Assembly (NCBI GenBank): GCA_963817955.1
Contig: CAWFQK010000002.1
Coordinates: forward strand, 480,001 to 544,000
DNA from: an uncultured Gemmatimonadaceae bacterium
GTDB lineage: Bacteria; Gemmatimonadota; Gemmatimonadetes; Gemmatimonadales; Gemmatimonadaceae
Length of the DNA stretch: 64,000 nucleotides
Direction: 5' to 3'
The notes below the pieces were generated by a model. It made no database searches. It worked only from the letters and a program-made list of their open reading frames with translations, and was not told the DNA's origin. Positions 1-64,000 of this stretch are shown one piece after another. Position numbers and translations under genes: made by a program. Numbering within the stretch: the stretch's first letter is position 1; each line of letters starts with the position of its first letter.

Positions 1-653
1 AGCGCCTCTGGAGTTCCAGCAACCCACTGCTTCGGACCTGTCAACACCTCGCGTACGAAGCGAGATCCAGGCAGCGTATGATTGCCCAAGCGCTCGGCCA
101 ACGTCTCGAGCGTGTATCGAGTTGGATTGACTTCGCGACCAAGAAGTACAGCTGCTTCGGCGAGCTGTCGATGAAGCGCCTTCGGATCCGCCGCGACGCC
201 TTCCACCACGAACACGTCGATGTCGCTGTCTGGACGAGCGGTTCCTTTTGCGCTCGAGCCGAAGACGAATGCCGCTTTCACGCCCGCAACGTCACAGAGA
301 GAATCGCGCAACAATTCGGCCGGGTTGCTTGGATCCGCAATGAGAAATCGTATACCGCGCCAAAATCGCGAGTTCGGTTGCGCAACGTATCGAACAAGCC
401 GACCGTCTACTACTCGCTTGAGCGCGCCAATCTCGGTCAGGTGATCCAAGTCGCGCTGTGCGGACGCGCCGCCGAGGCCGAGCGTCCGCTGCAACTCGCG
501 TGCGTATGGCCGTGTCGCTGGATGCGTAGCGAAATATCGGACCGTTTTCTCAGCGGACGTCGGCACGCCGAGCGCATCGAGCATCGTAACAGGACGATCG
601 GACGTCTTCTTGCTCTGCCCGACACGCCGAGCCCGCTTTTGGATCGTTGACAT
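1..653 (-). CDS. wHTH + minimal nucleotidyltransferase (MNT) protein; 3' end runs off the window
   Basis: Not in the ORF track. My minus-strand translation from ATG 653 gives MSTIQKR...PYARELQRTLGLGGASAQRDLDHL (wHTH-like), then AAFVFGSSAKGTARPDSDIDVFVV (GS...DxD NTase motif), open to position 1. Confidence 0.8.
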   Translation of the reverse strand, partial: MSTIQKRARRVGQSKKTSDRPVTMLDALGVPTSAEKTVRYFATHPATRPYARELQRTLGLGGASAQRDLDHLTEIGALKRVVDGRLVRYVAQPNSRFWRGIRFLIADPSNPAELLRDSLCDVAGVKAAFVFGSSAKGTARPDSDIDVFVVEGVAADPKALHRQLAEAAVLLGREVNPTRYTLETLAERLGNHTLPGSRFVREVLTGPKQWVAGTPEA

Positions 654-671
654 GATCTATAATTTAGATCA
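653..671. promoter_or_regulatory. Palindrome abutting the start codon of the wHTH-MNT gene (candidate autoregulatory operator)
   Basis: TGATCTA-TAATT-TAGATCA, 7-bp perfect arms in an AT-rich patch. Confidence 0.4.
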
Positions 672-834
672 ATCCCTCGATCCGAGCAACGGTCTAGAGA
701 TGGTCAGCGCGCCTTCGCGATGCTCAATGAGCCAGACGGCGTGCGCCTCAATGACCTTCGCGAAGGTTCGGCGACGCGCGACGCGCGACCCAACGTCACC
801 TGACCTCTGTGAAGATCATTGGGGGTACGAACGC

Positions 835-2079
835 CTACTTGGCGTTACGAAGCCAGAGTACGTACCAGGTCGGATGGGTATTTTTACGCAGGCTATGATC
901 GTCCTGCACGCGGCACCTGCCGGTCATTCGTGCGGAGAGCAGGCCGCCGGGGTCAGTGAATGATGGATAGACCTCGACGAGATCGACATCACTTGCCGAG
1001 TAGGCACGCAGCGGCTGGAAGCGCTGTGTGGTGCCGTTGATGAGGAGGCAGCGGCTGATCGTATCGGCGTCGGTCTGTGGCGCCTTATCAACTGCGGCGG
1101 GGATGGGCTGGGCCTTTGCCCTACTCCGCACCGGCAAGTTTCCTGTAGAAGAAGATGGCGTGACCACAGGCGCGGCGCTCGAACCAGCCATCTGCAGGAC
1201 ACCACTCTGCGCATGCATTGTCGCGGCATTCTCCGCGGCCGGCACGCCAGCGAACGTGAGCGCCAGGTCGAGCCGCATTCCACCAAATCGCCGCAGGTCT
1301 TCGGAGCCAACGAGGATATCGCGCGCACCAGAACGCCACCGCTGGCGCGCGTCCAAGTCATCCCATGCCGCCTGGCTGCCACCGTAGCCGCTCCGTTCGC
1401 TCACCACGACCGGATCGAGCTGCGTCGGCAGTTGACGGATCTTGATTGCCAATTCCCGCTCGTCGCCGTCCTGGAGCTCTACCGCCAGCACGTTCGGCTC
1501 ATATCCTAGCTTTCGTACGCGTACCAGGTATTGTCCCACAGGCAGCTGTCGAAAGGCGAACCCGCCGTTTTCACGCGTGACGCCGATGCGATCGGCTCCG
1601 ATGAGCTGGACCTCGGCCTCGGCAATGGTGTTGCCCAGCGAGTCGACGACAAATCCCACAATCGCCGAGCGTCCGCGCATTTTCTTGTCTTCCTGGGCAC
1701 GGACGACGACCGGATCCAGGGTGTGCGGCAGGAGGCGCAGCGTAACCGCCACGTCCGTGCGCTCGTTGAACCGCGCCAACCAGGTGAACGAGGCCGTCGT
1801 GTAGCCGAGCTTTCGAAACAGCACGTCGTGAGAGCCCGGCGGGATGTCGGCGAGCGTGAATCGACCGTCCGCACCGGTGTGCGTCGTGCGTCGCTGATCC
1901 AGCGTCATGACCTCGGCGTCGGCCATGGGAGCACCGGTGGAGTCGCGCACGACACCGGCGAGCGACGCCAACGCAGGCGCCGGCGTACGTTGGCTATCAA
2001 TCTGCGCGCTTACGCCGGCCGCACGGACCGTAGCGAATGCCAGCGCAATCAGGAAACGGTGAAGCGGTATCGTTCGCAT
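835..2079 (-). CDS. Exported protein with two carboxypeptidase-regulatory-like domains and a plug-like C-terminus
   Basis: Signal peptide MRTIPLHRFLIALAFATVRAAGVSAQ; two GxVxD...GRF/GGF...RKLGY repeats; C-terminal DVDLVEVY. Confidence 0.75.
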   Translation of the reverse strand: MRTIPLHRFLIALAFATVRAAGVSAQIDSQRTPAPALASLAGVVRDSTGAPMADAEVMTLDQRRTTHTGADGRFTLADIPPGSHDVLFRKLGYTTASFTWLARFNERTDVAVTLRLLPHTLDPVVVRAQEDKKMRGRSAIVGFVVDSLGNTIAEAEVQLIGADRIGVTRENGGFAFRQLPVGQYLVRVRKLGYEPNVLAVELQDGDERELAIKIRQLPTQLDPVVVSERSGYGGSQAAWDDLDARQRWRSGARDILVGSEDLRRFGGMRLDLALTFAGVPAAENAATMHAQSGVLQMAGSSAAPVVTPSSSTGNLPVRSRAKAQPIPAAVDKAPQTDADTISRCLLINGTTQRFQPLRAYSASDVDLVEVYPSFTDPGGLLSARMTGRCRVQDDHSLRKNTHPTWYVLWLRNAK

Positions 2080-2188
2080 GCCGCAACTTGTATGCAAAGG
2101 TGGATATGCGCAAGAGGAATTGCATAACACTTCCTGCTTCACCGCATGGCCCCCAATGGTCACACTGCCACCCTGGACGGTAGTGGGA

Positions 2189-2623
2189 TCAGATCGCCGT
2201 GGCGTGACGATCTGGTGCACGACTCCAGTCACGAGATGCTGTGATCCGGCAGCTGCATGTTAACCGGCCGGCGCCTGGGTCGAAGTCAGCGGGAAAATGG
2301 AGAACAGTCTTGTACGGTGGCTGGGGCATGACAGTCTGGGCGCGATAGACCTGACCTTCCCATACGACCTCGACCATGATCGTTCGACTCGTCCGCCGGG
2401 ATAACATGAAATCCCGGAACTCGCCGCCGGGAACCGACCCGAGCACGTCGCCGACACCGCTCGAGTCGGAGTATCGCACGCCGATGATGCGCCCAACGTC
2501 GTTTTGTACATTCAATAAGCATTGTTGCGGAAAGCAGGTCGTGAGCGCCGATGTCGACGGTCCTACCTGAAGCGACGCACACGCCGACGTCGCCACGATG
2601 CCCAGGGCGATGAGCGCACGCAT
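2189..2623 (-). CDS. Hypothetical lipoprotein
   Basis: MRALIALGIVATSAC: hydrophobic signal with a lipobox-like Cys. Alternative start at 2641. Confidence 0.55.
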   Translation of the reverse strand: MRALIALGIVATSACASLQVGPSTSALTTCFPQQCLLNVQNDVGRIIGVRYSDSSGVGDVLGSVPGGEFRDFMLSRRTSRTIMVEVVWEGQVYRAQTVMPQPPYKTVLHFPADFDPGAGRLTCSCRITASRDWSRAPDRHATAI

Positions 2624-2853
2624 GGGTGAAAGCGACTGCATGGAACCCTCCGACGCGGGCGACCGCCAAGCGCAAGGTTCGATCCCTTCTCGCTCGCTGG
2701 CCGCGAGACCCGCAGTCCCGATCGCTTGCGCCCACCCCGCTCGATCATCGGGTCGAGTGCGCGAGCCTTGCCGCGGCCCTCCCAATTGGCCGATCCTGCG
2801 TTGCGCCGTATCTTCGGGTGGTCGCTGGCCAATCGACCGTCCGATCCCCTGAC

Positions 2854-4935
2854 ATGCTCCGATTTCTGTCCATTCCGCACGAGCCGCTCGCACGCTTCCG
2901 GCTGCTTTCCGTCTGGTTCGCGGCGGCGTTCGCGTTCATGCACGTCGGCCTGTTTGCGGTCGATTCGAGCCTCGCCCAGCCGCTGCGGTGGGGGGCAGCG
3001 GTCGCCGCGGCGCTGCTCGGCGCGTGGTGGCTGTACGGGTACCGTCGCGGCGGCTTTCCGATTGCCGGTTGGCTGGTCGATACGGTTCTGATGGTGTTGG
3101 TGGCGACAGAATCGCCCATGCCGGCGCGCGCGATCGGCCTGTTCTACGCTGGAATCCAGTTCCGGGCGCTGTACGTGCCACGCCGAGAACTGGCGCTGCT
3201 TCCCCTGTCGTACGCGATCGCGCGCGTCGCGTCGATCGCCATGGGGCCGAGCGATCAGTCCTTGACGGCACTCTCCGCATTGTCGTTCGTCCAGATCCTG
3301 GGGCTGACCGTCATCGCCGTCACCTTGCACCTCTTCGTTGAGGCGACTCAGCGGCAGGCCGTGATCGAGCAGGCGCTGAAGCGCAGCGACGAACGCTATC
3401 AACTCCTGGCCGGGGCGATGCGCGACGTCGTCTACGACTGGAACGTTGCGACGGGCACCATCGAATGGACAGAATCGATGCGGACCGTGTTCGGGATCGC
3501 ACCAGAGTCAGTCGGGACAACACTCGCGTGGTGGGTCGACCGCGTACATCCAGACGACCGCGCGACCCTCGAGCGCGGCGTCGCCGCCACGCTCGCTGAT
3601 CCGGCTGTCGCCCTGGAAACCGTTCAGTACCGCGTGCGTCGCGCCGACGACAGCTACGCGTACGTGTCGGGCAGCATGATCGTGCAGCGCACGGCGAGTG
3701 GCGTGGCGGAGCGCGTGGTGGGGTCCATTCGCGACGTCACCACTGAGCAGCAGCTCGAGGAGCGGCTCCGGCAGTCTCAGAAGATGGAAGCAGTTGGCCA
3801 GCTCGCTGGCGGCGTCGCGCACGACTTCAATAACATGCTCACCGTGGTCGGCGGGCACGTCTACATGCTCGAGCATTACCTGCCGGCCACGCCGCTCACC
3901 ACCAAACACCTGGGCGGGATCACGCAGGCGGCCGAGCGTGCCGCGTCGCTCACCAAGCAACTCCTCGCCTTTGGTCGCAAGCAGCTTCTCACCCCAACCC
4001 TGCTCAACCTCAACACCGTGGTCGGCGACGTGCTGGCGATGATGCAGCCCGTCCTCGGCGAGCATGTACAGATCGTCACACAGCGCGACCCGGTGCTCTC
4101 ACCGGTCTTCGCCGATTCGGGACAACTCGTGCAGGTGCTGGTGAACCTGGTGCTCAACGCGCGCGACGCCATGTCTGGCGGCGGCACGCTCACCATCGAA
4201 ACCAGAAATACGACAATCCAACCGTGGCCAGGTGATGTGACCGCGGCGCCGCTGCCGCCGGGCGATTATGCGCGACTGACCATTCGCGATACCGGCGCGG
4301 GCATGGACGCACAAACGCTCGCGCGCGCATTCGAGCCGTTCTTCACCACCAAGCCATACGGACAGGGCACGGGTCTCGGGCTGTCGACCGCGTACGGCAT
4401 TGTGAAGCAGTCGGGCGGCGACATTCAGGCAACGAGCGTACTCGGCGCCGGCTCGACCTTCACGATTCTCCTCCCTGTCGCGGAGCGCCCGGCGGACCAG
4501 TCCAGTCCGCATCTGCCGACGGCCGACGCCCACGCGGCGCTGACGTCGCGACAACTCCGCGTGTTATTGGTGGAGGACGACGAGTCCCTGCGCGCGTTCG
4601 CGCTGCAGGTCCTCAGCCATGCGGGCTGCCGCGTCCGTGCGGCATCCAACGGCGTCGACGCCCTCGATAAGGTGCGTGCACAGATTGCGTCGATCGACGT
4701 GGTCGTCACCGATGTTGTAATGCCCGAAATGGGAGGACGCGAACTGGTGAAACAGCTGCACCTGCGGCGGCCGGACCTCCCCGTGCTCTACATCACCGGG
4801 TACACTGACGATTTGCAAATGCTCACCGAGCTGCGCGCCACGAACGGGCGACTGCTCGAAAAGCCGTTCACCGCGAGCGCTCTGGAGTTAGCGGTGAACG
4901 AACTGGTGGAAGCAACCGAGGCCAGCGGCGCGTAA
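2854..4935 (+). CDS. Membrane PAS hybrid sensor histidine kinase/response regulator
   Basis: N-terminal TM helices; PAS/PAC (VHPDD); H-box GGVAHDFNN; N-box NLVLNARDAM; FEPFFTTK; GTGLGL; receiver LLVEDD...DVVMP...KPF. Confidence 0.93.
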   Translation: MLRFLSIPHEPLARFRLLSVWFAAAFAFMHVGLFAVDSSLAQPLRWGAAVAAALLGAWWLYGYRRGGFPIAGWLVDTVLMVLVATESPMPARAIGLFYAGIQFRALYVPRRELALLPLSYAIARVASIAMGPSDQSLTALSALSFVQILGLTVIAVTLHLFVEATQRQAVIEQALKRSDERYQLLAGAMRDVVYDWNVATGTIEWTESMRTVFGIAPESVGTTLAWWVDRVHPDDRATLERGVAATLADPAVALETVQYRVRRADDSYAYVSGSMIVQRTASGVAERVVGSIRDVTTEQQLEERLRQSQKMEAVGQLAGGVAHDFNNMLTVVGGHVYMLEHYLPATPLTTKHLGGITQAAERAASLTKQLLAFGRKQLLTPTLLNLNTVVGDVLAMMQPVLGEHVQIVTQRDPVLSPVFADSGQLVQVLVNLVLNARDAMSGGGTLTIETRNTTIQPWPGDVTAAPLPPGDYARLTIRDTGAGMDAQTLARAFEPFFTTKPYGQGTGLGLSTAYGIVKQSGGDIQATSVLGAGSTFTILLPVAERPADQSSPHLPTADAHAALTSRQLRVLLVEDDESLRAFALQVLSHAGCRVRAASNGVDALDKVRAQIASIDVVVTDVVMPEMGGRELVKQLHLRRPDLPVLYITGYTDDLQMLTELRATNGRLLEKPFTASALELAVNELVEATEASGA

Positions 4936-4949
4936 CATTCGGCAGGCCC

Positions 4950-5450
4950 TTACTCAGGATCAGTATCGGGTGGACTCGACGTCATACCCGGTGGAGGGCT
5001 CAGCAGCTTGGGCGACTCGTGGATGATCTTGCCGCCCAGATACGCCGTCCACGTGATCACGCCGAGTCCGACGGCAGCGAGCAGAACGACGACGGCACGT
5101 AGCCAAACCGGAGGCAGGCCCATCACCTCGCGGCGCAGCATTCTCCACCACGCGTACGCGCTCACCGCGCCCATCACGAGCACGACGGGGAGCGCGTATC
5201 CCGCTGCCTCATCGTGCGCGTCGACCATCGATCGGACGACGTACCACGTGTTGCGCAGTGCGTGCGCCGCCGCATTGCCGGTATAGAACGCCGGATAGAT
5301 GCTGAGGCCGGCCAACGTCAGCGTGGCAAGCGCATAGAGCCAAACGCTGCGGCGATTGCCAATGAGCGTCAGCACGAGCGCGGCACTTCCGACCACCGTG
5401 AGGATGATCGGGAAGTGGTTGACGAGCGGATGGATGTATGGCCAGTTCAT
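4950..5450 (-). CDS. DUF2231-like membrane protein
   Basis: HPLVNHFPI motif, four TM helices, TG...H and TAYLGGKIIH motifs. Confidence 0.75.
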   Translation of the reverse strand: MNWPYIHPLVNHFPIILTVVGSAALVLTLIGNRRSVWLYALATLTLAGLSIYPAFYTGNAAAHALRNTWYVVRSMVDAHDEAAGYALPVVLVMGAVSAYAWWRMLRREVMGLPPVWLRAVVVLLAAVGLGVITWTAYLGGKIIHESPKLLSPPPGMTSSPPDTDPE

Positions 5451-5611
5451 GACAAGCCCGGTTGCAGGTATGTAGGGCGCTGGGTCTCACCGGCGTTGCA
5501 TCATAGCGCGTGCCCGTTTCCAACGCTTCTCTCCACGGGAGTGTCGAAGTGACGTGGCGCCGCCACCCGTTATTGTCCACGAACGCCTTCATCCAGCGGC
5601 GGGAGCGTCCC

Positions 5612-8047
5612 ATGGAGCTCAAGGACCAGTGGCAAGTTGTCAGGCAGGACGTGGTGTTTGGCCTCCGCCAACTGCGGAAAAGCCCGGGCTTTACGGTCGC
5701 GGCGCTGCTGACGCTGGCGCTCGGAATAGGCGCGAACAGCGCCATTTTCAGCGTCCTGTACAGTGTCATGCTCAACCCGCTGCCATTCGCCAACAGCGAA
5801 CGCATGATCACGATCGGCGAGCGCACCGGCAGCAGCACCAACGCCGTGACGTTCGGCAACTACGCCACGTGGAAGGCCGCCGCGCACAGCCTCCAGACGA
5901 TCGCCGCGTACTGGGGCGGCGGCCCTCGCACCCTCACCGGCACCGGCGATCCTACGCCGATCGCGACGCTCTCCACGACTGGAAGCTACTGGCAAGCTGA
6001 GTTCATTCCGCCCGTCGTAGGACAGTATTACAACGAGGACGCCGAGCGCGCCGGCACGACACCGGTCGCCGTGCTCTCGTACTCGCTCTGGCAGTCGCGA
6101 TTCAACGGCGACCGCGCGATCGTCGGCAAACAGATCACGCTGAGCGGCACCGATTTCACGGTCGTCGGTGTTGCGCCGGCGGACTACAATCTCGGAGCGC
6201 AGCCCGATCGGATCTGGGTGCCGATGAAAGTGGAGCCGGCCCGATGGAACGATCACAGCGACCATGAGCTCACGGTCATTGCGCTCGTGAAACCCGGTGT
6301 GCCGATCGCGCAGGCGACGCGCGAGCTGTCGGCCATCGAACGTGGTCTCGCCAAGCAATACCCCAACTCTGGATTCGAGGACGTTGACGTCCGTCTGTTC
6401 GCCGACGACCTGGTCGGCGCGGTCAACCGCACGCTGCTCTTCACGCTGCTCGGAGCAGTCGGCCTCGTGCTGCTCATCGCGTGCGCGAATGTCGCGAATC
6501 TTCTCATCGCGCGCGCCGGCGTCCGGCGCGCCGAGATCGCCATTCGCGCGGCGCTCGGCGCGTCGCGCCGGCGCATCGTGGCCCAGCTACTCGTTGAGAG
6601 CTTGCTCCTGGCACTGGCAGGCGGTGTGCTCGGGTTACTCGTCGCGTGGGCGGGCGTTCGGTTCCTCGTCACGAGCCCGGCGTCCATGGCGCGACTCAAG
6701 GATGCGACGCTCAACGGGCCCGTGGTCGCGTTCACGCTTGTCCTCGCGATGGCGTGCGCCGTCGTGTTCGGGCTGCTGCCAGCGCTGCGCGCGACCCGGC
6801 TCGACCTGCAGCAGACGTTACGCGACGGCGGACGTGAAGCCTCGCTGTCATCGCGGGATCGTCTGCGCGGTCTGCTCGTCGTCGGCGAGCTGTGTTTGAC
6901 GCAGGTGTTGCTCATCGGCGCGGCCCTGCTGATTCGCAGCGCCCTGCTCGTACAGGCCGTGCCTCCGGGCTTCGCCACGAACAACGTGCTGATCACCAAC
7001 GTCTTGTTGCCGGCGCAACGGTATGGCGGCCCGGGCGCGGTCGAGGCGGGCTTCCTGCGCCTCGATGAAGCCATCGCGGCGGTGCCTGGCGTTCAGGCCG
7101 TCGGCCGAACGTCGCTCGCCCCGGTGCAGAACGGACAGGCATGGAACTGCATGGCCATGCGGCCGGGCAGCAACGGCCACGACGACGGCGCGTTCGTCGC
7201 CAACATGCGCGGCGCCAACGCCGCCTACTTCTCGGTGCTCGGCGTACCACTCTTGAGAGGGCGCGCATTCAACAACACTGACGTCGCCGGCGGACCATCG
7301 GTGGCAATCATCACGCGCACGTTGGCGCGCGATCTCTATGGCACCGCCGACCCCATCGGCCAGGTCATTGCCAGTTGCGTCGGCGGCACGCAGGCCGCGC
7401 CCCTGTGGCGGACGGTCGTCGGCGTGATCGGCGACACACGCGCACGTGGCCGAGCCACCGAGCCGCCGCGCGAGATGTACATGCCGAGCGCGCAGTGGCA
7501 GGGAAACACCGGCATGGCATTTCTCGTTCGTGGCGGCGTTCCAGTGCTGACGCTCGTCCCGGCCATTCGGCGCGCGGTCGCGACCGTCGACCCACAGCTC
7601 GCGCTCTCGAACACGACCACCATGGACGACGCGTTCGCTCGCCTGCAAGCGCTGCCGCGCTTCACCATGTGGCTGCTCACGCTGCTGGGCGCGACCGGCC
7701 TCGTCCTGGCTGTCGTCGGCGTCTACGGAGTCATTGCGTACTTCGTGACGCAGCGGACGCACGAGTTCGGCGTTCGCATGGCGCTTGGTGCAACCGGCGC
7801 CTCACTGCAGCGATTGGTAGTCCGCGAGGGTCTCGTGTTCGCACTCGCGGGCGTGGCCACGGGCACGCTTGCCGCGTACGGCCTGACCCGTTTCCTCGCG
7901 GGGTTCATGTTCGGGATCACGACGCACGATCCGGTGACCTATGCGTTGGTGGCCGGCATCCTGGGGGTCGTGGCCGCGCTCGCCAGCTTCATCCCCGCTC
8001 GGCGTGCGACGCGGATCGACCCGTTGGTGGCGTTGCGAAGCTCATGA
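5612..8047 (+). CDS. Duplicated MacB/FtsX-type ABC permease (ADOP-like orphan permease)
   Basis: QDVVFGLRQLRKSPGFT..LTLALGIGANSAIFS; LLIACANVANLL; EIAIRAALGA; QRTHEFGVRMALGA; PARRATRIDPLVALR. A GTG start at 5549 is possible. Confidence 0.92.
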   Translation: MELKDQWQVVRQDVVFGLRQLRKSPGFTVAALLTLALGIGANSAIFSVLYSVMLNPLPFANSERMITIGERTGSSTNAVTFGNYATWKAAAHSLQTIAAYWGGGPRTLTGTGDPTPIATLSTTGSYWQAEFIPPVVGQYYNEDAERAGTTPVAVLSYSLWQSRFNGDRAIVGKQITLSGTDFTVVGVAPADYNLGAQPDRIWVPMKVEPARWNDHSDHELTVIALVKPGVPIAQATRELSAIERGLAKQYPNSGFEDVDVRLFADDLVGAVNRTLLFTLLGAVGLVLLIACANVANLLIARAGVRRAEIAIRAALGASRRRIVAQLLVESLLLALAGGVLGLLVAWAGVRFLVTSPASMARLKDATLNGPVVAFTLVLAMACAVVFGLLPALRATRLDLQQTLRDGGREASLSSRDRLRGLLVVGELCLTQVLLIGAALLIRSALLVQAVPPGFATNNVLITNVLLPAQRYGGPGAVEAGFLRLDEAIAAVPGVQAVGRTSLAPVQNGQAWNCMAMRPGSNGHDDGAFVANMRGANAAYFSVLGVPLLRGRAFNNTDVAGGPSVAIITRTLARDLYGTADPIGQVIASCVGGTQAAPLWRTVVGVIGDTRARGRATEPPREMYMPSAQWQGNTGMAFLVRGGVPVLTLVPAIRRAVATVDPQLALSNTTTMDDAFARLQALPRFTMWLLTLLGATGLVLAVVGVYGVIAYFVTQRTHEFGVRMALGATGASLQRLVVREGLVFALAGVATGTLAAYGLTRFLAGFMFGITTHDPVTYALVAGILGVVAALASFIPARRATRIDPLVALRSS

Positions 8048-8119
8048 CGACGAATCGGGTCGTTATCTTGCAGCTCGGGGTCGCCATAGAGTAGCGACAG
8101 GGCGGAGGCGAGGTGAAGC

Positions 8120-8392
8120 ATGTCACGAGCATTTCTGAGAGACGACGCGGAAGGCGAGATGCCGCGCCGTCATTACGATCTCCCTGAACGGGATGATCCC
8201 GAGTACGATCGCGCCGCTGCTCGCGCGCTAGTCGGCGCGGCGCGCGTCAATGAGACGCAGCTCGCCGAGCGTGCCACAGGCTACTACTGGGGCGAGCCGC
8301 GGCTTCGGCCTTACGTGCAGGAGCTTCTCGCCGAAGCCGAGCGTTCGCAGGATGATCGTCTCGAGCAGGTCGCACGTCGATTCCTGCGTTAG
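8120..8392 (+). CDS. Small hypothetical protein
   Basis: 90 aa, RBS GAGGTG upstream, plausible composition; N-terminus MSRAFLRDD. Confidence 0.6.
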   Translation: MSRAFLRDDAEGEMPRRHYDLPERDDPEYDRAAARALVGAARVNETQLAERATGYYWGEPRLRPYVQELLAEAERSQDDRLEQVARRFLR

Positions 8393-8419
8393 AGTAGTGC
8401 TAAGGAAAGATCTACTCTA

Positions 8420-10939
8420 CTACCCACGGAGCGTCGAGGACGGGTCCACGCGGGTCGTGCGTGCGGCCGGCACATACGCCGCAATGACTCCAATGATCAA
8501 GAGGATGACCGCTGCCGCAGCAACGCTGAGCGGATTGCCTGAGCCCACACCATAGAGGACTCCGCGCATGACCCGGGCCGCCACAATGCTTCCCAGAATA
8601 CCAATGGTGATCCCGACGCAGACCGGAGATAGCGCGCGACCAACGACTGACGCTCTCACGTCGGCGGGAGTCGCACCGATCGCCATCCGGATTGCGAGCT
8701 CGTGGCGGCGTTCCTGAACGGCGGCAGCAACCAACGCGTACAGGCCGATTGCGGCAATGAGCGCCGCCGCAGTTGACAATGCCGCGAGGGTGCCGGCAAG
8801 GAACCGTGGTCGCGCTAGGCGATCCGCCAGGATCTCGCCGCCCGTCTGCACTTCCCGGAGGCCAAAGGCTGGATTCGCCGCATGAAGCACGCGCGTCATG
8901 ATCGGGAGCGCGGCGCGTGGGTCTGGTCCAGTGGTGCGCAGGAGCAAGAACATGGGTGCAGAAGTGGTCTGTCGGACGGGGACGTACACCGTTGGGGCCG
9001 CTGGCATGACCAGGTCGCGTTCGCGGGCATCGGCGGCGACGCCGACGACTGTGCGCCATGGCTGTGCCGAGTCCGCGGGATTCAGCCGCACCCGGTGGCC
9101 AATTAGGTCGGTGCCGCCCCACGCGTTGCGTGCGAACGCCTCGTTCACCACCGCGACAGGAAGAGTCCCCTCTCGATCGAAGCGTGTGAAATCTCGGCCG
9201 TGCCGCAGCACGATACCGAGCGTGGCGAAGTGGTTCTCGAGTCCCGGCTCGAACGCTGCGCGCCGCGTAGCGGCTGCGGTCGCGTTGAGCGCATCGCCAC
9301 CGTCGATCTCATATGCGATTCCTCCGCCGGAACCGGAAAACGGGCGCATGAGCGTTGTGGTGACACCGCGAATGCCGGGCGACTTCGGTAGCTCCGTGGC
9401 CATGGCATCCAGTACTGCGCGGTATCGTGCGGCGCCCATACTCCAGTTCTCTGTCCTGGCATCGAAAGGAGTCATGTCCTCGAGTCCCACTATGAGGAGC
9501 GACTCAGCCGCGAAGCCAACCGGTATGTGCTGCAGCGCATTCATGGTTTGAACGAGGAGTCCGGCGCCAGAGAGAACGACGACCGCCAGCGCGACCTGCG
9601 CGCCCACCAGGAGCCGCCTGCTCTGTTCACTCGCATGGGCGCCAACCAGCGTCCGGCTCCCGCTCCGCATTGCGCGATCAAGGCTGTGGCGGACTGCGGA
9701 TCGCGCCGGCGCCAGGCCAAACACGAGGATGGCGCCGCAGGAAATCGCGAAAGCCAGCCCGAGAACGCTCCCATTCAGGCCGATCTCCTTGAAGCGGACG
9801 AGCGCGGGCGGTGCGGCGCGCGCAGCAACCTCCAACAGCGTCGCGGCGCCCATCGTGCCCAGAAGGCCCGCAGCGAGCGCAAGGAGAAAGCTCTCGACCA
9901 GAAGTTGCTGCACGAGCCGCCCGGGGCCTGCTCCGAGCGCTGCACGAGTGGCGAGCTCGAGTTGGCGCTTGAGACCGCGGGTAATCAGCAGCCCCGTAGC
10001 GTTCGCAAGCGCCATCACGAAGACGAGAACGACCGCAGCGGCGAAAATGAACAGCACGGGTCGGAGGTCGCCCAGGATGTACTGAATGAGCGGTACGACG
10101 GCGGCGACCCGCGTGTTCCCGGGGCCCAGCGTTGCTGGCAGAGGGAATTCGCTCAGATAGCTGTTGAACGCGGAGCGAGCCTGCGCCGCGGTCGCTCCCG
10201 GTCGCAGTCGTGCGACGATCTCCGCCGGGAACCCTGACGTCGGTCCCGGATTTGACATGAGCAAACGCTCAACAGGGTGGAGCGATGCCCAGACATCGGT
10301 CCCATTCGGAAAATCCAGGCCCGGCGGTGCGACGCCGATGATTCGCTCTGGACCATCGATGAGCGTCAGTGTACGACCGACCACGCTCGGGTCAGCGCCG
10401 AAGTCGCGCTGCCACGTTGTATATCCGAGGACCACGCTTGGAGGCGCACCCGGCGCGTCGTCGGCTGCGCTGAATAGTCTTCCAGCCACGGGTGCGACTC
10501 CGAGCACGTCGAAGAAGGCTCCGTCTACCATTGAGACGGACATCGGAAGTAACCGATCTTGGTATGATGCGGCGAAGGGCTGCGGACTGGCCTGCGCGAA
10601 TGCGGCGACTCGCGCGAACGCCGCCCCTTTGCCAGCAAGAGCTGGCACACCGCCACTCGGCAGGCCAAGCGCAACGTCTGTTTTCCCTCGTTGGGCAGCC
10701 CGGAGCACTACGAGCCGATCCTGATCCCGCACTGGAAGTGGATGGAGCACCACTGCATCGAGGATCCCGGCCGTGGCAGTCACCCCTCCAATGCCGATCC
10801 CAAGAGTGAGCACCACGAGGATCGCTGTGCCGCGGCCGGTCCGAAGCAACGACCGAACACCAAAACTGACATCTCGGCGAAGAGCAGCGAACGCGCGACC
10901 AATCCTGTAGGGAGCGCCGAATACGGGGCTGGGCATCAT
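8420..10939 (-). CDS. Duplicated MacB/FtsX-type ABC permease (ADOP-like)
   Basis: RDVSFGVRSL..TLGIGIGG; ELATRAALGA; QVALAVVVLSGAGLL; RRHELAIRMAIGA; PAARTTRVDP. Confidence 0.9.
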   Translation of the reverse strand: MMPSPVFGAPYRIGRAFAALRRDVSFGVRSLLRTGRGTAILVVLTLGIGIGGVTATAGILDAVVLHPLPVRDQDRLVVLRAAQRGKTDVALGLPSGGVPALAGKGAAFARVAAFAQASPQPFAASYQDRLLPMSVSMVDGAFFDVLGVAPVAGRLFSAADDAPGAPPSVVLGYTTWQRDFGADPSVVGRTLTLIDGPERIIGVAPPGLDFPNGTDVWASLHPVERLLMSNPGPTSGFPAEIVARLRPGATAAQARSAFNSYLSEFPLPATLGPGNTRVAAVVPLIQYILGDLRPVLFIFAAAVVLVFVMALANATGLLITRGLKRQLELATRAALGAGPGRLVQQLLVESFLLALAAGLLGTMGAATLLEVAARAAPPALVRFKEIGLNGSVLGLAFAISCGAILVFGLAPARSAVRHSLDRAMRSGSRTLVGAHASEQSRRLLVGAQVALAVVVLSGAGLLVQTMNALQHIPVGFAAESLLIVGLEDMTPFDARTENWSMGAARYRAVLDAMATELPKSPGIRGVTTTLMRPFSGSGGGIAYEIDGGDALNATAAATRRAAFEPGLENHFATLGIVLRHGRDFTRFDREGTLPVAVVNEAFARNAWGGTDLIGHRVRLNPADSAQPWRTVVGVAADARERDLVMPAAPTVYVPVRQTTSAPMFLLLRTTGPDPRAALPIMTRVLHAANPAFGLREVQTGGEILADRLARPRFLAGTLAALSTAAALIAAIGLYALVAAAVQERRHELAIRMAIGATPADVRASVVGRALSPVCVGITIGILGSIVAARVMRGVLYGVGSGNPLSVAAAAVILLIIGVIAAYVPAARTTRVDPSSTLRG

Positions 10940-11005
10940 TGGATTTCTGACTCAGGCGTAATAGGAGGACCGTCCGACCCACATCACACGCGCCGCCTGT
11001 TTATA

Positions 11006-11026
11006 TACAATACTCAACGTATTGTA
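11006..11026. promoter_or_regulatory. Palindromic operator-like site upstream of the permease
   Basis: TACAATAC-TCAAC-GTATTGTA, 8-bp perfect arms, ~70 bp upstream of the 10939 start. Confidence 0.5.
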
Positions 11027-11042
11027 AAGCCTGGCAACGCCT

Positions 11043-12989
11043 TCAGATCGGGCCGACCATCCGCTGCAACGCGTGCACGATCGCCCGCGAGAGCTGATCC
11101 GGATGCCGCACGATCGTGTAGCCTGTCGGACCGAACACGTGCGGCAGATACTCGGCGCCTTCCTGGTCGATCGTCAGACAGAAAGGGCGCACGCCCGCCG
11201 CCCGCGCCTCGAGCACCGCGCGCCGCGAATCCTCGATGCCGTACTCCCCGTGGTACCCATCCGCATCGTTCGGTCGCCCGTCGGACACGAGCAGCAGCAC
11301 GCGATGCCCCGCCTGTTGCGCGATGAGCTCTGCCGTCGCGTAGCGGACCACGCCACCGAGCCGCGTGAAGCCGCGCGGCTCCACGGGCGCCATACGGCGC
11401 CGGCTCAGCGCGCCGCCAGTTTCGTGAAATCGCTTGATCGGCACGACCGCCACGTTCTCGACCGTCTGGCCGGCGAACGCGAACACGGCATACGGATCGC
11501 CCATCGCATCGAGGGCGCTGGCCGCAACCATCATCGCTTGCTTTTCGACATCGATGATTCGAGACCCATCACCCAGCAGCTTGCCCGTCGACCCACTGGC
11601 ATCGACGAGTAGCGCGATCGCGAGCGGGCGCCGGGCCCGGCGCACCCCGCGATACACGCGATCGTCCGGTGACATCCCGAGCCGTCGTTCGATCGTCGCC
11701 TCGACCCAGGCCGCAAGATCGATCTCGTCGCCGGTCGTCTGCCGCGACTCGTGCACGCGCCGCGCCGCACGGACCTCGAGCACGCGCCGTGCCTCGGCGA
11801 TCATCGGCCGCAGCGCGGGCGCGATGATCGCATCAGCAGCTCCGCCGACTGCGGGCTCGTACACGCGAACGCCAGTCGCGGCGCGCTTATACGAATTCGA
11901 ATTCGCGTCCCACTCGTCGAACCAGATCGGGTCGGGCAGCACGGCCGCATCGGGGTCGTTCGAGAGTCGCCAATCCTGACGCGGTGGCGGCAGCGGCCGA
12001 CTCGCGTCAGCCGGTGGACGCGCCTGCCGATCGGCGCGCGGCGGCGGCGCGCCAGTCCACTTCGGCGGCGCGGCGTTCGTGTTGCTCGCGCCGGAGTCCG
12101 TCAGCTCCTCGATCGTCGAGCGCCCGTCGAACGAGTCACTGGTCTTGCGCGTCGCCGCCTCCGAGTTGGCTTCGGTGCGCCCGCCCGAGAACTTGCGCAT
12201 GGTGATGTGCTCCATCGGCCGCGCGTGCTCTCGCTTCCAATCAGGTGAGCGCGGATCTGGATTGATCGCGTCCCCGTCGACGCGGCCCCACGACACCACG
12301 GGCGGAAGCCCGCGATAGTCGGTCGACCGCAGGCGAATCGTACCCGCACACGCCTGGGCCCAGGCGAGCGATTCCTCCGGCGACGGCGCGTTGACGGGCG
12401 GCACTTCGGCGGCCGATGTCAGCGTGGCGCGGATGATGTCTTCGACTGCTCGCTCGGAAGTCGTCATCCCAGCCACCCACGGGCGCCGTTTCAATGCCCG
12501 CGCGCGCTCCGCCCGTACCGTGGGCGCGAGCGGCGGATGTCGGCTGACAATAATGGCGTCAATCGCCGCACCTTCGGCGAGCAGAAAGAGATCGCGCGCG
12601 AGCGGATCGCCCGCCGGCATCGCGAGCCGCGTACCGCGTACGATCCGCTCCGACTGCTGCAGTGCCATCAGACGATAGATGTCGAGCGCCGCCGCTGCCG
12701 TATGCTTGCGGGTGAGCGCTGCGGGCAATTGCACGCGCTCACCATCCGTGCTGGGCAGCGCGATCGGTCGTTGCGCCACTGCATACCACAGCCGCTCGTA
12801 TGGGCTGTCCGGCGGATCCGGCGTCGCCTGAATGGGGATCGGCCGGCCGTACAGTGCCGAGACGAAGAGTTCGACGCGCCGGCGAACGCCCGCGAGCTGT
12901 GGCGTCTCCGGGCGTGCGACATGCTCCGCAAGCACGTCACGGGCGCGACAGACCGCCGCACGAAGTTTCAGGCGATAGCGTCGCAACAT
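11043..12989 (-). CDS. norD: NorD/CbbO-type VWA-domain activation protein
   Basis: FDEWD...Y; GDEIDLAAWV; MIDAS motif LLVDASGST; TRLGGVVR; LLLVSDGRPNDAD.Y.GEYGIEDSRRAV.EAR; downstream of norQ. Confidence 0.85.
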   Translation of the reverse strand: MLRRYRLKLRAAVCRARDVLAEHVARPETPQLAGVRRRVELFVSALYGRPIPIQATPDPPDSPYERLWYAVAQRPIALPSTDGERVQLPAALTRKHTAAAALDIYRLMALQQSERIVRGTRLAMPAGDPLARDLFLLAEGAAIDAIIVSRHPPLAPTVRAERARALKRRPWVAGMTTSERAVEDIIRATLTSAAEVPPVNAPSPEESLAWAQACAGTIRLRSTDYRGLPPVVSWGRVDGDAINPDPRSPDWKREHARPMEHITMRKFSGGRTEANSEAATRKTSDSFDGRSTIEELTDSGASNTNAAPPKWTGAPPPRADRQARPPADASRPLPPPRQDWRLSNDPDAAVLPDPIWFDEWDANSNSYKRAATGVRVYEPAVGGAADAIIAPALRPMIAEARRVLEVRAARRVHESRQTTGDEIDLAAWVEATIERRLGMSPDDRVYRGVRRARRPLAIALLVDASGSTGKLLGDGSRIIDVEKQAMMVAASALDAMGDPYAVFAFAGQTVENVAVVPIKRFHETGGALSRRRMAPVEPRGFTRLGGVVRYATAELIAQQAGHRVLLLVSDGRPNDADGYHGEYGIEDSRRAVLEARAAGVRPFCLTIDQEGAEYLPHVFGPTGYTIVRHPDQLSRAIVHALQRMVGPI

Positions 12990-13076
12990 TCACCGGCTCC
13001 GGCTCAATGACGCCGAGCACCAGTCGCGAGCCGGCGTCAGAAGCACGCCGATAGCGCACCGCCCGCAGCCCGTCTC

Positions 13077-13892
13077 CTAAAACGTGGCATCCACAACATC
13101 CCCGATCGCCGAAAGCAGCTCCGGATCGTCGGTGAGGGGCCCGGCCAACCCGACGAGGCACGCCTCGCGCGGCTTGATCCCCTCCCCAATCAGCCTTCCA
13201 ACGCTCACTAGCAGACGCGTCCCTGGCACTTCGGCCAACCCCTGGTCCTTGAGCGCGCGCACGCGCTGGGCAAGCGCGACGAGCCGCTTGGCCGTCGACT
13301 GGTCGACGCCCGTTTCGTGGACGACGATTTTCGCCTCGATCTTGGGGTCTGGAAACTCGAATTCCAGCGTGATGAAGCGCTGTCGAGTGCTCGGCTTGAG
13401 GTCTTTGATGGCGCGCTGGTAGCCTGGATTGTAGGAGACGACGAGCTGGAACTCGTCGCCCGCCTGGATCAACTCGCCCGTCTTGTCGAGCGGCAAGGTG
13501 CGCCGGTCGTCGGTAAGCGAGTGGATGACGACGGTCGTGTCCTGACGCGCCTCGACGACCTCGTCGAGATAGCAGATGGCGCCGATGCGAGCGGCGACCG
13601 TGAGGGGCCCGTCCATCCAGACGGTGTCGCCGCCCCGAATCAGGTAGCGGCCGAGCAGGTCGCTCGCCGAGAGATCGTCGTGGCACGAGATGGTGATCAG
13701 CGGCCTCCCCAGGCGCCACGCCATGTGTTCGACGAAGCGCGTCTTGCCGCACCCGGTCGGCCCCTTGAGCATCACAGGAAGTCGCCGCGCGTGCGCCGCG
13801 GTGAAGACGTCGATCTCTTGGGCCGCCGGAATGTAGAATGGCTCGTGGGCGAATCGGCGCGCCTCTCGCTCGTTGGGTACGCGCTCGCTCAC
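13077..13892 (-). CDS. norQ: CbbQ/NirQ/NorQ family MoxR AAA+ ATPase
   Basis: PVMLKGPTGCGKTRFVEHMA; CHDDLSASDL; CYLDEVVEARQDT; SYNPGYQ...DLKPSTRQRF. GTG start at 13892 inferred. Confidence 0.92.
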   Translation of the reverse strand: MSERVPNEREARRFAHEPFYIPAAQEIDVFTAAHARRLPVMLKGPTGCGKTRFVEHMAWRLGRPLITISCHDDLSASDLLGRYLIRGGDTVWMDGPLTVAARIGAICYLDEVVEARQDTTVVIHSLTDDRRTLPLDKTGELIQAGDEFQLVVSYNPGYQRAIKDLKPSTRQRFITLEFEFPDPKIEAKIVVHETGVDQSTAKRLVALAQRVRALKDQGLAEVPGTRLLVSVGRLIGEGIKPREACLVGLAGPLTDDPELLSAIGDVVDATF

Positions 13893-14204
13893 GGCGCGGT
13901 CGGTGTTCGCTCGAAGGGATGTCACGGGAGACAGATTATACAGGATTCCATAAGAGCGCCACTGGGCCGCGACCGATGGCGATGCGGATATCGACGGATC
14001 TGGGAGGCCTTCACAAGCTACGCATTCAACCACTTTGCCAGACAGACGCTGGTCTTAGGCGACGACGCATACTCCCCATACGCTGCGATTCCGACCAATC
14101 CCACGCTGCAGGAGCTCCGCATTCATGGCTGCAATGAGCGCCGCCGAAACAGGACTGTGTAGCGCCGCATCAGTGATATGCAGCGCATTGCTCGTTGCGA
14201 TCAT

Positions 14205-15206
14205 CTAGCCGGCGTTCAGGATCAACCGCAGACGATCGGACAGGGCGCGGCTCTTGTCGTCGCCGGTCACGATCTCGATCGCATCGGGGCCGGTGGCGCC
14301 GAGCCCCAACTCCACGGCACGCGCGATCTGCTCCTGCTTCCAGATGCCGCGGCTCATGATGGCGTCGTTCGCGCCGAGCGACTTGAGCATGGCAACACCC
14401 ACGGCGTCCACGGCTACGCGGTCGTGGCCGGCGATCATCACGTTGCCCTGCTTCAGCACGCCCTGTGACGGTCCACCATCCGTGAACACCGACACGCCAT
14501 CGAGCACGATGAGTTGTGGCTGGTATCCGGTGTTGAGCTCGGCAATCATCCGCCGCATGTCGGGCGAGCGGTGCATCGTTCGGCGGATGGGTTTCGGGGT
14601 GAGACCAACCGACAACTTGAGCGACATGGTGAATACGCCGCCCGAGCCATGCGTCTTGAGGCAGCAGGTCGACACCGTGTACGGTGATTCGACGATGAGC
14701 CGCGGCAGGTGAAAGCCGTCGGGCCAGTGACTGCTCGGCGGATTGAGCGACACCCAGTCATTCTCGCTGATCTGCTCAAAGTCCACGATGTCGAAACGCA
14801 GATCGCGCGCAAGATCGAAGGTGCCCTTCTTCTCCATGACCCCGTGCGTCTGCGGCGGCCCGCTCGATTCACCGAGCGTTACACTGCGCGCTCCACGCTC
14901 GTGCAGCTCGGTGACGATCTGCGACAGCGTATCATTGTGCGTGGATGCAGGCGTGTCGTCCGCAGAATTGAAGTTGGGCTTCACCACGACGCGCTTGCCG
15001 TTGATGGCACGCAAGTCGAGCAGCTTCAGAACCTGGGCGACGCCCTGCTTGCGGTCGGCCGTGGCGACCAGGGCCACGCGACTCCGGGATGGGGGCGGTG
15101 CAAGCACGCGAGCCATACGCTGAAGGTCTAGTCCGGGCGCGAGCGCAATGCCGACGGACGCCGAGCGGACGAAATCGCGACGAGAGATACCGCGCGCTGA
15201 GGCCAC
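14205..15206 (-). CDS. DUF362 domain protein with Tat signal
   Basis: SRRDFVRS twin-arginine signal; VVVKPN, LKTH, TMSLKL, DRVAVDAV motifs. GTG start inferred. Confidence 0.85.
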   Translation of the reverse strand: MASARGISRRDFVRSASVGIALAPGLDLQRMARVLAPPPSRSRVALVATADRKQGVAQVLKLLDLRAINGKRVVVKPNFNSADDTPASTHNDTLSQIVTELHERGARSVTLGESSGPPQTHGVMEKKGTFDLARDLRFDIVDFEQISENDWVSLNPPSSHWPDGFHLPRLIVESPYTVSTCCLKTHGSGGVFTMSLKLSVGLTPKPIRRTMHRSPDMRRMIAELNTGYQPQLIVLDGVSVFTDGGPSQGVLKQGNVMIAGHDRVAVDAVGVAMLKSLGANDAIMSRGIWKQEQIARAVELGLGATGPDAIEIVTGDDKSRALSDRLRLILNAG

Positions 15207-15369
15207 AATCGCTTCCTTGGTTGAGCGTCTCGGGGAGGGGCATCCCAATGTGCGCATCGACAAGAAATTCCGAAAGAGACAAGATCGAAGAGCCGCATCT
15301 CGCTACCATTCCCTTCCCGTTCGCTCGGAATTGTCGCATCACGTTGCGGCCGACGAGGCTCGCCTTTCA

Positions 15370-16500
15370 TCATTTCATACTAGGAAACGAAAGACTATGG
15401 TAAGCGCGTACGGCCGGCGGACAGAAGTCGCAACGGCGCGCCAGCACGCGGAACTGGCTCAGCGTGACGTCGGGTGAGAGAAACCCGGGCTTCACTGGCT
15501 CGACGCGCATCAGATCGGTGCTGAAGTACTTCTGGTTGGAGTCGGCAAACACTGTCGCCACGATCGCGCCGGCGCCAAGCCGTTGCTGTGCCTCGATGGC
15601 GCCGAGGAAGTTGGCGCCGGACGAGATGCCGACGGCCAGGCCCAGCGAACTGGCCAGCGCTTGCGCCATGAGGATCGCGTCGCCGTCATCCACCGCCAGC
15701 ACGTCGTCGAGAAACGCAAAGTCCACGATGGCGGGCACGAACTCGTCAGAGATCCCTTGTATACGGTGTTTGCCCACTTTGTGGCCAGTGGACATGGTGG
15801 GAGAATTGGCCGGCTCGAGCGGAAAGACCTTTGCGTCGGCACGTTGCGCCCTCAGGTAGCGTCCCACTCCCATCACCGTCCCGCCGGTTCCGACGCCGGC
15901 CACGAATGCATCGGGGCCGTTCATGGCGACCGTACAGAGTTGGGCGACTATCTCGGGGCCCGTCGTCAACTCGTGCGCCTCTGGGTTGAAGGTGTTGCTG
16001 AACTGGCGCGGCAGGAACGACCCAGGCGTCCGCGCGCCGAGCGACTCGGCTCGTTCTATGGAACCAAGGAAGCCGCCTTCTGCTTTCGAGACGAGCTGGA
16101 TATCGGCCCCGAGCGAGCGGATGAGGTTGATGCGCTCACTGGACATCCAGTCGGGCATGAAGATCGTCACCGGATTGCCCAACGCACGCCCCAGCGCGGC
16201 GAAAGAAATACCGGTGTTGCCACTGGTCGCCTCGATAATGCGTCCGCCAGGCACGAGCGCCCCGCATTCATAGGCGCGCCGCAGAATGTGAAGCGCCATG
16301 CGGTCCTTGACGCTTCCCGTGAGGTTCATCGATTCCAGCTTCGCGTACACCGTGCGAGGTTCACCGCGAAAGGTGAAGTCGATTGCGGCTAACGGCGAGT
16401 TGCCGACCAGGGCGGTCAGCGACTCGATGCGGTTGAGGGCCGCCGTCGATTCGGCGTCCAGGAGCACAGGCAGGGGCGCGGCTTCAGATGGCGTAGACAT
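15370..16500 (-). CDS. PLP-dependent cysteine synthase family protein
   Basis: [16 protein letters not shown] (PLP Lys); [28 protein letters not shown]. Confidence 0.92.
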
Positions 16501-16771
16501 GGCGTGAAATCTATGGAATGGTCAGCGCACGTAGAGCTCGGCGCTCCCAAAGGGCTTGGAAGGGTTATGTTCGGTCCAAGTTATTCGGTTGCCTTGGTTT
16601 GCGCACCGTGGATGTCGCGCGTCCAGGCGCGACGCCATTGCACATGGCGTAACCCACGTCGGAGTAAGGGGGCTGTAGCATCCGCCAAGTCGTCGTATAA
16701 TGTCGAGCGGCGGGGGAAGGCGAACGGAGTCTCCGCACGAAGACCTTGGCTGTCAACCGAGGTGGTAGACA

Positions 16772-17548
16772 ATGGCATGCCGACATATAGCCTCTATCGC
16801 ACTCATCGCGGCTGCGTGGCAAGCCATGCCGGTAATGGCACAGTCGACGACGCTCGTGGTGAGCGTCGCCGATGCCCATTCCGGTAAACCGCTGATGGGC
16901 GCTCAAGTCCGCCTGCCAACGCTTGGCCGACTCGCGCGTGCAGACTGGCTCGGCGAAACGCGCATCTCCGCCGTGCCGCGCGGACGCTACGAAATCGTAG
17001 TGAGAGCGCTGGGATATGCGCCCTCTGACATCATGCTCGATGTGGCCGGCGATAGCGTGGGCGCCGTGTTCATGCTCGAACCCGTTGCGACTGGATTGGA
17101 TACGGTTCGCGTGTTCGCACCGGTCGTCTCGCAACGCCTGGAACCGTTCGAGATGCGACGCCGGATGGGCATCGGGCGCTTTCTTGCCGAGTCAGCCCTT
17201 GTGAAGGAAGGGACGCGCAGTCTCGCAAACGTTCTCGTAACTCACTTGCCGGGATTGCGACTCGTACCCGACGACCCGGCGTCGTTCATGACGGTCAAGT
17301 CCAGTGGTACGAGCGGCAATATATGGGACTTCGACAACACGGCCCTGGGAACCTGTAAGGTGGATATCTACCTGGACGGCGTTCCGCTCATTGATCACTT
17401 GGAGTCGGTGTTCCCGGCTGACCTGGCGGGTGTCGAACTGTACAACATGTCGTCGGCGCCGGCTCAGTATCGTCAGGCCGCGGGGATTGGCTCACCGGGC
17501 GGCCGATACGCCTCGTGCAAAGTGCTACTACTCTGGACCAAGTTCTAG
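16772..17548 (+). CDS. Exported carboxypeptidase-regulatory-like/plug-like protein
   Basis: Signal peptide; VRALGY; FEMRRRMGIGRF; CKVDIYLDG...GVELY...CKVLLLWTK. Confidence 0.75.
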   Translation: MACRHIASIALIAAAWQAMPVMAQSTTLVVSVADAHSGKPLMGAQVRLPTLGRLARADWLGETRISAVPRGRYEIVVRALGYAPSDIMLDVAGDSVGAVFMLEPVATGLDTVRVFAPVVSQRLEPFEMRRRMGIGRFLAESALVKEGTRSLANVLVTHLPGLRLVPDDPASFMTVKSSGTSGNIWDFDNTALGTCKVDIYLDGVPLIDHLESVFPADLAGVELYNMSSAPAQYRQAAGIGSPGGRYASCKVLLLWTKF

Positions 17549-17579
17549 CAGAAGCCGCGACTACCCTGCACGATTGATG

Positions 17580-17906
17580 AGAAAAGAGAACTGGAAAAGG
17601 GGACTACAAAGAGAACTGCAAGCGTACGGAAGAGGGAGGCGCGTATCGGTGGAATGAATCGTGATTGCCGAGTCCACAATCATTCCGCCTATATCGTTGA
17701 TGATCCCGACCTGGGCGATAGCGTCGGAGCGTCACGACGGCATCAGCCAAGACTTCCAGGCGAAACAATCCTTCACGGTCCTCTGCCGTTCTCTGCGTTC
17801 TCTTGCAGTGCTCTGCGACCTCTGCGTTCAAAAGTTGTTGGGCCGCTGTGCGGTAAAACGCCGTTCTGCCGGTCGCAGAGATCCTTCGCTTCGCTCAGGA
17901 TGACAG
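17580..17906. repeat. Dispersed intergenic repeat, copy 1 (conserved ~155-bp core plus one REP-like end)
   Basis: 17624-17778 aligns closely with 32168-32321. Ends in CAGAGATCCTTCGCTTCGCTCAGGATGACAG (17876-17906). Lies between convergent genes. Confidence 0.85.
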
Positions 17907-17958
17907 GGTTTCGTTCACGACGACTGGCTTCCCGTGTCCCGTTTCCCGTATCCCCGAA

Positions 17959-18165
17959 TCAGCGCGATCGCCGGCGCTCCAGGATCAGCCCGTACACATT
18001 GACCGGGATCGCGCAACAACAGGCTATCCACAGTTTGAACCACGTCCCCTGTACGCCTACCAGGGTCATCAAGCCGAACATCGCAAGCGTGGTCAGGATC
18101 GCGACTGATATGAACTTTACAATGAGGACGACTGAGGCTTGGCGTGTGTCGACTTCAGCGTCCAT
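17959..18165 (-). CDS. Small two-TM hypothetical membrane protein
   Basis: MDAEVDTRQASVVLIVKF...; RBS AAGGA; two hydrophobic segments. Confidence 0.55.
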   Translation of the reverse strand: MDAEVDTRQASVVLIVKFISVAILTTLAMFGLMTLVGVQGTWFKLWIACCCAIPVNVYGLILERRRSR

Positions 18166-18260
18166 ATCCTTGTTCGGTGGAAGTCCAAATCGATCGGATC
18201 GACGTAACCATTGATCGCGCGGCCGGGCGACAGGTCGTCGCCCGGACCGGCCCCCTCGGC

Positions 18261-19160
18261 TTACAGGTTCGCTCCACGACCCGTCACCGCCCGCAGCGAG
18301 TTCCACCGGGCGTTCACATTCTCCTGCACCTGCTGGATATCCGCATCGCTCATGTGGCGGAAGCGACCCTGCCGGCGCAGATAGCTCTCGACGGGCACAC
18401 CCTCGTGCTCCACCGTGAACCGCCACGTACCGGACTCCACTTCGAGCAACGGGAACACGCGTGTCTGCACGGCTAGGCGCGCGAGATCGATGCTGTCCTC
18501 GTCGGGGAACTTCCAGCCTGGGGGACAGGGCGCCAGAATGTGCAGAAAGCGCGTGCCCTGTATGGCCTTTGCCTTGCGCACTTTCTCCAGGAGATCGACC
18601 GGGTACGCCATCGATGCCGTGGCCGCGTACGGAATGCCGTGCGCCGCCATGATGGCGAGGATGTCTTTCTTGTTGGTGGCCTGCGGCTGCGACGTCGGCG
18701 TCGTGGTGGTCCACGCGCCCCACGGCGTAGCCGAGGACCGCTGGATGCCCGTGTTCATGTACGCTTCGTTGTCGTAGCAGACGTACAGGAAATTCTCATT
18801 ACGCTCGGCAGCGCCCGACAGCGCCTGCAATCCAATGTCGAAGGTGCCGCCGTCGCCCGCCCAGACCATGACGGTGGTCTCCGTCTCGCCGCGCATGTCG
18901 AGCGCTGCACGAACGCCAGACGCCACGGCCGCACCAGTCTCGAAGGCCGTGTGGTAGAGCGGCACGCGCAGTGACGACTGCGGAAACGGACCGGCAATGA
19001 TGCTCCAGCAACACGCCGGGAGCACGACGATCGTCTTGTCCCCGAGCTCCTTCAAGACCATGCGCATGGCCAGCGCGCCGCCGCACCCCGGACAGGCCAG
19101 ATGTCCGGACGTCATCAGCTCCCGCCCGGCAACGCGATCCTTGATGAGAACCTGGCTCAT
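18261..19160 (-). CDS. porB: 2-oxoacid:acceptor oxidoreductase beta subunit (TPP-binding, PorB/VorB-like)
   Basis: GHLACPGCG; AGDGGTFDIGLQALSG; YDNEAYMNTGIQRS; PCPPGW. Start overlaps the alpha stop. Confidence 0.92.
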   Translation of the reverse strand: MSQVLIKDRVAGRELMTSGHLACPGCGGALAMRMVLKELGDKTIVVLPACCWSIIAGPFPQSSLRVPLYHTAFETGAAVASGVRAALDMRGETETTVMVWAGDGGTFDIGLQALSGAAERNENFLYVCYDNEAYMNTGIQRSSATPWGAWTTTTPTSQPQATNKKDILAIMAAHGIPYAATASMAYPVDLLEKVRKAKAIQGTRFLHILAPCPPGWKFPDEDSIDLARLAVQTRVFPLLEVESGTWRFTVEHEGVPVESYLRRQGRFRHMSDADIQQVQENVNARWNSLRAVTGRGANL

Positions 19161-20317
19161 GCTTTCACTCCCACCCAGAGGTCGGCGCGTTCCGGCGCAT
19201 CGGCGGCGCCGGTGCGCTCGAGGATCTGCTCGATGGTCTCGGGGGTCACATCGCGACCTCCCAAGCCGAGGACGTACCCGTAGACCTGCGGGCGGTTTTC
19301 CGAAGGCACATTGCACAGGGCCGCGCGAAGTTCCTGCGCGAAAATACCGCCCACTCCCGGCGAGAGATTCCGGTCCAGCACCGCGACGCGTTCGGCGCCA
19401 CTGAGTGCGGCGCACAGCTCGGCGCCTGGAAAGGGACGGAACGCTTTCACCTTGACCAGCCCCACCGATTCGCCGCGATCTCGCGCGGCGTCGACTACAT
19501 CGCGGGCCGTTGACGTGATCGTGCCCGACGTCACGAGAATGAGCTTCGCGTCGCTCGCGCGATAGGACTCGATGGCACCATAGCGCCGGCCGAATACCGC
19601 ATGGAACTCGTCCTCGACGCGCTTGAATTCCGCCAACGAGTTCAGCATGGCGTCCTGCAAGTGCCAGCGCATCTCGAGGAAGTCGTCCGGCCGCACCAGC
19701 GCACCAAAGGCGCGCGGCTCGTTCACGTCCAGGCGATAACGCGGCTGCCGCGGAGGCAAGAAGCGGTCGACCATGTCCGCGCTGGGAATGTCGACCGGCT
19801 CGGACGTGTGCGACAGATAGAATGCGTCGAGCAGGACCATCACCGGCAGCTCAACGAGCTCCGCCAGCCGGAACGCCATCAGCGTGGTGTCGAGCACTTC
19901 CTGGTTCGTCTCGCAGTAGAGCTGAATCCACCCGGTGTCCCGCTGCGACAAGCTGTCGGTCTGGTCCGCCCAGATGTTCCAGCCAGGCCCGAGGGAACGA
20001 TTGACGTTCGCCATCACGATCGGATGGCGCGCCGCCGCCGCCCAGTGCAGCATCTCGTGCATGAGCGCCAGACCCTGCGACGACGACGCGGTGAACGCAC
20101 GTGCTCCGGCTGCCGATGCGCCGACGCAGGCCGCCATGGCGGAGTGCTCCGACTCCACCTTGATGAACCGCGCTTTCAATGCACCGCTGGCGCACATCTC
20201 GGAGAGTTCCTCCACGATCTGCGTCTGCGGCGTGATGGGATAGGCCGAGATCACCTCGGTGCGCGCCAACTGCACCGCCCAGGAGACCGCGTGGTTGCCG
20301 ATGATGACTTTTCTCAT
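19157..20317 (-). CDS. porA: 2-oxoacid:acceptor oxidoreductase alpha subunit
   Basis: GNHAV; AYPITPQT; VESEHSA; TASSSQGLALMHE; FRPFP; LGLGGRD. Confidence 0.93.
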   Translation of the reverse strand: MRKVIIGNHAVSWAVQLARTEVISAYPITPQTQIVEELSEMCASGALKARFIKVESEHSAMAACVGASAAGARAFTASSSQGLALMHEMLHWAAAARHPIVMANVNRSLGPGWNIWADQTDSLSQRDTGWIQLYCETNQEVLDTTLMAFRLAELVELPVMVLLDAFYLSHTSEPVDIPSADMVDRFLPPRQPRYRLDVNEPRAFGALVRPDDFLEMRWHLQDAMLNSLAEFKRVEDEFHAVFGRRYGAIESYRASDAKLILVTSGTITSTARDVVDAARDRGESVGLVKVKAFRPFPGAELCAALSGAERVAVLDRNLSPGVGGIFAQELRAALCNVPSENRPQVYGYVLGLGGRDVTPETIEQILERTGAADAPERADLWVGVKA

Positions 20318-22073
20318 ACTCCGCCCTCTCTCACCATCGTGATGGCGCCGCGGGGACACTCCTGCACGCACACGCCGCAGCCCTTGCAGTAATCGAGATT
20401 GATGTCGAATCGTTGTCCGTTGCCGCCGCGCGTGATGGCGACATCGGAGCAGTAGATCATGCACAGCTCGCATTCGGTGCAGACGCCGCATTGCAGACAG
20501 CGGCCGGCTTCCATCAGCGCGTCATCCGACGCCAAACCGAGATTCACTTCCGCGAATTGGTCGGCGCGGCTGCTCATGGCCGTTGCCATGTGGCCGTCCG
20601 CATGGCGCGGGACGCGTGCGAAATCGCTGAGGTTCAACTCCTCGAACGGCACGACCGTGTTCCGTGGCGACACACGTTTACGGGATCGTCACCGCGCCAC
20701 CGGGTGATGCTTGGCACACCACGCTCGCCAGCACGCAAGGTCTCGACGGCGACGTCGTTCGACTCACCGCGACTCTGGCTGAAGTAGCGATCGATGCCGA
20801 TCGCGGCCCGCTTTCCCGCGCCCAGGGCACGGGCGACGGTCCGCTGTTCACCCGTCACATCACCGCCGCTGAAGACCGCGGTGTCACCGGTCGCGCCCCA
20901 CGCGTCTGTCCTGAGCGACCCATCTTCACCGAGCACCAGCGGGAATCCGTCGAGGGCGACGTCTTCGCCGATCGCCAGCAGCACCGTGTCCGCAGCCATC
21001 CGCTTGGGCTTTTCGCCTGTGGGCACCGGGCGCCGTCGTCCGCTTGCATCTGGTTCGCCCAACTCCATTGGCGTACAGACCACCGACAGGCGGCCGTTCT
21101 TCATCTCGAATGCCGACGGTGCCGCCAGGAAGATGAACTTCACACCCTCATGCATGGCGTCGGCCACTTCATCGGCGATCGCCGGCATTTCTTCGCGGGT
21201 GCGGCGATACAGAACCACTACAGTGGTTCCCTTTCCGCCGAGCCGCAGCGCTGTGCGCGCACAATCCATTGCCGTGTTGCCGCCGCCAATGACGACGACC
21301 TGGCTCCCGGTGGCCGGAGTTTCTCCGTTGTTGGCGGCGCGCAGGAAATCGAGTCCCTGTCGCACACCAGCCAACTGCTCACCAGGAACGCCCATCTTGC
21401 GGCCGCGCTGCGCTCCGACGCCCACGAACACCGCATCATGCGATGCCGCGAGCGTGGGCCACGTGGGCCACGTGCCGACCTCCGCGTTACAATGGAATGA
21501 AACGCCGAGGGATTCGAGTCGCTCGATCTCACGATCCAACACTTCGCGAGGAAGACGATACGTGGGGATTCCCTGCCGCAGCATGCCGCCCGGCTGAGCG
21601 CCATGCTCGAACACGTCGACGCCGTAGCCAAGGCGCACCAGATGATAGGCGCATGCCAGTCCTGCCGGGCCACTTCCTACGACTGCGACGTTCTCGGAAT
21701 GGCTCCGTTCGGCGCGAGCCGGCAGCGGCGCCGCCAGGATGCGGTCGCCGAGCATGCGCTCGACGGAATGGATCGCGACAGCGCCGTCGTAGCTGCTGCG
21801 ATTGCAGCGGCTCTCGCACGGGTGATCGCAGACGCGGCCGGTGACGGCGGGAATCGGATGCTCGCGGAGGAGCAGGTCACAGGCGTCGTCTATCCGGCCG
21901 TCACGCAGCAGCGACATGTAGCCTTCAATGTCGACGCCCACCGGGCACCCTTCCACGCAGGGCGCCACGCGATCGTGATACTCGGGGTGGAGGTACTTCC
22001 AGGAACCGGTGTGATTGACCTCGGTCGTCCGGTCACTCACCGACATGGGCGGAGTGTTCGGCCGCTCAGACAT
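20314..22073 (-). CDS. GltD-like FAD/NAD(P) oxidoreductase fused to a C-terminal 2[4Fe-4S] PorD-like domain; one frameshift near 20678
   Basis: TGSW...P; PCVEGCP; GRVCDHPCESRC; GSGPAG; GGGNTAMD. After the shift: EAGRCLQCGVCTECELC...C and DYCKGCGVCVQECPRGAI. One extra A in the minus-strand GTAAAC joins the two frames. Confidence 0.85.
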
Positions 22074-22644
22074 GCAGCACCTCTCGATTGCCGGCAATTC
22101 GCACCGACTCCGCCGCAGCGCGCGCAGCGCGCACGTTCGCCTCGCGGTAGAGCGGCACTTCATCCATGATGGCGTCGCAGACCGCATCCAGATCCACGAG
22201 ATCGGCCAATCCCGCGACTGCGCCGAGAATGGCGGTGTTCACGATCGGCTGCGTGCGCGAGCCGAGGCCGTGACTGGCCGCGATCGCGTTGGCGTCCACG
22301 GTCGCAACGCGAAACCGCTCCAGGAGTTTGCCATATGTCTCCGGAGCGGCGGGCGAGTTGATGAGGATCCGGCCACCAGGCTTGAGGCCGGCCGTCACGT
22401 CGATCACGAGCATGAGCGTTGGATCGAGTACGACCACCTCGTCGGGGCGTGTCACCTCGCAGCGTACCCGAATGGGGTTGCTCGAGGCGCGCAGGAAAGC
22501 GGCGACAGGCGCGCCTCGGCGTTCGACGCCGAATGCGGGGAAGGATTGGACCCAAAGACCTTTGCGGAACAGCGCGGCAGCCAGCACTTTCGAGGCGATG
22601 ACAGCCCCCTGGCCGCCGCGCCCGTGAAAGCGCAGCTCATGCAT
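22066..22644 (-). CDS. porC: 2-oxoacid:acceptor oxidoreductase gamma subunit
   Basis: ELRFHGRGGQGAV; FPAFGVERRGAPV; NTAILGA. Confidence 0.93.
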   Translation of the reverse strand: MHELRFHGRGGQGAVIASKVLAAALFRKGLWVQSFPAFGVERRGAPVAAFLRASSNPIRVRCEVTRPDEVVVLDPTLMLVIDVTAGLKPGGRILINSPAAPETYGKLLERFRVATVDANAIAASHGLGSRTQPIVNTAILGAVAGLADLVDLDAVCDAIMDEVPLYREANVRAARAAAESVRIAGNREVLHV

Positions 22645-23040
22645 GAGATTCTCCCCGGTTTGTCGGGCAATCAGGCGTCATCGGTACCAAGGCACGGGAG
22701 CAATGCTCACAATCGCAGTCAGGGTCGGGACATGGGACCCCGTCCCCCTGCGACTCAGCGCAACGCGCGCCGAAGGAGTTCGGTTCGCGCTTGGCGAGCA
22801 GCCGGCATAGGCGCTCGCCGTTGTCTGGGAGCAGCATTGCTTCCCCCCGTGGAACGAGTGGATGCTACAGTATTATTCGGTGATTCGGGTGTTCGTCAGG
22901 TGAGTCAATGGCACGGAATAGCAGACTATACCAATGTGGCTGCTAGCGGCCAACCAGGGAATCCCCGACGGGCGGTAATCAGGCGTGCGAATCTCGATGC
23001 GTCCCAATCGTTCGACTCGCCGACACGCTGGAATCACCAT

Positions 23041-24990
23041 CTAAGACACCTCGGCAAGCGGCCGCGAGCCGACGCCAGCGCGCCCAACGGGCCGGCCAGT
23101 GAGTCGTGTCATCGCCCGGTAGACTGCGTCGCGTAACGCTTTCTCGCGCGGGTCTTCCTCCAGATAGAAGTCCATCTTGTTCATCACGTAGGCATAGCCC
23201 AGGCATGCGTCGGGATCGGCGAATGCGAACGAACCGCCCGCGCCGGGTGCGCCGAAGGCGCGTGAGCTCGACCCGAATACGACACCAGGCCCCGGGCGCA
23301 GGAATCCGAGCGAGAAGTAGCTCGGCACACCCAGCACCAAGTCTTTGGGACGCGTAGCCGGGAGCGGACCGGTGACACGGGCGAAAGTCACGGGTGTGAT
23401 ACCGAACTCGCCGCCGCCTTCGGCAAATGCGGAATACGCGCGCGCGATCGCACGCGCGGTGCCAACGCCGTTGCCCCCGGGCAGCTCCACCTCGAATGAC
23501 CGCCGGTCGTTCATGTCCAGGTCCGGCAGGAGCATCGACCGGCGAAGCAGCGAACCAGGCTGCAGCATCTTCGTCGTCACCCGGACACCAGGGGTCGTGA
23601 ACAACGCCTGCAGCGCACGCCGCCTGGACAGGGTCACGAGGGTCGCGATACGGTCGTCGGGAATCCCGCGCGACAGTCCGATATAGAACTCCAGGCCCAG
23701 GGGAACGGCGATCTCCTCGTGAAAGAAGCGACCGATGCTCCGATGCGCGGGATCCACTCGGCGTATAATTTCTTGCATATACAAACCGAGTGTCATCGTG
23801 TGATAGCCGTGACGCGTGCCTGGCGGCCACGCCGGCTTCTGCCGCGCCAGCACGCGGGCCACGCTGTCGAGGTCGCGCAACTTCTCGAGCGTCAGCTTCT
23901 CATCGAGCAGAACCAGCCCGGCCTCGTGCCCGAGGAGTTGGCGAATGGTGATCGCGTCTTTGCCATTCTGTGCGAACTCGGGCCAGTAGCGCGCGACCGG
24001 CGCATCGTAGTCCAGCCAGTTGCGCGCGTTTGCCAACGCCAGCGTCATCGCCGCGAGGCCCTTGGTGGTGGACATGACGGCAACCATCGTGTCCTCCTTC
24101 CACAGGGCGTCACCTGCAGGCGTGCGTCGGCCACCCCACAGATCGACCACCTTTTCGCCGTGCCAGTATGCAGCGACGGCCGCGCCGATCTCGCCTCGTT
24201 CGGCAAAATTGCGCTCGAACTCGGCGCGTACCTCCTCGAAACCGGGAGCGACGAGTCCTTCTATGTGAAGAGGCGCCGCCACCAGCACGGCACCGCCGGC
24301 GCCTCGGTGCAACGGACGCCGCAGGAGCGCCATGGCCAAGACCGACGCCCAGGCCAGGGATGCGTAAATGCTGATGCGCTCGAGAATCCCCAATCCCGGC
24401 GTTGGCTGGCCTGCGGCCAGTCGAGCGCGGTACGGGGCGACGATCGCACCGAACACGATCATGATCACGAGTGTGCCGAACGAATAGAGACGGAATCGCT
24501 TACCGAGTGCGACTCCCCCGAATCCAATCGCGAGCAGCGTGAGCAACACGAGCACCATCGTGAGAATGATGTGCGGCGCATCGCTATCAAGGCTGCCACT
24601 CCCGCGCTGATGCATCTCGTACAGCGTGGGACCCGCGAAGCCGAGCGCTGCGTACGCGATCAGCAGCGCTCCGGTGGTTTCCAAGGCGCGACTGCGACTC
24701 GCTCCCTCGCGAAACACGCCCACACCAAAGGCCAACGCGAGCGCACCATATAGGATGAACAGCGGATCGACAAAGCCCTCCGACGGAGCGCCGATCGCCA
24801 TCAGTTCGCTGATGGCCTGTGAGGTGAAGCTGTACCCCTCATATCGCATTCCCCCGAGCACGTCAGTCGCGACGTACACCAGCGCAGCGAGCAGGCCGCA
24901 GACGAGCAGGGCTCTGCGCACCATGCTTCCCTGGCCCTGCTGGATGTCCGGCTGGACCTGATCGTGTCGGATCGCGATTGTCGACATCAC
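23041..24990 (-). CDS. DUF998-like membrane domain fused to a beta-lactamase-family serine hydrolase
   Basis: N-terminus GYSFTSQAISEL...H...GILERI with TM helices; C-terminus GAAVAAY..GEKVVDLWGG, SxxK (STTK), LLGHEAG, HGYH, FADPD...AYVMN. Confidence 0.8.
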   Translation of the reverse strand: MMSTIAIRHDQVQPDIQQGQGSMVRRALLVCGLLAALVYVATDVLGGMRYEGYSFTSQAISELMAIGAPSEGFVDPLFILYGALALAFGVGVFREGASRSRALETTGALLIAYAALGFAGPTLYEMHQRGSGSLDSDAPHIILTMVLVLLTLLAIGFGGVALGKRFRLYSFGTLVIMIVFGAIVAPYRARLAAGQPTPGLGILERISIYASLAWASVLAMALLRRPLHRGAGGAVLVAAPLHIEGLVAPGFEEVRAEFERNFAERGEIGAAVAAYWHGEKVVDLWGGRRTPAGDALWKEDTMVAVMSTTKGLAAMTLALANARNWLDYDAPVARYWPEFAQNGKDAITIRQLLGHEAGLVLLDEKLTLEKLRDLDSVARVLARQKPAWPPGTRHGYHTMTLGLYMQEIIRRVDPAHRSIGRFFHEEIAVPLGLEFYIGLSRGIPDDRIATLVTLSRRRALQALFTTPGVRVTTKMLQPGSLLRRSMLLPDLDMNDRRSFEVELPGGNGVGTARAIARAYSAFAEGGGEFGITPVTFARVTGPLPATRPKDLVLGVPSYFSLGFLRPGPGVVFGSSSRAFGAPGAGGSFAFADPDACLGYAYVMNKMDFYLEEDPREKALRDAVYRAMTRLTGRPVGRAGVGSRPLAEVS

Positions 24991-25073
24991 GCCTCCCAGT
25001 GCCGATCGCGCTCATCGCGCGAGCTGGCATCAAGATCGTCGGCGTGCACCTACCGGTGGTCGGGAGAAGGCAG

Positions 25074-26879
25074 TTATCGAGTAGGGGAGACGCTTGGCGT
25101 GACCATCGCCGTCGCGGGCGTCGCGCGTGCCTCACTGAGCAGGTCGACGGCCGTGTGATAGAGATCCGCCCGCAGCGCCGACCGCTCTTGCACGTGCGCG
25201 AGATACCGGACCGTGATCTCCATGCCGCCCACGATCGGTTTGATGTTGGTCGCCGGCGCGGCGGCGAGGGCGCTCACCCGCGCCGAGCGTGTTCGGCCGG
25301 TCCACTCTCGCTCGGCCCTGCCGGCGCTCCCGGCGGTCGCAGCCTCCACATGCTGCTGCAGCGCACGGGCGATCGGATACGGATCGCGGCCGTCGGGCAC
25401 GACGATCTGCACCTCGTCCCACAGCCACTGGCCAGACGTCGAGAAGTTGAAGTAGTGTCCTTCAATTGCAAAGCTGTTCGTGAACGTCACGCGGCGGCCG
25501 GTGAGATGTCCGGAATCGCTCCAGTGCCCGGTCTCGAGCAGCACGGTATGGAAGATCCCGATCTCCACGACCTCGCCAGTCACCCCATTGATCTCGACGA
25601 GGTCGCCAATGCCGATGCCGTCCTTGCCGAGCAGCACGAACCAGCCGAGGAAGCCAATGATGAAATCCTTCAACGCCACGGTGAGGCCGGCGCCGGCCAG
25701 GCCGAGCATCGTGCCGACGTTCCCCGGCGCGCCGAAGACGACGAGCAGCACCAGCAGCACGCCGACCACCTGCAGCGTCACGCGCACCACGATGCACAAC
25801 GTCTGCGTCCGCCGCTGGTCCGTCGACGTGGTGCGCAGCAAATGCTCGATCCAGCGGTCGACGAGCAGGGCGAGTAGGGCGATGAGCAGGATGATGCCAA
25901 TGCCGCGCAACGCCTGATTGAGCATGGTGCGCTGTTGTCCCCGCACCACGCTCATCCACAGCCCGTAGACATTGGCGAGACCCCGTTGATTCTCGGCGTG
26001 CTGGTCGAGTCGCGCCTGGGCCTTTTGCTCGGCGGCGCGGCGTCTGGTGGCGCGCAGCAATGCATCGGATGAATCGTGACTCAGCCCCGCGGTAGTCGCG
26101 GGCGCGGAGTCATCCGGCGCCACCGGCTGTTGCTCGATCGCACCGTGTTGCTTCGCAAAGACGACGCTCGCTGATTCCGCGGCCGCTTTCGCGTTCCGTA
26201 ACTGCGTCTCTTTTTGCTGCAACGACGACCATGCTTGCAGTTGTCGAACCAGTCCAGGCGGCGTGGTAGGCGGAGTGATGGCAATGCGCGTGCTGTCGGC
26301 GCCCTTCGACGAGGCTTCGTGCTCGTCCATGAGCGCCTGCATGCGGCCCTGCGGATCGCCGCCGGCGCGCATCAGATCCTGCTTGGCGTCGTCGATTTCG
26401 TCCTGATCGAGCTCCAGGCGCGCCCTGATCAATGAGAGTCGGTCATCGAGCGTGGCCTTGTTGGCACCCGTCGCCGACCCAGCGGCGGCCGAGAGTTGCG
26501 CGACGCGTGCCTGGTCGGCAGCCAGACCATCCTGCGCCGTTTTCAGGCGCGCCTCCATGACCTGGACTTCCGGCGTTGTCTGCCGTTGCCTGGCGGCCGC
26601 GTGGACCGCGTCGGCGAACGCGAGATCCATCTCCTTGTCGCCGAGCCGGAGGGCCTCCTGAGCGAGCGCGGCTTCGTCGGCCGTGGTATGAAGGCGGACG
26701 AGCCGAAGCGCAGTATTCAGGGACTGTTGATCGACCGCCGACGTGCCGGCGACGATGGACGCCGATGCGGCGTTCGTGGCCGGAGACGCCACCGGGCGGC
26801 TCGTGGCGAACAGGCCGTATCCGACGACCGCCAGGAGCACGAGGAGGATGATGGCAACGGTAGTCTGCTTGGATCTCAT
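25074..26879 (-). CDS. MscS-family mechanosensitive channel with a long N-terminal coiled-coil region
   Basis: GLAGAGLTVALKDFII...IGDLVEINGVTGEVVEIGIFHT; N-terminal TM plus helical domain. Confidence 0.88.
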   Translation of the reverse strand: MRSKQTTVAIILLVLLAVVGYGLFATSRPVASPATNAASASIVAGTSAVDQQSLNTALRLVRLHTTADEAALAQEALRLGDKEMDLAFADAVHAAARQRQTTPEVQVMEARLKTAQDGLAADQARVAQLSAAAGSATGANKATLDDRLSLIRARLELDQDEIDDAKQDLMRAGGDPQGRMQALMDEHEASSKGADSTRIAITPPTTPPGLVRQLQAWSSLQQKETQLRNAKAAAESASVVFAKQHGAIEQQPVAPDDSAPATTAGLSHDSSDALLRATRRRAAEQKAQARLDQHAENQRGLANVYGLWMSVVRGQQRTMLNQALRGIGIILLIALLALLVDRWIEHLLRTTSTDQRRTQTLCIVVRVTLQVVGVLLVLLVVFGAPGNVGTMLGLAGAGLTVALKDFIIGFLGWFVLLGKDGIGIGDLVEINGVTGEVVEIGIFHTVLLETGHWSDSGHLTGRRVTFTNSFAIEGHYFNFSTSGQWLWDEVQIVVPDGRDPYPIARALQQHVEAATAGSAGRAEREWTGRTRSARVSALAAAPATNIKPIVGGMEITVRYLAHVQERSALRADLYHTAVDLLSEARATPATAMVTPSVSPTR

Positions 26880-26916
26880 GGCGTCGCGGTGGGGAGGTCT
26901 CGGGGCAGCGATAGCC

Positions 26917-27288
26917 CTACGCCGGCGCGCCCTGGGCGTCGGGTGCTTCTTCCGGCGCGAACACCTCGACGGCGAAAGAGAATGTACATTGCTCGCCCGG
27001 CGGAATGGCTCCGACACCCACGACCTGGCGATTCACCTCCTCGCCGCGATCATTTGTGATCGTGACCACAACCGCGTACTCCCACGCCTCCCCCACAGTC
27101 GGATGGCGAATGGAGCCTTCCACCCGAAGGGGAGAGAATGTGGGGACAGCGGCGCTCCCATCGGCACCTGCAGCGAATCGCAGGTGCTTTCGGCACGACG
27201 GACACACACTCGTGCTTTGCAGGATCACCGCCCGACAGTGCGGGCAGATACGTGTCGCGCCAGCCGGAGTCCTCCGGACGGTGCTCAC
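26917..27288 (-). CDS. Zinc-ribbon hypothetical protein
   Basis: CPHC-x10-CPSC; GTG start overlaps the bactofilin stop. Confidence 0.75.
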   Translation of the reverse strand: MSTVRRTPAGATRICPHCRAVILQSTSVCPSCRKHLRFAAGADGSAAVPTFSPLRVEGSIRHPTVGEAWEYAVVVTITNDRGEEVNRQVVGVGAIPPGEQCTFSFAVEVFAPEEAPDAQGAPA

Positions 27289-27788
27289 GAGGCTTGGCGA
27301 GTCCCCAGTGTGAGCCCGGACTTGGCAGGAAGCTCCTCACCCCAACCGAACTCGGCCCGCCCGCGCATCCGCGAGCCTGCGGCGACGGTCAGCGTTCCAG
27401 CCTTGAGATCGCCGTTGAGAACGCCCGTCGTCAGCAACTCGACGCTGGCAGCGCTCTCGATATTACCGTCGACCTCTCCGCCGATCGCCACCGATTTTGC
27501 GTGAACGCCGCCGGTGAGCTTGGCGCCGACATCGATTATCAAATTGCCCTCGATGTGGACATCGCCCTCGAACCGGCCCGCGAGCCGCACGTTTCCCGTT
27601 CCGTCGATCTTTCCCGTAATGGTGATGTCGGCCGCAATCACCGACTCCTTCGACTCGCGCGAGGGCGAGTGCCGAACGAGCGACGGCGCCATGTCCGCCA
27701 CGTACTCGGGCTCTGCCTTCAGTGCGATCCCCGGCGACGGCGGCGCCACGTCCTTGTTGGGGCTGGTCTGCTCCTTCCAGATGGCCAT
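27285..27788 (-). CDS. Bactofilin (polymer-forming cytoskeletal protein)
   Basis: SVIAADITITGKIDGTGNVRLAGRFEGDV...GEVDGNI...GDLKA beta-helix repeats. Confidence 0.92.
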   Translation of the reverse strand: MAIWKEQTSPNKDVAPPSPGIALKAEPEYVADMAPSLVRHSPSRESKESVIAADITITGKIDGTGNVRLAGRFEGDVHIEGNLIIDVGAKLTGGVHAKSVAIGGEVDGNIESAASVELLTTGVLNGDLKAGTLTVAAGSRMRGRAEFGWGEELPAKSGLTLGTRQAS

Positions 27789-27933
27789 GCGAACATCCTG
27801 TTAGAGGTCGTTGATGGATATCAACGGGTTGACGTCTCTGCTGTTACCCGCGTCACGAGTTTTTGGCGAATTGTCGCTGAGCGCCGGCTCAGCCCGGTGG
27901 CGCCAAGGAACCGGTTGTTAGCGGCTCAGGCGC

Positions 27934-28650
27934 TCACGAAGAGGCGAGCCGAGCGAGGTACGCGCGCACGCGCGAGGCGTTCGTCCCGAGATCACTCTTG
28001 CCGACCCGCGAAACCGAACGAACATCCACCCGGGCCCCAGCGCCCTCGGGGCGAATGCGCACAACGACGTCATCCTTGAAACCGAACCATGACGTCGTCG
28101 CCGTCGCCTCGATGCGGCCCGACGTCGAATCGGCGGCGTCTATGGTCCAGCCCATGGCGTTCGCTGCGGCGAGCGCTCGTGCGAACGCCTCGCCAGGCGC
28201 CAGGCTGAGCTCCAGGGGTCGAATATCCGGATAGGCCTTCTGCTGCATTGCGGCTACGCTGTCGCCCGCGTACGTCGACGGATTTGCCGCGTCCTTGCGA
28301 AGGGGAAGCGCCGCGACGAATTGTGGTGGATCACGCGGGTCGGTCGTGATGTCGTGAATCGGCGGAACCCGCCTGGCTCGTTGGAGAAACATCCATGGCA
28401 CCACGAATGCCGCGCCTCCCATCAACAGTGCCACCGACAGCACGGCGAGCGCGCCACCTCGAGGACGGCTCGCGCCGAGCGCGATCAGCGACAGGATGAC
28501 GGCCGCGATGCCCACGTACGCGGCGTAGCGCAGGAGCATGAGCCCGATCCGATAATTCCAGACGCCAAAGCGCGTCCCCGGTCCCGCGACGATGAGCATC
28601 AGAACCGCGACCAGCGCAACGAGCTCAGCGAACACGCGCACGGCTTTCAT
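27934..28650 (-). CDS. DUF1499 domain membrane protein
   Basis: PPIHDITTD; YPDIRPL; IEATATTSWFGFKDDVVVRI; VDVRSVSRVGKSDLGTN. Confidence 0.9.
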   Translation of the reverse strand: MKAVRVFAELVALVAVLMLIVAGPGTRFGVWNYRIGLMLLRYAAYVGIAAVILSLIALGASRPRGGALAVLSVALLMGGAAFVVPWMFLQRARRVPPIHDITTDPRDPPQFVAALPLRKDAANPSTYAGDSVAAMQQKAYPDIRPLELSLAPGEAFARALAAANAMGWTIDAADSTSGRIEATATTSWFGFKDDVVVRIRPEGAGARVDVRSVSRVGKSDLGTNASRVRAYLARLASS

Positions 28651-28895
28651 TCGGATCATTCCCTTGAAGCGTGCTCAGGGAGCACAGTGGCACCTCGCGC
28701 CCAGACGTCCGCCATGCGGGCAGAACGCGTACCGCGTCGCCAGCACGAGTAGGTGTGCCGGCACGATGTCTGTGCCGGCATGATTTCGGCAGGCCGGAAC
28801 CTCCCGCCGCGCGCGTGACTTGCCCAGTGAACCTGGTGCCCGCGCCGGAAGGCGCGACACCGATCCTCGAGATCGCCACAACGAGGTGAGCACTG

Positions 28896-30233
28896 ATGAG
28901 AGTTCCCGCAACAACTTCGATTGAGTCCGCCACACGTCCGGGTTGTGCTCCCGGCGCGGCAACGCGAGCGCAGGCGCGCCCTGCCACCGAAAGCCGGTAC
29001 GCGGCGGTCCGCACCCAGACCGAGGCGCTCTGTACCACGCTCGCGACCGAAGACTATGTCGTCAGCAGCATGCCGGACGTCAGTCCGACCAAGTGGCACC
29101 TGGCGCACACGAGCTGGTTCTTCGAGACGTTCGTTCTCGCCGCGTTTGCGCCGCACTACCGCACGCCCAATCCGAAGTACGCCTATCTGTTCAATTCGTA
29201 CTACGTGCAGGCCGGCGAGCGCCACTGTCGCGCACAACGCGGACTGGTCACGCGACCGACCGTCGCGGAGGTCTTCGCCTATCGTGCGCACGTCGACGAC
29301 GCCATGCGGTCGCTCCTCTCGAGCATCGGCGACGATCCGGTACACCCTGCCCTGCCGTTGGTCGAATTGGGGCTGCACCATGAGCAACAACATCAGGAAT
29401 TGCTCCTGACGGATATCAAGCATGTGTTCTGGACCAATCCCTTACGGCCGACGTATCGGCCGCGGGTGCAGCAGATGGACGCGCGCTCATCCTCTGAGTT
29501 GCGCTGGCATGACATTCCGGCCGGCGTGCGCTCGATCGGACACGCCGGCGGCGGATTCACGTTCGACAACGAGCGCCCAGCACACCGCGTGTTCATCGAG
29601 CCAGTCCGGATCGCGTCGCGTCTCGTCACCAATGCCGAGTATCTCGCCTTCATTCAGGACGGCGGCTACCGTCGACCGGAGTTGTGGTTGTCAGCAGGAT
29701 ATGCGGCGGCTCAGGATGGGCACTGGGAGGCGCCGCTGTACTGGGACCATACAAGCGACAGCTGGACGGAATTCACGCTAACCGGAACCCGTCCGCTCGA
29801 CCCCGCTGCGCCGGCCTGCCACGTGAGCTATTACGAGGCGGACGCATTCGCGCGGTGGGCCGGCCACCGCTTGCCGACGGAAGCGGAATGGGAAGTTGCA
29901 GCCAGCAAAACACCCGTCGATGGGCAGTTCGTGGAAGCTGAGCATTTTCATCCCGCCCCCGCAGAGCAGAACGCAGACGCTGAGTACCCCGCGCAGCTCT
30001 ACGGCGACGTGTGGCAGTGGACCCAGAGCGCCTACACCGCGTATCCTGGTTATCGTCCACCGCCAGGAGCGATCGGCGAATACAACGGCAAGTGGATGTC
30101 GGACCAATGGGTGTTGCGCGGCGCATCATGCGCGACACCTCGAAGCCACGCACGTCTGACGTACAGAAACTTCTTCCCCTCGGCGATGCGATGGCAGTTT
30201 GCCGGCATCCGTCTCGCGGACGACGCGTCGTGA
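28896..30233 (+). CDS. egtB: Ergothioneine sulfoxide synthase EgtB
   Basis: DinB-like domain SPTKWHLAHT, FNSYY, HHEQQHQE iron ligands; FGE-sulfatase domain FDNE.P.H, RLPTEAEWE, GEYNGK, YRNFF. Confidence 0.92.
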   Translation: MRVPATTSIESATRPGCAPGAATRAQARPATESRYAAVRTQTEALCTTLATEDYVVSSMPDVSPTKWHLAHTSWFFETFVLAAFAPHYRTPNPKYAYLFNSYYVQAGERHCRAQRGLVTRPTVAEVFAYRAHVDDAMRSLLSSIGDDPVHPALPLVELGLHHEQQHQELLLTDIKHVFWTNPLRPTYRPRVQQMDARSSSELRWHDIPAGVRSIGHAGGGFTFDNERPAHRVFIEPVRIASRLVTNAEYLAFIQDGGYRRPELWLSAGYAAAQDGHWEAPLYWDHTSDSWTEFTLTGTRPLDPAAPACHVSYYEADAFARWAGHRLPTEAEWEVAASKTPVDGQFVEAEHFHPAPAEQNADAEYPAQLYGDVWQWTQSAYTAYPGYRPPPGAIGEYNGKWMSDQWVLRGASCATPRSHARLTYRNFFPSAMRWQFAGIRLADDAS

Positions 30234-30240
30234 GGAGCGA

Positions 30241-31209
30241 ATGACCTCACCGATCGAACTCCGTGCTGCCCTGGCCGACGTGCACGCGCAACGCTCGGCA
30301 CTCGCCGACGAAGTGTTGCGTGGTTTGCAGGCGCATCCGAAGACGCTGCCGCCGAAACTCTTTTACGACGAGACCGGAGCAAAGTTGTTCGAGGAAATCA
30401 CCGCCCTCCCGGAGTACTACCTGACGCGCGCGGAACTCGAGATTCTCCGCGAGCACGCGTCGGAGATCGCGGCGCTTGCCGGCCCTGGCGCGGCACTCGT
30501 CGAATTCGGGAGCGGCGCCGGCATCAAGGTCCGCCTGTTGCTCGACGCGTTCGAACACCCGGCGGCCTACGTGCCCATCGACGTGTCGCAAGCACAGCTG
30601 GCGAGCGTGGCGAGGGCGGTGGCATCAGACTACCCGGGACTCACCGTTCGTCCGCTATGTGCCGACTACGTCGGCCGCCTCGATCTGCCGCCGTTGCCCA
30701 AGAGCGGACGGCGGGTAGGTTTCTTTCCCGGTTCGACCATCGGTAACATGCATCCGATGGAAGCTGCGGCGTTCCTGCACCGCGTTCGGCGCATGGTCGG
30801 ACCCGCGGGCCAACTCGTGCTCGGTGTCGACCGGCGAAAGGATGCTCAAACACTCGAGGCCGCGTACAACGACTCGGCGGGAGTGACGGCGCGATTCAAC
30901 CTCAACATTCTTTCAAGAATGAACCGCGAGCTGGACGCCGACTTCGACCTCGCACACTTTCGCCATCTGGCATTCTTCAACTCCGACGCGAGTCGAATCG
31001 AGATGCACCTGATGAGCCGCGGCCGCCAGCGAGTCCACGTCGGAGACACGCCGATTGACTTCGAAGACGGCGAAACGATCTGGACTGAGTCGTCGTACAA
31101 GTACGACGAGCGTCGTCTGGAAAACCTCGTCAGAGGCGCAGGCTACGGTGTGGAACGCCTCTGGACTGATCGACGCGAGCAGTTCTGGGTCGCCGTGCTC
31201 AGCACGTGA
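30241..31209 (+). CDS. egtD: L-histidine N-alpha-methyltransferase EgtD
   Basis: KTLPPKLFYDETG..LFEEIT.LPEYYLTRAE; EFGSG; FPGSTIGN; AAYNDSAGVTARFNLN; RIEMHL; TESSYKY. Confidence 0.95.
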   Translation: MTSPIELRAALADVHAQRSALADEVLRGLQAHPKTLPPKLFYDETGAKLFEEITALPEYYLTRAELEILREHASEIAALAGPGAALVEFGSGAGIKVRLLLDAFEHPAAYVPIDVSQAQLASVARAVASDYPGLTVRPLCADYVGRLDLPPLPKSGRRVGFFPGSTIGNMHPMEAAAFLHRVRRMVGPAGQLVLGVDRRKDAQTLEAAYNDSAGVTARFNLNILSRMNRELDADFDLAHFRHLAFFNSDASRIEMHLMSRGRQRVHVGDTPIDFEDGETIWTESSYKYDERRLENLVRGAGYGVERLWTDRREQFWVAVLST

Positions 31210-31877
31210 CGACGCGATCAGCGTCGGATCGGACCATCGTCGTGTTCGTTCGCGCGCCGGAGCGCGGTCGCGTGAAGACTCGTCTCGCCGCCGAACTGGG
31301 GACCGATGAAGCGCTGGGGATCTATCGGCGTCTGGCTGAACACACGCTACGCGCGGTGCGTCAGGTCGGCCATGCGCGTGTCGTGGTGTGTTACACGCCC
31401 GCCGACGCACGAGCGGCCGTTGCGGCGTGGCTTGGCGATGACGTCGAGCTTCGCGCGCAACGAGACGCCGATCTTGGAGTGCGGATGGCCGGTGCAATCG
31501 AGGATGCGCTTGCGGGTGGGACCGGTCCCGTTGCCATAGTTGGAACGGATTGTCCCGGTCTCGATCCGCAGCTCATCGATCGCGCCTTCGCCGAGCTCGC
31601 GAACGCGGATGTCGTTCTCGGCCCCGCGATGGACGGCGGCTACTATCTGCTGGCCGTGAAGCGGAATCACCCTGCCCTGTTCGCCGGCATTCCGTGGAGC
31701 TCGCCCGAGACATTCGCCGCAACGACGTCCGCCGCGGCGGTGGCAGGGCTGCGTGTCGGCCTGCTCGACCAGCGGCGCGACATCGACACGGCCGAGGATT
31801 GGGCGGCGTGGTGTGCCGAGGCGCCAGAGTGGGGATCGTACTCTCTGCCGAACACGTCACGGACCGAGGAGCCTTAG
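31206..31877 (+). CDS. TIGR04282/DUF2064-like transferase (arsenosugar/selenodomain-associated transferase 1)
   Basis: VFVRAPERGRVKTRL; Q...DLGVRM; IVGTDCP; VLGPAMDGGYYL; IPWS; DIDTAED. GTGA overlap with egtD. Confidence 0.9.
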   Translation: MTTRSASDRTIVVFVRAPERGRVKTRLAAELGTDEALGIYRRLAEHTLRAVRQVGHARVVVCYTPADARAAVAAWLGDDVELRAQRDADLGVRMAGAIEDALAGGTGPVAIVGTDCPGLDPQLIDRAFAELANADVVLGPAMDGGYYLLAVKRNHPALFAGIPWSSPETFAATTSAAAVAGLRVGLLDQRRDIDTAEDWAAWCAEAPEWGSYSLPNTSRTEEP

Positions 31878-31990
31878 CAGACTGTTGAAACGGTGCTGGC
31901 CAGAAGTCAGGAAATCGAGGGCATGCTCGCCGAACGCCAAGTTCGGGGGACCCTGTCCGCCTGAGCGAAGGCTGTCATCCTGAGCGAAGG

Positions 31991-32434
31991 CTGTCATCCT
32001 GAGCGAAGCGAAGGATCTCTGTGACCGATAGAGCAGCTTTTGAACGCAGAGGACGCAGAGAACTGCAAGAGAACTACCAGAGAACTGCAAAAGACCACTG
32101 CAAAAAACTGCAAACGAAAAACTGGAAGATGGAACTGTAAAGATAATTGTAAACGAGAACTGTGAAGGTACGGAAGAGGAAAGCGCGTATCGGTGGAATG
32201 AACCGTGTTTGCCGAGTCCACAATCATTCCGCCTATATCATTGATGATCCCGACCTGGGCGATACCATCGGAGCGTCACGACGGCATCATTCAAGACTTC
32301 CAGCGAGACAATCCTTCACGGCCCTCTACAGTTCTCGTGCAGTTCTCTGCGACCTCCTGCAGTTCTCTGCGTCCTCTGCGTTGAAAAGCTGGTCTATCGG
32401 TCACAGAGATCCTTCGCTGCGCTCAGGATGACAG
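31991..32434. repeat. Inner element: 77-bp inverted arms with REP-like ends around the conserved core (copy 2)
   Basis: 31991-32067 matches the reverse complement of 32358-32434 at 74/77 positions; the arms begin CTGTCATCCTGAGCGAAGCGAAGGATCTCTG. Confidence 0.9.
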
Positions 32435-32630
32435 CATTGCTCAGGATGACAGCATTGCTCAGGATGACAGCATTGCTCAGGATGACAGCATTGCTCAGGT
32501 TGACAGCGTTGCTCAGGATGACAGCATTGCTCAGGATGACAGCATTGCTCAGGTTGACAGCGTTGCTCAGGATGACAGCATTGCTCAGGTTGACAGCGTT
32601 GCTCAGGATGACAGCATTGCTCAGGATGAC
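32421..32630. repeat. 18-bp tandem repeat, 11 full units plus one partial
   Basis: Unit A GCTCAGGATGACAGCATT and unit B GCTCAGGTTGACAGCGTT in the order AAAABAABABA plus a partial unit. Confidence 0.97.
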
Positions 32631-32713
32631 GGGCCGTCGCTCCGGACGACAAGCCACGATCTTCGCACCCGCGTGACTAATTGCTGGCGATTCACTCGTC
32701 GTTCAACAGTCTG

Positions 32714-33406
32714 TTAGCTCCCACCAGGCTTGTTCGGCCGATAAAGTAATGCCAAACGCGTGGGAGCGACGCCCGCCGAATACGCGGCGAGCAGCATCCA
32801 GTTACGGGCGGTTCGCTTGAAGACTCCGTCCGTCGCCCAACGCCGTGCCGATACCGTGACGCACTCGCGGAGCGTGACGATGCGTGAGTGCGCTCTGAGT
32901 CGGCGCACGAACTCGACGTCCTCCATCAGCGGGAGCGGCGCGAACCCGCCCGCTCGATCGTAGGTGGTCCGGGTGAGTATCAGCCCCTGGTCGCCGTAGG
33001 GGAGACCGGCCAGTCGTGACCGCGCATCGGTTCCCCACTCCACCATTCTGTACGGCCACGCGTCCGCGGCGATCCGCAAGGCAAACGCGTACGCCACGCC
33101 GTCCGCACGTTGACCGACGACTCGATCGAGTGCTGCTCGCGCATCCTCGTCCAGGCGCGTGTCGGCGTGCAGGAAACAGAGCACATCACCCTGTGCGACC
33201 GCGGCGCCGGCGCGTAACTGATGGCCGCGCCCGCGCGGCGCAGCGACGACCTGTGCGCCCGCCTGGGCAGCGATGAGCGCCGTATCGTCGCTGCTGCCGC
33301 CGTCGCACACGATCACTTCATGCGGAGCTCGCACGCCCTCCAAGTCGTGGAGCAGCGAGGGCAGATCATGCTGCTCGTTGAGCGCCGGGATGACGATCGA
33401 AAGCAT
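32714..33406 (-). CDS. TIGR04283-like GT2 glycosyltransferase (transferase 2)
   Basis: LSIVIPALNE; DGGSSDDT; GRGHQL; FLHADT; LPYGDQGL; PLMEDVE; SARRW. Confidence 0.92.
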   Translation of the reverse strand: MLSIVIPALNEQHDLPSLLHDLEGVRAPHEVIVCDGGSSDDTALIAAQAGAQVVAAPRGRGHQLRAGAAVAQGDVLCFLHADTRLDEDARAALDRVVGQRADGVAYAFALRIAADAWPYRMVEWGTDARSRLAGLPYGDQGLILTRTTYDRAGGFAPLPLMEDVEFVRRLRAHSRIVTLRECVTVSARRWATDGVFKRTARNWMLLAAYSAGVAPTRLALLYRPNKPGGS

Positions 33407-33419
33407 GCCTGACTCCGGC

Positions 33420-34889
33420 CTAAGCCGCGTCTGAAGCGGACAGCGTTTCGAGCGACATCCCCGCTCCCTCGATCCCCCAGACCGACCACGGGACCATAGC
33501 GAGAGCGCCCGCGAGCCACATGATCGCAAGCGCCACAAATCCGCCGGTAATCCCGAGCGGCCCCTTCGCGATCCAGACCAACAACGGCGCGCTGGCGGCC
33601 GCGCCGATTCGCCCGACGCCAACGGATAGCCCAACCCCTGTCGACCGCAAGCGTGTCGGGAAGATCTCGGTGAATGTCGGATACGCCGTCGTCCACGCGC
33701 CGGTGCCGAAGAAATTCGCCGCCACGAACGCCGACAGGACCCACGCCCCGCTATGTGTCGCCGCCGCGGGCGCCATGAGCGCCGCGCCTGCCGCAGCCAA
33801 CACGTAGAACATCGGCACCGTGATGCGCCGGCCGAGTCGGTCGATCACACTCGCTCCGGTCAGGCCGCCCGCCAGCGCGCCGACGTTTCCAAGGAAGAAG
33901 AACCACGGAATCTGACTGTCGGGAATGTGGACTGCAGGAAGGACGACCAACGGCAGAAAGGCAAAGATACCGTAGTACCCGAACGCTTCGGACAGATCCA
34001 GCGCGCACCCAAGCGCCGTACGAGCCGGGTACACGCGAACGAGCTCCCACACTTGAGCAAAGAAGGGGGGTGTGTTCCCCGCGCGTAGGCTCTCAGCGTT
34101 CGTTGATGAGCGCATCAGTGGTGTAGCAGACACCAGCGCGGCTGAGGGCTGCCCCGCCGCCACTTCGATTTCGTCGATGACCAGCGCGGCTTCGTCGGTC
34201 CGTCCCTTGGCGAGCAACCATCGTGGCGATTCGGGGAGGCTGCGCCGCATCCAGAGGATGAACAGCGCGCCGACTCCACCGATGCCAAATCCGAGGCGCC
34301 ATCCGACATTGGCGGCGAACAGATTGATGAAGTAGAGGTTGGCCAGCGCAGCGATCATCGCGCCGACCGGCCAGAAATTCATCACCAATGAGTTGACCTT
34401 CCCACGATGGCGTGGCGGAATCAGCTCACTGATCGCGGAGTTGACTGCCGTGTACTCGGCGCCCACGCCGATCGCGGTCAGGAAGCGGAACGTCATCAGG
34501 AACCAGTAGCTGGTCGACAGCGCCGTGATGATCGTACAGGAGGAATACAGCAGCAAGGTGCCGATGAAGAGCCGCTTTCGCCCGAACCGATCGGCCAGAT
34601 AGCCGAAGACGAAGGCGCCAACCATGATACCGATGAGCCAGATGCTCACCACCCACGCGGCCTCACTATCGGTGAGATGGAAGACCTTCGCGATCACTCC
34701 GATCACACTTCCCACAATATTGACTTCGAACGAATCGAGCAGCCATCCGATGCCCAGGACGGCGGTGATGCGCGTGTGAAAACGGCTCCATCGCAGGTGA
34801 TCCAAACGGCTCGTCAGCAGTTCGGGCGTGGCCGGCACCCGCGACGCGAGGGATGCGATACTCCCGACTTCCGCGCAGCGTTCACGCAT
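33420..34889 (-). CDS. MFS transporter
   Basis: GYLADRFGRKR and IDRLGRR MFS motif A repeats; EIFPTRLRSTG; ~12 TM helices; TGATG coupling to the upstream gene. Confidence 0.92.
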   Translation of the reverse strand: MRERCAEVGSIASLASRVPATPELLTSRLDHLRWSRFHTRITAVLGIGWLLDSFEVNIVGSVIGVIAKVFHLTDSEAAWVVSIWLIGIMVGAFVFGYLADRFGRKRLFIGTLLLYSSCTIITALSTSYWFLMTFRFLTAIGVGAEYTAVNSAISELIPPRHRGKVNSLVMNFWPVGAMIAALANLYFINLFAANVGWRLGFGIGGVGALFILWMRRSLPESPRWLLAKGRTDEAALVIDEIEVAAGQPSAALVSATPLMRSSTNAESLRAGNTPPFFAQVWELVRVYPARTALGCALDLSEAFGYYGIFAFLPLVVLPAVHIPDSQIPWFFFLGNVGALAGGLTGASVIDRLGRRITVPMFYVLAAAGAALMAPAAATHSGAWVLSAFVAANFFGTGAWTTAYPTFTEIFPTRLRSTGVGLSVGVGRIGAAASAPLLVWIAKGPLGITGGFVALAIMWLAGALAMVPWSVWGIEGAGMSLETLSASDAA

Positions 34890-35713
34890 CAAAACCTCCC
34901 TCGTGCGCGTTCCTTGCCCGGAAGAATCTCGAGGCAGGTCGTCCACCAGCCGGTCCGAATGGTCTCGATGAATTCGTCTGGCAGACGCTCGTCTCGCATC
35001 TCGTCCGCCAGCGCGTCGACGTCGTACCGCACCGGAATGAACTCGACGGTGAGCGGCCTTCCGTCACCACGGTCCTCGCGCGGCACCTGGAGTATCGAAT
35101 ACCACACCACTGGCGTTCCGTCGTTCGCTGGCCGGCCAAGCGCGCCCACGTTCACGTGCCAGTTTCCCTGCGCCACTCGGCGTTGCCAGTGAATTCCCGT
35201 GTGTGTCGCGAGCGTGACGTCGCAATCGTAGTCACGATGCAGCTTCTCGAGAAAGTGCGTCGGGGTGGCGCTCTCCCAGAGGAACTCGTTCATCTGCCGC
35301 GGACTGCCGTGGCAGCAGAGCACGCGCAGCCCGCCCAGGTCGAAACGAAACTCGCTGGGCAGCGTGGCGAGCCACGCGCGATTCGCCGGCGACGTGTTGG
35401 CGTACGTGTACTGATAGGAGAGGCGGCCAAAGTAGTTGTCGCGTGGATCGGTGTAGCCGCATTGACAGTCGTCGAGGCCGCGGGCGACCGAATCGTCGTA
35501 GTTGCCGCGCATGACCTGAACGCCGTGCTCTCGCAGCAGCGGGAAGACCTTGTCGGGGCTCGGACCGAATGCGCCGAGGTCCCCGAGGCAATACAGCGCG
35601 TCGACACCGCGCTCGCGAGTGTCGCGCAGCGCCGCAGCCAGCGCGACGTGGTTGGAGTAGACGCCGCCGAATACGGCGATGCGGTGCATTGCGTTCAACG
35701 GTGGCCCACTCAC
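34889..35713 (-). CDS. Atypical metallophosphoesterase-family protein
   Basis: IAVFGGVYSN; CLGDL; GNYD; CQCGY; CHGSP; THTG; NVGALGRP. Start is GTG 35713 (overlapping the rSAM stop) or ATG 35689. Confidence 0.82.
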   Translation of the reverse strand: MSGPPLNAMHRIAVFGGVYSNHVALAAALRDTRERGVDALYCLGDLGAFGPSPDKVFPLLREHGVQVMRGNYDDSVARGLDDCQCGYTDPRDNYFGRLSYQYTYANTSPANRAWLATLPSEFRFDLGGLRVLCCHGSPRQMNEFLWESATPTHFLEKLHRDYDCDVTLATHTGIHWQRRVAQGNWHVNVGALGRPANDGTPVVWYSILQVPREDRGDGRPLTVEFIPVRYDVDALADEMRDERLPDEFIETIRTGWWTTCLEILPGKERARGRF

Positions 35714-36692
35714 GAGAGTCCCTCGATGGACGCCGGCGCGTTGGCGCAGATCGCGCCGCTCGCGTAGCAGGTGTAACACGCCGAGTCGATGAGTGCGGCC
35801 GGCCGGATCACGGCCTCGCCGAGCGTCATACCGAGTCGCGCGCTTGGTCGGTCGAGGAGAATTGGACACGCATACACGGCTTGCTCGGTGACGAGTCGCG
35901 CGCGCGAGCAGAGGAGCTGGTCCAGGTCGAAGCCGTGCAGCATCTCGTGCGTCACACGGTCTTCTGGCGCATAGCCGTGCGTTCGCGTGGCCTCGCCGCC
36001 AATGCGCAGCGGTGGCAGAATCTTGAGTCGCGGCCGGTGATAGTCGACGCTCGCGAGCAGGTCGCGGAACGCACGCAGGACGGCGACTCCTTCGTCGTCC
36101 GCCCACGTCTGCATCGCCGTGATGATGGGCAGGAAACCGGCAGCGACGAGCTCACGAATGCCGGCTAGCGCGCGCGCGAAGCTGCCCTCGCCGCGAATGT
36201 CGTCGTTCATGGCCGGCGTGGTGCCATCCAGCGAGACGCGCAGCTCGAGCGTGTACGGCGACCCAGCCGCGACATCCGCTAACGCGCGCGCGGTGCGACT
36301 GAGCACGAGAGTCGCGTTCGTGAGCACGGTCGCCGGCCCGTAGACGAGCGCGTCGCCGAGCATGGGCACGATCTCCCGGTGCATGAACGGCTCGCCGCCC
36401 GTGAAGTAGTATTCTCTGACTCCGAACGCCACCGACTCACGAAGCGCCGCACGGACCTGAGCGCGAGTCATGAACCAGAAGGAATGGTTTTGCGGCGTGC
36501 AACGGATGAAGCAGTGCCGACAGCGCAGGTTGCAGACGGTGCCGCTCACCTGAAACCAGAGCTGGTCCAGCGCGGCGAGCGGGACGCTTGGCGCGCTGCG
36601 TGCGCGGACAGCGCCAGCTGCACGAGCGGCGGTTCGCCGGCGTGTGGCGGGTGCTCGTTCGCGAGCGCGAGATTGCTGATCCTTTTCGTCAT
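35710..36692 (-). CDS. Radical SAM protein, distantly ArsS-like; probable frameshift near the 5' end
   Basis: APSVPLAALDQLWFQVSGTVCNLRCRHC (CxxxCxxC); FTGGEP; LTNATL; RVSLDG; C-terminal CSRAR..YACP..CYTCYASGAIC. The nearest usable upstream ATG (36692) is in another frame. Confidence 0.85.
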
Positions 36693-36714
36693 CCTTGATT
36701 CATCTCCGTCGCCC

Positions 36715-38121
36715 TTACCGGCGCACGTACCAGTTCGTGACGCGCTGCACGATCCCGGTGAAGCGCGAGCGCGTATACGACTCCGCCGCTTGCCGGATCG
36801 CCTCAGGATACGTGGGGTACGCATGCATCGTGTTGCCGAGCGCTCCGGCGGAGATCCCGTGCTTCATGGCAAGCACGATCTCGCCGATCAAATTGCCTGC
36901 GCCGTGCCCAAGAATATGTCCGCCCAGGATCCGGCCTTTGCGGTCAGTCACGAGCTTGACCAGCCCTTCGGGTCTGCCGTCCACGATCGCGCGATCCACA
37001 TCACTGAAAGCGCGGCGCCAGATGCGCACGTCGCCGCTGAACCGTTCCCGCGCCTCCTTCTCGGTGAGGCCAACATGGGCGAGCTCGGGCTCCGTGAACG
37101 TCACCCACGGCACGGCTGAGTAATCCACGCTCGAGTGAAACGGAAAGAACGCGTTGCGGATGACGAGCCGCGCCTGGTAATCCGCAACATGCGTGAATCG
37201 CAGCGGTCCGATGCAGTCGCCCGCTGCCCAAACGCCGCGCGCCGTGGTGCGGAGCTGATCGTCGACGACGATGCCGTCCTTCGTCGCCTGCACGCCAGCC
37301 TTTTCCAGATCGAGCGACGCGAGATTCGGCGTCCGGCCCGTCGCGACCAGGAGCGCATCGCCCTCGAACACCGGCGCGTTGCCGATCCCGGTGTGAAGCT
37401 GCACGCGACCACCCGTTTGGGTTGCGCGTTTCACGGCGGTGCCGAGATGGATCTCGACGCCCTCAGTTCCAAGCCGGTCGCCCAGCAGTTCCGCCAGCTC
37501 GTGGTCCTCACGCGGAAGGAGCTGCGATGCCGCTTCGATGACCTGCACGCGAGTCCCGAGTCGCGCGAATGCCTGCGCCAACTCCAAACCGATGGCGCCG
37601 GCACCGAGAATCAGCAGCGTCTTCGGCTGCCGCTCGAGCGAGAAGACGGTCTCGTTCGTGAGGTACTTGACGTCGGCCAGACCATCGATAGGCGGAACGG
37701 CGGGCTTCGTGCCCGTCGCGATGACGATGCGCTTCGCCGTGAGCGAACGCCCGTCAACGTCGAGCGTGCGATTACCGGTGAAGCGGGCGCTACCTTCAAC
37801 TACCTCGACTCCGAGCGAGCGAAAGCGGTCGGGACTGTCATGTGGGGCGATGCGATGTTGCGCCTCGTGCACCCAATCCATGACAAGACCGAAATCCAGT
37901 TCCATTGCGCTCGTATTCACACCAAACCGAGATGCATACCGCGTGTCATGCGCCGCGCGAGCCGCCGCGATGAGCGCCTTGCTCGGCACGCAGCCGTTCC
38001 ACAGGCACTCGCCACCCAGCCGGTTTCGCTCGATGAGCGCGACGCGCGCACCGATTCCTGCGCTGCCGGCAGCAGTAACAAGCCCTGCGGTCCCGCCCCC
38101 AACCACGATAATATCGTACAT
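36715..38121 (-). CDS. Class I pyridine nucleotide-disulfide oxidoreductase (Lpd/MerA-like, without the MerA C-terminal Cys pair)
   Basis: GGGTAG; GGECLWNGCVPSK redox disulfide; GAGAIGLE; ATGRTPN; AAGDC; HAYPT. Confidence 0.9.
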   Translation of the reverse strand: MYDIIVVGGGTAGLVTAAGSAGIGARVALIERNRLGGECLWNGCVPSKALIAAARAAHDTRYASRFGVNTSAMELDFGLVMDWVHEAQHRIAPHDSPDRFRSLGVEVVEGSARFTGNRTLDVDGRSLTAKRIVIATGTKPAVPPIDGLADVKYLTNETVFSLERQPKTLLILGAGAIGLELAQAFARLGTRVQVIEAASQLLPREDHELAELLGDRLGTEGVEIHLGTAVKRATQTGGRVQLHTGIGNAPVFEGDALLVATGRTPNLASLDLEKAGVQATKDGIVVDDQLRTTARGVWAAGDCIGPLRFTHVADYQARLVIRNAFFPFHSSVDYSAVPWVTFTEPELAHVGLTEKEARERFSGDVRIWRRAFSDVDRAIVDGRPEGLVKLVTDRKGRILGGHILGHGAGNLIGEIVLAMKHGISAGALGNTMHAYPTYPEAIRQAAESYTRSRFTGIVQRVTNWYVRR

Positions 38122-38296
38122 CGACCCTCGCTCAGATCGCGCCATGGCCGGCTACGCAGCAGCCACCGCGACAAGTCACAGGCGATGCCAAGAGTTCCCA
38201 GGTGAACGTGTGAGACTGCCAGCAAGGGCGGGAACCACGCCGAGCTTGCGGGACTTGTCAAGTTAGCGTTTACCCGGATTCCCGAGGTCTTTCGCA

Positions 38297-38983
38297 ATGC
38301 CCAAGCCCGCCGCAGTCAAGCTCGGCCTGTTCGTGGCGGTCCTCGCGGCGATCGCGCTTGTCGCTTGGCGGCTTGGTTTCTTCCAGCTCGCGCATCCGGC
38401 GACCCTTGCGCGGGCCGTCCGATCGGTCCGCGCGCATCCGTTCGCGGGACCACTGTTCGTCGCCGCGTACACGCTGGCGATCATGTTTGGGCTGCCGGGC
38501 TCCGCGTTCACACTCGCGGGCGGCGCGATATTCGGCTTCTGGTGGGGACTGCTGCTCAATTGGCTCGGCGCTCTCGCAGGCGCGACGCTAGCATACCTGT
38601 TCGCCCATGCGCTCTGCGGCGACGTCTGCCGCTCGCTGCTCGGCCGGTACAGCAGCAAACTCGAGCAGGCCGCGCAGTCGCACGGTCTGATGGCGACGTT
38701 GCGACTGCGTCTCATTCCAGTCGTCCCGTTCAACCTTCTCAACTTTGGCGCAGCGCTCGCGGGCGTTCCATTTCGCGATTACGTGCTCGCCACTGCGGCC
38801 GGCATCATTCCCGGCACGGCTGTCTACACGTACTTTGCCGACGCACTGTTGAGCGGAGCCGCGGGCGCGAGCCGGCACGCCTTGCTCAACGTCAGTCTCG
38901 CGGGCGCGCTGTTGCTGGCGATGTCATTTGTGCCGACGCTCGTGCGGAAAATGCGCGGCACGCGCCAGACATCACGATCATGA
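38297..38983 (+). CDS. TVP38/TMEM64 (VTT, DedA superfamily) membrane protein
   Basis: LPGSAFTLAGGAIFG; LRLIPVVPFNLLNF; GIIPGT. Confidence 0.92.
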   Translation: MPKPAAVKLGLFVAVLAAIALVAWRLGFFQLAHPATLARAVRSVRAHPFAGPLFVAAYTLAIMFGLPGSAFTLAGGAIFGFWWGLLLNWLGALAGATLAYLFAHALCGDVCRSLLGRYSSKLEQAAQSHGLMATLRLRLIPVVPFNLLNFGAALAGVPFRDYVLATAAGIIPGTAVYTYFADALLSGAAGASRHALLNVSLAGALLLAMSFVPTLVRKMRGTRQTSRS

Positions 38984-39049
38984 ATGGCACATGGACGAAG
39001 CACCGAGCATTCTGCTTCTGGTGCGTGCTCGCATAGCCCCGACATTCAC

Positions 39050-39790
39050 ATGGCAGAGCTCAGCGATCTTCCCCTACGTCATCGCCTCACGCTCGCAGTG
39101 TACTCGTGGCGGCGCAACGACCCTGTTCCGTGGTCGCCGCTTGCGAAGCCAATCGAGCGCGCGCGCCTGGCTCTGGTGACAAGCGCCGGCCTGTACCAGC
39201 GAGATGTCGACGCGCCGTTCGCAGAGACACGTGGCGGCGATACCAGCTTTCGCGTCATTCCGGACGACGTGGATCTACAGACGCTGCTTATCGGGCAGAC
39301 CAGTGACGCATTCGACCGGCGTCCCCTCGAGCAGGACCGGAACGCGGGGTTTCCGCTGGATCGATTGCACGAGCTCGTGGAGGACGGAACGATCGGTGCT
39401 GCCGCCCCGCGTCACATCAGCATCAACGGTTCGATCACGGCGCCGGGACGGCTCGTGCGTGAAACCGGGCCGAAGGTGGCCGAGATACTCCGAGCGGATC
39501 AGGTCGACGCCGCGCTCTTCGTGCCCGTGTGACCCATGTGTACGCAGTCCGTGGGACTGCTCGCGGGTGTGCTCGAGGCGCATGGCGTCAGCACGGTGTG
39601 CATTGCGCTCCTACGGGACGTGGCCCGGCACGTTCGGCCGCCGCGGGCGCTCGCTGTGCCGTTTCCCTTCGGGCTCCCGCTCGGTAGCGCGAGCGACGGT
39701 GGCCAACAGCGCTCCGTGATCCGCGCGGCGCTCGCGCTGTTGCGCGAAGGGGGGCCGGGGCCGGTGTTGCGCGATTATGTGATTACATGA
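39050..39790 (+). CDS. GrdB/PrdB-like selenoprotein B family protein; selenocysteine at UGA 39530-39532
   Basis: PWSPLAKP...LALVTSAG...GDTSFRVIP...DRNAGFPLDRLHEL...VDAALFVPV-TGA-PMCTQSVGL...EAHGVSTV...PPRA. Two in-frame ORFs join through one UGA to give a UxxC motif. Confidence 0.88.
39530..39568 (+). promoter_or_regulatory. Bacterial SECIS-like hairpin
   Basis: 11 nt after the UGA: GCAGTCC-GTG-GGACTGC (39544-39560), a 7-bp stem whose loop begins GU; lower pairing ACCC/GGGT. Confidence 0.75.
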
Positions 39791-39889
39791 TAAGGCGCCG
39801 ATGACGACGCCGGCCTCGTTCCACTGGCTTGTCGGGCTCACGCCATTTGCGTATACTGCCTATGCCACTTGACACTTCCGAGGACTCCA

Positions 39890-40330
39890 ATGACGGCCAC
39901 CGCGATTGCGCACCTACTTGGTGGACGAAGCGTTCTCGGACGGACCGTCCGCACGGACAGCGAACTGATCGCCGCGGTCCGCGACGGATTGCCGTTTCTC
40001 GCCCTGCGGCACCTGTTCGATGAGTTTGCCTCCACCGATCTGGCCGTGCAGGAGATGTACTCCTTGGTAGGGAGCCCGCGGACGCTTCAGCGCAAGCAGG
40101 CAGCGCGGACGCGCCTGACTGCGGCGGAGTCGGATCGCGTGGCGCGGGTCGCGCGCGTGCTGGCGCGTGCCGAAGAGGCCATCGGCGACAAGGCACGGGC
40201 GCGCCTCTGGCTGACGGAGCCCACGGCCGCACTTGGAGGGCGTCGCCCTGTGGAGTTGCTCGACAGCGACCTCGGCACCGGGCAGGTCGAGCGTGTGCTG
40301 GGCCGTATTGAGCACGGCGTCTATGAGTAG
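39890..40330 (+). CDS. Xre/MbcA/ParS-family antitoxin
   Basis: LIAAVRDGLP; RTLQRK...LTAAESDRVARVARV; ARLWL..P..ALGGRRPVELLD...VERVLGRIEHGV. Confidence 0.9.
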   Translation: MTATAIAHLLGGRSVLGRTVRTDSELIAAVRDGLPFLALRHLFDEFASTDLAVQEMYSLVGSPRTLQRKQAARTRLTAAESDRVARVARVLARAEEAIGDKARARLWLTEPTAALGGRRPVELLDSDLGTGQVERVLGRIEHGVYE

Positions 40331-40333
40331 TCG

Positions 40334-40787
40334 GTGCTGATCTACCGCCTGTCGCGCAAGAAACACGCGGCGCTCGACGGCGAAGGGGCGCGCCTCTACG
40401 GGGGCCGCTGGAACAGCGCCGGACGGCCGGTCGTCTACGCGTCGGCGACCCTTTCGCTGGCGGTGCTCGAGCGTCTCGTGCACCTCTCGCTGAAGACACT
40501 CCCCCCCGATCTGGTCGCCTACAGCATCGACGTCCCGGACGAATTCGGCCGTCCCGACCATCGCCGTTGCGCTCCCGGCCGATTGGCGCACCCCGGGCTG
40601 TGCCGCCTGCCGCGACGCGGGCGATGCCTGGCTCGTCGCCGGGACATCCGTCGTCCTCAAGGTGCCGTCGGCTGTCGTCGCGGGGGAGTTCAACTTCCTC
40701 GTGAACCCCCTGCATCCCGACCTCGCGCGCCTCTCGGTGCGCACCACGATCCCATTCGCATTCGACCCGCGGCGGTTGGCGCCGTAA
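40334..40787 (+). pseudogene. RES-domain toxin, frameshifted near 40547 (or a sequencing error)
   Basis: YRL...GEGARLYGGRWNS.G.PVVY.S...LAVLE.LVH; homology continues in another frame as LPADW...GDAWL...LKVPSAVV.GEFNFLVNPLHPD...FDPR, stop TAA at 40785-40787. Confidence 0.85.
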
Positions 40788-40858
40788 GCACCCGCGGGGA
40801 AACCGTTAGATAGCATGTTGTCAAATCGTCGTTGGACCCCATCAGGAGCACGCGCTCG

Positions 40859-41359
40859 ATGTTAGATCCCGTTACCGTAGTCGCGAGCAGTTTGTTCGGA
40901 ATTCCATTCGGGCTGTTGGGTCTTCACGGTATCTCCCGTTGGCTCGGCAAGCGCCGGAACCGCCAGCAGCTCTGCGGGCACTGCGCGGGACCGCTCTACG
41001 CCAGCGCGAGTCGCGACAGCCCCGCGCTCCTGGAAGGCATTCACATCTGTTCGCCGTGCGCCGCGAACAATGCGAAGCGACTGGGGCGAGTTCTCCGAAT
41101 CGTCGCGGGACTCGCACTCGTCTCGATTGGCTCCGGCATCGCCCTGGCAGTCGTCATGGGCGGCATTTGGTGGGCGGCTCCCTTGTTCGCGGGTCTGGAG
41201 TCCGCAGTGCTCTATGGAGGCACGCTCGCATGGATGAAGCGAGCGAATCGACGGCGAGCGACTGCGCTGATGGCTGCGCGTGAGGGCTCAGGTGGCTCCC
41301 CCGCTCAGTCGTCCGCGCGAATCTTCCTCAGCAGCGTCTGCTGCTGCTCCGTGAGCTGA
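40859..41359 (+). CDS. Hypothetical membrane protein with a CxxC...CxxC zinc ribbon
   Basis: TM helix, CGHC, CSPC, two more TM helices; the 3' end overlaps the convergent gene and is uncertain. Confidence 0.6.
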   Translation: MLDPVTVVASSLFGIPFGLLGLHGISRWLGKRRNRQQLCGHCAGPLYASASRDSPALLEGIHICSPCAANNAKRLGRVLRIVAGLALVSIGSGIALAVVMGGIWWAAPLFAGLESAVLYGGTLAWMKRANRRRATALMAAREGSGGSPAQSSARIFLSSVCCCSVS

Positions 41360-41955
41360 TTCTTGATGCGGATCATCAGGGAGAGCTGAGCGCGCTTGAT
41401 CTCTCGCTCGCCGGCGAGCACCCGATCGATCTGGTCGAGCACTTTGCTCTCGTCCACCGTCGTGTTGTTCAACAACGACTGCAGCTTCTCGACTTCGCCG
41501 CTCATCTTGAACTGCAGATCGACGAACTTGGCTTGCGCGTCCTTCGCTGCTGATTGAATTGCCGCGCGTTGGCGATCCGTGAGACCGATCGCCTGTTGGT
41601 GCGCCATCACGAGGTCGGGCGGGAACATGAATTGGCTGAGTGGATCGCTGCCGCCCGGCGCCGCGGTGAGAATCTCCAACGTGTCGCCGCGAACACAGCG
41701 GCCGAAGGGCGAGCGATCTCCTCGCGTCGTGATGATGATGACGCCCTGACCCGGTCTGTTGCCGAACTGGGCCGCGGCCTTGGGACCTTTTCGTACTTCG
41801 AGCTGCTCGATCTGGTCTTGATCGAGGCAGATCGGGCCGCCGCCGGCAATAGAGAGCTTGGGACGAAGCATGATCTGCGTCGCCGGCTCGCCTTGCGCCC
41901 CGGCGGCGGACGCCGCGAACAGCATGATCCCCGCTACGACAGACAGCGTTTTCAT
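41305..41955 (-). CDS. Exported Spy/CpxP (periplasmic heavy-metal-sensor)-like protein
   Basis: RBS AAAGGAG; signal MKTLSVVAGIMLFAASAAGAQ; FPPDLVMAHQQAIGLTDRQ ... IKNQLTEQQQ (LTxxQ motifs). Confidence 0.8.
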   Translation of the reverse strand: MKTLSVVAGIMLFAASAAGAQGEPATQIMLRPKLSIAGGGPICLDQDQIEQLEVRKGPKAAAQFGNRPGQGVIIITTRGDRSPFGRCVRGDTLEILTAAPGGSDPLSQFMFPPDLVMAHQQAIGLTDRQRAAIQSAAKDAQAKFVDLQFKMSGEVEKLQSLLNNTTVDESKVLDQIDRVLAGEREIKRAQLSLMIRIKNQLTEQQQTLLRKIRADD

Positions 41956-41957
41956 TG

Positions 41958-42235
41958 TCAGTCTCCTTTGCGTTCGATGACTCGCGCCGGCGCGCTCACC
42001 GCGCCGTCGAGTACTGAAGAAAGAATCGAGGAGTTCGTCAGCGCACCGGTATGCGTGCCGCGCATCAGTCCGGCGGTTGGGGACCTCCACTCCGTGATCG
42101 TCGGCGACCGAAACACCACCGTTGGACTCGCGGTGTTCGAGCCCCGCGCACGCACGGTGAGGAGCGCCCCGACCGCGAGCATGACGACCGCCGCAGCGGC
42201 GAGCCAGATCCACCTGCCGCTCGATCTCGAGCGCG
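41958..42235 (-). pseudogene. 5'-truncated anti-sigma-like membrane protein
   Basis: WIWLAAAAVVMLAVGALL TM segment then WRSPT; lacks its own N-terminus; lies between the sigma and Spy-like genes. Confidence 0.5.
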
Positions 42236-42648
42236 CCCTCGATGGTCACCCCGTGATAGAACACGAGTTGCAGTACCTCTCGCTGTCGTGGTGACAGCGC
42301 GTCCAACGCCGCGATCAGTACCGCACGTCGATCAGACTCGTCGATGATCGCGTCGACGGGAGTCGCCGGATCAGCGAGCTCGATCGCCGCGCCCGCGTCA
42401 TCGTCGCGGGCGAAGCGCGTTCGTCGCCGCCGCATCTCTTCCATGGCGGCGAACCGAATGACGCCGAACACCCACGTCTTGAGCGCGGATGATGCGCCGA
42501 ACTTCGCTTGCCCCGAGAGAATGCGGAGGTAGGCGGTCTGCAGCGCATCTTCCGCGAGCTCGCGATCACGCCCACAGCACGCGAGCGCCCAGGCCCACGA
42601 GTCCGCATGCATCCGGACCAACTCTCTCTTCAGCTCGGATGATCGCAT
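42236..42648 (-). pseudogene. ECF sigma-70 factor truncated in region 4
   Basis: AEDALQTAYL; KTWVFGVIR; LDALSPRQREVLQLVFYHGVTIE, then homology stops before the recognition helix. Confidence 0.75.
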
Positions 42649-42741
42649 GGGCTAAAGATTAGTGGCGCGAGGGTAGGGCCTATATGACGGGGCGGTGGAC
42701 GCGAGGATGATGCGTGGACTGCAACTCGCCGCGGCTCCGAT

Positions 42742-43248
42742 TCACGTTCGCCCGTCTACCCGTCTATTTCCTCCAGGCGACTCGGCTGCACGACGCTGGC
42801 GAAGTACTTCATACAACGCGATCCCAACCGACGTCGACAGGTTCAATGACCGAACGTGATGCGACAGGATCGGCATCGTCACCACCCGGTCGGGATAGCG
42901 GTCATGAACGGAGGGAGGCAGGCCGCCAGTCTCTCGGCCGAACACGAGGACCAAGTCGCGTGGCGTGCCGAGTGGGACGTCCCAGAGTGGTCGAGCGCCC
43001 TTCGTTGAGAAGAAGTATGGCACGCCAAGGCTTGGGAGTTGCCGCTCGAACTCGTCCCAGCCCTCCCACAGGCGGAGGTCGACGTGTTCCCAGTAATCGA
43101 GCCCCGCGCGTTTCAGCTCGCGTTCGCCGAGTGAGAAGCCGAGGGGCTTGACGAGATGCAGCGTGGCGCCGGCGGCAAGGCACGACCGGCCGGCGTTGCC
43201 GGTATTCCAGTGGATCTCAGGATGCACGAGCACGACATGGAGCGACAT
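42742..43248 (-). CDS. trmL: tRNA (cytidine/uridine-34 2'-O)-methyltransferase
   Basis: VLVHPEIHWNTGNAGR; PLGF; KRAGLDYW; FGRETGGLP; RSLNLS (SPOUT fold). Confidence 0.93.
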   Translation of the reverse strand: MSLHVVLVHPEIHWNTGNAGRSCLAAGATLHLVKPLGFSLGERELKRAGLDYWEHVDLRLWEGWDEFERQLPSLGVPYFFSTKGARPLWDVPLGTPRDLVLVFGRETGGLPPSVHDRYPDRVVTMPILSHHVRSLNLSTSVGIALYEVLRQRRAAESPGGNRRVDGRT

Positions 43249-43378
43249 GCGATGAATCTACGGTTCGCCGCTCAACCAGCGTTGTCGGATTCGGGCACGG
43301 CCGCCCATGAGTTGACTCGGCAGGCGGTAGAGTTACATCTTTCAGAGCCTGCGAAGCGCACGTCGGTCTTGGCCGACA

Positions 43379-43416
43379 ACAAAGCCCGCGAGACCAATAT
43401 GGTCCGCGGGCTTTGT
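43379..43416. terminator. Intrinsic terminator-like hairpin downstream of the DinB gene
   Basis: ACAAAGCCCGCG(A)GACC-AATAT-GGTCCGCGGGCTTTGT. Confidence 0.7.
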
Positions 43417-43422
43417 GCCGTT

Positions 43423-43454
43423 TCGGATTCCGCCGGAGGCACCGCGACTGGCGC
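43423..43454 (+). repeat. 32-bp direct repeat, copy 1
   Basis: TCGGATTCCGCCGGAGGCACCGCGACTGGCGC; 31/32 identical to 56173-56204. Confidence 0.85.
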
Positions 43455-43481
43455 TCAGTCGCTCACGACACTGCCGACGAC

Positions 43482-43964
43482 TCAGCCTCGCTCGTAGAAC
43501 GGCGGCGGTTCGATGCCCAATGAGCGCAGATAGACATATCCCTGCCCGCGGTGGTGGATCTCATTGTCCACCACGTAGAGCAGGAGGGCGTAGACCGTCA
43601 TCTCCCAACTCCCGAAGGCCTTGTCGACTTCCTGGAACCTTCCCGCCGGAATCGTCGGCCAGAGTTCGTTGATCTCCTCGGTTGCTGCGTCCCACAGGCG
43701 TAGGATGTCCGCCTTGGTCTTTGCCTCCTTCTGTTCATAAGACTTCCATTCCCTGGAGACCACGCCGCGCAGGGTAGGAACCGTCATCGCGAGGCACTCC
43801 ATCGCAAACACGGCGAAGGTGCGCATGCCGCCAATCGAGTAGGTGTGCAGCTTGTCGTCCGGAAAAGCCGCAATGACTCGTCGCGTCAACCTACGATGGG
43901 CCTGCCAGTGCTGGAGGAACTGCTCGGGGGTCAGGACGAAGTTTGCAGCGGATGCGGGTGTCAT
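43482..43964 (-). CDS. DinB family protein
   Basis: HWQAHRRLTRRVI.AFP...GMRTF...DNEIHHRGQGYVYLRSLGIEPPPFY. Confidence 0.9.
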   Translation of the reverse strand: MTPASAANFVLTPEQFLQHWQAHRRLTRRVIAAFPDDKLHTYSIGGMRTFAVFAMECLAMTVPTLRGVVSREWKSYEQKEAKTKADILRLWDAATEEINELWPTIPAGRFQEVDKAFGSWEMTVYALLLYVVDNEIHHRGQGYVYLRSLGIEPPPFYERG

Positions 43965-44155
43965 GTGGATCCCTGCGGTGTCTGTGGGCGTTGATGAGTC
44001 CAGGATGGAAATATGGCGCGCCTCCCGTAACGTGCAGAAGATCGCGGGGCGTCCGCTGGATCGCCTTGGCCGCCGCTCTCGTGTAGGTCGACAGCGCTCT
44101 CTCGAGTTGATCGGCGAGTCCGAGTCCCGTGGAGTGCCAGCACCGGCACCCGAAG

Positions 44156-44354
44156 TCAGCCCGGCAGCCGCTCTCGCCAATAACCCGGCCGGCGATGCTG
44201 GTGAGCGACCGCGATTACCCCGATTGCGTCCCGACGTGCTTGATACACGACATCGTAGCAGAAAGCGGTCCCCGAGACCGGGAACCGCCACATTATAAAA
44301 AGTCGCTGCGGCGATGAACTCGTCGCGCGCCGCCGGGTGAAACTCCAACCTCAC
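44156..44354 (-). pseudogene. ParE/RelE-family toxin with an internal deletion and frameshift
   Basis: MRLEFHPAARDEFIAAATFY...GLGDRF jumps to YDVVY...VIAVAHQHRRPGYWRERL in other frames; the middle is missing. Confidence 0.8.
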
Positions 44355-44584
44355 CGCCGCAACCGGCGCTCAACTTCGGCGAATACGTCCGTCGCGGCGA
44401 TGCCGACTACGCGACCAGTCGCGAGCTCCGTCGAGCGCCGATCAATCTCCGAATCCCACAGGGCCTCGGCGTCCGCGTCGCGCTCTTCGAGACTCGCCAG
44501 CAGGAGTTCGGCGAGGCGCGCCCGATCGTGCGACGGGAGTGCGAGTAGCTGATCGGCGATGGCTGCCGCGTTGCGATCGACCAT
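44351..44584 (-). CDS. Putative addiction-module antitoxin
   Basis: LLALPSHDRARLAELLLASL...W.SEIDRR...G.V...VF; overlaps the ParE start. Confidence 0.88.
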   Translation of the reverse strand: MVDRNAAAIADQLLALPSHDRARLAELLLASLEERDADAEALWDSEIDRRSTELATGRVVGIAATDVFAEVERRLRR

Positions 44585-44679
44585 GAAAAGCTCCCGTGCA
44601 AATGGACTCTCAAATGTACGTTATTCGCGGTGAGATTGCGTCTTCTGCAGCGGACGCGGCTGGGCCTTCCTGGCCGGCG

Positions 44680-47600
44680 TCACACCCACTCCGCGCACAG
44701 CAGCTCTGCCTGCGCCAGCACGGTCTTCACCGCTTCATCCTGAAGGTCTGGCGGATAGCCGTGCTTCTTCAGGATCCGCTTCACCATCACTTTGATCTTC
44801 GCCCGAGCGCTTTCACGGAGCGTCCAGTCGATCGTCACGCTCTTCTTCACCTGCGTGATCAACTCCGCGGCGATCACCTTGAGCTTGTCGTCGCCCATCG
44901 CCTGCACGGCGCTGTCATTCGACGCCAGGGCATCGTAGAACGCGACTTCGTCATTCGTCAGGCCGAGTGCTTCGCCGCGCTTGGTGGCGGCGTCGAGGTT
45001 CTTGGCGAGCTTGATCAGCTCCTCGATCACCTCCATCGTCGAGATGGCGCGGTTGTGGTAGACGTTGAGCGTTTGCTTGAGCTTCTCGCTGAACACCTGG
45101 GCTTGCACCAGGTTGTGCCTCGACCGGACCCGGAGCTCGTCCTTGAGCAGCTTCTCCAGCAGCTCGGCAGCGACGTTCTTATGCTTCAGGCCGCGCACCT
45201 CGGCCAGGAACTGATCGCTCAGGATGCTGATGTCCGGCCTGGATAATCCGGCGGCGGTGAAGACGTCGATCACCTGGCCTTCAGTGGTGATGGCCTTGCT
45301 CACCAACTGACGAATGGCGGCCTCGATCTGTTCTGGAGTCTTCCGATTGTCGCTGCTCTGTTTGTTCAGCGCGGCCTGCAGTGCCTGGAAGAAACTCACC
45401 TCGTCGCGGATCTCCGTCGCTTCATCGCTGGCGGCGCAAAGTGCAAATGCGTGCGAGAGCTCGGTCACCACCTGGACCCACCGCCTCTTGCCGTCCTCCT
45501 GCTCGAGAATGTGCTCCTGTCCGGCGGGGATGAGCGCGAGACGTTCCGCAGGTTTGCCGCTGGTCCACTTGTCCCTGTTGAAACCGTGCATCATGGCGCT
45601 GGCGATTCCGTGTTTCTCCAGCATCACGGCAATGGCCCTCGCGGTGTCCAGGGTCGGGTCTCCCCGGCCACCGCTCTCGGTGTAGTTCGACAGCGCTCTC
45701 TTGAGTTGATCGGCAAGTCCGAGGTAGTCCACCACCAGACCGCCGGGCTTGTTGCTGAACACGCGGTTCACGCGCGCGATGGCCTGCATGAGACCGTGCC
45801 CCTGCATCGGCTTGTCCGCATACATGGTGTGCAGGCAGGGCGCGTCGAAGCCAGTGAGCCACATGTCGCGCACGATCACGATACGGAATGGATCGTTGGC
45901 GGCCTTGAACCGATTCGCCAGCTTGCGGCGCTTCTCCTTGTTGCGGATGTGCGGCTGCCAATCCGGCCCATCGTCGGCGCCGCCGGTCATGACAACTTTC
46001 ACCACGCATGTCTTGCCCCGCTCCGCGTCTGTGTCGTCGTCTTTGGCACCCGCCCAGTCGGGGCGAAGCGCGATGAGCGCGTTGTACAGGTCCACGGCGA
46101 TGCGGCGGCTCATGCAGACGATCATTGCCTTGCCGTCCATCGCCTCCACGCGCTTCTCGAAGTGCGTCACCATATCGGCTGCGATGAGCGCCAGGCGCTT
46201 TGGATCGCCGACCAGCGCCTCGAGCGCGGCCCACTTCGTCTTCAGCTTCTCCTTCTTCGTGAGCTCCTCGCCTTCGGTGATCTCCTCGAACTCCGCATCC
46301 AGCTTCGGCAACTCGGCGGCGTTCAGACTGAGTTTCGAGATCCGGCTTTCGTAGTAGATCGGCACTGTCGCATTGTCGGCGACGGCGCGCTGGATGTCGT
46401 AGATGGAGATGTATTCGCCGAAGATGCCACGCGTGTTCGCGTCCGCCATTTCAATCGGCGTGCCGGTGAAACCGATGAACGATGCATTCGGCAACGCATC
46501 GCGGAGGTTGCTGGCGAAGCCATACGACATCTCCCCCGTCTTCTCGTTCACCTTGCCGCCGAAGCCATACTGGCTGCGGTGCGCTTCGTCGGCGATCACC
46601 ACGATGTTCTGCCGAGCGCTCAGGCAGGGCATCACTTCGCCCTTTTCCGGCATGAACTTGTGGATCGTGGTGAACACGACTCCGCCGCTGGCGCGATTGA
46701 GCAGCTCCCGCAAGTTCTCGCGTCCACTCGCTTGCACTGGCGTCTGGCCGAGTGCGTCTGCGCAACGCTGGAACTGACCGAAGAGCTGGTCGTCGAGATC
46801 GTTGCGGTCCGTGAGCACAACGAGCGTCGGGTTCTGCATCGCCGGATGTCGCACCACGCGCGAGGCGTAGAAGAGCATCGAGAACGACTTCCCGCTCCCC
46901 TGCGTGTGCCAGACCACGCCGGCTCGACGATCGCCCGGCTTTCCGCCGTGCATCCGGCCAGACCAGAAGGTGCCCACGTCCTGCTCGCGCACGACCTTGT
47001 GGCGCGTGCTCATTCCGCTGGCGCGTACTGTTTCGTCCACCGCCGCATTCACCGCGTGGAACTGATGGTAGCCGGCGATAATCTTGTGCAGCGCGCCCGA
47101 GTCCGGGTCCTCCTCGAACACGATGAAGTGCTGGAGCAGGTCGAGGAATCGTTGGCGCTCGAACACGCCGCGCACGAGCACATCTAGCTCCAGCGCCGTC
47201 TTCGGCGCGAGGCCGTCGCCGTCAATCGTGCGCCAGACCTTGAACCATTCCTGATTCGCGGTGATGGAGCCAATGCGTGCTTGCGTGCCGTCACTCAGTA
47301 CCAGGGCCGCGTTGTACTGCAGCAGCGAGGCAATCTCCGCCTTGTACGTCTGGAGCTGCGCGTAGGCGCTCCAGATCGTCGCATCCTCGTCCGCCGCGTT
47401 CTTCAGTTCGATCAGGCCCAGCGGCAGTCCGTTGACGAAGACGACGATGTCCGGTCGCCGGTTGTGCTGGCCCTCGATCACGGTGAACTGATTCACCGCC
47501 AGCCAGTCGTTGGCGTTCACATCGACAAAGTCTATCAGTCGCACGTGATCGCCAGCGATGCTGCCGTCGGGCCGAGCATATTCGACTTCGACTCCGTCTC

Positions 47601-47886
47601 GGAGCATACGGTGGAAGGCGCGGTTCGTCTGCGTGAGCGACGGCGTTCCCACGCGCAGCACTTTTCGGAGTGCTTCTTCGCGAGCGTCGTCGGGAACGGC
47701 GGGGTTCAGTCGTCCGATCGCCTTGCGCAGGCGGTTGACGAGGACGACGTCGCCGAACGAATCCCGCTCCGATGCCGGTTCGCCGGGGGCGATGTGCGGG
47801 CCGTGCCCGACCGCGTAGCCCAGTTCAGCAAACCAGGTGAGGGCGGCGGCTTCGACGGTGGATTCGTTGAGGGTGTTGAGGGTCAT
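44680..47886 (-). CDS. hsdR: Type I restriction endonuclease subunit R
   Basis: [61 protein letters not shown]. Confidence 0.97.
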
Positions 47887-48002
47887 GAAGCGGAGATGCC
47901 AGTACCTTATCGCTCTGTATATCGCGATCGAGGACAGCAGTAGGCTTGGGACCGGCTATCCCGACACCATGTCGTGATTCATGTCGCGATCGCGGCATGG
48001 AA

Positions 48003-49142
48003 TCACTTGAGCATCAGATCAAAAGATTTGATGTCAGTGAGCTGCCTCGGTTGACGTCCTGGATTCAATGTTCCCGTCACCTTCACGAAGGCGCCATCTT
48101 TCATGTGCGCTTTGTCAGCCTGCTCATACTGCTCGGCCGTAAGATTGGCTCGCGCACGCACCAGTTCGTCGCCATCAGGCGTGAGCAAGCGGAGGATCAC
48201 TTCACCTGAACGCTTGCCATCCAGCCCCATCTCACCGTCCAATCGTTCGACTGTAGCTGGAAAAATGTCCTCGACATGCTGTTCAGTGGAGCGAAGCTCG
48301 CGGCGCACCTCTTCAATGCGCGGAAAGTAATCATTCTGGACGCGAATGGTTGATACTCGGCCCTCATTTACGGGCTTGGGAATAGATGCAGCCCAAGTAA
48401 AGGCAATCTCTACGGAGTTCTTGAGTGATGAATCTTCAAAACGCGTGAGTGCTTCACACAGATTCGAAGACACAACCGGGTTTGTACCGCTCTTCGTGGC
48501 ATCAACGAACGTATCCAGCGAATCGGTTTCAATGGCGGTGACAAGCTCAGCCAGCGCCTTCTTCAATGTTGATGTTATGCGCCGAACGAACGGTGCCTTC
48601 GTCTCATCTGGGTGTAGCGGCGTTTGCACATCCATACCCTGTACCGGGCATGAAACATTAAACACAAAACTCCCCGGCTGTGTGTGCCGGAATTTGGCGT
48701 TGTCGAGAAACTGTTGCGCCTCTGTCCTGTGTAGTCTTGGATGATGCGCCTGCGGTTTCAATACAGTACACGCGGACGACAGTAGTAGCTGTTGAGCACC
48801 TTGTATCATCGAACCAGCGAAGGCGAGCGGCAACGATCTCTCATTCGGCAGGGACGTTGTCACCTGGAATGCAATTGCATCATCGCCAACTTCCAAGAGA
48901 TTCTTGATGACTGCCTGCGCGGTTCGACCTTCCATGGCCGCTAGCTTGCCGACGACCAGCATCACAGCCTCGGAGTAGTCCGGGGCTGTCATATCCATCG
49001 GAAACACTAACTGTCTTCGCTCGAACTGCGGGTTGCTCATCACATACAGCCGGTCCTTCGCGGCCTCCTTGAGCAGGGTCCAGCCCCGATCCTTCGCGTA
49101 ATCGCGGAGATCCGTAGGAGGGATGAGAGTCTCAGGAGTCAT
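48003..49142 (-). CDS. Uncharacterised 379-aa protein (R-M cargo)
   Basis: Intact ORF, visibly less GC-rich than the flanks; ATGA overlap with the DUF4365-like gene; contains GSFV and VSSNLCEAL segments. Confidence 0.8.
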   Translation of the reverse strand: MTPETLIPPTDLRDYAKDRGWTLLKEAAKDRLYVMSNPQFERRQLVFPMDMTAPDYSEAVMLVVGKLAAMEGRTAQAVIKNLLEVGDDAIAFQVTTSLPNERSLPLAFAGSMIQGAQQLLLSSACTVLKPQAHHPRLHRTEAQQFLDNAKFRHTQPGSFVFNVSCPVQGMDVQTPLHPDETKAPFVRRITSTLKKALAELVTAIETDSLDTFVDATKSGTNPVVSSNLCEALTRFEDSSLKNSVEIAFTWAASIPKPVNEGRVSTIRVQNDYFPRIEEVRRELRSTEQHVEDIFPATVERLDGEMGLDGKRSGEVILRLLTPDGDELVRARANLTAEQYEQADKAHMKDGAFVKVTGTLNPGRQPRQLTDIKSFDLMLK

Positions 49143-49681
49143 ACGCCAGGATAAAGCGGGAAGTCGTGGCGGGAAAGCCGGGCTGCAATCTCGGTAAGTG
49201 CCTGCGGTGTGAACTTCTGCACCTTCGGTAGATATACCGTTGTTCCGCTACTGTTGATCGTGGCCGGCGCACCGCGGAGGCTTTGCCAATAGGCGCACTT
49301 GCGAAGAGCGAGCTCATCCTCCGAATGCTTCAACCAGTCCTGCGCGTCCGTTGGAAGAAACAGCACAACGAGGATGCGAGCCACGTCAACTGTACGCGTT
49401 CTCAAATCATCGTAGCGGTGCACGCCACTCAGAAAATACGAGAAGTTGGTCCCATCATCCGGAGGCGTTGCGATGGTGGCCTTTAATTGCACCTTGATGT
49501 CCACTTCCGTCAGGTAACCGCCCCCCGTGAACGGTCCCCAGGCAGTCAAGTTGGCGTCTACACCATTGTTGTCTTCATGACGGCTGCTCACACTGCACGC
49601 CACGCCTGCCTGCGACGCGACAGCGTGCAGATAGGCATAGCTCAACTCCGATTCAACGCTTGGCGGCGAGAGTGATTGCAT
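49139..49681 (-). CDS. DUF4365-like protein (PD-(D/E)xK-type fold)
   Basis: ESELSYAYLHAVASQAG...DNNGVD...VQLKAT...YDDLR...RILVVL..P...WL...AYWQSL.G. A TTG start at 49774 is possible. Confidence 0.8.
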   Translation of the reverse strand: MQSLSPPSVESELSYAYLHAVASQAGVACSVSSRHEDNNGVDANLTAWGPFTGGGYLTEVDIKVQLKATIATPPDDGTNFSYFLSGVHRYDDLRTRTVDVARILVVLFLPTDAQDWLKHSEDELALRKCAYWQSLRGAPATINSSGTTVYLPKVQKFTPQALTEIAARLSRHDFPLYPGV

Positions 49682-49813
49682 GATCTGGTCGATTAGTAGC
49701 GCATTTGGTTCACTGGTGCAACGCTCTGCTCCCTGCTCAGGAGCTTCGGCACCAGCTGGTATAGTCTCGGCCAAGTTCGTCCGAGAAGTCTTCGACAGTG
49801 GAGTCGTTGAGGG

Positions 49814-50865
49814 TCAAACTTCCGGCGACTTGGGTTTCCGCGGTCTCGGCAACCTTCTCAGTTCCTTCGTGGCCGCCTCGAATGCCGCGTCTACGCGTTG
49901 CGGCTGAGCATCCAGAAGAGCCCGATACCGCGCGTACTCCAATTCCGCCTTCGTCTTGGCGGAGTCGGCGGAAATCTTCCCTGCGTGATCCAGCAGTTCC
50001 CGGCCCGAGATCTTCAGAAACTCATCCAGCTTCGCGATCCAATCCCGCATCGTCATCGGCTTGCGGTCGAGCGCTTGGAGCTCCGCGTATTCGAGATAGA
50101 GGTTCACGACGCGGTTCAGCACCTGAAGTTCGTCTTCCGTGAGGTAGTTCTTGGCCACCGTGACGTCGTCCTTTCGCACTATGCCGCCGAGTCGCGTGGT
50201 CTGCAAACCCATGAAGGGGGCTTGGCCGCATCGACTCTCTCCGCGATCACCTCCGCCGCAGTGTGGCCGTGCGAGGCCCAGTGCATCTTGTTCTGAACGG
50301 CGGCGAAGAACCGGTGCGACTGCTCAGCGTCCGGCGTGTAGTCCACGCTGGTCGCGTAGATATCGAGCACTTTCTGGTAAAAGCGACGCTCCGACGACCG
50401 AATGTCGCGGATGCGTTCCAGCAGCTCGTCGAAGTAGTCCTTCTGCCCCGCGCCCGGCGGATTCTTGAGCCGCTCGTCGTCCATGGTGAATCCCTTCACC
50501 AGGTACTCGCTCAAGCGAGCCGTTGCCCACTGACGGAACTGCGTGCCCCGGTGGCTGCGGACGCGGAAGCCGATGGCGAGAATGGCCTCCAGCCGGTAGT
50601 GACGGAGCTGACGGGAGACCTCGCGGCCACCCTCTGATCGAACTTGTAAGTATTCCTTACAAGTTGCCCCGTCGGTCAGCTCGCCCTCCTCGAAGATGCC
50701 CTTCAGGTGGAGGGTGATGTTCTGTGGCGTGGTCTCGAAGAGCTCGGCGATCTGGGCCTGAGTCAGCCAGATCGTATCGTCTTCAAACCGGCACTGAATG
50801 CGAGTGCGGCCGTCCTCGGTCTGGTAAAGGATGAGGGCGGACTGGGGCACGGGCTCGCCACTCAT
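49814..50865 (-). pseudogene. rhuM: RhuM (virulence RhuM family) protein, frameshifted near 50215 (or a sequencing error)
   Basis: WLTQAQIAELF; GFRVRSHRGTQFRQWAT; KGFTMDDERLK; RIRDIRSSERRFYQK; QNKMHWA..G.TAAE; then MGL...AKNYL in another frame across a G run. Confidence 0.85.
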
Positions 50866-52215
50866 GGTGCAGTTGCCCTTCGTAGCTGGGGGGCCGCGCC
50901 GTGGCTGGGTCCGACGGTGGCAGCTATCCGGGAATCCCGGATAACTGAACCCGCCACCACGCTCAGTTCCCCGCTCAGCAGCTTCGGCAGCAGAGTGTCT
51001 CGGAGAGTGGCGAGGTTACGGGATTGAAGGGTGTTGGCGAACGCTTTATCGAAGATTGGCGCGACGTGCCGATCGAATGCGGTGAGGACGGTTGTGTTTG
51101 GCCAACACACGCGCAACCGTTTCATATCGGCAACAGTAACGTGGCCCAGGCCTGTGGTCTGCTTGTTCCTTGCCGTCTCGACAAGGACCGGTCGCAGGTG
51201 CTGAATGACGTAATAGACGAAGCGCTTCTCCGCCGATGTCGGTGTAATCACCTTGAAGATGTGCTGATTGAGCAAACCTTGGCGACCACTCCAAAGGAAT
51301 GCGTCCAGCGATGTGTCCGGGCTTCCCGACCATGAATACACCAAGTCGCCGGTGTCGATTACTTGGTCAGACCCGCTGGCACGCCGGCTCCATCTTGTTT
51401 GAGGACCGATGCCGTCCTTGAGTTCCCCAATTTTGATGACCGGCCGTCCGTATCCCGTCTCGCAGAAGTCTTCGCTTCGGAAGGCAGCACCATTGACCCA
51501 CTGCGCTGTTTCGTAGAGCGGAATCGTGCGCCATCCCGCCGGAATTTGACCGACGGGGGATTCTTGGAAGGCGTCAGGGAATAGGGCGGCGGTAGCTGGG
51601 TCGAGCCCCATGGGGGAGCGGCCATCGAGTTTGGCGCGGACGGGGTCGAAATCCACGAACCAGCTCTGGAACAGCGCCCGCGCCATCGCCTCCAGCGTCG
51701 CGTTCATCCGCCGGTTCAACTCGATCTTGTCGTCCAATGCCCCAAGTACCGCCGCGATGGCTTTTTGCTCAGCCAGAGGCGGGAGTGTGATTTCGAGCCG
51801 TGAGAAGTCGCCTTTGTTTAGAATGGGTTGTGCCGAACCGCCTGCTGCTTGGTGGCGAATCTCATCCTTGCGCGTGCTGAGGTTGTAATAGACGAACTCG
51901 TTGCTGAAGCGACCGTCAACGACGATTGAGTTGATTTGCTGATTAGTGACGCAATCGCGGCCGGCGATGGCGCCCTTCCCCATGTCGGAGCCAATGCAGG
52001 ACACTAAAACGGCACCTGCGGGAATCGTTGAGCCTTTTACGGAAGTTGCGCCGCTGTTGGTGAGACAACGGGCAGTAGTGCTAATGGTTTTCCTCCCGTC
52101 CATGTCTGACGGTGTGACGAATGGAATCTGCCCGCCGAAGTGACCTTCGACCGCGGTCAGCGGCGTCTTGCCGGTGACGATTCGGCCTAAATCACCGAGA
52201 GTTAACTCCTGCCAT

Positions 52216-52226
<11 letters not shown>
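50862..52226 (-). CDS. hsdS: Type I R-M specificity subunit
   Basis: Two target-recognition domains; [53 protein letters not shown]. Confidence 0.95.
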
Positions 52227-53802
<1,576 letters not shown>

Positions 53803-54125
53803 TATCAGGGTGTTACAGGTGTGAAATGTATTGGTTCAGCGTGAACTGGAGTGTCAGCGAGTGGGGTGAGGCAGTGGCATACCGGTGACGGTATTGTACT
53901 ACGCGATGTCGCGGGCGGCGACTCGGAGCCTTGCCCGAGCAAAGACACACTTCCGCTTACGGGCCGGCGGGGCGGCGGGGCGGCGGCCACGGCGATCTCA
54001 ATGTCTCGCCAATCTACAAAGCAGGAGAAAGAGAATCGGCGGACCGCACAGGAACAGAGACGGCGCCGGCCAAAGCAGCGCCAATCGAATGGCGTGTGCG
54101 AAGGCGAGGCGAGAGAGCCAGTTCA

Positions 54126-54215
54126 TTAACCGCGGCGTGCCGATTCGATGGCAGCGATGTCGATCTTTGTCATCTGCATCATCGCATCGAATGCGCGCTT
54201 GGCGGCAGCAGGACC
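54126..54215 (-). pseudogene. C-terminal fragment of a VOC/PhnB-like protein
   Basis: AAAKRAFDAMMQMTKIDIAAIESARRG-stop, with no upstream part. Confidence 0.65.
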
Positions 54216-54269
54216 ATAGTCGAAAGACCAGAGCCGATGGGCGATCGACCGGCCGCGGCTGATGGCTGA

Positions 54270-54606
54270 AGGCCTTCCGGTGATTCTTTCACTGCCTCCG
54301 CTCCCGCGGCAAGCTGTATGATCAAATTGGTCGGCAGACCGTGGTCGATCAGCACAGCCTCGTGCCGCCGGGGCGCTTCGGCCATCGCGACCGCCGAAGC
54401 GAGCGACGGCTCCGTCGCGATACTGGCCCGCGGCATCGTCAGCGAGCTCAAGTCCGGGACTGCCTCGAGCCGGATCTTCGCGACTGCCGCGAGACCTTCC
54501 GTAGCATCGTCGAGCCGTTCAGTGCGGCGAACGGAGCGGAGTGTGCCGCGACAAAATCTGCGCTGCGGCGGAGCGTCGCCAATACCTTGCCATCACGGTA
54601 TTTCAA
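54270..54606 (-). pseudogene. Remnant of a helical hypothetical gene next to the 21-nt array
   Basis: RBS-like GAAGG plus TTG, MKYRDGKVLATLRRSADFVAAH...; after a frame break KIRLEAVPDLSSLTMP...AVAMAEA...LIDHGLP. Confidence 0.55.
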
Positions 54607-54689
54607 ATGGCCTTCACATGGACATGAGGGCGCTGAAAATGAACTGCACCCCGGCGAGCGCCGGACGCGCCAGAGGAAAGAGCGAGGGA

Positions 54690-54900
54690 CAGACGTGAGA
54701 CGTGTCGCGATCGCCGTCTGACGCGACGGAAGCGCTGTCGGGAGTGACGGAATGGTCGTCGGAAGAGTGGGAGTGGCCTTCGGATGTGTCGGAGTCACCT
54801 TCAGACGTGTCGGAGTCGCGTTCAGAAGAGAGGGAGCCGCCTTCAGACCGGTCGGAGTCAGCTTCGGAAGCGACGGAAGCACCGAGCGACAGCGCGACGG
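54690..54900. repeat. Degenerate 21-nt-period array A (~9 units)
   Basis: Reads SDATEAL SGVTEWS SEEWEWP SDVSESP SDVSESR SEEREPP SDRSESA SEATEAP, a strict 7-codon period. Confidence 0.85.
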
Positions 54901-55008
54901 GCCGTGTGCACCAGTCGGTGCCTGGGTGAGAGGCGGTGGTCTTGCCTGTCAGGTGCGGAGTCCGTCCTCGAGGCAACTGCATTCGATCTTCGCGATCAGG
55001 AGTGGGCC

Positions 55009-55995
55009 CTGCACAACAGACGATTCCATGTGCAACGCCAGCCATCCCTGCTGAACGCGAGCGACTGGGTCCTGAACGCCGATCCATTGCCTGTGAACGC
55101 GGACCCATCCCACGTCGACAAGGATCTATTACACGTCCACGCGGATGATTCCCACGTGGCATCGCGCGGGAGAGGCCTCAACGCCCGAGAGTCTGATGTT
55201 GACGGCGAGGACTCCTCGCGTGACGCAGGTCTCTCCCTCCGGCACGGCGTGCCGTGGGTCCTGAGCACGCGGGCATCCGAGCTAGACGAGACATGAAGCC
55301 TCCTACACGGCCGCGAGTCCGATGTTGATTGCGAGAGGTTCGTGCTTGCCACCGAGGGGTTCGTGCTTGCAGCCGAGGGATTCGTGCTTGCACGCGAGCC
55401 GTGCGCTCTCACCACGGGCGAGTCACCCCTCGACACGCGTGGGTTCCATCTCAACAGGAAGGAATTCGACCTGACCGAGACACAATCTCACGTTGACGTC
55501 ACATCATCCCAGCGAGCGAAGCGAGGATTGCGTGTGGACGCGCGTGAGAGGCTGGTGGACACGCGTGAGAGGCGTGTTGGCGAGAGACGGTCCGATGTGG
55601 CGCGAGCGGCATTCGGGCTCGACGCCGGTGTGTTCGATCTTGACCGGAATGACTCCGCCCTTAGCAACCGCTGGTGCGAGCTGGATGCGCCGGAGTCCCT
55701 GCTCGATCGGCGCTCATTCGATCTCGACAGCGAGGAATTCCACCTGAACACGCGTGAATTCGGTCGAGACAGCGAGGGATTCCCTGTGCACACGCGTGAA
55801 TTCGGTCGAGACAGCGAGGGATTCCCTATGAGCAGGCGAGGATTCCCTCTGAACACGCGTGCATCCGCTCTGCACGCCGACCGATTCCTTCTCGGCACGG
55901 TCGCATCCTCGTTGGGTAGCGATCGATCCCCTCTCGCCACGGCCGCATCCGCTCTGCGGACCGACCGATTCCCGCTCGCCACCCGTGCGTCGTGC
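55009..55995. repeat. Degenerate 21-nt-period array B (~47 units)
   Basis: Uninterrupted 7-codon phase (LNASDWV LNADPLP VNADPSH ... LNTREFG RDSEGFP VHTREFG RDSEGFP ... LATRASC), with one TGA at 55294. Confidence 0.85.
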
Positions 55996-56172
55996 GATGA
56001 GCGTAGTCCTATATATTAGTTCCGAAAACAGGGGGTCAGCGCAAGGGCCAAGATGTCCGATTGACCAACCGACAGGTTTTGACGATTCCAGCGTTAGTAC
56101 GATCAGGAGGTCGCCAAGTTCAGCCAGTCGCGAAGTACGTCGCGTCCCCGTTCGGTGCGCCGTGGGTCGACA

Positions 56173-56204
56173 TCGGATTCCGCCGAAGGCACCGCGACTG
56201 GCGC
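56173..56204 (+). repeat. 32-bp direct repeat, copy 2
   Basis: TCGGATTCCGCCGAAGGCACCGCGACTGGCGC. Confidence 0.85.
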
Positions 56205-56276
56205 ATAGCAAGCAGTTCGCGGCCGGCGCCAGCACGGAACGACGCACCGCCCCGTAACGACTCGTCGATTCGACGC

Positions 56277-57000
56277 TCAGGATGATACGTTGGGTGCGAC
56301 TTTCGCCGCCTCGATCACCGGTATCCGCACCTTCACCATCGTGATCACGGTTCTGCCACCGGGACGGAGCGCCTGCGCGGCATTGAACAGCAGATTGGTG
56401 AACAGCTGCTCGAGCGCCATCGCGTCACCGCGCACTCTGATGGGCTCCGCAGAGGCAATTTCGAGGTCGAGTGTCGCCGGCAGCGCGGCGAAGGTGCCCA
56501 AGACGACGCTCGCCGCCGACTTGAGCACGTTCTGAATTCCGACCGGTTGGAGTGCCGCATGCGCGCTCCGGGCGACTCTCAGTGCGCCGCTCACCGACGA
56601 ATCGAGGCGCGCGATGTTGTCCAGCGCACGCAGCACGAGATCCCTGCCGGAAGCATCGCCCGGCGATATGGCGACCGTCGGGCGACCAGTGCGGCTGGCT
56701 GGTATCGCCCGCACTGGCGGTCAGCGCGCGCGTTGTACCGCTCGACAAGGAGTAAGCCATGAGCTTTCTAGGCGAGCGCCCACTGGGGAGGAATAGCCGG
56801 GTATTCCCGTTCCACGATGAAACGTCTGCTCCCTCCATCCAAGGGAGCGCTCCGAGTCCTGCCAGTCACCCAAGAAGATCGACTGCGCGTCCGGTCTCCT
56901 CCGACATCTTGCCGCGACTGACGAGTGTTGAACGCTTGCTCGTGCGGTCGTACGCGAACAGTTCGTCGTGGCGCGTCGTGTAGTAGATACGGTTCGTACC
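56277..57000 (-). pseudogene. Chimeric fragments: PD40/TolB-like propeller piece joined to a histidine-kinase HATPase piece
   Basis: TRALTASAGDTSQPHWSPDGRHIA, followed in another frame by ALDNIARLD...VRGDAMALEQLFTNLLFNAAQALRPGGR; no H-box or G-boxes. Confidence 0.6.
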
Positions 57001-57076
57001 GACCGCCGGAACCGCATCGACGATCTTGACCCCAGGCAACTTCGTGACCGTCGGCTGATTGAGCGGAGGTGACTTC

Positions 57077-57149
57077 TGTTGACGATCCTACACACGAAGC
57101 TGATGTTGACGACCGTCAACATCAGCGCTATGTTGAGTATCGTCAACAT
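57077..57149. promoter_or_regulatory. Three 18-bp operator sites at 27-bp spacing upstream of hipBA
   Basis: TGTTGA-N6-TCAACA at 57104 and 57131, degenerate copy at 57077; the middle site extends to 13-bp perfect arms (57099-57126). Confidence 0.8.
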
Positions 57150-57157
57150 CCCTCGCC

Positions 57158-57532
57158 ATGACCAAGACAGCCAACGCCGCAACCGTCGGTGCCCTCGTCC
57201 GCGACGCCCGCGTGGCCGCCGAGCTCACCCAGACCGAGCTGGGCAAGCGTATCGGCGCAAGCCGATTCTGGGTCGCCGAGTTCGAGAAGGGCAAACCAAG
57301 CGCCGCTATCGGGCTCGCGCTCAGAGCACTGCACGCGCTTGGGCTCGTGGTCCGCATCGAGCCGAAGAACCCAAGTGAACGCAGTGCGCGACAAGACGCG
57401 CATCGCACGCAGGTCCAACGTACGGACCTCGCCGACGTTATTGCTCATGCCACGCTCACGAGAACGGCCCCATCTTCGGTGGCAGGGTGGCCAACCGCCT
57501 CCGTGCCATCGCGCTCGTCGCGCAAGCGGTGA
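57158..57532 (+). CDS. hipB: HipB-like XRE HTH antitoxin
   Basis: GALVRDARVAAELTQTELGKRIGASRFWVAEFEKGKP; directly upstream of hipA. Confidence 0.88.
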   Translation: MTKTANAATVGALVRDARVAAELTQTELGKRIGASRFWVAEFEKGKPSAAIGLALRALHALGLVVRIEPKNPSERSARQDAHRTQVQRTDLADVIAHATLTRTAPSSVAGWPTASVPSRSSRKR

Positions 57533-57538
57533 CGGTAC

Positions 57539-58864
57539 ATGCCTGCGGCTAGGCGGAGTCGGCTCACCCGATCGGCGCGACCGGAGCTCGCCGTCGTTCT
57601 GCACGGCGCGCTTGCTGGCCACGTCCACCAGTCAGGGAACCGCAAGCTGGTCCTCCGCTACGACGAGGCATGGCGTACGACCCCGGGCGCCTTTCCTGTA
57701 TCGCTCTCGATGCCCCTCGACAAGGCGGAGCACGGGCATCGGGCGACATCGGCGTTTCTCTGGGGACTCCTTCCCGATGACCCGAAGGTCGTGGAGTCTT
57801 GGGCGCGGCTGCACGGCGTCTCGCCGTCCGATGTCGTCAAGCTGCTGGCGCACGTCGGTGAAGACTGCGCCGGCGCCGTCCAACTCGTGCCGCCTGACGA
57901 CGTCGGCCGCGTGCTCGGCGCTTCGACCCCGGCCGACATAGCGACGTCGGTCGAATGGCTGTCGGCGGGCGGAATCGCGGACTTGCTCGCTGCGCTGCGA
58001 CGCAACCCGGCGGCAGGCCGATCGAGTGACGAGCAGGGGCAGTTCAGCCTCGCCGGTGCACAGCCCAAAACCACGCTCTACCACCAGCGCGGCCGCTGGG
58101 GCGTGCCCAAGGGACGCGTCCCGAGCACGCATATCCTCAAGCCGCCGGTGCTCGATCTCGAAGACCTCGCGTACAACGAGCATTTCTGTCTGCATCTGGC
58201 GCGCGCACTCGGGATGTCCGCGGCCATGTCCAGTGTCCAACGGTTCGGCGAAGAAACGGCGATCGTCGTCGAGCGCTACGACCGCCAGCGTTCGGGCCCT
58301 ACCGTGAGCCGCGTCCATCAAGAGGACGTGTGTCAGGCGCTCGCGGTGCAACCAACACGGAAGTACGAGTCAGATGGCGGTCCCACGCTCGCTGACATTG
58401 CTAGACTGCTCGCACGCCACTCGTCAGACGCCGCGGTCGACGTCGCGCGCTTCCTCGATGCGAATATCCTCAACTGGCTCATCGCGGGACCTGACGCGCA
58501 CGCGAAGAACTACTCGATCCTGCACGGCGTCGGTCCCGACCACCGCCTTGCGCCGCTCTACGACGTCATCACCGCCCTCCCGTATCGTCGGCTGGCGAAA
58601 CGGGGCGTGAAGCTGGCGATGGCGGTGGGTGGCGAGCGGGCCGTCAGTGCGATCACCGCCAACCACTGGCGTGCGACGGCACGAGCCGTTGAGTTACCGG
58701 CTGATCTCGTCCTCGACCGCATCGCGGAGCTCGGTGAGCGCATGCCGGCGGCAATCGAGCGAGTGATCGAGCACCCGGACGGTGGCGCCGAAACACGCGA
58801 TATCATGGAGCGTCTGGCGGAGCCGGTCGCCGATCACGCCAGACGTTGTTTGAAGCGGCTCTAA
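57539..58864 (+). CDS. hipA: HipA family kinase toxin
   Basis: SLSMP; GLLPD; GEDCAGAV; FSLAGAQPK; HILKP; VERYDR; HQED.CQAL; KYE; DAHAKNYS; LAPLYD. Confidence 0.95.
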   Translation: MPAARRSRLTRSARPELAVVLHGALAGHVHQSGNRKLVLRYDEAWRTTPGAFPVSLSMPLDKAEHGHRATSAFLWGLLPDDPKVVESWARLHGVSPSDVVKLLAHVGEDCAGAVQLVPPDDVGRVLGASTPADIATSVEWLSAGGIADLLAALRRNPAAGRSSDEQGQFSLAGAQPKTTLYHQRGRWGVPKGRVPSTHILKPPVLDLEDLAYNEHFCLHLARALGMSAAMSSVQRFGEETAIVVERYDRQRSGPTVSRVHQEDVCQALAVQPTRKYESDGGPTLADIARLLARHSSDAAVDVARFLDANILNWLIAGPDAHAKNYSILHGVGPDHRLAPLYDVITALPYRRLAKRGVKLAMAVGGERAVSAITANHWRATARAVELPADLVLDRIAELGERMPAAIERVIEHPDGGAETRDIMERLAEPVADHARRCLKRL

Positions 58865-59032
58865 TTGCGCATGCAAGCCTCAGGTGAACATCGATTCCTG
58901 CCGCTTTCCCGCTCAGTTCAGCGCGCTTAGACCCGCCGAACGGTCGCCTCTGTTTGCGACGCGGGATACGCCAGATTCCGCTCGAACATGCCGCTGACGA
59001 GAAACACGTGGTGGCGAGAGGCTGCCTCCAGT

Positions 59033-59120
59033 GGACGCGGCTGGGCATTCCTGGCCGGCGTCACACCCACTCCGCGCACAACAGCTCTGCCTGCGCCAGC
59101 ACGGTCTTCACCGCTTCATC
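59033..59120 (-). repeat. Near-identical copy of the hsdR 3' end and its downstream flank
   Basis: Matches 44652-44739 ([23 protein letters not shown] plus flank) with two substitutions. Confidence 0.92.
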
Positions 59121-59286
59121 TGTGTTCGTCGGCATACGCGTCCCGGTCCAGGCGTTCATCGACTATCTCGAGGGCGGGCACCCACTCGCCGACTTTCTCG
59201 AGGACTTCCCTTCCGTGAACCACGACCAGGCCGTTGCGGCCTTGGAACTTGCGCGCGAGGCGCTCCTCCGCGCCGCAGCGGCCTGA
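59121..59286 (+). pseudogene. 5'-truncated DUF433 antitoxin
   Basis: VFVGIRVPVQAFIDYLEGG..LADFLEDFPSV...AVAALE. Confidence 0.8.
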
Positions 59287-59299
59287 CGGCGCGGAGTTC

Positions 59300-59430
59300 G
59301 TGCGCATTCTGCTCGACGAGTGTTTGCCAGCCCGACTCCGTCGCGCCCTTCCCGGGCATGATGTCCATACGGTTCAAGGGCTCGGTTGGGCTGGCACCAA
59401 GAACGGCGTGCTGCTGCGACGCGCCGCGAA
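59300..59430 (+). pseudogene. 3'-truncated DUF5615 PIN-like toxin
   Basis: MRILLDECLPARL...HDVHTVQGLGWAGTKNGVLLRRAA, then cut off by the addiction-module copy. Confidence 0.8.
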
Positions 59431-59630
59431 ACTCCAACCTCACCGCCGCAACCGGCGCTCGACTTCGGCAAATACGTCCGTCGCAGCGATGCCGACTACG
59501 CGACCAGTTGCGAGTTCCGTCGAGCGCCGATCAATCTCCGAATTCCACAGGGCCTCGGCGTCCGCATCGCGCTCTTCGAGACTCGCCAGAAGGAGTTCGG
59601 CGAGGCGCGCTCGATCGTGCGAAGGGAGTG
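59430..59630 (-). pseudogene. Second, 5'-truncated copy of the addiction-module antitoxin
   Basis: Highly similar to 44341-44541 with scattered substitutions. Confidence 0.88.
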
Positions 59631-59704
59631 ATGGGCGGTCCACGGACCGCGCGTTGGCGATCAGCGTCGCCGCTCTCGCTGGGCCCTCTGGCCTCTCACA
59701 GTTC

Positions 59705-59958
59705 CAGTCGATCGCCCGGCGGCTCCGAAGGGCGCTGGACAGCATCGCCACACCCTGCTCAGTGAAGGCGCGGGGGGCATAGCGGGGACCGCCGTGCGCA
59801 CTTGAGGTCACGAGTTGTGACCTCAAGTGGGTGACTCCTGCGGCCGTGAGCTGGAAGGCAAAATCAGATGGGAATCGGGCGGCATTCCTCGAGACTGCCT
59901 GGTTGAGCACCTTGGTCTGAACGCCGTACATCTCGGCCAGATCGCTATCAAGCATCAC
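59705..59958 (-). pseudogene. ORF6N-domain fragment
   Basis: VMLDSDLAEMYGVQTKVLNQAVSRN..RFPSDFAFQL...RSQLVTS...GG.RY.P.AFTEQGVAMLSSALRS.RAI; truncated at both ends. Confidence 0.82.
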
Positions 59959-60029
59959 CCCCCCGGTGTCAGGATGGTCTACGTTTGACCGCTTAACCTA
60001 CTGCGGTCGTACGACAACTATCCTGACAC

Positions 60030-60268
60030 CGGGGGATATCGCGCGGCAGTCTGATGACGTATTTCGCGTAGAACAGGGTTCGCTCTACCCCGCACTCGAA
60101 CGCCTGCTCAATAAAGGCTGGGTCACCGTCGAGTGGGCGCAGACGCCGACGAAGCGGCAAGCACGCTATTACACGATCACGCGCGCGGGCCGTAGCCAGC
60201 TCAAGGAACGGGTCGCCGACTACGACCGCGTCGCAATCGCCATCGCCCGCGTGATGGGCAAAGCCTGA
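60030..60268 (+). pseudogene. 5'-truncated PadR-family regulator
   Basis: SDDVFRVEQGSLYPALERL...W...EW...RQARYYTIT.AGR.QL; the usual N-terminal helices are absent. Confidence 0.8.
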
Positions 60269-60273
60269 ACCAC

Positions 60274-62623
60274 ATGTCACGTCTCGACGGACTGCGCCAT
60301 CGACTGCATGTCGTCCTGAAAGGCGAAGACTACGCGCGCGAGATCGAACGTGAGTTGGAATTCCACCTCGAGCTCGAGGCGCTCTCTCGAAGCCGTGACG
60401 GCACGACGCAACTCCAACGAGAGATCGCGGCGCGGCGACTCTTGGGCAACGCTACCTACTATCGAGAAGAGGTGCGTGGACGGACTCTGCTGAGCTGGCT
60501 CGATCGGCTTCGGCAAGACGCTTCATATGCGTGGCGTGGACTCAAACGGTCTCCCGGCTTCACGACCGCCGTCGTCCTCACATTGGCACTGGGGATCGGT
60601 GTCAATACGGCAATGTTTGGTCTGCTGGATCAGTTGTTCGTGCGAGCGCCGGCCGGCGTCTCCGCGGCGAGGGAGATTCGTCGGCTGTACGTGGAGGTCA
60701 GCCGGCCGGACGAGCCCAGTGGTCGGCTCGCGTTCGACAGCTTCAACTATCCTGACTACCGCGCCATCCTTCGTGCAGAAGACTCGACCGCCAGGATCGC
60801 CGCGTTCACCGAGCCCGATTCGACCGCGATCGTCGAGTCGGACGCGAGCATCCCTGTTCGCCGCAGCCTCGTCACGGCGAACTATTTTGGGCTGCTCGGT
60901 GTGCGGCCCGAGCACGGTCGATTCTTCGCCCCGGACGAGGATCGCATCGAACAGCCTACGCGAGTGGTTGTGCTCAGCGATGCGCTCTGGCGATCCGCGT
61001 ATGGGGCCAATGTCGCAACGATCGGCAGGTCGATCGCGATCGACTCACGACCGTACACGGTCATTGGCATCGCGCCGCGCGGTCCCCAACTTGTTGCTCG
61101 TCCGCGCGACAGGCCGGCGTCGCGAGATCGCCGTCCGCCGCGCCCTCGGCGTCTCCACGTCGCGACTCTACGGACAACTGCTCACTGAGAGTATTCTGCT
61201 CAGCGCGCTCGGTGGCGCGGCGGCCGTGTTATTTGCGCTGTGGGCAGGCGCGGCGCTGCGACACCTGCTGCTGCCCAACGTTCACTGGGCGGGCGGTGCA
61301 ACCAGTCTCCGAACGATCGCGTGCGCCGGCGTCGTGAGTCTCGTCGCGGGAATCGCGGCCGGACTTGCACCAGCGGCGCACGCAACCCGCCCGGACTTTG
61401 TCAACTCGCTCAAGGCGGGATCGCGCGATGGATCGTATCAGCGCTCGAAGCTGCGATCAGCCCTCCTTGCCATACAAGCCGGACTCTCCGTCGTACTGCT
61501 CATTGGCGCCGGACTGTTTGTGCGAAGCCTCGACAACGTTCGCGGACTCGATCTCGGATACGACGTCGATCACGTGTTGGCCGTGGAACCAACATTCGCC
61601 GACGCCCCGCCACCGCCCGCTGAGATCGCGGCGGCTCTTTCGGAGATCGCGCAACGACTTCGTACAGCCCCCGGCGTGCAAGCGGTCGCGTACGCGTCGA
61701 GCTCGCCGATGGCCGGCTCCACCTTCGCGGACATCTTTCTCCCGGACCGCGACTCGCTCCCCGCCTTCGGCAACGAGAGCGTGCCATGGATGAACGGCGT
61801 TTCGTCGGACTATTTCCGCGCGTCGGGCGTTCGCCTGATTTCTGGCCGTTCTTTCGATGCAGGCGATCGGCCGAGCGGGGCGGGTGCAGTGGTTGTCAGT
61901 CAAACGATGGCCCGCGTGTATTGGCCGGGACGGAGCGCGCTCGGCAAGTGCATCATCCTGGGCAAACGCAGCAACCCGTGCTCTGTCGTCGTCGGAGTCG
62001 CGGCCGATGTGCACCGCTCTGACCTGATCGAGCAGCCAACGATGCAATACTACGTGCCCGTTGCTGTCACGGGAGCCGGGGCGGCGCGCGAACTGATCGT
62101 CAGGACAACCACGGAGGAGATGCCGGCCGTGAGCCGCGTCGCGGCCCAGGAGCTGAAGAGAGTATTTCCGCGAATGTCAGTCCCGCGGACTCGCTCGATG
62201 ACGAGCATGCTCGATCCACAGTTCAGACCGTGGCGGCTGGGCGCAACGTTGTTCACCGCGTTCGGGGTGCTGGCGGTGCTCGTTGCCGCAGTCGGCGTTT
62301 ACAGCGTCGTCGCCTACGCAGTCAGCCAGCGAACGCACGAAATGGGGATTCGCATTGCGCTCGGTGCGCGGATGAGAGACATCGTGCGGTTGGTGCTCGG
62401 CGAAAGCTCGCGCACCCTGGTGATCGGTATCGTACTCGGCGTCACGGCCGCCATGGGACTGGGCCGACTCGTCGCTTCACTGCTCTACGGCGTGTCACCG
62501 CGTGATCCGCTCGTGATTGCCGGCGCTGCCGGTGTTCTCCTGACGATCGGTCTCGCGGCGAGCGTCGTGCCGAGTTGGCGCGCGGGGCGAGTTGAGCCGA
62601 GTACGGCGCTTCGCGCGGACTGA
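60274..62623 (+). pseudogene. ADOP-like duplicated ABC permease with an internal deletion and frameshift near 61085
   Basis: QDASYAWRGLKRSPGFT...YTVIGIAPRG jumps directly to NLLLVRATGRRREIAVRRALG in another frame; C-terminus intact. Confidence 0.85.
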
Positions 62624-62664
62624 CGGGCGCATGGACGCGCTATTCGACTGAGGACTGTCCCCGG

Positions 62665-63564
62665 TCAGCCAACAGCTACTCGGCATTGACGGTGCGTATC
62701 AATCGCTTGACGCAGAGCGTGAATTACGCAGTCGAGACCACCTCGTTCCCGCACATCGGATGCGCGAAGGCGGGTATAGCGCTTGATCATGTTCCTCAGG
62801 GCGCTATCGGACGGAAAGTCGAGCTGAAACGCAATGGCCTGGATGGTTCGCGAGGTCGTCGACAGCAGCTCAGCCACGACGCACAGGCGGCACCACGCGA
62901 GCAACTCCTGCGGCGGGGGGACCTTCGCTCGCATGCAGTAATTCACCAGTGTCTTGCGATCGTAGCCGAGTGCATCCGCGACTTCCCCCACCCGTTGCAT
63001 TGTAGGATACGAGGTGACGTGTCTGACAAACGGCCAGAGGCGTTCGTCGACAAGGAGCATGATCTGAGCGGCAGCTCGCAGACCCAGCTGAGCCTGTTGA
63101 GCGACGCGTAGTGCCTCGCGCAACGCCACACCCGAGTCGTCAACGCCTTCGAAAATCAGCTCGTGCGCGCCAGCGAGCACCAGAGCTCGGATGTCCGCTG
63201 AATGCTCGGCGCCAGCACGACAGTATGCGATGATGGCGGCCGAGCCTTCGGTGGCGGCCAAGGCGCGGACCACTCCGCACGTGGAGCGACCGTTGCGATC
63301 TCGCATGGCGACGATAATGCCATCCACCCGGTAGGTTGCTGCCCGCGTGATCGCGACGAGATCCTCCGCATCCTCCACGAATTGAATCTCATGTCGACCG
63401 CGAAGCGCCATCGAGATTCGGTTCCGTTGTGCCCCATCGTGGATCAGGGCCAGAACGACCCCAATGCATTGCGGAGAGTGCGAGGCATGCCCACCACGTA
63501 TCGATCCGGCGGCATGTCGGTCCGAATATAGCGTCAGTCGGGACCGCTGTAGTGGATCAGTCAT
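62665..63564 (-). CDS. Receiver-like plus AraC-like HTH regulator
   Basis: VGEVADALGYDRKTL...PPPQELLAWCRL...TIQAIAFQLDFPSDSALRNMIKRYT. Confidence 0.8.
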   Translation of the reverse strand: MTDPLQRSRLTLYSDRHAAGSIRGGHASHSPQCIGVVLALIHDGAQRNRISMALRGRHEIQFVEDAEDLVAITRAATYRVDGIIVAMRDRNGRSTCGVVRALAATEGSAAIIAYCRAGAEHSADIRALVLAGAHELIFEGVDDSGVALREALRVAQQAQLGLRAAAQIMLLVDERLWPFVRHVTSYPTMQRVGEVADALGYDRKTLVNYCMRAKVPPPQELLAWCRLCVVAELLSTTSRTIQAIAFQLDFPSDSALRNMIKRYTRLRASDVRERGGLDCVIHALRQAIDTHRQCRVAVG

Positions 63565-64000
63565 ACGCTTACCAGACATCGCACACGGCCAGCGACCGCT
63601 TCGACGCGTGAGGGCAAGACGCGCTGGAGCGGCGCGGGCACCGGCACATCTGGCAATTGCTCCGCTCGGATCGCAATCTCATGAAAGCCATGTACTTCCG
63701 CGAGGAGAGCTGCCCGGCGTCGAAACGCCGCGGCGCTGGACGCGTCGCCGATGATCGCATGCGCCACTGTGAGGTCCAGCATGGCACTGGCAAGGTCATA
63801 GGGTGCCGAACGAGCACACAGCTCCGTGCGACTGAGGATGTCGCTCGTAACCGTGTGCAGCAGATTGACACGGTTCAGTCGCGCAGCAGCTACAGCCAGC
63901 CCGCCCAACGCAGGCAGCAGCACGCGGTTCGGCGGATCTCGTCGCATGAGGGCAGAGAAAGCGGCGACAGCTGTCTCCGGGTGCCCGGCATCGAGGAACA
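63561..64000 (-). CDS. C-terminus of a helical TPR-like protein; starts beyond the window
   Basis: Frame open to the window end (FLDAGHPETAVAAFS...LPALGGLAVAAAR...ALLAEVHGFHEI); stop overlaps the HTH gene start. Confidence 0.65.
   Translation of the reverse strand, partial: FLDAGHPETAVAAFSALMRRDPPNRVLLPALGGLAVAAARLNRVNLLHTVTSDILSRTELCARSAPYDLASAMLDLTVAHAIIGDASSAAAFRRRAALLAEVHGFHEIAIRAEQLPDVPVPAPLQRVLPSRVEAVAGRVRCLVSV

Follow-up and report, generated by a model that had tools for sequence, protein, structure and literature searches.

The 64,000-nucleotide stretch of DNA analysed here (the window), from an uncultured Gemmatimonadaceae bacterium, probably carries a mosaic locus, in which an ordinary egtB-egtD module lies beside an ArsS-less, arsenosugar-type cassette marked by TIGR04282 and TIGR04283 genes, and in which this lineage has added a PrdB-like UxxC selenoprotein to the cassette. 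We propose that the cassette consists of an operon encoding a flavin disulfide reductase (FDR), a radical SAM (rSAM) enzyme of a family we call A1, a metallophosphoesterase-fold protein (MPE), an MFS transporter and the TIGR04283 glycosyltransferase, together with a convergent TIGR04282 gene and a divergent VTT gene. The point of interest is this cassette, an unstudied variant of the arsenosugar type that is without ArsS.

Every gene of the initial annotation was recovered, and its identity assigned, by HMM searches (Pfam, NCBIfam). On the forward strand egtB, encoding ergothioneine sulfoxide synthase (28896..30233; TIGR03440, 574.7 bits against a cut-off of 360; DinB_2 and FGE-sulfatase domains), is followed after 7 nt by egtD, encoding histidine N-alpha-methyltransferase (30241..31209; TIGR03438, 393.2 bits against 290.9), whose ATG is preceded by GGAG. 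The translational coupling claimed for egtD is real, as its stop overlaps in a GTGA the start of the gene encoding the TIGR04282/DUF2064 protein of nucleotidyltransferase fold (31206..31877, forward; TIGR04282, 210.7 against 134; Pfam DUF2064, NTP_transf_3 and CofC). An unstranded MITE-like repeat element of 836 bp (31878..32713) lies between the stop of this gene and that of the TIGR04283-family GT2 glycosyltransferase (32714..33406, reverse; 254.2 against 182), the start of which we set at MLSIVIPALNE, 13 nt past the MFS stop. Also on the reverse strand are the genes of the sugar/metabolite-symporter-like MFS transporter (33420..34889; Pfam Sugar_tr and MFS_1, 155 bits each; no NCBIfam model at its cut-off), the SapH-like MPE (34889..35713; Pfam Metallophos_2, 38.5 against 27), the rSAM enzyme of the unnamed A1 family (35710..36692; CxxxCxxC motif CNLRCRHC) and the class I FAD/NAD(P)H disulfide oxidoreductase, FDR (36715..38145; Pfam Pyr_redox_2 and Pyr_redox_dim). 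The rSAM stop and MPE start overlap in another GTGA, and the MPE stop and MFS start share 1 nt. FDR has the redox motif GGECLWNGC, lacks the C-terminal Cys pair and scores below the cut-offs of NF004991 (524 vs 620) and MerA (399.7 vs 454). Divergent from it on the forward strand are a VTT/TVP38 (DedA-type) membrane protein (38297..38983; Pfam VTT_dom, 94.3 against 33.9) and the 246-aa PrdB/GrdB-like selenoprotein (39050..39790; Pfam GRDB, 29 against 22), and an Xre/RES toxin-antitoxin pair (39869-40813) is found near the cluster. The packing is as tight as had been described; the single unit read from it would be a deduction from the packing and not an observation. As also stated earlier, family models detect neither arsM nor selD/SenC in the window, arsM and selD both being located on contig 4.

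The A1 rSAM reaches no NCBIfam model at its cut-off, the best being Rv1681 (98 vs 380). Assignment to the ArsS family (TIGR04167) was rejected, as the score is 47.7-48.2 bits against a cut-off of 300 and the alignment to ArsS leaves out the C-terminal half; hhalign of the two profiles covers 136 columns of the N-terminal core only, at 31% identity and a probability of 98%. Carriers of the A1 rSAM (called at > 400 bits in Gemmatimonadota) also carry TIGR04282 in 11/11 cases among 121 Gemmatimonadota genomes, compared with 38/121 overall, in 10/10 among 151 Planctomycetota genomes, compared with 72/151, and in 5/5 A1-bearing genomes of other groups (TIGR04282 over cut-off), although related genomes are not independent, so that these counts overstate the support, a point that weighs against the mosaic reading. 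The 38 Gemmatimonadota genomes with TIGR04282 include 12 with ArsS over cut-off, 11 with the A1 rSAM and 7 with long rSAM-methyltransferase fusions; the three sets do not overlap, all 30 genomes fall within the 38, and no genome among the 121 holds both the A1 rSAM and ArsS. On these data, the rSAM partner of a TIGR04282 genome is one of three kinds that exclude each other.

In 47 of the 80 rSAM-anchored loci the MPE directly follows the rSAM on its strand, and in 55 it is no more than 10 kb away; it is present in 52 of the 62 loci with an rSAM identity of 43% or more, and its orthologues are 49-72% identical across phyla. This rSAM-MPE module is widespread and unnamed, and its pairing is near constant. 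Judged from its sequence, the MPE is a metallophosphoesterase fold that has lost one metal site and keeps one canonical site (DxH is changed to GGxYxN, GNH to GNY and GHxH to HTG), and it has three invariant cysteines, C83, C85 and C260.

ArsS is tied by published work to ArsM-type methyltransferases, and the other two rSAM partners are connected to such enzymes by fusion. In two Planctomycetota genomes an A1-type rSAM and an ArsM-like domain form one in-frame fusion (L161, L162); a further locus of the second genome (L163) has, directly after TIGR04283-TIGR04282, a 525-aa frame with the rSAM and the first part of the ArsM-like domain, the end of which is in another frame. An ArsM-like gene is positioned between rSAM and MPE in two KSB1 loci (L026, L030), and L122 combines TIGR04282, VTT, FDR, TIGR04283, DUF547, an rSAM/SPASM-ArsM fusion and a PHO4 transporter. 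The VTT-FDR pair occurs in 12 of 35 TIGR04282 loci. The partner sets and the ArsM-like fusions and adjacencies support the proposal of the initial annotation of a metalloid-linked system, recurring but uncharacterised, made up of TIGR04282/04283, rSAM, phosphoesterase, flavoprotein and VTT. It is conceivable that the TIGR04282/TIGR04283/VTT/FDR core has instead a general function in envelope or small-molecule glycosylation and redox, into which rSAM-MPE feeds a Se, Te or S compound or a SAM-derived 5'-deoxy-sugar. An ArsM-like gene is found beside the A1 rSAM in just 5/80 loci, 75/80 having none within 10 kb, and the ArsM of this genome belongs to a plain ArsM-Acr3 resistance locus on a different contig, both of which count against the mosaic reading as well; the core also exists without any rSAM nearby (L100-L103), the genome has a selenoprotein and full Sec machinery, and the names TIGR04282 and TIGR04283 derive from co-occurrence, our literature search having found no experimental paper on either. 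Yet the ties of all three rSAM partners to ArsM-type methyltransferases and the phosphate/arsenate-type PHO4 transporter of L122 make a non-arsenic function unlikely.

Membership of egtBD in this system, as first suggested, was not upheld. EgtB/EgtD are missing from all 80 rSAM-anchored and all 35 TIGR04282-anchored loci; TIGR04282 is found in 0/14 egtD loci of the same family, 13 of which keep the egtB-egtD adjacency, and in none of the 22 Planctomycetota genomes having both are egtD and TIGR04282 closer than ~550 kb on one contig. At the DNA level, the only part of the window found again in G143, a genome of the same genus, is egtBD, there set among different neighbours; searches of G143 for the rSAM and for the selenoprotein gave no hit. 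In G040, the other genome of the family with a copy of the cluster, TIGR04282 is coupled to an unrelated 256-aa ORF. Nor did we find a tie to the selenoneine-type chemistry that had been considered: EgtB is predicted to be a normal EgtB and no SenA, scoring 342.3 against the SenA model (cut-off 420), and selD/SenC has no match in the window. The position of egtBD beside the cluster looks like a local, accidental link. Were all of these genes to serve one pathway, ergothioneine or a thiol made from hercynine would be its substrate, carrier or ligand; the rSAM/transferase genes would add an adenosyl or sugar group to it or link it to a metalloid, and FDR and the selenoprotein would together form the reducing arm. 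The egtD-TIGR04282 overlap, which implies co-transcription here and is not predicted by an accidental junction, speaks for such a pathway, as do the 4-bp TTAG shared by the TIGR04282 and TIGR04283 genes before the MITE inserted, the 71%-identical FDR found ~7.6 kb from egtD in G098 of the same family (locus L131, with TonB-receptor and ABC-transporter genes in between) and the selenoprotein inside the cluster in this genome and in G040. Of these, the overlap, the FDR of G098 and the presence of the selenoprotein in both family copies count against the mosaic reading; nevertheless, against the absence of EgtB/EgtD and TIGR04282 from each other's loci, the different coupling in G040 and the normal EgtB, we consider a single pathway very improbable.

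The initial annotation of a MITE insertion with TTAG duplication proved correct. The element is bounded by 12-nt terminal inverted repeats, contains tandem repeats of 18-19 nt and belongs to a multi-copy family (366 blastn HSPs elsewhere in the genome). The duplicated TTAG spans both transferase stops: it includes the TAG that ends TIGR04282 and, in complement, the TAA that ends TIGR04283. TIGR04282 occurs in just 2/28 other genomes of the family. Rearrangement at this site, a variable region with the MITE and the toxin-antitoxin pair, probably explains the egtBD junction, which does not look like a conserved pathway link.

In this assembly the rSAM gene changes frame near 36592-36594, so that its first 33 codons (MTKRISNLAL...) are read in a different frame from the remainder; the initial annotation had mentioned neither this frameshift nor the non-ArsS identity of the enzyme. 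A1 homologues 65-80% identical are continuous proteins of 312-328 aa. Together with the MITE, the frameshift may have left the cluster inactive here, and both count against the mosaic reading. A decaying remnant, in which the rSAM pseudogene and the MITE mark lost selection, would be compatible with any of the other readings: restarting at GTG 36549 would lose family-invariant residues (P34-Q47 of alignment A1), the database annotates on this contig a fragment of 253 aa that is missing the CxxxCxxC motif, and the MITE sits between the transferase genes. However, no other break occurs in ~11 kb, the remaining genes have their full length and, if there is a model for the family, exceed its cut-off, the MITE falls exactly between two intact stop codons, and the break could be a single-base assembly error, as no public sequencing run contains the stretch (best share 0.09). 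Decay is possible but doubtful.

The TGA of the selenoprotein (39530-39532, in frame) places Sec161 in a U-P-M-C motif; it aligns with a Cys that all 9 full-length Cys homologues share, and conservation persists beyond it. In the database, most homologues are cut short at 160 aa, just where the TGA falls. The genome encodes SelA, a TGA-containing SelD and tRNA-Sec. That the selenoprotein is a cluster member, as had been suggested, is weakly supported: it lies inside the cluster in this genome and in G040, at differing positions, but is unlinked in 11/11 other loci examined and occurs in 0/80 rSAM-anchored loci.

Under the mosaic reading, the unlinked ArsM would make a methylated trivalent metalloid, most likely arsenic, an element suggested by association only, and the A1 rSAM would alkylate it; the five conserved C-terminal cysteines of this enzyme would fit an auxiliary Fe-S cluster. 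The MPE may then split the intermediate at a nucleotide-type phosphoester or phosphoanhydride, TIGR04282 would activate the sugar part and TIGR04283, a GT2 enzyme, transfer it. FDR, possibly with the selenoprotein, could hold the metalloid or its thiol ligands reduced, and MFS and VTT would provide transport.

Among the closest known systems is the ArsM/ArsS arsenosugar pathway, reportedly worked out in Synechocystis. Common to both are TIGR04282 and TIGR04283 over their cut-offs, an rSAM and a phosphoesterase-type protein in one cluster, an ArsM in the genome and an rSAM core distantly homologous to ArsS. Unlike that pathway, the present cassette has an rSAM that falls short of the ArsS model, aligns with ArsS in its N-terminal core only and is found in no ArsS-bearing genome examined, its ArsM is outside the cluster, and FDR, VTT, MFS and the selenoprotein are added. 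The egtBD genes match the known ergothioneine module as an adjacent pair over both HMM cut-offs, whereas the translational coupling of egtD to TIGR04282 occurs only in this genome. With GrdB/PrdB of the glycine, sarcosine, betaine and proline reductases the selenoprotein shares the C-terminal part of Pfam GRDB (positions 209-344 of 347) and Sec in a UxxC motif, but it has only 246 aa, is under the cut-offs of GrdB and PrdB (TIGR04483, 125 vs 300), and members of its family are frequent in Gemmatimonadota and have no reductase partners in their vicinity; an uninformative search gave no GrdA match in the genome. SapH (Spr1479, an asymmetric Ap4A hydrolase/phosphodiesterase, PDB 3QFM) is the best sequence-profile match of the MPE (E 2.9e-17) and, for its AF2 model (pLDDT 88), the best solved fold match (TM 0.73-0.81). 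The DIHGN and GHIH of SapH are replaced in the MPE by GVYSN and HTG, and the three invariant cysteines and a GWWTTCLE tail set the MPE apart from SapH, which has no counterpart of either.

The cluster is a real and undescribed variant of the arsenosugar-type cassette, in which the radical SAM (rSAM) gene is possibly broken and to which two local additions, the egtB-egtD pair and a selenoprotein, are joined. Its operon encodes a class I flavin disulfide reductase (FDR), the rSAM enzyme, a metallophosphoesterase-fold protein (MPE), an MFS transporter and a TIGR04283 protein; a TIGR04282 gene, preceded by egtB-egtD, converges on this operon and a gene for a VTT/TVP38 membrane protein diverges from it. 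The genes and layout described in the initial annotation are sound: HMM scans bore out every gene named there, and the junctions agree. The two transferases exceed their curated cut-offs (TIGR04282, 210.7 bits versus 134; TIGR04283, 254.2 bits versus 182), and EgtB (TIGR03440, 574.7 bits versus 360, with both the DinB_2 and FGE-sulfatase Pfam domains) and EgtD (TIGR03438, 393.2 bits versus 290.9) are likewise above theirs. EgtB stays below the cut-off for the selenoneine synthase SenA (NF041186, 342.3 bits versus 420), and the FDR stays below that for the mercuric reductase MerA (TIGR02053, 399.7 versus 454.45) and has a C-terminus without the CC pair. The MFS transporter, MPE, rSAM, class I FDR, VTT/TVP38 protein and a PrdB/GrdB-like protein, whose gene contains an in-frame TGA, were also recovered by HMM. 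The tight junctions claimed earlier were seen as well, with GTGA overlaps at egtD/TIGR04282 and at rSAM/MPE and a 1-nt overlap between the MPE stop and the MFS start.

The source genome comprises 4.5 Mb in 9 contigs and is estimated to be 94% complete; relatives of the window proteins bear Gemmatimonadota or Longimicrobiales names, and base composition across the cluster is unremarkable, with the exception of an 836-bp element (31878-32713) inserted between the two transferase genes. This element ends in 12-nt inverted repeats, both transferase stop codons fall within its TTAG duplication, its two ends carry arrays of 18-19-nt tandem repeats, and it belongs to a repeat family giving 366 blastn HSPs within the genome, with copies 72-88% identical over 230-555 nt. 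By its terminal inverted repeats, target-site duplication and many copies it is a MITE, the lack of a transposase being judged from the 836-bp size alone. At the other side, directly 3' of the selenoprotein gene (39869-40813, +), the cluster is bordered by a toxin-antitoxin pair, made up of an antitoxin of Xre/MbcA/ParS type (153 aa) and a toxin with a RES domain (159 aa), and at 41305-42648 (-) a 447-aa ORF joins ECF-type sigma-70 regions 2 and 4 to a heavy-metal resistance domain (Metal_resist) at its C-terminus.

Homologues of the rSAM, which belong to an unnamed family that we label A1, are unbroken proteins of 312-328 aa that start MTK.I.NLAL... and then read ...VPL.ALDQLWFQVSGTVCNLRCRHC. 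Here, codons 1-33 (from the ATG at 36692) lie in one frame and the remainder in another, the shift falling at about 36592-36594, and the gene called on the contig in the database is truncated to 253 aa and lacks the Fe-S motif; the gene is possibly broken in this genome. No public sequencing run contains the stretch of the frame break (the best run shares a fraction of 0.09 of its words), and the break may reflect either an error of assembly or a genuine pseudogene. The protein carries the CxxxCxxC motif as CNLRCRHC and matches Radical_SAM (PF04055, 55.7 versus 29.5), its Pfam content being Radical_SAM and Fer4_12 only. Identity with ArsS was rejected, as the score on TIGR04167 is 47.7-48.2 bits versus a cut-off of 300, and no match above this cut-off was found anywhere in the genome. 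When an A1 profile was compared by hhalign with seven Gemmatimonadota ArsS sequences, the alignment covered the N-terminal core only (136 columns, A1 positions 47-186 versus ArsS positions 10-147, 31% identity, probability 98%), and no full-length homology extending into the Cys/Sec-rich C-terminal domain of ArsS was detected. Searches of solved structures and folds returned generic twitch/SPASM-type relatives (BlsE, SkfB and MoaA, with TM values of about 0.5-0.58), and an ESM Atlas search with a stored homologue returned only clusters named 'Radical SAM protein'; structural relatives offer no functional clue.

What the comparison of genomes adds is that the A1 rSAMs, a second family, appear to stand in for ArsS. 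TIGR04282 was found in 38 of 121 Gemmatimonadota genomes, among which ArsS above cut-off occurs in 12, an A1 rSAM above 400 bits in 11, the source genome included, and an rSAM match within an 819-1031-aa open frame in 7, with zero overlap between the three sets in this sample. One of the seven long-frame rSAMs (locus L122) is a confirmed fusion and two (L120 and L123) were confirmed by tblastn, the other four being assigned from frame length alone. In a Planctomycetota replicate of 151 genomes an A1 rSAM was present in 10, all of which contain TIGR04282 (10/10 versus 72/151 overall), and TIGR04282 was above cut-off in all five A1-bearing genomes of other groups. Within the family of the source genome TIGR04282 is patchy (2 of 28 other genomes). 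As related genomes are not independent, we give no probabilities for these co-occurrences. The tallies include unpublished genomes known as table rows only, namely G097 and G057 among the 38 and G097 among the 12 with ArsS, and a further unpublished genome, G126, is counted among the 19 of 31 EgtD-positive genomes; the conclusions are unchanged when these three are removed.

A connection to arsenic is seen at several A1 loci. ArsM-like genes stand beside the A1 rSAM in 5 of 80 loci, and at two KSB1 loci (L026 and L030) the ArsM-like gene lies between rSAM and MPE. Two Planctomycetota genomes, G280 and G210, join an ArsM-like domain to a full-length A1-type rSAM that scores 297-318 bits with the A1 model and shares 41-42% identity with the window enzyme: at loci L161 and L162 the two matches share one frame, which at L161 is a 592-aa ORF at 2055-3833 (+), and in the second copy of G210 (L163, 4333-7374, +) a 525-aa ORF directly after TIGR04283-TIGR04282 holds the rSAM and the first part of the ArsM-like domain. 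The end of that methyltransferase domain falls outside this frame, possibly through a frameshift. The confirmed Gemmatimonadota fusion (L122, 14892-17351, +) is an 819-aa rSAM/SPASM-ArsM-like methyltransferase within a cluster of TIGR04282, VTT, FDR, TIGR04283, DUF547, the fusion itself and a PHO4 transporter. No ArsM was found in the cluster of the window; the only one above cut-off in the source genome (357 versus 263 bits) is located at C4:795950-796774, adjoining Acr3. The rSAM adjoining this ArsM was considered as its partner and rejected, being a TIGR04053/AhbD-like enzyme of a haem gene cluster.

The initial annotation had put forward a single candidate sulfur, selenium and arsenic pathway for the whole block, the ergothioneine genes included. 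In a more far-reaching form of such a scheme ergothioneine synthesis would be transcriptionally wired into a metalloid-sugar pathway in this lineage, ergothioneine would serve as the thiol that carries or accepts an rSAM-derived organo-metalloid sugar, for example through S-glycosylation by TIGR04283, the FDR would be matched with the UxxC selenoprotein as a dedicated reducing pair driven by NAD(P)H, and the product would be an undescribed sulfur conjugate with selenium or arsenic. Ergothioneine is a sugar carrier in lincomycin biosynthesis, which would be a precedent for the carrier role. The neighbourhood survey, anchored on rSAM, TIGR04282 and EgtD, gives the proposal no support in other genomes. 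Neither EgtB nor EgtD was found near the A1 rSAM in 80 loci (up to 10 kb each side) or near TIGR04282 in 35 loci from 35 Gemmatimonadota genomes, a set from which two unpublished genomes were left out and in which TIGR04283 occurs in 21 loci and FDR and VTT together in 12. Within the family of the source genome, 14 EgtD-anchored loci (13 genomes) keep the egtB-egtD pair in 13 cases and have TIGR04282 nearby in none. DNA-level synteny with a genome of the same genus (G143) is limited to egtBD, and searches of that genome recovered no copy of the rSAM or of the selenoprotein. In the 22 of 151 Planctomycetota genomes that hold both EgtD and TIGR04282 the distance between them on a shared contig is never below ~550 kb. 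One counter-observation comes from genome G098, in which an FDR 71% identical to that of the window lies about 7.6 kb from egtD. At this locus (L131; 544-2010, +, and 9651-11906, -) TonB-receptor and ABC-transporter genes are situated between FDR and egtD, and egtB gives two HSPs in different frames, so that a frameshift is possible. Overall, gene neighbourhoods show the egtBD junction to be specific to the source genome, and we regard the ergothioneine-centred pathway as very improbable.

The selenoprotein is the second local addition. Its TGA (39530-39532) falls in the conserved UxxC redox motif, aligning to the invariant Cys of PVCPMC[NT]Q in nine full-length homologues and conservation persists past the TGA, and the genome has SelA, a TGA-containing SelD and tRNA-Sec. 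The tRNA-Sec gene is directly beside selD with its in-frame TGA (C4:449339-450454). A SECIS-type hairpin of 66 nt around the TGA (-30.4 kcal/mol, z = -1.57, 14 of 200 shuffles as stable) was not significant, so support for selenocysteine comes from the alignment and from the presence of Sec machinery. Database homologues mostly end at 160 aa, that is, at the TGA position, and several, from Gemmatimonadota, are named 'selenoprotein B family protein'. The equivalog models for PrdB (TIGR04483, 125 versus 300) and GrdB (TIGR01917, 25.3 versus 602) remain below cut-off. A search with the GrdA model (PF04723) was uninformative, with no match in the source genome or in any of 14 control genomes. The PrdB-like protein occurs in 13 of 121 Gemmatimonadota genomes, 9 of which also contain TIGR04282, and it is present in none of the 80 rSAM loci. 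It lies within the cluster only in the source genome, 66 nt after VTT, and in the comparison genome G040, where by coordinates its start lies across the TIGR04283 stop and where it is convergent, at its 3' end, with TIGR04282; no cluster gene was found within ~8 kb at 11 other selenoprotein loci. As it takes two positions in two related genomes, the evidence suggests a lineage-specific functional attachment with no core role. At the same G040 locus (L095) TIGR04282 is coupled to an ORF of 256 aa without a family match (8986-9756, +), the two overlapping by 4 nt, and in place of MFS there are a 525-aa ORF weakly like a sodium/solute symporter and a 368-aa ORF without a match (11894-14490, -).

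We know of no account of the steps that follow ArsS in arsenosugar synthesis, and the names TIGR04282 and TIGR04283 derive from co-occurrence only. Full-text searches outside subscription journals listed no paper on experimental work with either transferase, on the rSAM-MPE pair or on a link between ergothioneine and arsenic methylation. The A1 rSAM is widespread and, in the sampled genomes, always occurs with TIGR04282 and excludes ArsS; at some loci it forms a fusion with ArsM. Together with a phosphoesterase apparently remodelled to a single metal it is a candidate for an undescribed organo-arsenic, or other metalloid, route in soil phyla. The local twists of the window, the coupling to egtBD and the embedded selenoprotein, are both directly testable.

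The A1 family is large, with 4246 proteins at E <= 0.001 among the candidates scored and 591 or more confirmed locations across species genomes; the 80 loci sampled span Gemmatimonadota, Planctomycetota, Acidobacteriota, KSB1, Bacteroidota, Latescibacterota, Myxococcota, Verrucomicrobiota and Alphaproteobacteria. MPE is a near-constant partner of the A1 rSAM: of the 80 loci, 47 have it directly 3' in the same orientation and 55 have it within 10 kb, it is present in 52 of the 62 loci in which the rSAM is at least 43% identical, and its orthologues share 49-72% identity between phyla. The protein matches Metallophos_2 (38.5 versus 27) and Metallophos (33.9 versus 21.5). Canonical dinuclear metallophosphoesterases bind their metals through DxH, GD, GNH, H and GHxH; this full set is not kept in 16 MPE orthologues, which read GGxYxN, LGD, GNY, HGSP and HTG and all share C83, C85, C260 and a GWWTTCLE tail. 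SapH (3QFM), an Ap4A hydrolase, is the closest solved relative in sequence as well as in predicted fold (pLDDT 88), and the alignment of the two confirmed the correspondence of the motifs. Compared with SapH, 3 of the 7 canonical ligands are replaced in MPE, which would remove one of the two metal sites, and MPE is a remodelled member of this fold predicted to have one metal site left.
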